Origin: an uncultured Spirochaetales bacterium
GTDB taxonomy: Bacteria; Spirochaetota; GWE2-31-10; JAFGQB01
Assembly: GCA_964646595.1 (NCBI GenBank)
Contig: CAZYID010000007.1
Location: 1 to 33,024 of the forward strand
DNA: 33,024 nucleotides
Direction: 5' to 3'
Shown here: one piece after another, positions 1 to 33,024 of the stretch
Numbering within the stretch: position 1 is the first letter of the stretch
How the letters are laid out: each line of letters opens with the position of its first letter
Made by a program: the position numbers and the translations under genes
The notes under the pieces: model-generated
Database searches by the model: none
The model's input: only the letters and a program-made list of their open reading frames with translations
Told to the model about the DNA's origin: nothing

Positions 1-2
1 TC

Positions 3-1808
3 GAAAAAAAAGAAGTTGAAATAGCAAAAGCATATATTATTTATAGAGCAAAACACGATGTAATAAGAGACTCTAAAAAGTTATTTTTAGATATTAATTT
101 AACAATGGATGGCTATCTTAGCCAGTCTGATTGGCGTGTTAATGAAAATTCAAATGTAAATTTTTCTCTGGGTGGTTTAATTTTACATAACTCCGGAGCA
201 ATAACAGCAAATTATTGGCTGAAAAATATTTATCCGGAGGAAATTGCAAAAGCGCATAGAGAAGCTGATTTTCATATTCATGATCTTGGTATGTTTAGCG
301 GTTACTGTGCCGGCTGGTCTCTTCGCCAGCTTATTGAAGATGGACTTGGAGGAGTAAAAAATAAAATCAGTTCTAAACCGGCAAAACATCTTTATACTCT
401 TATTTTTCAAATTGTAAATTTTCTTGGTATTATGCAGAATGAATGGGCAGGCGCTCAAGCATTTTCAAGTTTTGATACTTACCTTGCACCTTTTGTCAGG
501 ATTGACAAGCTTAAATACAAAGAAGTAAAACAGGCTATTCAAAGTTTTGTGTTTGGAGTAAATACTCCATCAAGATGGGGGAGCCAGGCGCCTTTTACAA
601 ATATCACTCTTGATTGGACAGTTCCGGATGATTTGAAAAATAAACCTGCGATAGTTGGCGGTAAAGAATTAGATACAACTTATGGTGATTATCAAGAAGA
701 AATGAATATGATCAATAAAGCATTTATTGAGATAATGCTTGCCGGAGATGCAATGGGAAGAGGCTTTCAATATCCGATTCCAACTTATAATATTACAAAA
801 GATTTTCATTGGGATTCTGAAAATGCTAAGATGTTATTTGAAATGACTGCAAAATATGGCACTCCATATTTTCAGAATTTTATTAATAGTGATCTTAATC
901 CGGGTGATGTAAGATCAATGTGCTGCAGACTTCAATTGGATAAAAGAGAATTAAGAAAAAAAGGCGGCGGATTATTTGGGGCGGATGAATTAACAGGATC
1001 TATAGGTGTTGTTACTATAAATATGGCAAGAATTGGATATTTATCAAAAACGAAAGAAGAATTTTTTAGAAGATTAGATTTTATTATGAATTTAGCTGCA
1101 GAATCATTAATTATTAAAAGAAAAGTCGTTACTCGTCTTTTAGAAAATAATTTTTTTCCATATTCAAAGAAATATTTAGGACATTTTAATAATCATTTTT
1201 CTACTATTGGTATAAATGGAATGAATGAATGTCTTTTGAATTTTATGGGTAAAGATATTAGTGAAAAAGAAGGAATTGATTTTGCCTTAGAAGCTTTAGA
1301 ATACATGAGAAACAGGTTGGCAGATTATCAGGAAGAGACTGGAGATCTTTTTAATCTTGAAGCTACTCCGGCAGAAAGTACAAGCTATAGATTAGCAAAG
1401 CATGACAAGGAAAGATATCCTAATATTATTACCAGTGGAACAAAAGAACCATATTATACAAATTCTACTCAATTACCGGTAAATCATACTGATGATATTT
1501 TTGAAGCTCTTGATTTACAAGCTAAACTTCAGGCTACTTATACCGGAGGCACAGTATTTCATACTTTTATTGGGGAATCAATTACTGATTGGAAAGCTTG
1601 CAGGAATTTGGTGAAAACAATTGCAAGTAATTATAGAATACCTTATTTTACAATTTCACCAACTTTTTCTATTTGTCCGGTTCACGGTTATTTACAAGGG
1701 GAACAGTTTAATTGTCCAATTTGTGAAGAGGATGAAAAAAGAAAAATATATAAAGAAATTAAAAATTTAAAAGAAGAACGTAAGTCTTTAATTAAAAATT
1801 TAAAATAA
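3..1808 (+). CDS. nrdD: Anaerobic (class III) ribonucleoside-triphosphate reductase, large fragment. The 5' end runs off the window and the ORF lacks its own glycyl-radical domain
   Basis: The frame of ORF 105..1808 stays open back to nt 3 (EKKEVEIAKAYIIYRAKHDVIRDSKKLF). NrdD-like motifs: thiyl-loop region DVRSMCCRLQLD, FNLEATPAEST, YYTNSTQLPV, and a C-terminal Zn site CPVH-x9-CPIC. The ORF stops 27 aa after CPIC without any RVxGY glycyl-radical motif. Confidence 0.9.
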   Translation, partial: EKKEVEIAKAYIIYRAKHDVIRDSKKLFLDINLTMDGYLSQSDWRVNENSNVNFSLGGLILHNSGAITANYWLKNIYPEEIAKAHREADFHIHDLGMFSGYCAGWSLRQLIEDGLGGVKNKISSKPAKHLYTLIFQIVNFLGIMQNEWAGAQAFSSFDTYLAPFVRIDKLKYKEVKQAIQSFVFGVNTPSRWGSQAPFTNITLDWTVPDDLKNKPAIVGGKELDTTYGDYQEEMNMINKAFIEIMLAGDAMGRGFQYPIPTYNITKDFHWDSENAKMLFEMTAKYGTPYFQNFINSDLNPGDVRSMCCRLQLDKRELRKKGGGLFGADELTGSIGVVTINMARIGYLSKTKEEFFRRLDFIMNLAAESLIIKRKVVTRLLENNFFPYSKKYLGHFNNHFSTIGINGMNECLLNFMGKDISEKEGIDFALEALEYMRNRLADYQEETGDLFNLEATPAESTSYRLAKHDKERYPNIITSGTKEPYYTNSTQLPVNHTDDIFEALDLQAKLQATYTGGTVFHTFIGESITDWKACRNLVKTIASNYRIPYFTISPTFSICPVHGYLQGEQFNCPICEEDEKRKIYKEIKNLKEERKSLIKNLK

Positions 1809-1831
1809 ATCTTTGGGGAGGGAGAATAACT

Positions 1832-2392
1832 ATGCACACTATTGAGCAAATTGATCGAGAAATTTCAACACTTAATGATGAGTTACAAAAAGTAAAGGGT
1901 ACTGAAACAGAAGTTTATACAAGGATAGTCGGGTACCACAGAGCTGTTGACAACTGGAACAAAGGAAAAAGAGAAGAATATAATCATCGGAAAGAGTTTG
2001 TGGTAAATCAAGACAAACTATCTGAGGATATACTGGCTAAGAAGAATTATGAAGAAACAGAAGTTTCTGTTATTGATGAGAAAAAAGAAGAACAATGTCT
2101 AGGTATTAATGATTTAAACTTGGATAGAATTTCAGGGTTTAAATTATTTACCAGTCAATATTGTCATAATTGTAGTCCAGTTAAAAATTTTTTGAAAGAT
2201 CTTCATGTTAATGGCGAAGAAATTGATGTTAGTACGGATTTGGGAATAAACCTTGCAAAAAATTATGATGTGATGTCAACACCTACAGTTCTTCTATTTG
2301 ATGAAAATGATAACATAGTGTCAAAAGCATTCTCTGTTGATGAATTAAAAAAAGTTTTCTCAAAAAAAGAAAATTTGTTTTTAAGAAATTAA
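1832..2392 (+). CDS. NrdD C-terminal glycyl-radical domain fused to a thioredoxin/glutaredoxin-like CxxC domain
   Basis: A strong SD (GGGGAGGGAG, 1815..1824) lies 7 nt before the ATG. Residues 28-57 read EVYTRIVGYHRAVDNWNKGKREEYNHRKEF, the canonical NrdD glycyl-radical motif (Gly codon 1931..1933). The C-terminal ~85 aa read FKLFTSQYCHNCSPVKNFL...VMSTPTVLLFDEN, a thioredoxin fold with CHNC at 2162..2173. Confidence 0.8.
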   Translation: MHTIEQIDREISTLNDELQKVKGTETEVYTRIVGYHRAVDNWNKGKREEYNHRKEFVVNQDKLSEDILAKKNYEETEVSVIDEKKEEQCLGINDLNLDRISGFKLFTSQYCHNCSPVKNFLKDLHVNGEEIDVSTDLGINLAKNYDVMSTPTVLLFDENDNIVSKAFSVDELKKVFSKKENLFLRN

Positions 2393-2432
2393 TTAAAAAA
2401 GGCTTTAAATTGGTTCATTTGTAAAGAAACTG

Positions 2433-2483
2433 ATTGCAGAATTCTACTTTATATTAAAACATATGAGAGTAGAATTCTGCAAT
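2433..2483. repeat. Perfect 16-bp inverted repeat (stem-loop) between the radical-domain ORF and nrdG
   Basis: ATTGCAGAATTCTACT (2433..2448) and AGTAGAATTCTGCAAT (2468..2483) are exact reverse complements with a 19-nt spacer. No clear T-run follows. Confidence 0.7.
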
Positions 2484-2512
2484 ATCTTATTAAATTAAAT
2501 TAATTAAAGAAA

Positions 2513-3205
2513 ATGCAATTCTTTGGAATTCAAAAAAACACTCTTATTGATTACCCTGGTGAAGTAGCAGCAACTCTATTTACTTCCGGATGTAATTTTT
2601 TCTGCCCTTATTGTCATAATCCTGAACTAATAAATAAAAATGATAAAATTAAACCAATTGAATGGAAAGAAATATTTGAGTTTTTAAAAAAAAGAAAAAA
2701 TGTACTTGGCGGGATATGCATTACCGGAGGAGAGCCTTTACTTAATAAAGAAATTTCTAAGATAATTGATGAGATTCATTCTATTGGTTTAAAGGTAAAA
2801 ATTGACACTAATGGTTCTTTCCCTGATAGAATGATGAAATGCGATGCGGATTATATTGCAATGGATATTAAAACTTCTTTAGAAAAATATAAACTTGTTT
2901 GTTCTTTAGAAATAAATAAATTATCTCAGTTGCTGAAAGAATCAATAAATTTAATAATCAATTCAAATATTCCCCATGAATTTCGAACAACAGTTGCCCC
3001 GGAGATTGTTGAAGTTGATGATATAAGAAAAATAGCAAAATTAATAAAAGGTGCAGACAAATATGTTTTAGCTCAATTTCGACCAAAAAATACATTAAAT
3101 CCTGATTGGGAAAATATCCCTCCTTATTCAATTACTGTTTTGGAAGAAATGAAAAAAATAGTAGTTTCAACAGGAATAGAATGTGAAATAAGAGGTAAGC
3201 ATTAG
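2513..3205 (+). CDS. nrdG: Anaerobic ribonucleotide reductase activating protein (radical SAM)
   Basis: Radical-SAM cluster motif CNFFCPYCHN near the N-terminus, GGICITGGEPLL SAM-binding motif, ~230 aa, and a position directly downstream of nrdD. Confidence 0.85.
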   Translation: MQFFGIQKNTLIDYPGEVAATLFTSGCNFFCPYCHNPELINKNDKIKPIEWKEIFEFLKKRKNVLGGICITGGEPLLNKEISKIIDEIHSIGLKVKIDTNGSFPDRMMKCDADYIAMDIKTSLEKYKLVCSLEINKLSQLLKESINLIINSNIPHEFRTTVAPEIVEVDDIRKIAKLIKGADKYVLAQFRPKNTLNPDWENIPPYSITVLEEMKKIVVSTGIECEIRGKH

Positions 3206-3301
3206 TGATTAATTAAAAAAACAGGAAGATTGTTTCAATCATTTTGCTTTAAAAAAAAATGAAAATATGAAGCTGGGTATTTTTCTAAAAATGTAAAAAA
3301 A

Positions 3302-3330
3302 TTGACAAATTTTGATATATTTAATATAAT
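3302..3330 (+). promoter_or_regulatory. Sigma-70-type promoter (TTGACA-17 nt-TATAAT)
   Basis: Exact consensus -35 TTGACA (3302..3307), a 17-nt spacer and exact -10 TATAAT (3325..3330), ~50 nt upstream of the TTG start at 3382. The AT-rich background raises the chance-match rate. Confidence 0.5.
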
Positions 3331-3381
3331 CTTTATATGTTTTTGGGGTATTAATTATATTTACCGGGGGGGGATATAGTT

Positions 3382-4077
3382 TTGATTGATAAAGTAGATG
3401 CAGAAAACATAAATAAAATCCTACAAAAAGCTATCCTTCAATTTAACAGAAAAAACATAGATTCTTCCAAAGATTTATTTTTTAAAGTTCTTGAAAAAGA
3501 TCCTTCTAACCCTGAAGCAAATTATTATTTAGGCCTTGCATACTCAAAAGAACTAAACTGGAAAAAAGCTGTTGTTCATCTAAAAGCTGTTGTTGATATG
3601 AGTGTTAATTTCTTATATACTCAGCAGTGCAGGATGGTTTTAGGATATATTTATTTTAATAACAAAGAGTATAAAAGAGCTGAGATTGAATTTTTAGAGG
3701 TTTTAAAATCAAAAGTAAATATAGTACAAGTTTATGCAGCTTTAGCAGCAGTTAAGTATTACCTTGGAGAAAAAAAAGAAGCAATAAAATATGCAGAAAA
3801 AGCATGTGATGTTGATTCGTTTAATTTAAATGCAAAAAATACATTTGGTTATTTTTTGTGTGATTTTGAAGTTGATATTCCAAGAGGACTTGAAATGATT
3901 AGAGAAGTAGTCAGGATAAAACCTAATAATCCGGCTTATCTTGATTCACTAGGATGGGCATATTACAAAAAAGGTGATTTCAAAGCCGCAATTACAAGTT
4001 TAAAGAAAGCTATGGAATTCTCTGAAAATAATCCGGAAATTACTGAACATTATAAGTTTATTTATAAATCAAAGTAA
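3382..4077 (+). CDS. TPR-repeat protein
   Basis: Repeated TPR-like 34-aa units (e.g. PEANYYLGLAYSKELNWKKAVVHLKAV, PAYLDSLGWAYYKKGDFKAAITSLKKAMEF). TTG start preceded by a G-rich SD. Confidence 0.7.
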   Translation: MIDKVDAENINKILQKAILQFNRKNIDSSKDLFFKVLEKDPSNPEANYYLGLAYSKELNWKKAVVHLKAVVDMSVNFLYTQQCRMVLGYIYFNNKEYKRAEIEFLEVLKSKVNIVQVYAALAAVKYYLGEKKEAIKYAEKACDVDSFNLNAKNTFGYFLCDFEVDIPRGLEMIREVVRIKPNNPAYLDSLGWAYYKKGDFKAAITSLKKAMEFSENNPEITEHYKFIYKSK

Positions 4078-4088
4078 GGGGAAAAAGT

Positions 4089-6122
4089 TTGAGATTCATT
4101 TTTTTTGTTTCAATATATTTATTCTTGCTTAATTTCATTTTTTATACACAGGAAATTAATCTTTCTAAAGAGTATTCGATGGATGAATTTCAGGATGGAA
4201 TCAGAGCTTTTCATAGTACAGAATATGAACGTGCAATAACTTTTTTTTTAAAGTCTCTTAGTTTTGATGAAGAGAATCAACTTGCCAGGTATTTTTTAGG
4301 TGAAAGTTACAGAAAAGCCGGATATGATAAAAATGCTATTTTTGTATGGAATAATTTATTATCTTTAGGATACAGAGAAAGAAGTTTAAACGATAAAATA
4401 GAATATTTATATAATAAAAGAGGAATGCTTCATGAAATAAATATTAATAAAACCTTTGTTTTAAAAGAAGATATAAAAGGTTATTATCAAAGTACTGTTT
4501 CTCCATTATTTATAAAACCTTCGCAAATCTCAATTGATAAAAATAATCATTATTTTATTGCTTCATTTTTAACCGGATTGGTAGTTGAGTTGGATCCAAA
4601 TTTTAATTTAGTTAAAAACCATTTTCCATTATTAGAAAAAATAAAAAAACCATTTGGAGTTGTAGTAGATAATGAAGATTATTTATATGTTTCTGATTTT
4701 GAAAATAATACTGTTATAAAATTTGATAAGCATGGAGTAATAAAAACAAAAATTGGTTTTAAAGGGATAAATAAAGGAGCATTACTTGGTCCCGAATATT
4801 TATTGATAGATGATGAAGATAATTTGTATGTTGTTGATTCTGGGAATCATAGAATCAATAAATATAAAACAAATGGCGAAATCTTATTTTCTTTTGGTAA
4901 TGATAGTAATAGTGACGGAAAATTAATTAATCCAGCCGGAATGTATTATTTTGATAATAGTATTTATGTCTGTGATAAGGGTAATGACAGGGTAGTTGTT
5001 TTTGATAAAAGCGGGAATTATATTACTTCTTTTGGAGAAGGAAGACTTAAAAATCCGTATGATATAACTCGTGATAATTTTGATAGATTTTTAATATTAT
5101 GTGAAAAAGAAATCTGGGTTTATGAAGAAGAAAATTCACTTTGGTATATTTTAGATGCTGTTGGAAATCGACTGGAAAGAGGAACTTCTATTGTAATGGA
5201 TAAGGAAAATAACTTATTGGTAAGTGATTTTAATACTTCACGTTTGTTAGTTTTTTCCCATGAAAGGGAAAGATATACAAACCTTAATGTAAATATTGAA
5301 CGAGTTTTTTCACAAAATTTTCCTGAAGTCCACATATCTTTAACAGTTGAAAAAGATGATTTTACAATACCGTCAGGAGTAGATATACCTAATATAACAA
5401 TATTTGAAAATGGAAAAATTGTACCGCTAATTGGAAAAACATATACTCAGGAAAGAGATAAAAGAACAGATATAATGATAATTTATGATAATAATACAAA
5501 TATAGCTGCAAATAAAAATGATATTAAAATAATTATTGATAATTGGCTGCAAAATATTGATCCTATGACAAATGTTGGTTTTGTTGCATTTAAAGGCGGT
5601 GAAACTGTTTTAATGAATAACTTAGGTTCCCCAAGATTATCAATATTAGATTCAATTGATAATTGCAGTTATGAGAATAGGACAGATAAAGGAGCCGGAA
5701 TAAAGTTTAGTATTTACAATATGTTAAGAAAATTTTCAAAGAAAGCAATTATTCTGGTGACAAACTCTAAAGAAACAGGTGATGATTTTTTTAAATTTAA
5801 AATTGAAAATACAATTTCACTTGCGGTGAATAATAATATTCCGGTTTATGTTGTAGCTTTTAATGATAATGAACTTACTGAAATTTATCAGTATATTGCT
5901 GATAAAAGCAATGGTATGTATTATAGAGCATATCAAAGAGGTGATTTAAAGGATTTAATTAAAAATATAGAAAATTCAAAAGGAAAAGAATTAATTTTTT
6001 CCTATTCTTCAAAAGCAATTTCTAGATTTGGTGATGAACCTGTATCCGTAACTGTTGAAGTAAATTACGGAGGAATGAATGGAGTAGCAAAAACAATATA
6101 TTATCCAAATCGATACAAATAA
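4089..6122 (+). CDS. Secreted/membrane-anchored TPR - NHL-repeat - vWA-like protein
   Basis: N-terminal hydrophobic segment, then TPR-like units (YERAITFFLKSL, ARYFLGESYRKAGYDKNAIFVWNNLL). NHL-type repeats follow (YVSDFENNTVIKFD, YVVDSGNHRINKY, YVCDKGNDRVVVFD, LVSDFNTSRLLVF). The C-terminal alpha/beta region resembles vWA with a degenerate MIDAS (IMIIYDNNTN, AIILVTNSKETG, IPVYVVAFND). Confidence 0.65.
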   Translation: MRFIFFVSIYLFLLNFIFYTQEINLSKEYSMDEFQDGIRAFHSTEYERAITFFLKSLSFDEENQLARYFLGESYRKAGYDKNAIFVWNNLLSLGYRERSLNDKIEYLYNKRGMLHEININKTFVLKEDIKGYYQSTVSPLFIKPSQISIDKNNHYFIASFLTGLVVELDPNFNLVKNHFPLLEKIKKPFGVVVDNEDYLYVSDFENNTVIKFDKHGVIKTKIGFKGINKGALLGPEYLLIDDEDNLYVVDSGNHRINKYKTNGEILFSFGNDSNSDGKLINPAGMYYFDNSIYVCDKGNDRVVVFDKSGNYITSFGEGRLKNPYDITRDNFDRFLILCEKEIWVYEEENSLWYILDAVGNRLERGTSIVMDKENNLLVSDFNTSRLLVFSHERERYTNLNVNIERVFSQNFPEVHISLTVEKDDFTIPSGVDIPNITIFENGKIVPLIGKTYTQERDKRTDIMIIYDNNTNIAANKNDIKIIIDNWLQNIDPMTNVGFVAFKGGETVLMNNLGSPRLSILDSIDNCSYENRTDKGAGIKFSIYNMLRKFSKKAIILVTNSKETGDDFFKFKIENTISLAVNNNIPVYVVAFNDNELTEIYQYIADKSNGMYYRAYQRGDLKDLIKNIENSKGKELIFSYSSKAISRFGDEPVSVTVEVNYGGMNGVAKTIYYPNRYK

Positions 6123-6130
6123 ATAATAAA

Positions 6131-7516
6131 ATGAATAATAAATTAAAAACCTATCTAAATAAAATCAATAATAAGAATATATTAATTCAAGGTCTGGGAT
6201 TAAATGGCGGTGGATTAGGAACAGCGCTATTTTTTTTAGAAAATGGATTTGATGTCACAATAACTGATTTAAAAAATAAGAAAGAGTTAAATGAATCAGT
6301 AAGGACGCTCTGTCCCTATGAAAATAAAATTAAATATGTTTTAGGAGAACATAACGAAAAAGATTTTATTGAAGCAGATATAATTGTTAAAGGACCAGGA
6401 GTAGCCCCAACTAATAAATTTATCAAAATTGGAATAGAAAATGAGGCATATATCACAAGTGATCTGGAAATTTTTTTTGAAATAGCACCATGTGAAATTT
6501 ATGGAATAACAGGCAGCAAGGGTAAATCCACAACTGTTTCTGTTATTTATAATATATTTTTACAAGAAACTGATAATTCATATATGGGAGGCAATATTAC
6601 AATTTCTCCATTAACTTTTTATAAAAAGTTGAATAAAGAAAGTCTGATAATTCTAGAATTATCAAGCTGGCAGTTAAGGGATCTAAAAGGGAAAAATTTC
6701 CATTTAAAAGGCTGTTCAATAACAAATTTATTAAATGATCATCAAAATTATTATTCCTCCATGGATGATTATTTAAAAGACAAAATTATTATTACAGACA
6801 ACCAAAATAAGGATGATTTTTGTTTAATTCCTTATAAAGATAAATTTATAAATTTAAATTCAATAAATAGTAAAAGCAGATTATATACTTTTTCAAAATC
6901 AGATTTAAATTCAACCCTATTTTATGAAAATGGATGGGCGTGTTTTAAAGAAAATAATAAAATTATTAAGCTATATTCTATAAAAGATTTGATTGTACAG
7001 GGTGAACATGTACAACTTAATGTTCTTATTGCTTCAGGTTTCGCATACTTAGCCGGAATAAAGATTGAAAATATAATAAAAGGAATAAAAACCTATAAAG
7101 GTGCTCCTTACAGAATGGAATTAATTCGTATCTGGAATGGGATTAAATTTATTAATGATACAACAGCAACTATTCCTGATGCAGCATATTATGCAATTTT
7201 ATCATTTAAAGAACCATTAATATGGATTGGCGGAGGAAATGATAAAAATCTTGATTTTGAAATAATAAAAGATGTTTCAAATATTCCAAAAAAAATTTTT
7301 TTATTAAAAGGTGATGGAACTGAAAAGATGAAGGAATTTATTGATAGAAATGATATAATAGAATCAGATTCAATTGAATCTTTGATGGAACAAGCAGTTA
7401 AAAATGCTGTATCAGGGGATGTGATATTATTATCGCCGGGATGTACAAGTTTTGGATTATTTAAAAATGAGTTTCATAGAGGTGATGTTTTTAATAATTA
7501 TGTTAACTCCTTGTAA
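6131..7516 (+). CDS. murD: UDP-N-acetylmuramoyl-L-alanine--D-glutamate ligase
   Basis: N-terminal Rossmann-like ILIQGLGLNGGGLGTALFFLENGFDVTITD, Mur-ligase P-loop GITGSKGKSTT, C-terminal LSPGCTSFGLFKNEFHRGDVF, ~460 aa. Confidence 0.85.
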   Translation: MNNKLKTYLNKINNKNILIQGLGLNGGGLGTALFFLENGFDVTITDLKNKKELNESVRTLCPYENKIKYVLGEHNEKDFIEADIIVKGPGVAPTNKFIKIGIENEAYITSDLEIFFEIAPCEIYGITGSKGKSTTVSVIYNIFLQETDNSYMGGNITISPLTFYKKLNKESLIILELSSWQLRDLKGKNFHLKGCSITNLLNDHQNYYSSMDDYLKDKIIITDNQNKDDFCLIPYKDKFINLNSINSKSRLYTFSKSDLNSTLFYENGWACFKENNKIIKLYSIKDLIVQGEHVQLNVLIASGFAYLAGIKIENIIKGIKTYKGAPYRMELIRIWNGIKFINDTTATIPDAAYYAILSFKEPLIWIGGGNDKNLDFEIIKDVSNIPKKIFLLKGDGTEKMKEFIDRNDIIESDSIESLMEQAVKNAVSGDVILLSPGCTSFGLFKNEFHRGDVFNNYVNSL

Positions 7517-7560
7517 AATTATTTAAGTCTATAAAAGTAAAATTCCGATAAATTAAGACA

Positions 7561-9840
7561 ATGAAAAAATATAAGTTTTTTATTTTATTTATTATAATCT
7601 TATTCAATATTTTTTATATTTATCCCGAACTAAAATTTGATGTAATTGCATTGGATAGAGATAACGATTTTTTATTTAATTCAATTGAAATACTTGGCGG
7701 GAAAGAATATAACAGGACATTATTTTACGGGAATTTAAAAGAAAATATACTTAATTACAAATCAGTTACTTTTTATCCTGAAAATTTATATTATTCAGAA
7801 ACAGATAAACTATTATATATTTATAATAGGCTGGGTTTATATTCATATGATTTGAATAAAAAAGCAGTCACTGTTGTAGAGTCATTTCCAAATTATATTA
7901 ATAATAATGAATATACAATTTACGATTTGCCTAAAATTAATTTTTCATCTAATTTTCAATATTTATTAGGTAAAGTTCAAACATCTAATTCGAAATCAAG
8001 TATTTATCTTTATGATTTAAAAAATAATAAAGCAGAAGAAATAGTAAAAGATGTTGAAGTTAATCCGGGTAAAGATATTGCATTATGGTCGAATGATTCT
8101 AATTTTTTTATATATCAAAAAAATAACAATATTTATTATTTTTCAGTTATTGATTATAAAAGAGGTAAATTACTTGCAGAAGAGTGGAGGAAAATTGGAG
8201 ATGTAAAATTATCAAATGCTAAATGGACTTCTGATAATTTTTTAATTTGGGTTGAAAATAATATAATATATAAAGCGGATCCTAATCAGTTTTTTACCCG
8301 TTCAATTTATAAAAAATATCTTAAACAGGGTGATATTATTAAAAGAATTCCTTTTAAATTTAATCCTGCTTTTGATTCGCTAGAGATCAGTGATGAAGCA
8401 AGAAAAATTATTCTAATAAAAAATAATAACATGGTTTTTTATTTTTCTTTATTAAATGATTTAAATCATAATTTGTATTTGCATTTAAATGAAAATGAAA
8501 GATATGAAAAATGCAGGATATATAATAATGGTGAAGCAATTATAGTTGCTGATAAGCTTGATAAAGGCGAGATTAAAAAAGAAATAATTTTAATTAAAAA
8601 AGAAAATGGTGAATTTATTTTTAAAAGATTTAATGATAATGCTTTTAAAAATTTGAATATAAATAATATATATTTAAATGAAAAAAATTTTGAATTTGTT
8701 ATAAATACATCAAAAGGTTCATATTGTTATGATTTTAAAACCTTAAAACAATTATGGAAATATGAAGAACAAGAAGTAATTCATTCAATAAACACTGACT
8801 CAAATGAATGGATATTGGGCGGAAGATATACTACTGTTTTAGCTTTTCCGAACAAAAAAGTTTTTGATCCAATTTTTGCTAGTTCTTTTGAAAGTGCCGG
8901 TTTTTTTGATAATAATATTGGAGTAATTTGTAATAATAAAAATTTTGTAATTGATCATGATACAATGACTTTATCTAATTTAAAATCAAATGATTTTAAA
9001 TTGTATAATGATTTAAAAATTAATTATTCTAGAATTATAGTTAGAGATATAAATAAAGGTTTTTACAAACATGCTGTATATATAAAAGATCTTTATACAG
9101 GTAAATTATTATTAGTTACAGGGGATCCAAAATTAAAATATAATCTTTATCAGCCGGAAGTAATAATAGGGGCAAAGTATTATAATAATCCGTCTCCGGA
9201 GAAACATGAAATAGCGCTGGTATTTAATTGTGTAAAATCAGCTGAAGGTATATTTCCTATATTAACTAAGTTGAAACAATTTGATATTCCTTCAACATTT
9301 TTTATGAATGGAATGTTCATGGAATTAAATCCAGAAATTACTAAAGAGATTGTAGATTTTAAAATTGAGGTTGGTAATTTATTTCATTATTATATTAAAT
9401 TAACTGATAATAATTTTTTAATTGATAAAAATTTTATAAGACAGGGATTGGGTATAAATGAAGAGAGATTTTACAAAATAACAAGAAAAAATTTTATTCC
9501 GTTCTGGCATTCTCCAATGTATTCTTATAATGATACAATTATTAAATATGGAGAAGAAAGCGGTTATAAATTTGTAAGTTATAATTTAGACAGTTTGGAC
9601 TGGGTAGGTTCAAACAGTAATGATCTTACTTCCAGTTTATATATGTCTAATTCTCAATTGATTGAAAGAATATTAAAAAAAATTAAACCGGGTCAAATAA
9701 TAATATTCAGTACAGGTGTAAATGATTCTACAAGATCTGACTGGCTTTTTGATGATATTGATTTATTAATAAGTGAATTAATAAGAGCAGGCTATTCTTT
9801 TACTTCAGTTTCTGATTTATTGAAAAGATATAGAGAATAA
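7561..9840 (+). CDS. Large secreted protein with a C-terminal polysaccharide deacetylase (NodB-homology)-like domain
   Basis: Signal/anchor MKKYKFFILFIIILFNIF and a long repeat-poor N-terminal region of unknown fold. The C-terminal ~220 aa (IALVFNCVKSAEGIFPILTKLKQFDIPSTFFMNG ... WHSPMYSYN ... LDSLDW) resemble the NodB fold. The catalytic motifs look degenerate. Confidence 0.55.
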   Translation: MKKYKFFILFIIILFNIFYIYPELKFDVIALDRDNDFLFNSIEILGGKEYNRTLFYGNLKENILNYKSVTFYPENLYYSETDKLLYIYNRLGLYSYDLNKKAVTVVESFPNYINNNEYTIYDLPKINFSSNFQYLLGKVQTSNSKSSIYLYDLKNNKAEEIVKDVEVNPGKDIALWSNDSNFFIYQKNNNIYYFSVIDYKRGKLLAEEWRKIGDVKLSNAKWTSDNFLIWVENNIIYKADPNQFFTRSIYKKYLKQGDIIKRIPFKFNPAFDSLEISDEARKIILIKNNNMVFYFSLLNDLNHNLYLHLNENERYEKCRIYNNGEAIIVADKLDKGEIKKEIILIKKENGEFIFKRFNDNAFKNLNINNIYLNEKNFEFVINTSKGSYCYDFKTLKQLWKYEEQEVIHSINTDSNEWILGGRYTTVLAFPNKKVFDPIFASSFESAGFFDNNIGVICNNKNFVIDHDTMTLSNLKSNDFKLYNDLKINYSRIIVRDINKGFYKHAVYIKDLYTGKLLLVTGDPKLKYNLYQPEVIIGAKYYNNPSPEKHEIALVFNCVKSAEGIFPILTKLKQFDIPSTFFMNGMFMELNPEITKEIVDFKIEVGNLFHYYIKLTDNNFLIDKNFIRQGLGINEERFYKITRKNFIPFWHSPMYSYNDTIIKYGEESGYKFVSYNLDSLDWVGSNSNDLTSSLYMSNSQLIERILKKIKPGQIIIFSTGVNDSTRSDWLFDDIDLLISELIRAGYSFTSVSDLLKRYRE

Positions 9841-9860
9841 TAAAATTATTTTAATAATTA

Positions 9861-9987
9861 AAGCTCTGTCCCCCTATTAAAAATAATAATCATATTATAT
9901 TTAAAAAGATTTACAAAATCATATAAAAAGAAATATATATAGATTGCTTTGCTGCGCTCGCAAAGACGAAATAAACCTCTGTCCCCC
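9861..9987 (+). repeat. Intergenic repeat element, copy 1: GC-rich ATTGC...CTCGCAAAGACGAAATAA unit flanked by direct AAGCTCTGTCCCCC / ACCTCTGTCCCCC motifs
   Basis: AAGCTCTGTCCCCC (9861..9874) and ACCTCTGTCCCCC (9975..9987) bracket AGATTGCTTTGCTGCGCTCGCAAAGACGAAATAA (9941..9974). That unit closely matches 30614..30647. An internal 6-bp hairpin is CTTTGC/GCAAAG. Confidence 0.75.
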
Positions 9988-10156
9988 ATTTTTATTAATC
10001 AAAATTAATAAATGGGTAATTTTTACACAATAATTACTGTTATTATTAAAAGTGTATAAAAAATATCCAGTTTATATTTTATTAATTTTATTTATTGTTT
10101 TTATCAAAAACCTGTAATTTATTGATATAAAAGTAATTAGTAGGTTTTTATTTATA

Positions 10157-10172
10157 TGGCATGATTATTGCT
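10157..10172 (+). promoter_or_regulatory. Sigma-54 (-24/-12) promoter upstream of grpE-dnaK-dnaJ
   Basis: TGGCATGATTATTGCT matches TGGCACG-N4-TTGCW at every core position but one, with exact GG-N10-GC spacing. It lies 59 nt upstream of the grpE ATG in an otherwise GC-poor spacer. Confidence 0.55.
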
Positions 10173-10230
10173 AAGAAATTATTAGCTGATATTAAAGAGA
10201 TTTAAAATAAATATTAAAGGGTGTTTTAGA

Positions 10231-10950
10231 ATGGAAGATAAAGAAAAAAATAATATTAATGATCAAGATTTGAGTACAAAAGATATTAATGATAAAGATA
10301 ATAGTAAAATTCATGAAAATAAAGAAAAAATGAATATAAAAGATGACAAAGAAAGTAAAAATAAAGAAAGCAAGAAAGATAAAAAAAATCTTGATGCAGT
10401 GATGGAAAAATTAAAGAAATGTGAAAATGAAGAATTAATTAAGATGTATGTTAAAACAATAAAAGAACTTGAAAAAACAAAGAAAGTTTTAACAGAAAAA
10501 GAAAATGAAGCTAAAGATATGCTTGATAAATATAGACGAACTTTAGCAGAAATGGAAAATGTTAGAAAAAGAATTTTAATAGAAAAACAGGATTCATTAA
10601 AATATGCAAATTTTAATATTATAAGTGACTTGCTTGTACTTTTAGATGATTTTGAAAGAGCAATAAATTCGGCTAAAAATAATAATGAAAGCACAGATTT
10701 AAGTCATTTTGTTGAAGGTATTGATATGATAGAAAAGCAGTTTGCAGATTTATTATTTAAAAAATATGGTGTTGTTAAATATTGTGAAGTTAATGAAGAA
10801 TTTGATCCAAAAGTACATTCAGCAATGACATTGGAAGAAGGTGATTTTAAAGATGAAATTGTATTAGAAATTTATAGAAAGGGCTATATGCTGCATGATA
10901 GAGTTATAAGAGCAGCTGAAGTAAAAGTGGGTAAACCTAAGGAAAATTAA
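10231..10950 (+). CDS. grpE: Nucleotide exchange factor GrpE, with a K/D/E/N-rich N-terminal extension
   Basis: GrpE core motifs YRRTLAEMENVRKR, DLLVLLDDFERA, FDPKVHSAM, YMLHDRVIRAAEVKV. Position is upstream of dnaK. The true start could be an internal Met, because the N-terminus is low complexity. Confidence 0.9.
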   Translation: MEDKEKNNINDQDLSTKDINDKDNSKIHENKEKMNIKDDKESKNKESKKDKKNLDAVMEKLKKCENEELIKMYVKTIKELEKTKKVLTEKENEAKDMLDKYRRTLAEMENVRKRILIEKQDSLKYANFNIISDLLVLLDDFERAINSAKNNNESTDLSHFVEGIDMIEKQFADLLFKKYGVVKYCEVNEEFDPKVHSAMTLEEGDFKDEIVLEIYRKGYMLHDRVIRAAEVKVGKPKEN

Positions 10951-11037
10951 ATTTGTTCTTTTAAATAATAGAAAAAATATTTTTTAAAGAATATTAACTG
11001 TTTGTTTATATTCTTTATATTGAAATTTAACTTATAA

Positions 11038-13005
<1,968 letters not shown>

Positions 13006-13072
13006 TAAAGAAGTTTGTAGAATAATATAGTTTTAAATTATTTTACAGTTTTTTATATGTACATATTTATTT

Positions 13073-13110
13073 AATAAGTGCAGGATCAATAATAAAGTCT
13101 TGCACTTATT
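13073..13110 (+). terminator. Stem-loop between dnaK and dnaJ (possible partial terminator or mRNA-stabilising hairpin)
   Basis: AATAAGTGCAGGA (13073..13085) pairs with TCTTGCACTTATT (13098..13110), 13 bp including one G-U. No strong T-run immediately follows. Confidence 0.4.
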
Positions 13111-13158
13111 ATTGATTAATTGTGTTTTTAAAAGAAAAATTTATGGAGAATAATAAAA

Positions 13159-14334
13159 ATGGCTCGTAAAGATCCTTATGAAATACTTGGAGTTGGTAAA
13201 AGCGCTTCAACTGATGAAATAAAAAAAGCATATCGTAAGCTTGCTATGAAACATCATCCGGATAGAAATCCTGGAGACAAAACAGCGGAAGAAAAATTTA
13301 AAGAGGCAACAGATGCTTATACTATATTAGGAGACGCTGAGAAAAGAAAGAGATTTGATCAATACGGATATGCTGGTGTTGAAGGTATGTTTACCGGAGC
13401 TGGAGGGGGAAATCCATTTAGCGGTGGTTCAGGTATTTTTGATGGATTTGAAGATATATTTGGCGGCTTTGAAGATATATTCAGTTCTTTTTTCGGAGGC
13501 GGATTTAGAAGTTCTTCTGGAAGAAGAGCCGCAAGACGAGGTCATGATTTATTGTACAGTGTAGAAATTTCTTTGGAAGATACTGTTAAAAATAAAAGTA
13601 TTGACATAGCTTATGAAAAACTTGTGACTTGTGATACTTGCCGTGGTTCAGGTTCAAGTTCCGGTACTGGTACCGGTAAAAGAAGCTGTCCTAACTGCGG
13701 AGGAGCCGGACAGGTTAGACATAGTCAGGGTTTCTTTTCTATTGCAACTCCATGCCCTAGATGTAATGGAGCAGGTGAAGTTATTGAAAATCCCTGTAAA
13801 GCATGCAATGGAAAGGGTGTAAATCAAAAAAGAGTATCCAAAAATATTAAAATCCCATTGGGTATAGATAATGGGAAAAAAATTATTTTAAGAGGAGAAG
13901 GAGACGCTGGAGAAAATGGCGCTTCTCCCGGGGATTTACATATAAAGTTTAGTGTAAAACAGCATCCTCATTTTTTAAGGGACGGTAATGATTTAATTGT
14001 AGAAGTTCCAATAAGTTTTACTCAAGCAGTATTAGGTGATGATATTAATATTGATACAATTGATAATAAAACAATAAAACTTAAAGTTCCCTCCGGATGT
14101 GAAAATGGAAAGATTTTAAGGATTAAGGAAGCAGGTATTCCTTTTTTAAATAATCCGGGAAGAAAAGGGGATTTATATATTAAAGTTTATATAGAAGTTC
14201 CAAAATCTTTAAATAGAAATGAAAAAAATTTATTAGAACAGTATAGAAGTTTAAGAGGAGAAAACAAGAAGCCTTCTCCTACAAAAATAAGTAATCGAAG
14301 CAGATTAAATGATTTTTTTGATCATTTTAGATAG
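13159..14334 (+). CDS. dnaJ: Co-chaperone DnaJ (Hsp40, type I)
   Basis: J-domain with HPD ([10 protein letters not shown]), a G/F-rich linker, and four CxxCxGxG zinc-finger repeats ([32 protein letters not shown]). Confidence 0.97.
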
Positions 14335-14358
14335 AATGATTATTAAGTAAAAGTTATT

Positions 14359-14387
14359 AACACGGATTTTATGTCTGTGTTTTTTTT
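14359..14387 (+). terminator. Rho-independent terminator after dnaJ
   Basis: AACACGGA / TCTGTGTT form an 8-bp stem (one G-U) with a 7-nt loop, running into a T8 tract (14380..14387). Confidence 0.5.
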
Positions 14388-14425
14388 AAAAAAATATTAC
14401 AAAATAAATATTTCTAAAAAATTTA

Positions 14426-14454
14426 TTGGAAAAATTATAGAATTTTTATAAAAT
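14426..14454 (+). promoter_or_regulatory. Candidate sigma-70 promoter (TTGGAA-17-TAAAAT)
   Basis: -35-like TTGGAA (14426..14431), a 17-nt spacer and -10-like TAAAAT (14449..14454), 34 nt upstream of the GTG start at 14488. Low specificity in AT-rich DNA. Confidence 0.3.
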
Positions 14455-14487
14455 GTATTTATAAATGATATTTTAGGAGGAATATTT

Positions 14488-15120
14488 GTGGCCAAAACAA
14501 AAAGATCGAATTTTTTAATAGATAAACCATTTCAGTTAGGCTTTATTTTTAGATATCTTGTTATAATTATTTTAACAATAATTTTAGTTTTAGCTTTAAT
14601 AGCAGCTTATTATTGGTTTGTATCAAATTATGGTGAATTTAAATTAAATTCATCAATAACATATACAACGCGGGGATATATTAAATCTAAAGGAAAGCAA
14701 GTATATAATTTTGATGCTGAGGAAATTCAAGTTATTGAAGATATGGATGAAAATGGAAATATTATATATAAATGCCATAATTCATTTAAATCAAAAAAAT
14801 ATACAGAAGGAGATATTGTAGAAAATGTATCAAAAAATGACCTTAAGCCTTATATTGGTTCAATTAATAAAACAACAACAAGATTTAAGATAATTTTATT
14901 TCCACTTGTATTAACCGGAGTTATTCTTATACTTATTATTTCAATTTATTCATTATTCTTTTCTCATCGAATGGCTGGGCCAATTTATAGAATGAGAGTT
15001 TCACTTGATAGAATTCTTCAAGGTGATAGTGATTTTAAAATAAAGGTTAGAAAGAGTGATTTTTATGTTAACGTCATTGAAAAACTTGAAAAATTACGAC
15101 AGCAAGTAGCCAGGAAATAA
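14488..15120 (+). CDS. Small two-TM membrane protein with a C-terminal HAMP-like helix region
   Basis: GTG start 7 nt after AGGAGG. Two hydrophobic helices (aa ~20-45 and ~125-150) flank an ~80-aa extracytoplasmic loop. After TM2, MAGPIYRMRVSLDRILQGDSDFKIKV resembles HAMP AS1. Confidence 0.6.
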   Translation: MAKTKRSNFLIDKPFQLGFIFRYLVIIILTIILVLALIAAYYWFVSNYGEFKLNSSITYTTRGYIKSKGKQVYNFDAEEIQVIEDMDENGNIIYKCHNSFKSKKYTEGDIVENVSKNDLKPYIGSINKTTTRFKIILFPLVLTGVILILIISIYSLFFSHRMAGPIYRMRVSLDRILQGDSDFKIKVRKSDFYVNVIEKLEKLRQQVARK

Positions 15121-15134
15121 TTTATATAAATAAT

Positions 15135-15171
15135 AAATACCTTTCAGGTTTTTAAAACCTGAAAGGTATTT
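15135..15171. terminator. Bidirectional intrinsic terminator between convergent genes
   Basis: AAATACCTTTCAGGTTTT and AAAACCTGAAAGGTATTT are perfect 18-nt complements, with T/A runs on both sides. Confidence 0.7.
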
Positions 15172-15183
15172 ATTTAAATAATA

Positions 15184-16248
15184 TTATTCAATATGAATTA
15201 ATTCATAATCAATATCACCAACTCCAATTTTTTTTGCATATTCAAACTGGACATTAGAATTTATCTGTGGATAAACATCAAGAAATGGATCTTTCTTGGC
15301 TTGCTTTATAACAAGGTCAAAACTTGCTTTATCAATAGCTATTGGATCAGTACTTGAAAGAAAACCTATATCCTCTGTAACCGGTTTATCATTACCTCCA
15401 TAACAATCACATGCTGGGCTTATGGAAGTTAAGATATTAATAAATAAAATCTTAGATTTAAATTTTTTAGTTACTGTATTTGCATATTCAATCATTTTTT
15501 TTTGAGTTGTCTCTGAACTTTCATTCCATAATGATTCTATTGCTCCTTCTGGACAAACAGAAATACACCGTGCACAACCTACGCATTTATCTGTAATTAC
15601 TGCTTTTTTTTTGATTATAATAGCTTTTACCTGGCAATTTTTTATACATAATCCACAAGCAGTACATTTACTTTGTTTAACAACAGGTTTATTTTGGGAG
15701 TGCATATCAAGTTTTCCACTTCGACTTGCACATCCCATAGATAGATTCTTAATTGCCCCACCAAATCCAGACACTTCATGCCCTTTAAAATGAGAGATTA
15801 CAATCATTCCATCAGCATTATAAATGTCACTGGCAATTTTTACTTTTTTTAATACTTTAGATTCTATTTTTAACTCTTTTGTATTTTCTCCTCTTAATCC
15901 ATCAGCTATTATTATAGGTATCTGTAGAGTAGAATAATTAAATCCATTTAATGTAGCATTATAAAGGTGATCTACACTATTTGATCTCATCCCTATATAT
16001 AGTGTATTGGTATCTGTTAAAAATGGATTTGTTTTAATTTTTTTTAATACTTCAATTACTGGCCGTAATAAAATCGGCCTAGTAAACGAAGTATTTCCTA
16101 ATTCACCAAAATGTAATTTAATTGCAATAAGTTCTTTTTTATTAAACATTTTTTCAATATTACACTGCTCCATTAAACGTTTTATTTTATTTAATGGAGT
16201 TTTAAATTTTGGATTATCAATAGGTGAAAAATAAACTTTTGCAGACAT
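15184..16248 (-). CDS. DUF362 domain protein with an inserted 2x[4Fe-4S] ferredoxin-type motif
   Basis: The N-terminus (VYFSPI...LIAIKLHFGELGN...RP) is typical of DUF362. Two ferredoxin cluster motifs are present: CTACGLCIKNC and CVGCARCISVCPEGAI. Confidence 0.75.
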   Translation of the reverse strand: MSAKVYFSPIDNPKFKTPLNKIKRLMEQCNIEKMFNKKELIAIKLHFGELGNTSFTRPILLRPVIEVLKKIKTNPFLTDTNTLYIGMRSNSVDHLYNATLNGFNYSTLQIPIIIADGLRGENTKELKIESKVLKKVKIASDIYNADGMIVISHFKGHEVSGFGGAIKNLSMGCASRSGKLDMHSQNKPVVKQSKCTACGLCIKNCQVKAIIIKKKAVITDKCVGCARCISVCPEGAIESLWNESSETTQKKMIEYANTVTKKFKSKILFINILTSISPACDCYGGNDKPVTEDIGFLSSTDPIAIDKASFDLVIKQAKKDPFLDVYPQINSNVQFEYAKKIGVGDIDYELIHIE

Positions 16249-16268
16249 GTTTTTAACTCCTATTTTAA

Positions 16269-16685
16269 TTATTCGCCAATGATTTTAACAAGTACTCTTT
16301 TTTTTCTCTTACCATCAAATTCACCATAGAATATCTGTTCCCATGGACCAAAATCAAGTTTACCATTTGATACTGCAACTACAACTTCACGGCCCATTAT
16401 TGTTCTTTTTAAATGAGCATCAGCATTGTCTTCAAAACCATTGTGCTTATATCGTGAATAAGGTTTTTCAGGAGCAAGCCCTTCAAGCCAAACTTCAAAG
16501 TCCTGATGCAAACCTGATTCATCATCATTTATAAAAACACTTGCAGTTATATGCATTGCATTGCATAAAAGTAATCCTTCTTTAATCCCGCTTTCATCAA
16601 CACATTGCTGAACATGATGAGTAATGTTAATTAATTCACGCCTTTTTTTTATATCAAACCAGAGTTCTTTTCTAAAATGCTTCAT
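16269..16685 (-). CDS. YjbQ/UPF0047 family protein (secondary thiamine-phosphate synthase-like)
   Basis: [77 protein letters not shown]. The longest ORF extends to 16748. The Met at 16685 ([10 protein letters not shown]) has a GGAG SD 8-9 nt upstream and gives the family-typical ~139 aa. Confidence 0.8.
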
Positions 16686-16836
16686 TTTTTTGCTCCAATT
16701 ATAATTATAAATAATATTTTTTTTATCTATGATAGATGGATGAGACATTCGTCTCTTTTGTAATTATTTATGTTTATAAAATAAATAAAAATTTATATTT
16801 ATGCAAGATAAGTATTAAAAAAAGTAAGAAATATTT

Positions 16837-16847
16837 AGCTCTGTCCC
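16837..16847 (+). repeat. Solo copy of the dispersed intergenic motif AGCTCTGTCCC
   Basis: Exact AGCTCTGTCCC in the divergent spacer between the yjbQ-like gene and the Cys-rich ORF. The same 11-mer occurs at 9862..9872 and, reverse-complemented, at 20339..20349. Confidence 0.7.
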
Positions 16848-16933
16848 TCAAAGAAATCATAATTAGTATATTTGAAATATTTTAAAAAATATGTTAAAAA
16901 TAATGTAAAATAATTATTATTAAGGAAACTGTT

Positions 16934-17050
16934 ATGGCAAAAAAAAACAACTGCCCTTGCAGTTCAACATATTGTTCCAGACATGGAAATTGTGACACCT
17001 GTCAAGAATATCATCATTCCTATGGTCAAAGAACAAGCTGTGGTAAATAA
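16934..17050 (+). CDS. Small (38 aa) Cys/His-rich protein, probable metal-binding mini-protein; absent from the supplied ORF track
   Basis: ATG at 16934 lies 6-7 nt after AAGGAA. Translation: MAKKNNCPCSSTYCSRHGNCDTCQEYHHSYGQRTSCGK, stop at 17048..17050. It has 6 Cys and 3 His in 38 aa and ends 29 nt before pdxB on the same strand. Confidence 0.55.
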   Translation: MAKKNNCPCSSTYCSRHGNCDTCQEYHHSYGQRTSCGK

Positions 17051-17079
17051 AATTTATTTAATATTATAGGCATTTATTC

Positions 17080-18210
17080 ATGAAAATAGCAGCAGATGTT
17101 AATATTCCATTTGTTAAAGAAGCTTTTAAAAATTTTGGAGAAGTAGAATTATTTCCAGGCAGGGACATTGAAAATAAAATAGTAAAAGATGCAGATATAT
17201 TACTTGTAAGATCAGTTACTAAGGTAAATAAAGAGCTTTTATCCGGAACAAAAATTAAATTTGTAGCAACAGCAACAATTGGTATTGATCATATAGATAT
17301 TGATTATTTAAATGAAAATAAGATTGGCTTTGCAAGTGCTCCCGGGTCAAATGCTGACTCCGTTGCAGAATATGTTGTTTCTGGTTTATTAAACTTATCC
17401 AAAAAGTATGATTTTAATCTTAGCGAAAAAAAAGCCGGAATAATTGGTGTTGGAAATGTAGGCATTAGAGTAAAAAAAAGACTGGAAATTTTAGGAGTAG
17501 AATGTCTATTAAATGATCCTCCAAAACAAAGAGAAACAGGCAACAATATTTATTTGCCTCTCGATAAAGTACTAAGATCTTCAGATATAGTAACAGTTCA
17601 TGTTCCATTAAATAAAACAGGAATTGATGCTACATTGCATTTAATAAATGAAGAATTTTTATCAAAAATGAAAAAAGGTTTTATTTTAATTAATTCAAGT
17701 CGCGGAAAAGTAATGAATGAATCTGCTATTAGAAAAAGTAGAGATAAATTAATGGCGCTTATTTTAGATGTTTGGGAAACAGAGCCTATTGTAAATATTG
17801 ATACACTTAATTTAACAGATATTGCCACGCCTCATATTGCAGGATATTCTTATGATGGAAAAGTTCGTGGAACAGAGATGATATATCATGCTGCATGTGA
17901 TTTTTTTAACATTGAAAAAAAATGGAATAAAACAGAATTTATTAAACCTGAAAATGATCTGTTAATTGATTTAAGAAAATCTAATGAACCAATTTTTGAT
18001 GCAATTAATTGTGCATATCCTATAATCCAGGATGATAAAAACTTTAGAGGAATAAAAAATATTGATTTAGAAAAGCACAATGATTTTTTTGATAAATTAA
18101 GAAAGAATTATCCGAAAAGAAGAGAGTTTTTTAATTATTCATTACATTATGATAATAACATAGATAAAGTATCTCTGGATGTTTTATCAAATCTTGGATT
18201 TAAAATTTAA
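17080..18210 (+). CDS. pdxB: 4-phosphoerythronate dehydrogenase (PLP biosynthesis)
   Basis: Collinear with my recollection of E. coli PdxB: MKI..D.N.P....F...GEV...PGR at the N-terminus, LLVRSVTKVN, GIIGVGNVG NAD motif, HIAGYSYDGKVRGT, and the C-terminal FDKLRKNYPKRREF dimerisation-domain motif. ~376 aa. Confidence 0.9.
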   Translation: MKIAADVNIPFVKEAFKNFGEVELFPGRDIENKIVKDADILLVRSVTKVNKELLSGTKIKFVATATIGIDHIDIDYLNENKIGFASAPGSNADSVAEYVVSGLLNLSKKYDFNLSEKKAGIIGVGNVGIRVKKRLEILGVECLLNDPPKQRETGNNIYLPLDKVLRSSDIVTVHVPLNKTGIDATLHLINEEFLSKMKKGFILINSSRGKVMNESAIRKSRDKLMALILDVWETEPIVNIDTLNLTDIATPHIAGYSYDGKVRGTEMIYHAACDFFNIEKKWNKTEFIKPENDLLIDLRKSNEPIFDAINCAYPIIQDDKNFRGIKNIDLEKHNDFFDKLRKNYPKRREFFNYSLHYDNNIDKVSLDVLSNLGFKI

Positions 18211-18217
18211 GTGATGT

Positions 18218-18400
18218 TTAACCCGCATTTCTCACAAGCCCTTGGTTTGAAAGTTGTATCTTTTGCCCTGATAAGTATTTACTTCTGCACTTGATTCTCA
18301 CATAGTGTAACTATGCTGCGAGTCTCGTTTAGTCGTAAATCCTTATCAGAACAGAATCTACGACGTTTCAATCTAGTGGTTTGTGAGAAAAGCTGGTTAA
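18218..18400 (+). repeat. 183-nt near-palindromic repeat element, copy A (candidate structured RNA or MITE-like element)
   Basis: 171/183 identical to 32790..32972 in the same orientation. It folds end to end into one long imperfect hairpin: terminal arms TTAACCCGCATTTCTCACAAGCC / GGTTTGTGAGAAAAGCTGGTTAA, an inner stem CTGATAAGTATTTAC / GTAAATCCTTATCAG, and an apical stem CATAGT-GTA-ACTATG. TTAA at both termini. GC content is clearly above that of the flanks. Confidence 0.85.
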
Positions 18401-19038
18401 AGACCAATTTCAGCACTTATTCTATATATTGTATCAAATGCTTCAGGTGAATTTTCTATTTTGCCTTCATTTAGTAATTTTTGTAATTCAAGTAAATATT
18501 CTTTAAGAAATTTTGAAACTGTATTGCTGCCATATCTAACATTTCCGTTTTGAGCTTCTATAATATAAGGAGTTTTTATAAATTCATATATTTTTGCTAA
18601 AGCTTTAATGTTTTTTTCAGAGTTGCCAATTATAGTGTGTTTCATAGAGTTGAATATTTTAGCAATAATAAAAGGATATCCAATACTATGATAATTAGCG
18701 AATTCACTTGAAACATTAAATAAATGGTTTTTGTCTTGAAATTTATTTTGTAGAATATCAAATGCTTTAAAACAATTTTCATTATTATCAAGTTTATTAT
18801 AAACAATAATATCATATAGAAGATCTGATAAATATGGTTCTGCTTCAGGATTAAAATTGCTATTTTCGATTGTTGTTAATGTCTCTGTATCAAGTTCTAG
18901 TAAACGTCTTTTTTCAAAATAACTTCTTGATTTTTGTTTTATTTCAACCCATTCTTTAGTAATTAAAAAACTATTTTCACTAATTATTGGTTTAATTAAA
19001 AGTAAAATAAACAAAGAACTTAAAAAAATCTTTTTCAT
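18397..19038 (-). CDS. Hypothetical secreted protein
   Basis: N-terminal signal-like MKKIFLSSLFILLLIKPIIS and no recognisable motifs. Its stop codon (TAA on the minus strand, 18397..18399) lies inside the terminal TTAA of repeat copy A. Confidence 0.55.
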   Translation of the reverse strand: MKKIFLSSLFILLLIKPIISENSFLITKEWVEIKQKSRSYFEKRRLLELDTETLTTIENSNFNPEAEPYLSDLLYDIIVYNKLDNNENCFKAFDILQNKFQDKNHLFNVSSEFANYHSIGYPFIIAKIFNSMKHTIIGNSEKNIKALAKIYEFIKTPYIIEAQNGNVRYGSNTVSKFLKEYLLELQKLLNEGKIENSPEAFDTIYRISAEIGL

Positions 19039-19172
19039 ATTAATAATTCCAAAAGGTATTTATTAAACTAAATATAATCTTTTTTAGAATAATTATATAT
19101 TTTAAAAAAGTCAAATATTTTATGTTTTTTTTAAAAATAATTTATAAAAAAAATTGTCATAAATTAAATTTC

Positions 19173-19201
19173 TTGATTATTTACAGTTATTAAAATAAAA
19201 T
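19173..19201 (+). promoter_or_regulatory. Candidate sigma-70 promoter (TTGATT-17-TAAAAT)
   Basis: TTGATT (19173..19178), a 17-nt spacer and TAAAAT (19196..19201), 42 nt upstream of the ATG at 19244. Low specificity in AT-rich DNA. Confidence 0.3.
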
Positions 19202-19243
19202 TATTTATAAAATTAGTTCTCTTTTAATTATCGGGAGTTTAAT

Positions 19244-20314
19244 ATGAATTTTCATCTAATTATTATAGGATTTATTGAAATTATATTATCTGCATTAAGT
19301 GGAATATTAATTTATTTTATTAGTCTAAAAGTATTCTCGTTTTTAACTAAAGATATTAATGAAACAGAAGAATTAAAAAATAATAACATTGCAGTGTCTA
19401 TTTTAGTCTCCTCGTTTCTTTTCTGCATAATGCTATTAATAAAAGAATCGATTGGTCCGTCAATGGAAACTCTTAGTTTTACAATGATTTCAGTTAATAT
19501 ATCTTTGAATAATGTTGGTTTGGCTGTTTTAAGAATTTTATTAATGTTTCTTATTTCAGCTGTATTTGCGTTTATTTTTTTATGGGTATCAATGATTGTT
19601 TTTATGCTTCTAACTTCAAAAATAAATGAAATACAGGAAATTAGAAAAAATAATATTGCTGTTTCAATAATTGTTGGTGTATTAATGCTTAGTCTTGCTC
19701 TAATTATATTAAATCCGTTAAAAACATTACTTAAAGGATTTGTTACCGGACCAATTATAGCCGGAGGTATGAAGGAACCATTAATTCAAGCAAAAACAGT
19801 TATTCTTGGTTCAATACAATTAGGTATTTCAATTGTTGCTGCAATTTGTATATTCTTTTATGGTTTTAAATTATACGATTTATTAACAAGAGATATTAAT
19901 GAAGTAACTGAGTTAAAATCAAACAATATTGCTGTTTCGATACAAATTTCAGCATTTATTTTTTCTATAATGATATTAGTAAAAGCAGCTTTAGTCCCAT
20001 CATTTGATACATTAACCAGGGTAATCTACCAAGGAGTGTCTACTCAGCTATTATTATTATCAATTTTAAAAATTGTAATATTTTTTGTTTTAGCGGCAAT
20101 TTTTGCTTTTTTTATTTTATGGCTTGTAATGAAAGGATTTATGTTCATTAATAAAAATATTGATGAGATGAAAGAAATTAAGAATAATAACATTGCTGTT
20201 GCTATAGCAATTGCTGTTTTACTTATTTCAGCTTCATTATTGCTGCAGCAGGGATTAACTGCATTTTTAAGCGGACTAGCAGAAAAAGCACCAGAAGTAA
20301 TGAGAATATTTTGA
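19244..20314 (+). CDS. Polytopic membrane protein built from four DUF350-like repeats
   Basis: A helix - [LTKDINETEELKNNNIAVSI / LTSKINEIQEIRKNNIAVSI / LTRDINEVTELKSNNIAVSI / INKNIDEMKEIKNNNIAVAI] - helix unit recurs four times at ~90-aa spacing. The E-x-I-x2-NN-x-AV-x-I signature matches my recollection of the DUF350 (YjfL-like) family. Confidence 0.65.
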   Translation: MNFHLIIIGFIEIILSALSGILIYFISLKVFSFLTKDINETEELKNNNIAVSILVSSFLFCIMLLIKESIGPSMETLSFTMISVNISLNNVGLAVLRILLMFLISAVFAFIFLWVSMIVFMLLTSKINEIQEIRKNNIAVSIIVGVLMLSLALIILNPLKTLLKGFVTGPIIAGGMKEPLIQAKTVILGSIQLGISIVAAICIFFYGFKLYDLLTRDINEVTELKSNNIAVSIQISAFIFSIMILVKAALVPSFDTLTRVIYQGVSTQLLLLSILKIVIFFVLAAIFAFFILWLVMKGFMFINKNIDEMKEIKNNNIAVAIAIAVLLISASLLLQQGLTAFLSGLAEKAPEVMRIF

Positions 20315-20338
20315 TTAATTTATATTTTATTTGATATA

Positions 20339-20349
20339 GGGACAGAGCT
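20339..20349 (-). repeat. Solo copy (reverse orientation) of the dispersed motif AGCTCTGTCCC
   Basis: GGGACAGAGCT on the plus strand, in the 44-nt spacer between convergent genes (ends 20314 and 20359). Confidence 0.7.
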
Positions 20350-20358
20350 AAACTTAAT

Positions 20359-21363
20359 TTAAATAAATTCATTCAAAATTTCTTTTAAAAATTGAGCATA
20401 AACTTCCCATGAATATTCCCCATAACCTCCTGCCATTAAGTAAGCTTGCGGGATTTTATTATTTTTTAAGAAATTATAGATCATTAAGTCTCTTTGTTTC
20501 ATTTGTACTAAAGAAAGATTAAGATCTTTTGTAGAATTTAACTGATCTTTTTCATAAGGATCAGAGCCGAGTACAACAACAGTAATATCTGGTTTAGGAT
20601 ATTTTTTTAATTGAATTAATCCATTTTTAAGTTTTTCCAAATATTTTTTCTCTTCTCCTTTTGATATCGGAATATCAATGTTACTGGGAATGAACGAAGG
20701 ATTAAGAACTCCATTTTTATTATATTTAGGTATGTTTAAAGGCCAGCCTTTTGCCATATGAATACTTAAAGTTATTATTGTTTTATCATTTTGTGTTAAT
20801 TGAGCTGTTCCATCTCCTTTATGAGCATCAACATCAATTATCCATGCATTTTTGATTTTATTTTTTGCCTGAAGTTTTCTTACAGCTATTGCTATGTCAT
20901 TTACAATGCAAAAACCTTCACCGTAATTTTTTTTTGCATGATGCATACCACCCCCAAAGAAAAAACAAAAGTTTTTATCCAAAGCAGTTAAGCAGCATTG
21001 ATATGTGCCGGAGACTTTTATTAAAATATTTTTAAATAATTTTTTTAACGGACGAGTTGCTTTTTTAGGATTATATCTATTATAATTACCATTTTCATCA
21101 ATTAATTCATAAGATCGAATTAATTCTTTTTCAAGATCTTTTGAATAAAGTTTTTTAACATAATCTTTTGAGTGCACTCTTAAGAGATCTTTTTTTGTTA
21201 TTTTTTCAGTTAATTTTTTAATTATAAATTTATTAATATGATTTTTTAGGTTAGGCTGATTTTCTAAATATTCTATTGTTTTTATTTGTTTAGAATTTGA
21301 GATTGGGATTTCAATGCCATATTCTAAGTAATTATATCTGATTCTTTTATTGCAAATAAGCAT
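20359..21363 (-). CDS. Histone deacetylase-family (arginase/deacetylase superfamily) protein
   Basis: GGGMHHAKKNYGEGFCIVNDIAIAV and IIDVDAHKGDGT are the classical HDAC/AcuC active-site and metal-binding motifs. Confidence 0.85.
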   Translation of the reverse strand: MLICNKRIRYNYLEYGIEIPISNSKQIKTIEYLENQPNLKNHINKFIIKKLTEKITKKDLLRVHSKDYVKKLYSKDLEKELIRSYELIDENGNYNRYNPKKATRPLKKLFKNILIKVSGTYQCCLTALDKNFCFFFGGGMHHAKKNYGEGFCIVNDIAIAVRKLQAKNKIKNAWIIDVDAHKGDGTAQLTQNDKTIITLSIHMAKGWPLNIPKYNKNGVLNPSFIPSNIDIPISKGEEKKYLEKLKNGLIQLKKYPKPDITVVVLGSDPYEKDQLNSTKDLNLSLVQMKQRDLMIYNFLKNNKIPQAYLMAGGYGEYSWEVYAQFLKEILNEFI

Positions 21364-21364
21364 A

Positions 21365-21829
21365 TTATTTGTTTATTTCCAATTGGCAGCAATTTTCTCC
21401 ATCAGCAATTCTTGAATTGAATTTAAGGTTAAATCCGGATGACTCAGTTTTACCGAAATCAACCATATGAGCAATATCACACAACAAAGAAATTTTTTCT
21501 TTTGAAAGTCCCATTTCTTTCCACATTTCTACTAACGGGCAATTTTTCATTTCAACTTTTGCATAATCATTGTTACCTTCAATAAATGTTTGTTTAAATA
21601 CTTTATTACTAATTGGATTGCTCACAAATTCTTCACCAAATTGTTTTGCACTTTTTTTTGCTTTATTTGAAAACTTTTTTGATTTATCAATTCCAAATTT
21701 GTATATTGCTTTTGAAAAGATTTTTATTGCTTTTTCTTCTCCTATTTCATTAGCAAATTCTTCAAAAATGAAATAATATGCTTTTGCTCTTGCTTTAGTT
21801 GCTGTAGTAAATGCTTCTACTGGTGTCAT
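21365..21829 (-). CDS. L-2-amino-thiazoline-4-carboxylate (ATC) hydrolase-like small protein
   Basis: The C-terminal pattern NCPLVEMWKEMGL...LLCDIAHMVDFG...FNLKFNSRIADGENCCQLEI matches my recollection of the ATC_hydrolase family. It ends 1 nt before the HDAC-family start, so co-transcription is likely. Confidence 0.55.
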   Translation of the reverse strand: MTPVEAFTTATKARAKAYYFIFEEFANEIGEEKAIKIFSKAIYKFGIDKSKKFSNKAKKSAKQFGEEFVSNPISNKVFKQTFIEGNNDYAKVEMKNCPLVEMWKEMGLSKEKISLLCDIAHMVDFGKTESSGFNLKFNSRIADGENCCQLEINK

Positions 21830-21916
21830 TGTATTAATCCTTTTTATTGATTTTTTATAATAATAACAATTTGAAATGGTATTATCAATTTGTTTTACGT
21901 AATACTTTTATAAAAA

Positions 21917-22552
21917 TTAAATAATCATACTTAAAATAAAAGTCCAAAATCCTGCTTCTTCTCTATTATTTTCCAGAAAATTTTTTTCTACATAAATATT
22001 TGATTTTTCTTTATTTTTTGTAGTGTAAATTATGTTTTTATAAAAAAGAATAAGGTCATTATTATAATATAATTTTCCGGTTTTTTCATTTTTTTCTTCT
22101 CCGACATCAATTAAATATTTTAATTCAAATCCTTTTTTATAATAATTGATGTCAAATTCGTAAGTAATAAAAACACCAGGATCTTTTGATATATTTATAA
22201 ATCCTCTTTTATTTTCATAATTTTTAAAGTGTATCTGATATTCACCTGATCTTTGATATAAATAAACTATTGTTATTAATAATTCTTTATTTTCATTAAA
22301 TATTTTTACATTTTTTAGGTTTTTATTTTTTTTATAATCAAATCTTTCATAATAAATAACTGTGTTGTTTTTATTATCTGCTATTCTCATTAATTCATCT
22401 TCATTAAAAATTACTTCGTCAAAAGATAATTCAGTAAAATTTTCTAGATCTTTTTTTGTTATAATTAATTTTTTTGTTTTCTTTTTTTCACTAAATATGA
22501 GTTGAAAAACAAATAATATAATAATTATTAAACAGATATTTTTTTTTAGCAT
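21917..22552 (-). CDS. Hypothetical secreted/lipid-anchored protein with a hydrophobic C-terminal tail
   Basis: Signal-like MLKKNICLIIIILFVFQLIFS, a K/N/Y-rich body and a C-terminal AGFWTFILSMII. No recognisable domain. Confidence 0.5.
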   Translation of the reverse strand: MLKKNICLIIIILFVFQLIFSEKKKTKKLIITKKDLENFTELSFDEVIFNEDELMRIADNKNNTVIYYERFDYKKNKNLKNVKIFNENKELLITIVYLYQRSGEYQIHFKNYENKRGFINISKDPGVFITYEFDINYYKKGFELKYLIDVGEEKNEKTGKLYYNNDLILFYKNIIYTTKNKEKSNIYVEKNFLENNREEAGFWTFILSMII

Positions 22553-22665
22553 ATTAAATATGTCCTAACTAAGGTTGTTTGTTATTAGAGTATATTCAAA
22601 ATATAAAGCTTAGTCAAAATAAATAGAAAATTTATCAAATTACATTTATTTTATTCAAATTACTA

Positions 22666-22678
22666 AAGCCCTGTCTTT
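22666..22678 (+). repeat. Degenerate copy of the dispersed motif (AAGCCCTGTCTTT)
   Basis: 9/13 matches to AAGCTCTGTCCCC, intergenic. Weak. Confidence 0.3.
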
Positions 22679-22729
22679 ATAAATGTAATTATTAACATTT
22701 TTTTAAATTTATTAATAAAGGCATTAAAT

Positions 22730-22758
22730 TTGACTATTCAATTAAGATAAAATATAAT
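22730..22758 (+). promoter_or_regulatory. Candidate sigma-70 promoter for the sensor kinase operon (TTGACT-17-TATAAT)
   Basis: TTGACT (22730..22735), a 17-nt spacer and exact TATAAT (22753..22758), 65 nt upstream of the ATG at 22824. Confidence 0.4.
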
Positions 22759-22823
22759 TTTTATATCTGATAATTTTATTTTTAAAATTATACTGAAAAA
22801 TATAAGAAGAAAAAAATATTTAA

Positions 22824-25466
22824 ATGAAAAAATCACTTAAGAAAAAGTTAATTTTAGTAATAATGATTGTTGTTACTCTTATTATATCATTATATATAAT
22901 ATTCAATATTATATATGAATATTATATTATTAAGAAAGAACAAAGAATATCTTTAGTAAATATAACTAATCGTTTAGCATATTCATTATCGATTTCAGTT
23001 TTTAACCATAATATAGAACAAATCAATAATTATTTATTTGCAGAGATGATGAATAAAAACATTTATGCAATTGTTATTATGGACTTGATTGATAAATCAT
23101 TAATTTCTGGAAAAATTAGAAATGAAAATTGGGCTGTAATTAACTATGATATTTCAGATAATTTAAATAATAATATTAAAAAAAAAGCTTTTATTTCAAG
23201 AGCTGGGAAGCAGGTAGGTACAGTTGAAGTGTATTTTACTTTTAAATATATAAAAAAGTCTTTTTTTAAAACTTTAGTAATTAGATTATTAATAATTTTT
23301 TTCTTTTCAGGAATTATTATAATTGTTCTTTCTATTTCAATTTCAAAAATAATTTTAAAACCAATTAATAAATTAAAAAATTATGTTGAAATTGTATCAA
23401 AAGGTGATTTAGTTACTCCTATAAATATTGTAAGTGATGATGAAATTGGCGGTTTAGCAAAAAGTTTTAATATAATGCATAAAACTATTATTGATAAAAT
23501 GAAAATTCTTGATAAAAAAAATAAAGAATTAAATAGGGAAATTAAAGAAAAGAAAAATACTAAAGAAACATTAAAAATAAGTGAAGAAAAATTTAAAGGA
23601 TTATATTTAAATATGATTGAAGGTGTTGCTTTACATCAAACAATTTATAATAAAAAGGGTAAACCAATTAACTATAAAATAATTGATATTAATCCTCAAT
23701 ATGAAAAGATTTTAAATTTAAAACGCAAAGATATTGTTAATTGTTTAGCAACTGAAGTATATAAGACAAAGGAACCGGCTTATTTAAAAGAATTAACTGA
23801 TGTTGGAGAAACAGGAATTCCATATTATTTTGAAACTTATTTTCCTCCAATGGATAAACATTTTGCCATTTCTGTTGCTCCAATTTCTAAAGGTCAGTGG
23901 GCTACTATTTTTATTGATATTACAGAACGTAAGAAAACTGAACAGGCATTAAGAGAGAGCGAAGAAAGATATAAGAAATTATTTGAAGTATCTCCTGAAG
24001 CTATTGCAATATCTGATGAAAATGGGATTATTATTAATTGTAATAATCCTGCAGTAAAAATTTATGGATTTAATTCAAAAGAGGAAGTTATCGGTAAAAA
24101 TGTTTTTGAGTTTATAGCTCCTAAAGATCATGAAAAAGTAAAAGGCAAACTAGCCGAATTGTTAGAAAAGAGTTTAATATCAAGTTCTGAATATACATTC
24201 TTAAAAAAAAATGGTGAAAGTTTTAATGGAGAATTATCTGCAGGTTTGATGAAAGATTTGAAAGGTGATACTATTGGCTTTGTTGCGATTATAAAAGATA
24301 TAACAGAACGTAAGAAAACTGAACAGGCATTAATAGAGAGTGAGGAGCGATATAAGAAATTGTTTGAAGTATCTCCTGAAGCAGTAACAATTACTGATTT
24401 AGATTTAATTATTACAAATTGTAATAATATAACAGTCAGGGACTTTGGCTATGATTTGAAAGAAGAAATTGTTGGGAAAAATATTTTTGATCTATTAGCG
24501 TCAAGAGATCACGAATTAATAAAAGAAAAAGTGTTACATATGTTAGTGAGCAACCATCCACAGAATGTGGAAGTAACTTTTTTTAAAAAAAATGGAGAAG
24601 AATTTGCAGGAGAATTATTAGGTAATATAATAAAAGATATAAACGGAGAACCTGTCGCTATTATATGTATATCAAAAGATATTACTAGTAGAAAAAATTT
24701 TGAGAAGGATCGAGTAATTCAGGAACAGAAACTAATGCAGGTTCAAAAATTAAATGCTCTTGGAGAATTATCTGCAGGGATTGCTCATGAAATAAATCAG
24801 CCTTTAAGCGGGATCTTAATGGCAACAGATATTATTAAAATAAAACTTAAAGAAGATATAATTGACAAAGAACATCTTAAAGAAAAAATGCATAATATTA
24901 ATGATTATATTAATAGAATAAAAAAAATTATCGAACATGTAAGAATATTTTCCCGCGATCAAAAAGATGTAAATATAGAAGAGTTTAATATAAATGAAAG
25001 TATTACAAATGCTCTTTCACTAATTAAAGGACAGTATAAAAATCATAATATTAATATTAATCTAAAATTATCATCAAGTTTACCAAAACTTAAAGGTAAT
25101 GTTTATCAATTTGAACAGATAGTTTTAAATTTAATAAGCAATTCAAAAGATGCTTTAGAAGAAAAAGAAAAAATTATGAATATTAAAGAATTTAAAAAAG
25201 AGATAAAATTAAAAACTGTTTATGATAATAAAAATATTTTTTTTGAAATATATGATAATGGTATGGGGATTTCAAAAGAAAATATAAAAGAAATTTTTAA
25301 TCCATTTTTTACAACAAAAGATACTGATAAAGGAACAGGTCTGGGATTGTCAATATCTTATGGAATTATAAAAGAAATGAAAGGATCTATTAATGTTGAA
25401 AGTGAGTATAAGAGTTATACAATAGTAAAAATTAATTTTCCTAAGGAGTTAAATAAAAATGAATGA
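22824..25466 (+). CDS. Membrane sensor histidine kinase: 2 TM + extracytoplasmic domain, HAMP, three PAS domains, HisKA, HATPase_c
   Basis: TM helices at aa ~10-30 and ~150-172, HAMP (ILKPINKLKNYVEIVSKGDL...DEIGGLAKSFNIM) and three PAS units. H-box LSAGIAHEINQPL, N-box LNLISNSKDAL, G1 YDNGMGIS, G2 GTGLGLSISYGI. Confidence 0.9.
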   Translation: MKKSLKKKLILVIMIVVTLIISLYIIFNIIYEYYIIKKEQRISLVNITNRLAYSLSISVFNHNIEQINNYLFAEMMNKNIYAIVIMDLIDKSLISGKIRNENWAVINYDISDNLNNNIKKKAFISRAGKQVGTVEVYFTFKYIKKSFFKTLVIRLLIIFFFSGIIIIVLSISISKIILKPINKLKNYVEIVSKGDLVTPINIVSDDEIGGLAKSFNIMHKTIIDKMKILDKKNKELNREIKEKKNTKETLKISEEKFKGLYLNMIEGVALHQTIYNKKGKPINYKIIDINPQYEKILNLKRKDIVNCLATEVYKTKEPAYLKELTDVGETGIPYYFETYFPPMDKHFAISVAPISKGQWATIFIDITERKKTEQALRESEERYKKLFEVSPEAIAISDENGIIINCNNPAVKIYGFNSKEEVIGKNVFEFIAPKDHEKVKGKLAELLEKSLISSSEYTFLKKNGESFNGELSAGLMKDLKGDTIGFVAIIKDITERKKTEQALIESEERYKKLFEVSPEAVTITDLDLIITNCNNITVRDFGYDLKEEIVGKNIFDLLASRDHELIKEKVLHMLVSNHPQNVEVTFFKKNGEEFAGELLGNIIKDINGEPVAIICISKDITSRKNFEKDRVIQEQKLMQVQKLNALGELSAGIAHEINQPLSGILMATDIIKIKLKEDIIDKEHLKEKMHNINDYINRIKKIIEHVRIFSRDQKDVNIEEFNINESITNALSLIKGQYKNHNININLKLSSSLPKLKGNVYQFEQIVLNLISNSKDALEEKEKIMNIKEFKKEIKLKTVYDNKNIFFEIYDNGMGISKENIKEIFNPFFTTKDTDKGTGLGLSISYGIIKEMKGSINVESEYKSYTIVKINFPKELNKNE
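23916..24001 (+). repeat. Intragenic direct repeat, copy 1 (PAS1/PAS2 junction)
   Basis: An 86-nt segment encoding DITERKKTEQALRESEERYKKLFEVSPEA, ~90% identical at nucleotide level to 24297..24382. Confidence 0.85.
24297..24382 (+). repeat. Intragenic direct repeat, copy 2 (PAS2/PAS3 junction)
   Basis: Encodes DITERKKTEQALIESEERYKKLFEVSPEA, 381 nt (127 codons) downstream of copy 1. Confidence 0.85.
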
Positions 25467-26868
25467 AGAAAATAGAATAAATCTTTTAATAATTGATGAT
25501 GAAAAAATAATAAGAGATGAAATAAAGGATTTTTTTAAAGATTATTCATATAATATTTATGAAGCTGATAAACCATCAGTTGCATTTAATATTTTAAAAA
25601 AGGAAACAATTGATATTATTATACTTGATATTAAGCTGCCGGAAATGGACGGAATTGAAGTGTTAAAAAAAATAAAATTAGAAAATGAAGATATTGAAGT
25701 AATAATGATCACTGGTCATGGTGAAAGTGAAGTTATGTTTGATGCAATGAAACAAGGAGCTTTTGATTTTTTTTATAAACCAATAAGTATTCTTGAAGTA
25801 ATGCATTCAATTGAAAGGACTAATAAATATATTAGCCTGAATAATAAATTTAAAAAATTAGAAGATAATTATAATATAATAAATAATAATTATAAAAGAA
25901 CATTTGATAATATTATTGGAGAAAGTGAAGCAATTAAAAGTGTAATAGATTTAACATTAAAAGCTGCAAAGTCTCCGGATAGTTCTGTTTTGATAACCGG
26001 AGAAAGCGGATCCGGGAAAGAATTAATAGCAAAAGCGCTTCATAGTGCAAGCAATAGAGCTTCAAATTTATTTTATCCGGTAAACTGTTCTGCTATTCCT
26101 GAAACACTTATTGAAAGTGAATTTTTTGGACATATGAAAGGAACATTTACAGGTGCAATTGAAGATAAAAAAGGAGTTTTTGAAGCTGCAAATGGCGGAA
26201 CTGTTTTTCTTGATGAAATTGGTGATATGCCGATTATAACACAAGCTAAATTATTAAGAGTATTGGAAGAAAAAAAAATTAAAAGAATTGGTTCAAATAG
26301 AGAGATTTTTGTAGATGTAAGAGTAGTGGCTGCGACAAATATGGATTTAAACGAAATGATTGAAAAAAAACAATTTCGTTCAGATTTATATTATAGATTA
26401 AATACTGTTGAAATTTTTATACCGCCTTTAAGAGAAAGAAAAGAAGATATTCCTTTATTGTTTACGCATTATGTGAATTTTTTTTCTAAAAAATTAAATA
26501 AAAAGTTTAAAAATATTGATGACAAAATTATTGATATATTAAAATTATATAACTTTCCGGGAAATATAAGAGAATTAATAAATATTATTGAAAGAGCAAT
26601 AATAATTTGTGATGATGATTTTTTAGGAGTTGAACATTTTTCAACACTAAATATTAATAATAAAAGTAATACTGGAAATTTAAACAATAATAGTATTGAT
26701 ATTCATACTTTGGAAAATTTGAATTTAAATATTATTAATAATCTTGAGAAAGAAATAATTTTAGAAGCATTAAAAAGAACTAAAAATAATAAATCAAAAG
26801 CTTCTGAGATATTAGGTGTTTCACGTTTTGCTTTGGATAGAAAATTAAAAAAGTATAATTTTGACTAG
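25459..26868 (+). CDS. Sigma-54-dependent response regulator (NtrC family: REC - AAA+ - Fis-type HTH)
   Basis: REC (LLIIDDE, IIILDIKLPEMDG, FFYKP). AAA+ Walker A GESGSGKE, GAFTGA-type loop GTFTGA, Walker B FLDEIG, RVVAATN. C-terminal HTH KSKASEILGVSRFALDRKLKKY. The start overlaps the kinase stop by 8 nt. Confidence 0.92.
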   Translation: MNEENRINLLIIDDEKIIRDEIKDFFKDYSYNIYEADKPSVAFNILKKETIDIIILDIKLPEMDGIEVLKKIKLENEDIEVIMITGHGESEVMFDAMKQGAFDFFYKPISILEVMHSIERTNKYISLNNKFKKLEDNYNIINNNYKRTFDNIIGESEAIKSVIDLTLKAAKSPDSSVLITGESGSGKELIAKALHSASNRASNLFYPVNCSAIPETLIESEFFGHMKGTFTGAIEDKKGVFEAANGGTVFLDEIGDMPIITQAKLLRVLEEKKIKRIGSNREIFVDVRVVAATNMDLNEMIEKKQFRSDLYYRLNTVEIFIPPLRERKEDIPLLFTHYVNFFSKKLNKKFKNIDDKIIDILKLYNFPGNIRELINIIERAIIICDDDFLGVEHFSTLNINNKSNTGNLNNNSIDIHTLENLNLNIINNLEKEIILEALKRTKNNKSKASEILGVSRFALDRKLKKYNFD

Positions 26869-26882
26869 AAAATTGTATAAAT

Positions 26883-26916
26883 TTCGCACGTTTTTATTGC
26901 TTTTTCCGCACATTTT
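26883..26916 (+). promoter_or_regulatory. Candidate upstream activator sequence: two direct TTYCGCACRTTTTT repeats
   Basis: TTTCGCACGTTTTT (26883..26896) and TTCCGCACATTTTT (26905..26918). The CGCAC cores are 22 bp apart, ~130-150 bp upstream of the sigma-54 promoter at 27038. They are the only GC-rich words in the spacer. Confidence 0.3.
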
Positions 26917-27037
26917 TTTTTATTTATCAATATTTTAAAATAATCTTTTTTTTAAAATAATTTTCTATTTCGTTTTATATCAATTAGTTAGAAGTCTTTT
27001 TATAAAATTTTTTTACCTATTTATATTAAAATTTTAT

Positions 27038-27053
27038 TGGCATAAATCATGCT
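27038..27053 (+). promoter_or_regulatory. Sigma-54 (-24/-12) promoter for the REC-REC-PDC-MCP operon
   Basis: TGGCATAAATCATGCT has GG and GC at the canonical spacing (TGGCA-N7-TGC). It lies 30 nt upstream of the ATG at 27083 and immediately downstream of a sigma-54 activator gene. Confidence 0.6.
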
Positions 27054-27082
27054 TTATAATTTTTGAATCTTAAGGAGATAAA

Positions 27083-27469
27083 ATGAAGGTTTTATTAATT
27101 GATGAAAATGCTAAATATTATATATTTTTAAAACATGAACTTAAAAAATTAACTAATTTAAGTATAACTTTATTAGATATAAATCCTTATAAAGCTTTAG
27201 AATTAATTACACAAGAAGGTTTTCATCTTGTAATTATTAATCGAAATAATTCAACAATAAATGACATAGTATTGCATAAGAAAATTAAAGAGTTGAATTC
27301 AAAGACAAATGTAATCTTTAATAATTCAACTTATAATGTAAAACATAAAATAGATATAATTAAAAATATAATTCAAAAGTTTTATACAAAATTTAATCAT
27401 AAATCCATTTCTCAAGAGATTGAACTTTTAAAAAGATTTAATAATTTTGACAGGATAAAAGAATTATGA
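27083..27469 (+). CDS. Receiver-like (pseudo-receiver) single-domain protein lacking the phospho-acceptor Asp
   Basis: SD AAGGAG. Beta1 reads KVLLIDEN. At the beta3 position where D is expected, the sequence reads HLVIINRNN. The downstream T/K signature positions are not recognisable. Confidence 0.55.
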   Translation: MKVLLIDENAKYYIFLKHELKKLTNLSITLLDINPYKALELITQEGFHLVIINRNNSTINDIVLHKKIKELNSKTNVIFNNSTYNVKHKIDIIKNIIQKFYTKFNHKSISQEIELLKRFNNFDRIKEL

Positions 27470-27831
27470 AAATATTAATTATTGATGAAGATATTGTTTA
27501 TCTTGATTTAATTAAAAAACATCTTCATGACTGTTGTGATGAAATTGTTACAGAATCAAATCCTTTATCTATTATATTTGATCCAATAAATATTGGTGAT
27601 TATAATGTGATAATAATTGATATAAAGATTAAAGGCCTAAATGGGGCAATGCTTATACAAAAAATAAGAGAATTAAAACCAGATATTCATATAATTGTTC
27701 ATACTTCAGATGAAAATAATAATGTAAGAATAGATGCTAAAAATAGTGGTGCAGATACTTTTTTTGTTAAACCGGGACATTTGTCTATTTTGCAATATCT
27801 CAATAAATTAAAAGAAGAGTTAAAAGAATAA
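27466..27831 (+). CDS. CheY-like single-domain response regulator (canonical receiver)
   Basis: KILIIDED (acidic pair), VIIIDIKIKGLNG (phospho-acceptor D), IIVHTS (T) and FFVKP (K). ATGA overlap with the preceding ORF. Confidence 0.8.
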   Translation: MKILIIDEDIVYLDLIKKHLHDCCDEIVTESNPLSIIFDPINIGDYNVIIIDIKIKGLNGAMLIQKIRELKPDIHIIVHTSDENNNVRIDAKNSGADTFFVKPGHLSILQYLNKLKEELKE

Positions 27832-27923
27832 AATAAAATTAAAAAATAGGACTTGAGTAAACTGATATTTTACATAGAATAACAAATTCTATGATTAATA
27901 TAAATAATATAAGGAGGCTGTTT

Positions 27924-28478
27924 ATGAAAAATCAATTTATTATTATACTACTAATTGTATGTTTTGTTTCGGTAAATCTAATTTATGGAGAAAAAGCATC
28001 TCAAAAAGTAGTTGATTTATCAAAAGACCTAGTTAAATATGGTACTAGTTCTGTTATTGTAAAAGCAGTAAAAGCACAAAATGCTCAAAAACTCACACTG
28101 AACGAAATTAAGAAAAAAGATGAAGAATGGAAAAAAACACCCGGTATTTCTTCTTTTATGAAGTCTTTATTTGATAATGAATGCAGTAAATATCTTTCAA
28201 AACTTCAAGATCAATTAGGTTATTGTTCAGAAATTTTTGTTATGGATAATCAAGGAGCAAATGTTGCATTATCTGAAAAAACATCAGATTACTGGCAGGG
28301 TGATGAAGCCAAATTTACTGAATCATTTAATAGCGGTAGAGGTGGAATACATATTAGTGATGTAGAATTTGATACAAGTTCTCAAGCATATTTAGTACAA
28401 ATTTCGGTTCCAGTTAAAGATGGCGGCAAAGTTATTGGAGCAATAACTTTTGGAGTAGATGTAGATAAGGTTAAATAA
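27924..28478 (+). CDS. Secreted stand-alone PDC/Cache-like sensor-domain protein
   Basis: The preferred start at 27924 (MKNQFIIILLIVCFVSVNLIYG signal peptide) has AAGGAGG 7 nt upstream; the track start 27891 lacks an SD. The core EIFVMDNQGANVALSEKTSDYWQGDEAKF...GGIHISDVEFDTSSQAYLVQISVPVKDGGKVIGAITFGV matches the periplasmic PDC-type sensor pattern normally fused to kinases, MCPs or cyclases. Confidence 0.6.
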   Translation: MKNQFIIILLIVCFVSVNLIYGEKASQKVVDLSKDLVKYGTSSVIVKAVKAQNAQKLTLNEIKKKDEEWKKTPGISSFMKSLFDNECSKYLSKLQDQLGYCSEIFVMDNQGANVALSEKTSDYWQGDEAKFTESFNSGRGGIHISDVEFDTSSQAYLVQISVPVKDGGKVIGAITFGVDVDKVK

Positions 28479-28485
28479 TTTTAAT

Positions 28486-28516
28486 TCAGAGTCTGTTTTT
28501 TTAAAACAGACTCTGA
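28486..28516 (+). terminator. Intercistronic stem-loop (possible attenuator or processing site) before the MCP gene
   Basis: TCAGAGTCTGTTTT / AAAACAGACTCTGA are perfect 14-nt complements separated by TTT, followed by AAAATTTT rather than a clean T-run. Confidence 0.4.
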
Positions 28517-28542
28517 AAATTTTATAATTTAGGGAGACAATA

Positions 28543-30375
28543 ATGAAATTTTTTAATAATTTAAAAATAAATATAAAATTAACAATAGGCTTTTTTGTAA
28601 TTATTGTTCTTATGTTTATTATAGGAATTGTAAGTATTACAAGTCTTAATGATGTATTTACTAAAAAAATACCGGCTATTGATTATTTAATTGAAACTGA
28701 CAGGGATTTACAGCAACTTTTAGTTTCAGAAAGATCAATGATTTTTTCAGATTCAAAATCTGAAGTTTTCACAAGTTTAAAAGCTGATTACAATGAAAAT
28801 TTACAGCAATCACAAGAAAGATGGGAAAAATATAAAGCTTTAGCTTCTTCTAAAGAGGAAAAAGCATTATTTTCTGATTATGAAGCTGCACGAAAAGAAT
28901 GGGAAGTATTAACTTCTCAAATAGTTAATGGTAGAGTTGAAGACACAAGAGAAGGCAGATCATTGGCAATTGATTTAACTCTTGGTATGGCAAAAGAAAA
29001 ATTTGAAGTAATGAGAAATGTTCTTGATGAATTGACTATTATAAATTTAGCTTTAGTTGAAAAAACAAAGAAAATCCTTTTATTAACATTACTATCTATT
29101 TTATTAATTAGTGTATCAGCCGGGATTTTACTTGCCTTAACAATAAGCAGAAGTATAACAAAACCGCTTTCAAAAGTTGTAAAAGCAGGTAAAAAGATTG
29201 CATTAGGGCAATTCCCAGATGAAGAAATAAATGTAGACAGTAAGGATGAAATAGGTATTTTAGCAAATGTTTTTGATAAAATTGTGACAAATTTTAGAAA
29301 TAAAGGTGATGAATTAACAAAAATAGCTGATGGAGATTTAACTGTACAGGTTAAATACGAATCTGGAAAAGATCAATTTGCACAAACTTTTGATAAGATG
29401 TTAAATTCTTTGAATAGTTCTTTATCAACTGTAAACAGTACGATAGAACAGGTTGCTGCCGGATCAAATCAGGTTGCACAAGCAAGCCAATTTTTATCAC
29501 AAGGAGCATCAGAGCAGGCAAGTTCTTTGGAAGAGGTTACTTCTTCAATTGTTGAGATTTCTAATCAAGCAAGGCAAAATGCAGAAAACGCTGAAAATGG
29601 AAATGTTCAAATGAAAGAACTAGTAATTGCAATGGACAGTATCAATAAGAGTGCTGATGAGATAAAAAGAATAGTAAAAGTAATTGACGATATAGCGTTT
29701 CAGACAAATTTATTAGCTTTAAATGCTAATGTTGAAGCAGCAAGAGCAGGTAAATATGGTAAAGGATTTGCAGTTGTTGCAGAAGAGGTTAGAAATTTAG
29801 CCTCCAGAAGTGCAGCAAGTGTACAGGAAACAACAACAATGGTTGAAGAGACAATTAAAAATATTAATTCAGGGAATAGCCTTGTTGAAGTAACAGCAAA
29901 ACAGTTAGAAGAAATAGTTGTTGCAAGTAAAGAACAGACAGAAGGACTTAATCAAATAAATACTGGATTAAGTCAGATTGATCAGGTAACACAAGCAAAT
30001 ACAGCAAATGCAGAAGAGTCTGCTTCTGCAGCAGAAGAACTAGCCAGTCAATCTCAGCAATTAAAAACAATTATTGCAAGATTTAAGTTTTCAGATTCAT
30101 TTTTGGATGATATACAAAATAATGATAATATATCCGATGATTTAATAAAAAGAATAAAAGAAGAGATTTTAAAAGCACAGAGTAAAAAAGCAAACAAAAA
30201 GAACAGTTTAGATGAATTAGATGAATATAAAAAAACAGGAAAAAATAAAAAGAATCAGAAAAAAATATCTCATTCAAGTCAGGCTGAAGTTAATGAAGTT
30301 GATATGAAAGAAAATATTACTGTTAATCCAAAAAAAGTAATAAATCTTGACGATGAAGATTTTGAAAACTTTTAG
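28543..30375 (+). CDS. Methyl-accepting chemotaxis protein (4-helix-bundle sensor, HAMP, MA domain, long K-rich tail ending DFENF)
   Basis: TM1 and a ~150-aa helical periplasmic domain, TM2, then HAMP ([20 protein letters not shown]...[14 protein letters not shown]). Signalling hairpin core [44 protein letters not shown]. Confidence 0.92.
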
Positions 30376-30402
30376 CTAAATGATTTGTTATTAAAAATTT
30401 AT

Positions 30403-30430
30403 AACGAATAGTAATTGATTGCTATTCGTT
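30403..30430 (+). other. Stem-loop downstream of the MCP gene
   Basis: AACGAATAG / CTATTCGTT form a 9-bp stem with a 10-nt loop. No T-run follows. Confidence 0.4.
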
Positions 30431-30452
30431 GTTAAGTCTCATATTATACCTC

Positions 30453-30487
30453 GCCTTCATTGGAATATCCAGTGAAGGCATTTTTTT
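30453..30487 (+). terminator. Rho-independent terminator of the MCP operon
   Basis: GCCTTCATTGG / CCAGTGAAGGC form an 11-bp stem (one G-U) with a 5-nt loop, followed by A + T7 (30480..30487). Confidence 0.7.
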
Positions 30488-30531
30488 AATAAAAAGAATA
30501 TATTTTTATTCATTGATAAAATTTTAATGAT

Positions 30532-30662
30532 AAGCTCTATCCCCTTCAATGTCATTGCGAGAGTTGAAAGATCGAAGCAATCTATTATTAAATAGTAATA
30601 AAGTAATAAATATAGATTGCTTCACTATGCTCGCAAAGACGAAATAATTAAGCTCTGTCTCC
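30532..30662 (+). repeat. Intergenic repeat element, copy 2: two inverted ATTGCGAG/CTCGCAA units flanked by direct AAGCTCTATCCCC / AAGCTCTGTCTCC motifs
   Basis: Left motif at 30532..30544. Unit L: GTCATTGCGAG-N12-GAAGCAATCT (30551..30583). Unit R: AGATTGCTTC-N6-CTCGCAAAGAC (30614..30640) plus GAAATAA. Right motif at 30650..30662. L and R are reverse complements (10/10 and 10/11 bp). Unit R plus its motif parallels 9941..9987. Confidence 0.8.
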
Positions 30663-30676
30663 ATGTATTTAGTATT

Positions 30677-31498
30677 TTACTCATTGATAAATTTTTCTAA
30701 AGTTTTACTGATTTTATTTTTATTTAAATACAAAAAATCATTATGGCCGCCTGTGGATTCGTAAAATTGTTTTGGTTGCCCGGCTTTTTTAAAAAGTTTT
30801 TGTCCCATTGAGAATGGAATGATTTCATCATCAACACTATGAATGATAAGTTTGGGGCAATTTATTTTTTCAATTTTATTTATAGAATCAAATTTAACAG
30901 ATAAAAATAAACCTGCAGGTACATAAGGCATAATAATTTTACTCATTTCCTTTGCAGATGTTAAGCCGCTGTCCACAATAAGTTTCGAAATATTTACTTT
31001 TGATGAAAGATCTACAGCAGCTGTTGTACCTATTGATTTACCATAAACAATGATATCATCAGGATTAATTTTTTTTTGATTAATTAAGTATTCATATGAA
31101 GATAAAGCATCTATATATATCCCTTTTTCTGAAGGCTTGCCTTTACTTTTTCCATAACCGCGATAATCAATTATAAAAACATTCATTCCCAGTTTTGATA
31201 ACATCTCAATAATATCTATCCTGTGGCTGATATTCCCTGCATTACCATGGAAAAAAAGAATTGTTTTTGAATTTGAATTGATTGGAATAAACCATCCATG
31301 TATTTTTACTTTATCTTTGGTTACTAGATAAATATCTTCATATTTAAGTCCAATACTTGAAGGATTTGTTTCCAGTTCTTTAAAAGGGTGAAATATAAGT
31401 TTTTTTTCATAATATTTTATAAAGAGGAAAATTAGAAATATAATAATAAAAAAGATAATTAAAATTTGCAGCATAATATTCATTATATTATTTTTCAT
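30677..31498 (-). CDS. Alpha/beta hydrolase with an N-terminal membrane anchor
   Basis: N-terminal TM (ILIIFFIIIFLIFLFI), oxyanion-region HGNAGN, nucleophile elbow GKSIGT (GxSxG), and a late D and H (HSVDDEI, GGHND). Confidence 0.8.
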   Translation of the reverse strand: MKNNIMNIMLQILIIFFIIIFLIFLFIKYYEKKLIFHPFKELETNPSSIGLKYEDIYLVTKDKVKIHGWFIPINSNSKTILFFHGNAGNISHRIDIIEMLSKLGMNVFIIDYRGYGKSKGKPSEKGIYIDALSSYEYLINQKKINPDDIIVYGKSIGTTAAVDLSSKVNISKLIVDSGLTSAKEMSKIIMPYVPAGLFLSVKFDSINKIEKINCPKLIIHSVDDEIIPFSMGQKLFKKAGQPKQFYESTGGHNDFLYLNKNKISKTLEKFINE

Positions 31499-32777
31499 TT
31501 AAATTATAATTATATTCTTTGACTTTTAACAGTAATATTGCCCCGAGTGTAAAAAAGAACAAAAGACTTAATATTCCATATTTAGAATGACCGGTAATTC
31601 TTGTAAATATTCCAAGAATAAATGGACCCAGTATTATTGAAAACTTTCCAAAGATATTATAAAAACCAAAAAACTCCGTTGCTCTTTCCCTTGGTATAAT
31701 TTTACTGAATAATGATCTGCTTAGTGCTTGAATACCTCCTTGAGAGGTAGCAACAAGAAATGCAAGAATCCAGAAAAAAATGATTTTTAAATTTATAGTC
31801 GGCATTGACGGTAAAAAAAAACCTATTATAGTAATTATAGAATAAATACAAATACCTATAAATATCATTATTTTAGGAGATTTTTTTTGAGCGAGTTTGC
31901 CATACATAAGAGTAAATGGGAATGCAATAATTTGAATAAATAAAATTGCAGTGATTAGTGTAATTTGATCTAGTCCGATATCTCTGCCGTATGCAGTTGC
32001 CATACTGAAGATTGTGTGTATACCGTCAATGTAAAAAAAATAAGATAATAAAAATATTAATATTATTTTATTTTTAAAAATTTCTAAAAAAGTATTAAAT
32101 AATCTTTTAAAAGAGTCTTTTAAAAAATGCGAATTATTTTCAACAAAGTAAATTTGTTTAACATTTTTTATCATAGGAATAGAAAAAATAAACCACCATA
32201 CAACAACAATAATAAAACTTATTTTTGAAGGAATAATTGGAATTAATTTTGATTTGTTCATTATTTGTATTGGAATAATAATTGCAATAACCAGTAAAAA
32301 GGGAATCACACTTCCAATGTATCCTAATCCAAAACCAATTGAGGATAACCAGTCCAATCTTTCTTTTTTTGTAACATCAACTAGAAATGCATCATAAAAG
32401 AGGTTTGCTCCAGACCATCCTATCCTGGCTAACATAAATATAATTAAACATTTTAACCAGTCTCCTTCATTGATAGTTGTAAATAAAAGAGTAAATAATA
32501 TTCCAAAAAATAAAAAAAATACAAACAGCCTTTTTTTGTTGTTTTTTAGACTTCCAACTGCTCCCATAAAAGGTGATAATACTGCAATAATTGATGAAGC
32601 CAGAGCATTGGCAAATCCCCAGTTTGAAGTTGAAATGGATCCATCAATACCTTTAGATGCAATGTCTTTAAAATATATTTGAAAAATAGTAGTAATAATG
32701 ATTAAAACAAAAGCGGAGTTTGCAACATCATACAATGCCCAGCTTATTTCTTGTTTTGTAAATTTAAATTTTATCAT
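31488..32777 (-). CDS. MFS transporter, UMF1/Atg22-like family
   Basis: ~12 predicted TM helices. The N-terminal signature EISWALYDVANSAFVLIIITTIFQIYF is typical of UMF1-type MFS proteins. It overlaps the downstream hydrolase start by 11 nt, indicating an operon. Confidence 0.75.
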   Translation of the reverse strand: MIKFKFTKQEISWALYDVANSAFVLIIITTIFQIYFKDIASKGIDGSISTSNWGFANALASSIIAVLSPFMGAVGSLKNNKKRLFVFFLFFGILFTLLFTTINEGDWLKCLIIFMLARIGWSGANLFYDAFLVDVTKKERLDWLSSIGFGLGYIGSVIPFLLVIAIIIPIQIMNKSKLIPIIPSKISFIIVVVWWFIFSIPMIKNVKQIYFVENNSHFLKDSFKRLFNTFLEIFKNKIILIFLLSYFFYIDGIHTIFSMATAYGRDIGLDQITLITAILFIQIIAFPFTLMYGKLAQKKSPKIMIFIGICIYSIITIIGFFLPSMPTINLKIIFFWILAFLVATSQGGIQALSRSLFSKIIPRERATEFFGFYNIFGKFSIILGPFILGIFTRITGHSKYGILSLLFFFTLGAILLLKVKEYNYNLNEK

Positions 32778-32789
32778 AGTTATTTTTAC

Positions 32790-32972
32790 TTAACCTGCAT
32801 TTCTCACAAGCCCTTGGTTTGAAAGTTGTATCTTTTGCCCTGATAAGTATTTACTTCTGCACTCGATTCTCACATAATGTAATTATACTGCGAGTCTCGT
32901 TTAGTCGTAAATCCTTATCAGAACAAAATCTACTGCGTTTCAATCTCAAGGTTTGTGAGAAAAGCGGGTTAA
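32790..32972 (+). repeat. 183-nt near-palindromic repeat element, copy B
   Basis: Same length and orientation as 18218..18400, with 12 substitutions. It starts 12 nt from the MFS start codon (32775..32777, minus strand). Confidence 0.85.
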
Positions 32973-33024
32973 TATATAAATGATATTAAAAATTTTAAAA
33001 AATTAAAAGATTAATTTTTAATTG

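Follow-up and report, generated by a model that had tools for sequence, protein, structure and literature searches.

Can a class III ribonucleotide reductase (RNR) work when its catalytic barrel and its glycyl-radical loop are encoded by separate genes? This question is raised by the first genes of the window, the whole 33,024-nucleotide stretch of spirochaete DNA analysed here. A large open reading frame (ORF1) ends shortly after a zinc-site motif, and a second frame (ORF2) carries the radical motif. Upon re-reading of the DNA, everything that the original prediction had stated about the two sequences held: the stop codon, the spacer, the Shine-Dalgarno site, the change of frame, the radical motif, the CHNC and TPT motifs and the thiyl loop MCCRL. 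The features of the locus are as follows.

3–1808, + strand: nrdD large subunit (ORF1), truncated 5′ where the window begins; TAA at 1806–1808
918–932, + strand: finger-loop motif M-C-C-R-L (thiyl-radical Cys and adjacent Cys), read directly
1674–1724, + strand: predicted zinc ribbon CPVH-x9-CPIC; first Cys 1674–1676, last Cys 1722–1724
1725–1805, + strand: large-subunit tail helix, 27 aa, EEDEKRKIYKEIKNLKEERKSLIKNLK, proposed docking helix
1815–1824, + strand: Shine-Dalgarno-like GGGGAGGGAG, 7 nt before the ORF2 ATG at 1832, read directly
1832–2392, + strand: nrdD small subunit (ORF2), 186 aa, in another frame than ORF1 and with its own Shine-Dalgarno site
1841–1897, + strand: small-subunit head helix, residues 4–22, IEQIDREISTLNDELQKVK, proposed partner of the tail
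1898–1999, + strand: glycyl-radical segment GTETEVYTRIVGYHRAVDNWNKGKREEYNHRKEF; radical Gly34 at 1931–1933
2000–2131, + strand: variable linker, ~44 aa, with no conserved columns and pLDDT <50
2132–2365, + strand: thioredoxin-fold domain; CHNC 2162–2173, cis-Pro TPT 2279–2287
2433–2483, + strand: 22-bp RNA hairpin in the ORF2–nrdG spacer within the operon
2513–3205, + strand: nrdG, radical-SAM activase (ORF3)

Within the window ORF1 encodes 601 of the ~700 residues expected from homologue length; the ~100 N-terminal residues that include the ATP-cone of these homologues lie outside it. ORF1 has the catalytic barrel and the zinc site, stops 27 residues past CPVH-x9-CPIC and lacks a glycyl-radical loop. 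After a 23-nt spacer (1809–1831), ORF2 encodes in order a head helix, a glycyl-radical loop with the motif EVYTRIVGY, a linker and a thioredoxin-fold domain; 17 residues of the glycyl-radical segment are invariant across 30 homologues. In both Pfam and NCBIfam, one NrdD profile divided cleanly between the two frames. ORF1 matched positions 1–534 of the 562 in Pfam NRDD (E = 8e-181), and ORF2 matched positions 532–562 (E = 2.8e-7, 30.0 bits; gathering score 26.2). Consistently, NCBIfam agreed with the Pfam domain picture, ORF1 matching PRK08270 over 72–662 of 684 (1043 bits; cut-off 548). ORF2 was also matched by Glutaredoxin PF00462 at 25.9 bits (gathering score 22.9); the HMM searches that the original prediction had proposed thus placed ORF2 under both glycyl-radical and thioredoxin-fold models. 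The domain assignments of ORF1 and ORF2 are far beyond chance. Additionally, ORF3 matched TIGR02495 NrdG2 (E = 3e-56, 190 bits; cut-off 131), and the NrdD part of a predicted model of the fused subunits resembled NrdD structures in Foldseek (TM 0.6–0.75). Among the features of a class III RNR, the barrel with its finger-loop cysteines, a predicted metal ribbon and a cognate NrdG were found; the RxxGY motif, however, sits on ORF2 and not on the polypeptide that bears the barrel.

We consider it likely that ORF1 and ORF2 make up a heteromeric class III RNR, in which the break in an ancestral NrdD chain falls after the zinc ribbon and before the glycyl-radical loop, the two parts dock through tail and head, and a tethered CxxC domain performs re-reduction. 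A split class III RNR is a variant of a known enzyme, and the redoxin fusion itself is already known outside the split. A full-text literature search found no description of a split NrdD. One RNR survey (PMC9531940) was confined to sequences of 400–1100 residues, and with such length filtering the split arrangement is missed; the small protein is labelled "hypothetical" by annotation pipelines.

The active site of ORF1 could be read by alignment with Thermotoga maritima NrdD. The finger loop M-C-C-R-L and the four residues of the zinc ribbon (Cys558, His561, Cys571 and Cys574 in window-ORF numbering) are invariant in 18 of 18 aligned large subunits, and the predicted ribbon aligns with the C-terminal metal site of the T. 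maritima enzyme. The Cys of GYCAGW aligns with T. maritima C125 (the beta-A Cys), and the Glu of FNLEATPAE with E495. As summarised in PMC4493059, Wei et al. (2014) defined NrdD2 by a third Cys beside the thiyl Cys together with an active-site Glu. Since equivalents of C125, the CC pair and E495 are all present, ORF1 falls under this definition; with MCCR and Glu, its predicted active site belongs to the NrdD2 type, which is compatible with thioredoxin. The double-Cys finger-loop motif with Met has been discussed previously (PMC9669993); given that this Met is kept in the finger loop, the reductant, or an alternative to it, could be formate.

Coming from a single 33-kb contig, the break might reflect a fault of sequencing or assembly, or a gene that recently became a pseudogene, with one uninterrupted nrdD as the real gene. 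A survey of relatives, also proposed by the original prediction, instead showed the split to be real and conserved: relatives are encoded in at least 569 species genomes, nearly all of Spirochaetota and with cultured Treponema among them. Hundreds of independent assemblies, some of them isolate genomes, show the same split, and relatives are found in the isolates T. berlinense ATCC BAA-909 and T. socranskii ATCC 35535 and 35536. The search returned 806 ORF2 homologues at E ≤ 1e-3, the best 120 of which stand alone, at lengths of 131–246 aa and with identities as low as 38%. In a library of 50% identity representatives, 265 ORF2 clusters were obtained at E ≤ 1e-10, with none longer than 320 aa among the top 150. 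Of the 120 closest ORF1 homologues, 119 lack the radical loop and end in the tail helix. Furthermore, both pieces are under purifying selection, and the gaps vary across all three frames. Cross-genome conservation therefore refutes an assembly error, to which we assign a vanishingly small probability.

Recoding, by a programmed frameshift, ribosomal bypass or trans-splicing through a split intein, could restore a single NrdD chain, and the genes are indeed adjacent, with their junction in a highly conserved region that is a typical seat of inteins and introns. However, the gaps between the large and small genes range from −4 to 346 nt (70 non-redundant pairs), relative frames 0, 1 and 2 occur 19, 29 and 28 times in the 76 pairs read, and a start codon is present for each gene; a fixed recoding signal could not accommodate this. 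A programmed frameshift was rejected on account of these variable gaps and frames. A split intein was rejected because the tail (23–33 aa, median 27) and head (23–36 aa, median 25) are far too short for intein halves and the terminal catalytic residues are missing: K/R-A-E rather than Cys/Ser follows the CxxC, and an invariant Gly stands before Thr where Asn is needed. Restoration of a single chain is thus extremely improbable, and the sequence comparisons indicate that the split is genuine and ancient. Of three diverged relatives checked, two have the operon order nrdR–large–small–nrdG, and the remaining one, P0050, reads nrdR–large–small, with nrdG not adjacent. In relatives nrdG lies directly 3′ of the small-subunit gene, often with a 4-nt overlap, which is present in the three operons checked for it. 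As the hosts include oral and gut Treponema, the subunit interface of this essential enzyme might offer a selective target.

The original prediction had also pointed to heptad-like helices, unexpected in NrdD, at the end of ORF1 and the start of ORF2. Both indeed show conserved heptads, are predicted to be helical and are absent from unsplit relatives, which read CPxCG-x3-EVYSRIVGY with neither tail nor head; together they amount to ~50 extra residues. In 70 non-redundant pairs, the tail is hydrophobic at +8, +12 and +15 after the CxxC in 100% and carries R/K at +19 in 97%. In the same number of pairs, the head has a hydrophobic heptad at −19, −16, −12, −5 and −2 from Gly23 (94–100%), with a weaker position at −9 (61%), and acidic residues at −13 and −15 that are >90% conserved. 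The conserved a/d positions of tail and head line up in antiparallel register. An AF2 model, for which an artificial fusion of the large and small subunits and a block alignment served as input, contains helices at 572–599 and 602–621 (pLDDT 78–88; head helix 80–84), the Gly loop being of low confidence (pLDDT 46–51). Mutual information between tail and head columns exceeded a shuffle control for several column pairs, most of them antiparallel (70 pairs), but this control ignores phylogeny, and the covariation, being confounded by it, is weakly suggestive. Judged from the heptads and the model, tail and head probably form an antiparallel docking coiled coil. In a Treponema lineage (P0273, P0275 and P0276), the two genes are joined in frame and most of the tail and head is deleted, showing that a covalent chain can do without the helices.

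These observations also bear on how the split arose. In a neutral scenario, an insertion, for example of a since-lost mobile element, broke nrdD, and the helices merely compensate, with no advantage and no exchange. In its favour, the extra residues and the variable intergenic DNA lie exactly at the break. A neighbour-joining tree over 133 conserved columns placed two small unsplit groups among the split sequences, close unsplit relatives being about as similar to split ones (74–78%) as the latter are to one another (77%), and at least one lineage has re-fused. There is also a precedent in NrdJa/NrdJb of Pseudomonas aeruginosa, a split but functional class II RNR (Crona et al. 2015, as cited in PMC9669993). 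On the other hand, the split has persisted over a large, old clade with strong helix conservation, and head-bearing radical mini-proteins of phages hint at use of the module in trans. We regard neutrality as a serious possibility, albeit not the one towards which we lean; it concerns why the split exists rather than how the enzyme works, and is compatible with a heteromeric RNR.

GrcA/YfiD from Escherichia coli and phage T4's Y06I are autonomous glycyl radical cofactors for pyruvate formate-lyase (PMC8683613), and the original prediction had likened ORF2 to GrcA. The proteins are alike in that each is a small separate protein with a radical Gly, to be inserted into the barrel of another chain and activated by that enzyme's own activase (PMC8683613). 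The analogy fails on its defining point: GrcA is a spare, used after oxygen cleavage, for an enzyme with a radical domain of its own, whereas the large subunit here has none and ORF2 supplies the sole radical domain. ORF2 also differs from GrcA in belonging to the NrdD and not the PFL sequence family, and in having a dedicated proposed docking helix and a redoxin. A GrcA-like role, in which the small protein does no more than rescue a full-length NrdD that is encoded elsewhere and has been cleaved by oxygen, would suit a stand-alone protein with a glycyl-radical motif, and there has been speculation about spares for glycyl radical enzymes besides pyruvate formate-lyase (PMC8683613). We nevertheless hold it to be very unlikely, given that the adjacent large subunit lacks the radical loop in 119 of 120 relatives, that the small gene sits between the large gene and nrdG (except in P0050), that ORF2 has no Pfam match to the PFL-type Gly_radical at E ≤ 0.1, and that the only genome with two small genes, a MAG, has two complete large–small pairs. 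Because the large subunit is without a radical loop, the small protein is, on the sequence evidence, an obligate subunit and not a GrcA-like spare.

Phage contigs in IMG/VR encode stand-alone proteins of 45–100 aa with the NrdD radical loop, some of which carry the same head-helix heptad. Neither an NrdD core nor NrdG was found within 3 kb of these mini-proteins, and the GenBank phages searched contained unsplit NrdDs only. One tentative extension of the heteromeric enzyme is that the small subunit is a separately loaded, exchangeable radical cartridge, charged by NrdG and reversibly plugged in by the coiled coil; the 20-kDa piece would be replaced after oxygen cleavage at Gly34, and phages would exploit the same socket. 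The one circumstantial support for exchangeability, the head-plus-radical mini-proteins of phages, hints at such a use. If the idea is correct, these would stand as the first glycyl radical proteins of the "spare-part" kind to serve a ribonucleotide reductase.

The physiological reductant of double-Cys NrdDs is uncertain, and the tethered redoxin points to a built-in disulfide relay. That the fused redoxin may supply reducing equivalents, as originally suggested, fits the predicted active site (MCCR, beta-A Cys and E495-equivalent Glu) as well as the unsplit NrdD–redoxin fusions, which are widespread and common in Clostridia-type sequences. In the AF2 model the thioredoxin-fold domain has a pLDDT of 88–96 and the secondary-structure order E-H-E-H-E-E-H, and its Foldseek matches are thioredoxins (TM 0.55–0.7), among them B. 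cereus BC3987 (3zij) at 33% identity. CxxC is present in 70 of 70 small subunits and xPT in 69 of 70, the former reading CHNC here and CPNC in 56 of 70; its distance from RIVGY varies between 37 and 84 residues in 70 homologues. NrdH proteins carry the signature C-V/M-Q-C and WSGFRP. This signature is absent from ORF2, and there is no NrdH model among the NCBIfam matches listed. The redoxin is, however, not a peculiarity of the split, as it also occurs on uninterrupted NrdDs and is missing from some split operons, in which the small subunit has 83 aa; the domain is therefore not essential to the split enzyme.

This absence from some split operons, together with the retention in MCCR of a Met that would suit formate chemistry, leaves room for a domain that is not the turnover reductant. 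Formate would then reduce the substrate, and the redoxin would protect or repair the cysteines of the zinc site or finger loop, sense redox state or provide a partner site for NrdG. Likewise, neither the window nor the spirochaete loci examined contain a thioredoxin reductase gene close to the operon. Yet CxxC and cis-Pro hardly vary, a tether links the domain to the very segment that plugs the active site, and glutaredoxin–RNR subunit fusions work as RNR reductants (PMC6187632). Moreover, a gene resembling thioredoxin reductase follows one unsplit fusion after 4 nt; its match to TIGR01292 (E = 1e-88) falls short, at 297 bits, of the curated cut-off of 343 bits. We consider a role other than turnover reductant rather improbable.

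How the heteromeric enzyme might work can be outlined from these data. The large subunit would comprise an ATP-cone, a ten-stranded barrel, the MCCR finger loop, a Cys/His/Cys/Cys zinc ribbon and a terminal 27-residue amphipathic helix; the small subunit would contribute the complementary amphipathic helix, the radical loop with Gly34, a flexible tether of ~44 residues and the thioredoxin-fold CxxC domain. Tail and head, with their predicted helicity and conserved heptads, would associate in antiparallel orientation as a two-helix coiled coil. The motifs flanking the tail/head site, CPxC and G-x-E-x-E-V-Y, are ~4 residues apart in unsplit relatives, so the coiled coil could set the radical loop where a covalent chain would, inside the barrel beside Cys307/Cys308. 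NrdG, as expected from family membership, would abstract the C-alpha hydrogen of Gly34. Each turnover would oxidise the pair of beta-A Cys and finger-loop Cys, in the manner of NrdD2 enzymes; the tethered CxxC domain, present at high local concentration, would re-reduce it and may itself be recycled by thioredoxin reductase. Such a system would serve two open questions, namely how the activase reaches a barrel-buried glycine and how the radical domain is inserted and withdrawn. With this domain detached by nature, a working enzyme would allow activation in trans, titration of subunits, isotope labelling of one piece and exchange tests after oxygen damage, all awkward with a single chain.

Compared with single-chain NrdD2 enzymes (T. 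maritima NrdD, PDB 4COI/4U3E; Neisseria bacilliformis NrdD), the spirochaete enzyme shares the barrel, the two-Cys finger loop, the beta-A Cys, the active-site Glu, the C-terminal metal ribbon, RxxGY and the NrdG activase. It differs in having the radical loop on a second polypeptide, the extra helical residues at the break and a redoxin on the radical-bearing chain. Unsplit NrdD–redoxin proteins of the Clostridia type have the same order of zinc ribbon, radical loop, linker and CxxC domain, and the closest of them share the motif CPNCPPV with split small subunits; unlike the split enzyme, they are one chain in which CPxCG-x3-EVY is directly joined. The P. aeruginosa NrdJa/NrdJb pair is reportedly encoded by two adjacent genes, with a C-terminal functional module on the second protein, and the detached part is said to carry reducing cysteines and not the radical site. 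It belongs to another RNR class and is broken at another point. For redoxin fusions, the literature lists a single grx::nrdD, in Lachnospiraceae bacterium TWA4 (PMC6187632); a redoxin on NrdD is far commoner than this. In Facklamia ignava, a glutaredoxin fused N-terminally to NrdB, the radical-generating subunit of class I, is glutathione-dependent and serves as its reductant (PMC6187632). There, as in ORF2, the redoxin and an RNR component form one covalent chain, whereas the ORF2 domain lies C-terminal to a class III radical loop and resembles the small thioredoxins BC3987 and MJ0307.

Between ORF2 and nrdG, the hairpin has no T-run, and terminator prediction gave no call for it; the surrounding region (2385–2515) folds with an MFE of −30.2 kcal/mol (z = −5.2).

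The class III ribonucleotide reductase in this window is encoded by two adjacent genes, between which one NrdD family model is shared out. In profile searches ORF1, the large subunit, covered positions 1-534 of the 562 in Pfam NRDD (E 8e-181) and matched NCBIfam PRK08270 (1043 bits), and ORF2, the small subunit, covered positions 532-562 (30.0 bits; gathering score 26.2). ORF2 also matched Glutaredoxin PF00462 (25.9 bits; gathering score 22.9); both its radical segment and its thioredoxin-fold domain, as predicted, thus scored above the gathering score. The ORF ends, spacer, frame change and motifs of the original prediction were all confirmed on re-reading. The features are:

Open from base 3 to TAA 1806-1808, + strand: ORF1, nrdD large subunit; 601 codons in the window, which begins inside the gene
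1674-1724, + strand: metal site CPVH-x9-CPIC of ORF1; the ORF1 stop lies 27 residues downstream
23 nt between ORF1 and ORF2, + strand: spacer, holding GGGGAGGGAG at 1815-1824
ATG 1832 to 2392, + strand: ORF2, small subunit; 186 aa, in a frame different from that of ORF1
1931-1933, + strand: Gly34, the radical glycine, in the radical motif EVYTRIVGY of ORF2
About 44 residues, + strand: ORF2 linker, with no conserved features
2162-2173, + strand: CHNC (CxxC) of ORF2
2279-2287, + strand: TPT, the cis-Pro motif of ORF2
2513-3205, + strand: ORF3, NrdG2 (NCBIfam 190 bits; cut-off 131)

Downstream of the small-subunit gene, the 120-nt stretch before nrdG contains a near-perfect 22-bp RNA hairpin (2433..2483; MFE of region 2385-2515 -30.2 kcal/mol, z = -5.2). 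The lack of a T-run after it rules out a canonical terminator, and it may serve in RNA processing or stability. Positions 3382..33024 are ordinary chromosomal context, with genes for a TPR protein, an NHL/VWA protein, a MurD-like ligase, a polysaccharide deacetylase, grpE-dnaK-dnaJ, a DUF362 Fe-S protein, a PAS histidine kinase with a sigma-54 response regulator, and an MCP.

The two-gene arrangement is widespread. A database search returned 806 ORF2 homologues at E<=1e-3; the best 120 were stand-alone proteins of 131-246 aa (identity 100% down to 38%), and their named sources were Spirochaetes/Spirochaetota. Exhaustive HMMER searching of 1.84 billion cluster representatives gave 265 ORF2-type clusters at E<=1e-10, with none longer than 320 aa among the top 150. 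In a scan of one genome per species, at least 569 genomes carried a relative. The best 80 were nearly all Spirochaetota, including the isolates Treponema berlinense ATCC BAA-909 and T. socranskii ATCC 35535 and 35536; two were Marinamargulisbacteria MAGs and one was a 'Collinsella' contig, which is probably mis-binned. Of three diverged relatives checked in context, two had the order nrdR, large nrdD, small gene, nrdG (large nrdD of 699-701 aa, with both ATP-cone and NRDD); the third, P0050 (705 aa), had nrdR, large and small genes with nrdG not adjacent. The predicted split and fusion thus recurred in both homology and synteny.

An assembly error or pseudogenisation is excluded by this conservation across genomes, by a radical motif on its own reading frame in all 86 loci examined, and by the large subunits themselves: of the 120 nearest ORF1 homologues (about 700 aa, identity 76-94%), 119 have no radical loop and finish in a similar C-terminal tail. 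Programmed frameshifting or bypassing is likewise excluded, since the distance between the genes ranges from -4 to 346 nt (70 non-redundant pairs) and all three relative frames occur (0/1/2 = 19/29/28 in 76 pairs). A split intein was also rejected, as the extensions at the break are too short and the required terminal residues are missing. Relatives were not uniformly uninterrupted nrdD genes free of a redoxin (a thioredoxin-fold CxxC domain): hundreds are split, and many unsplit ones carry a redoxin. We found no description of a class III enzyme with its radical domain on a separate polypeptide in the literature searched, recent RNR phylogenies and a 2026 glycyl radical enzyme review included, although absence there is not proof. 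Split RNRs as an idea, redoxin fusion and the class of enzyme are already known; what is new is the break point, the dedicated, putatively docking helices and how broad a clade shares the design.

In close unsplit relatives (proteins P0257, P0266-P0270 and P0288) the junction reads CPxCG-x3-EVYSRIVGY, and unsplit relatives have about 4 residues between the last zinc cysteine and the radical segment. Split enzymes carry extra material exactly here, a C-terminal tail on the large subunit (median 27 aa) and an N-terminal head on the small one (median 25 aa). Across 70 pairs, tail positions +8, +12 and +15 after the CxxC were hydrophobic in 100% and +22 in 79%, and +19 was R/K in 97%. In the head, -19, -16, -12, -5 and -2 from the invariant Gly were hydrophobic in 94-100%, -9 more weakly (61%), and -13 and -15 were acidic in >90%. 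Because tail start and head end have to be neighbours, as in the unsplit chain, any pairing of the helices would be antiparallel; in that register hydrophobic positions coincide at +8/-9, +12/-12, +15/-16 and +19/-19.

An AF2 model of an artificial ORF1+ORF2 fusion (64-row alignment, mean pLDDT 74, pTM 0.70) contained helices at 572-599 and 602-621 (pLDDT 78-88), and its NrdD part matched solved NrdD structures with TM 0.6-0.75. The thioredoxin fold was confident (pLDDT 92-96); the Gly loop (pLDDT 46-51) and the linker were of low confidence. Covariation between tail and head was suggestive at best. The proposal of a docking coiled coil stands as to the conserved heptads, the modelled helicity and the absence of both helices from unsplit relatives, whereas the tail-head contact is one that we infer. 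Three Treponema sp. MAG proteins (P0273, P0275, P0276) are single NrdD-redoxin chains with an in-frame remnant, CPxCAAEERRKMEQ[K/R]GEKI...ILGTRTEVY, made up of a piece of the tail plus the final head residues, with most of both helices gone. They look like secondary re-fusions of the large and small genes, and helix loss in a covalent chain is as expected if the helices serve to keep two separate chains joined.

An alignment of 30 small subunits showed C111, C114, P116 and the cis-Pro P151 to be invariant and the linker unconserved. All 70 non-redundant small subunits had a CxxC (CPNC in 56), and 69 had xPT. By profile the nearest solved proteins were small thioredoxins and glutaredoxin-like proteins (B. 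cereus BC3987, 3zij; Pyrococcus protein disulfide oxidoreductase; M. jannaschii MJ0307), and the AF2 redoxin domain superposed on thioredoxins. The redoxin, although fused in ORF2, is not tied to the two-piece design. A search seeded with an unsplit fragment found many sequences in which NRDD is accompanied by a Glutaredoxin or Thioredoxin Pfam domain, those with a named source belonging to Lachnospiraceae, Oscillospiraceae and other Clostridia; L142 (802 aa) and P0439 are full-length unsplit examples. Conversely, the redoxin is missing from two split operons on metagenome contigs, L087 (329..3459) and L088, which encode a 708-aa large NrdD with tail helix, an 83-aa small subunit with head and radical loop, and then nrdG. 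In a rough tree, unsplit NrdD-redoxin fusions formed the sister group to the split clade, so that the redoxin fusion either predates the split or is unconnected with it. One grx::nrdD fusion was the sole mention found in the literature searched (PMC6187632).

Several loci showed a 4-nt overlap of the small-subunit gene and nrdG. In P0245 and P0225 the small subunit (radical loop plus redoxin) runs straight into NrdG-like radical-SAM sequence; these are either real small-subunit::activase fusions or gene-calling/frameshift artefacts. Two Clostridia-type nrdD-redoxin genes (L143, 2441..5389; L144, 2638..5068) were called as two pieces broken mid-barrel. The 486-nt gap in L143 could be an intervening element; L144, with overlapping calls and fragmented neighbouring genes, looks like noisy assembly.

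The subclass had been left undecided in the original reading. Alignment to T. maritima NrdD identified in ORF1 a beta-A cysteine equivalent to C125, the double cysteine of MCCR and, in FNLEATPAE, a glutamate equivalent to E495. This combination is the NrdD2 pattern (PMC4493059), to which the window enzyme is assigned by these residues. The methionine of MCCR is also present, and such enzymes appear equipped for formate or thioredoxin alike (Burnim and Ando, PMC9669993). The earlier suggestion of thioredoxin-type reduction fits the three equivalents, and the retained methionine is compatible with formate; a protein disulfide reductant is plausible. On the human faecal contig L142 (GenBank MT835493.1) an unsplit ATP-cone-NrdD-linker-redoxin gene (1042..3450) is followed after 4 nt by a thioredoxin-disulfide-reductase-like gene (3454..4362; TIGR01292, E 1e-88, 297 bits, below the 343-bit curated cut-off). 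No thioredoxin-reductase neighbour was seen at three other unsplit loci, at the spirochaete loci examined or in the window, where the search covered 20 ORFs of >=120 aa (a set without six of those in 3382..33024).

Collectively, a complete set of NrdD2-type elements and a redoxin are spread over two conserved genes, helices with conserved heptads lie exactly at the break, and the activase gene adjoins. We propose that tail and head would pair as an antiparallel coiled coil and so place the Gly34 loop inside the barrel, and that NrdG would generate the radical; the tethered CxxC domain would re-reduce the Cys pair after each turnover and might itself be recycled by thioredoxin reductase. We take the small protein to be an obligate subunit. 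The analogy drawn originally with GrcA holds in that the radical loop can be supplied in trans, but not for a spare-part role. Membership in the GrcA type is rejected because the large partner lacks a radical domain of its own (119/120) and ORF2 belongs by sequence to the NrdD rather than the PFL family. The exchangeable cartridge suggested originally is a speculative reading, for which head-bearing phage mini-proteins offer circumstantial support.

A scan of IMG/VR viral contigs revealed about 45 very short ORFs (43-100 codons between stops), each standing alone and carrying an NrdD radical segment, at loci L089-L097, L100, L101 and L104-L140 (match at about 3001-3180 of each). Neither an NrdD core nor NrdG was found within 3 kb; the neighbours were typical phage replication, recombination and nucleotide-metabolism genes. 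Those of L089-L092, L095 and L097 begin with a head-like helix whose heptad is that of the small subunit in spirochaetes, and those of L101 and L105-L131 start M-x-K-C-G, as if from the second CxxC of the zinc ribbon; L105:2989-3150 matched Pfam NRDD 526-562 (E 2e-10). Spare parts have been validated solely for pyruvate formate-lyase, and their extension to other glycyl radical enzymes is speculation (Andorfer et al., PMC8683613); we regard the phage mini-proteins as candidates for 'spare-part' radical proteins of class III RNR.

Follow-up and report, generated by a model that had tools for sequence, protein, structure and literature searches.

The question raised by this locus is whether a GC-rich, almost fully self-complementary repeat lying just behind a pdxB gene is a structured RNA or a mobile element. 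In the window, by which we mean the whole stretch of 33,024 nt that was analysed, the repeat occurs at 18218–18400 (copy A) and at 32790–32972 (copy B) as direct repeats of 183 nt each with 93% identity. The sequence-only reading had described two copies in the same orientation with 12 substitutions, divided 3 to 9 between the 5' and 3' halves, and alignment confirms each of these statements (exactly 12 substitutions, at positions 7, 75, 88, 94, 98, 137, 145, 146, 158, 159, 160 and 177). The contrast in GC content that it had claimed holds as well, at 0.41 for the element versus 0.265 for the whole window and host contig; this is a foreign composition in a 26.5% GC contig and was counted in favour of a MITE. 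No further partial copies were found elsewhere in the 33-kb window. Our results make it very probable that the hairpin repeats are 175-bp non-coding, non-autonomous derivatives of the IS1380 family, that is, MITEs that keep only the transposase-binding ends. The hairpin repeat is an ordinary kind of bacterial genome parasite and not a new structured RNA, and for annotation this means that a GC-rich hairpin repeat is explained as a transposon relic and is not filed as a candidate riboswitch or sRNA.

The evidence that carries this assignment comes from the ends of the element. The sequence-only reading had proposed a search for an IS element sharing the terminal repeats as the mark of an ordinary MITE, and such elements exist: the termini CCYGCATTTCTCACAARCC match the inverted repeats of 1.66–1.86 kb elements that encode IS1380-family transposases, found both in metagenomes and on plasmids of Pseudomonas putida and Rhizobium. 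Full-length insertion sequences with the same termini decide in favour of a MITE. In copy A the left TIR (CCCGCATTTCTCACAAGCC, 18222–18240, plus strand) agrees over its first 14 nt with the two termini of the P. putida pKF715A IS1380-family element and with the ends of full-length metagenomic IS copies, and the right TIR (18378–18396, minus strand; reverse complement CCAGCTTTTCTCACAAACC) matches the family consensus CCYGCWTTTCTCACAARCC and pairs with the left TIR in the fold, so that the element has a 19-nt imperfect TIR. The P. putida copy (L144) begins with CCCGCATTTCTCAC and ends with GTGAGAAATGCGGG, with CTAG on either side, and the copy on an R. leguminosarum plasmid has the same right end and likewise CTAG flanks.

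The distribution of these ends extends well beyond the host. When the terminal 23-mer TTAACCNGCWTTTCTCACAARCC was scanned against one genome per GTDB species, it matched 18 contigs, from MAGs that span about 10 phyla (Omnitrophota, Brocadiaceae, Pirellulales, Chlamydiota, Bdellovibrionales, Thermoanaerobaculia, Aminicenantes, Deltaproteobacteria, Spirochaetaceae and Spirosoma), none of them from a low-GC organism, and a slightly relaxed end pattern was found in at least 120 contigs of the metagenome collection. Matches often lie at contig ends, as expected for a multicopy repeat. Only the terminus is common to the 18 contigs, the interiors being unrelated; complete short elements of 165–252 bp with the same two ends are present in 5 of the 18, and most of these fold as long hairpins. 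When ends were paired over all loci, about 57 short elements (39–333 bp) and five of 1680–1857 bp including TSDs were obtained. The five long elements (L058, L062, L070, L117 and L138) have one ORF each, of 451–527 aa; the three ORFs that were scored match PF13701 (DDE_Tnp_1_4) with 452–506 bits and NF033539 'IS1380 family transposase' with 371–385 bits (cut-off 180). The L138 transposase shares 49% identity with that of IS1380A from Acetobacter pasteurianus and 57% with transposases annotated as IS1380-family on the P. putida and Rhizobium plasmids. IS1380-family elements are described in ISfinder as about 1.55–2.0 kb long, with direct repeats of 4–5 bp and ends starting with CC. The relatives, which are 1655–1857 bp long and have 4-bp repeats and CCYGC ends, fit this description; IS1247 is listed with a 5-bp direct repeat (PMC3281130).

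All transposase-bearing elements that share these TIRs come from hosts other than that of the window. The low-GC contigs retrieved yielded no IS1380 transposase, and the statement of the sequence-only reading that the window has no transposase is borne out by tblastn, which found none in the 33 kb at E<=10. The 175-bp core contains no ORF of at least 80 aa. In a search for the parent IS, BLAST against all retrieved loci matched only the ends, over about 23–35 nt, outside the subfamily itself, and no short element has more than 32 nt in common with any full-length IS retrieved. We propose that an IS1380-family DDE transposase, whose gene lies or once lay elsewhere in the genome, would have recognised TIRs of roughly 14–19 nt (CCYGCATTTCTCAC followed by AARCC) and mobilised the short element in trans.

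Identification of the target-site duplication defines the extent of the mobile unit. Both copies have TTAA at either end (18218–18221 and 18397–18400 for copy A; 32790–32793 and 32969–32972 for copy B), which had been put forward as a possible target-site duplication. Since TTAA is its own reverse complement, the window copies alone cannot distinguish a direct from an inverted repeat, which the flanks of the family can. Among non-palindromic 4-bp flanks across the family, counted with a search pattern that held one flank to YTAA and left the other free, 19 are direct (14 TTAG/TTAG and 5 CTAA/CTAA) and 3 are inverted (CTAA/TTAG). As the family flanks are direct, TTAA is a target-site duplication, and the mobile unit is therefore a 175-bp imperfect palindrome at 18222–18396 in copy A and at 32794–32968, in the same orientation, in copy B. 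The earlier figure of 183 nt for the element is thus to be corrected, the outer TTAA lying outside it. The family flanks and the CTAG of the plasmid copies combine to the target consensus YTAR. The element would have inserted at such a tetranucleotide, here TTAA, and the presumed transposition chemistry would have duplicated the four bases.

Upstream of copy A lies the gene for a PdxB-like 4-phosphoerythronate dehydrogenase (17080–18210, plus strand), with matches to Pfam 2-Hacid_dh_C and DUF3410 and 406 bits for NF001309, just below the cut-off of 434. As the sequence-only reading had noted, the repeat begins just past the pdxB stop (18208–18210), at the 8th nucleotide after it, and its terminal TTAA holds the stop of a convergent minus-strand gene (18397–19038), which reads TTA at 18397–18399. 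The 213-aa product of this gene has no match in Pfam or NCBIfam; its 15 homologues are all about 212–213 aa long. Homologues P0002–P0015 have 54–75% identity and belong, in several uncultured low-GC relatives, to the synteny DUF350, orf, pdxB. Exact-protein look-up of three flanking proteins returned no identical record. The host is a low-GC anaerobe that has NrdD, sigma-54 regulators and chemotaxis genes.

Four contigs from related species (62–74% amino acid identity) have DUF350 and orf212 facing pdxB, with the convergent stops 3–14 bp apart and no element between them. These empty orthologous sites are all from other species; both other assemblies of the locus (L080 and L147) are filled, and no filled/empty polymorphism within the species was found. 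The C-terminus of the convergent gene product, ISAEIGL followed by the stop, is conserved in homologues without the element, and the stop in the window is therefore native. The proposal that the element supplies the stop codon of its neighbour accordingly has the order reversed, the insertion being into a TTAA that already held the native stop. In the TTAA that copy A entered, 7 nt from the pdxB stop, a Leu codon of the 213-aa gene contributed its final base and the TAA stop made up the rest; gtgatgtTTAAagacc is the junction expected without the 179-bp insertion (the 175-bp core and one TTAA). Insertion of copy A into this tetranucleotide, as we envisage it, would have left both convergent genes intact because TTAA was duplicated. 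A target that contains a stop codon lets insertions sit exactly at gene ends with the genes undamaged.

The hairpin itself is the main reason for considering a structured non-coding RNA, in which the roughly 70-bp hairpin of a plus-strand transcript would be the selected product. The long hairpin that had been described is reproduced: the plus strand of copy A folds into a single hairpin of 73 pairs with −79.4 kcal/mol, versus −34.7 ± 4.0 kcal/mol for dinucleotide shuffles (z = −11), and this very stable fold speaks for an RNA. However, the minus strand folds nearly as well (−68.4 kcal/mol, z = −9.4), and in copy B it folds better than the plus strand. The long hairpin follows from the element being a palindrome over its whole length and is not evidence of a selected RNA. 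No known RNA family had been recognised in the hairpin, and Rfam agrees, with no matches at the gathering threshold in the whole window and none at E<=1 in 18100–18500.

The pair changes between the copies were all listed correctly in the earlier reading. Pair 88:94 changes from G-C to A-U, which is compensatory and favours an RNA, pairs 46:137 and 25:159 change from G-U to A-U, pair 37:146 changes from A-U to G-U, and positions 98, 145 and 158 disrupt pairs. The support for RNA structure that was drawn from this pattern does not survive: in an alignment of four full and two partial copies, where 95.5% of cells pair and the power is low, a single pair has both sides changed, which gives a covariation score equal to the mean of the shuffles; 380 of 500 column shuffles reach it. 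The excess of G-U pairs, taken as a hint of selection on the plus-strand RNA, amounts to 7 G.T versus 2 A.C when the arms of copy A are compared (0–2 C-A in copy A by another count), with p=0.18, and the same strand asymmetry is significant in none of 23 elements from many subfamilies. Neither covariation beyond that of related sequences nor strand-specific pairing was thus found.

Constraint can also be judged from an orthologous copy. The copy A locus of another strain, L147 from a third sample, is 99.1% identical to the window over 2687 bp. Between the two, 7 of 175 positions of the MITE are substituted (4.0%), compared with 10 of 666 third codon positions (1.5%; Fisher p = 0.06) and none of 205 nt in another spacer. 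Of the seven changes none is compensatory: two disrupt pairing within the TIRs, two replace G-C by the weaker G-U, one converts G-U to A-U and two fall at unpaired positions. Copy A drifts at least as fast as neutral sites and shows no constraint. That the orthologue changes faster than synonymous sites, with pair-breaking changes included, argues against an RNA product, as does the confinement of cross-phylum conservation to the ends, which are transposase TIRs, rather than the interior; the full-length insertion sequences with identical ends had already weakened that explanation. A selected structured RNA is therefore very improbable. Of the two possibilities left by the sequence-only reading, the MITE is upheld by the IS termini and the direct 4-bp duplications, and the RNA receives no support from the Rfam, covariation, G-U and L147 results.

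By sequence, the approximately 57 short elements form about 30 clusters, which have only their ends in common. The conserved end is CCYGCATTTCTCAC and then a weaker AARCC, with conservation figures that are partly forced by the search patterns and the regular expression. Elements of 120–225 bp are mostly palindromic over their whole length and those of 240–330 bp are not. Full-length insertion sequences have only about 14–16 nt common to their two ends, and in 4 of the 5 it is the end away from the transposase start that is of the 'CACAAGCC' type. The window MITE has this type at both ends, whereas full-length copies usually have one such end, and this comparison suggests that the window MITE may have arisen by inverted duplication of one IS end. 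Minimal elements in which two TIRs stand back to back (39–64 bp, with YTAR-type flanks) were observed in L091 (1078–1126), L090 (5253–5317), L048 and L120 (64-bp cores) and L081 (110–148); the one in L091 is a 41-bp TIR-TIR element in a low-GC contig like that of the window's host. An Omnitrophota MAG (L011, 2644–3274) has an internally deleted IS1380-family element with N-terminal FDRGTITSDAGGLLLRE and C-terminal RLKLFKLGARIRVTVRRI transposase remnants behind the same end, and L003, L009 and L016 have similar ends. It is a deletion-type non-autonomous derivative, unlike the palindromic MITEs. Across MAGs of about 10 phyla the CCYGCATTTCTCAC IS1380-type end is a marker of short non-autonomous elements, and the TIR pattern offers a simple probe for such elements and for assembly breaks in metagenomes.

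Conserved ends around a variable interior, within an imperfect palindrome found in integron-bearing phyla, also give the element a superficial likeness to an integron attC site, and it could in principle be this or another palindromic DNA site (a REP/RAYT element, or a hairpin of replication or recombination). Against this, the window has no integrase, cassette array or RAYT gene, and the neighbours are housekeeping genes. The ends GTTAAAG and GTTAATA do not fit the attC core GTTRRRY (RYYYAAC / GTTRRRY), and a passage in PMC3733652 gives REP elements as 20–40 bp in size. Furthermore, the same ends bound transposase genes, and 4-bp direct duplications are a signature of transposition. We regard the probability of such a site as negligible; the attC and REP readings are ruled out by the target-site duplications and full-length insertion sequences, the end sequences and the genomic context.

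Further insertions of the same MITE subfamily were found in low-GC contigs from two JGI samples, which carry the 183-nt unit. One is the window's own locus (L080, 99.7% identity, with the copy A insertion present), one is the copy B locus and continues past the end of the window (L059), and three are other sites with copies 88–90% identical (L024, L029 and L077). The same or a closely related low-GC organism thus has five insertion sites (A, B, L024, L029 and L077) and the L091 mini-element. In L024 and L077 the TSD includes the stop codon of the flanking ORF, the L091 mini-element lies 7 nt past a stop, and the L029 copy is 109 nt upstream of a start. This placement at stops and upstream of starts is explained by the TAA or TAG present in the target, together with counterselection of insertions within genes. 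Surviving insertions would be expected to sit on or next to stops, or just upstream of starts, in such a compact AT-rich genome.

Copy B lies 12 nt from the ATG of an ATG22/MFS-type transporter gene (31488–32777, minus strand; Pfam PF11700 and PF07690). A promoter-like site at 32882–32911 on the minus strand (TTTACG-18-TATAAT, 10/12 sigma-70-like, a consensus match only) faces this gene; it arises from copy-B-specific substitutions in the apex and is not flagged in copy A. Insertions so placed may affect neighbouring transcripts, and a MITE could have been co-opted by its host, with copy A serving as a shared 3'-end hairpin (an RNA stabiliser or terminator) for convergent genes 7 nt apart and copy B as a promoter or 5' leader for the MFS gene. 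ERIC and Correia elements are examples of repeats that affect mRNA stability. Co-option would fit the retention of copy A at the same site in three assemblies (the window, L080 and L147), the pre-insertion convergent stops, which left no room for terminators, and the orientation of the promoter-like site. Outward promoters are carried by IS1380-family members (PMC9330008), and other MITEs are reported to affect neighbouring genes (PMC3184786). However, no terminator-like site was detected, and neither strand has a T-run behind the hairpin; the promoter-like match is in an AT-rich apex, where such matches are common (7 in the scan versus 2.7 expected). The L147 orthologue is free of sequence constraint, and relatives do without the element. 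Co-option is therefore unlikely, and we retain the reading of both copies as MITE insertions.

The window contains further repeats. A second dispersed intergenic motif, AGCTCTGTCCC, is present at 9862–9872, 9975–9985, 16837–16847, 20339–20349 (minus strand), 30533–30543 and 30651–30661; these are 6 intergenic matches with at most one mismatch, out of 7 in all versus 0.07 expected by chance, and they include the inverted pair I1 (16834–16881 and 20305–20352). A 48-nt GC-rich repeat at 9927–9974 and 30600–30647 (88% identical) contains GATTGCTT and GCTCGCAAAGACGAAAT, and behind each copy stands a AGCTCTGTCCC-like motif, with a related inverted version of the repeat, GTCATTGCGAG and CGAAGCAATC, at 30550–30585, about 50 nt upstream of its second copy. 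The 48-nt repeat resembles a small intergenic repeat of REP-like or composite type and was not seen in the other loci fetched. A 243-nt direct repeat (23907–24149 and 24288–24530; 75% identical, 381 nt apart) lies within an 880-aa sensor histidine kinase ORF (22824–25466) and probably represents duplicated PAS domains.

Among known systems, the window elements can be compared with the IS1380 family (IS1380A of Acetobacter, ISEcp1, ISPme1, IS1247 and unnamed plasmid copies). The likeness consists of the TIR, CCCGCATTTCTCAC being identical on the P. putida copy, the 4-bp direct duplication at YTAR or CTAG, and the transposases of relatives, which score with NF033539/PF13701 and are 49–57% identical to named or annotated members. 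In contrast to these insertion sequences, the window elements are 175 bp long and without a transposase, are palindromic throughout where full-length copies share about 14–16 nt between their ends, and have an interior unrelated to any IS retrieved.

Prokaryotic MITEs are about 100–250 bp long, share TIRs with insertion sequences, have direct repeats, are intergenic, form stable predicted hairpins and show filled and empty sites (PMC3184786). The window element has the same signatures, being short and without transposase coding, with TIRs that are shared with insertion sequences, a TSD, dispersed copies and filled and empty sites. It may thus be set beside other bacterial MITEs, namely Nezha of cyanobacteria, Chunjie of Geobacter, Correia of Neisseria, ERIC of enterobacteria and RUP of pneumococcus, from which it differs in its TIR and parent family (the family of ISNpu3, the partner of Nezha, is outside this comparison) and in that about 30 subfamilies, unrelated in their interiors and spread over about 10 phyla, have its TIR. 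In the literature searched we found no MITE attributed to IS1380 and no link between IS1380 and a CTAG/TTAA target, and a 2024 review of prokaryotic MITEs does not mention IS1380.

IS1380 transposases form the prokaryotic outgroup of piggyBac in phylogenies (PMC10813416). We tentatively entertain a broader reading, to which we give rather less than even chances, in which the element is the tip of an undescribed cross-phylum superfamily of IS1380-derived MITEs (about 30 subfamilies with a shared 14–19-nt end) that insert at TTAA/YTAR in a piggyBac-like manner and settle on TAA/TAG stops. The piggyBac type of targeting would then have its prokaryotic counterpart, and possibly its source, in the IS1380 clade, and 3'-end hairpins of this kind would be widespread and unrecognised. 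The elements described here differ from piggyBac and its MITEs, which are eukaryotic, in the sequence of the TIR, in their prokaryotic hosts and in a relaxed target (TTAA, TTAG/CTAA and CTAG), but the IS1380 clade duplicates a 4-bp YTAR target, as its presumed eukaryotic relative does at TTAA or TTAA-like sites.
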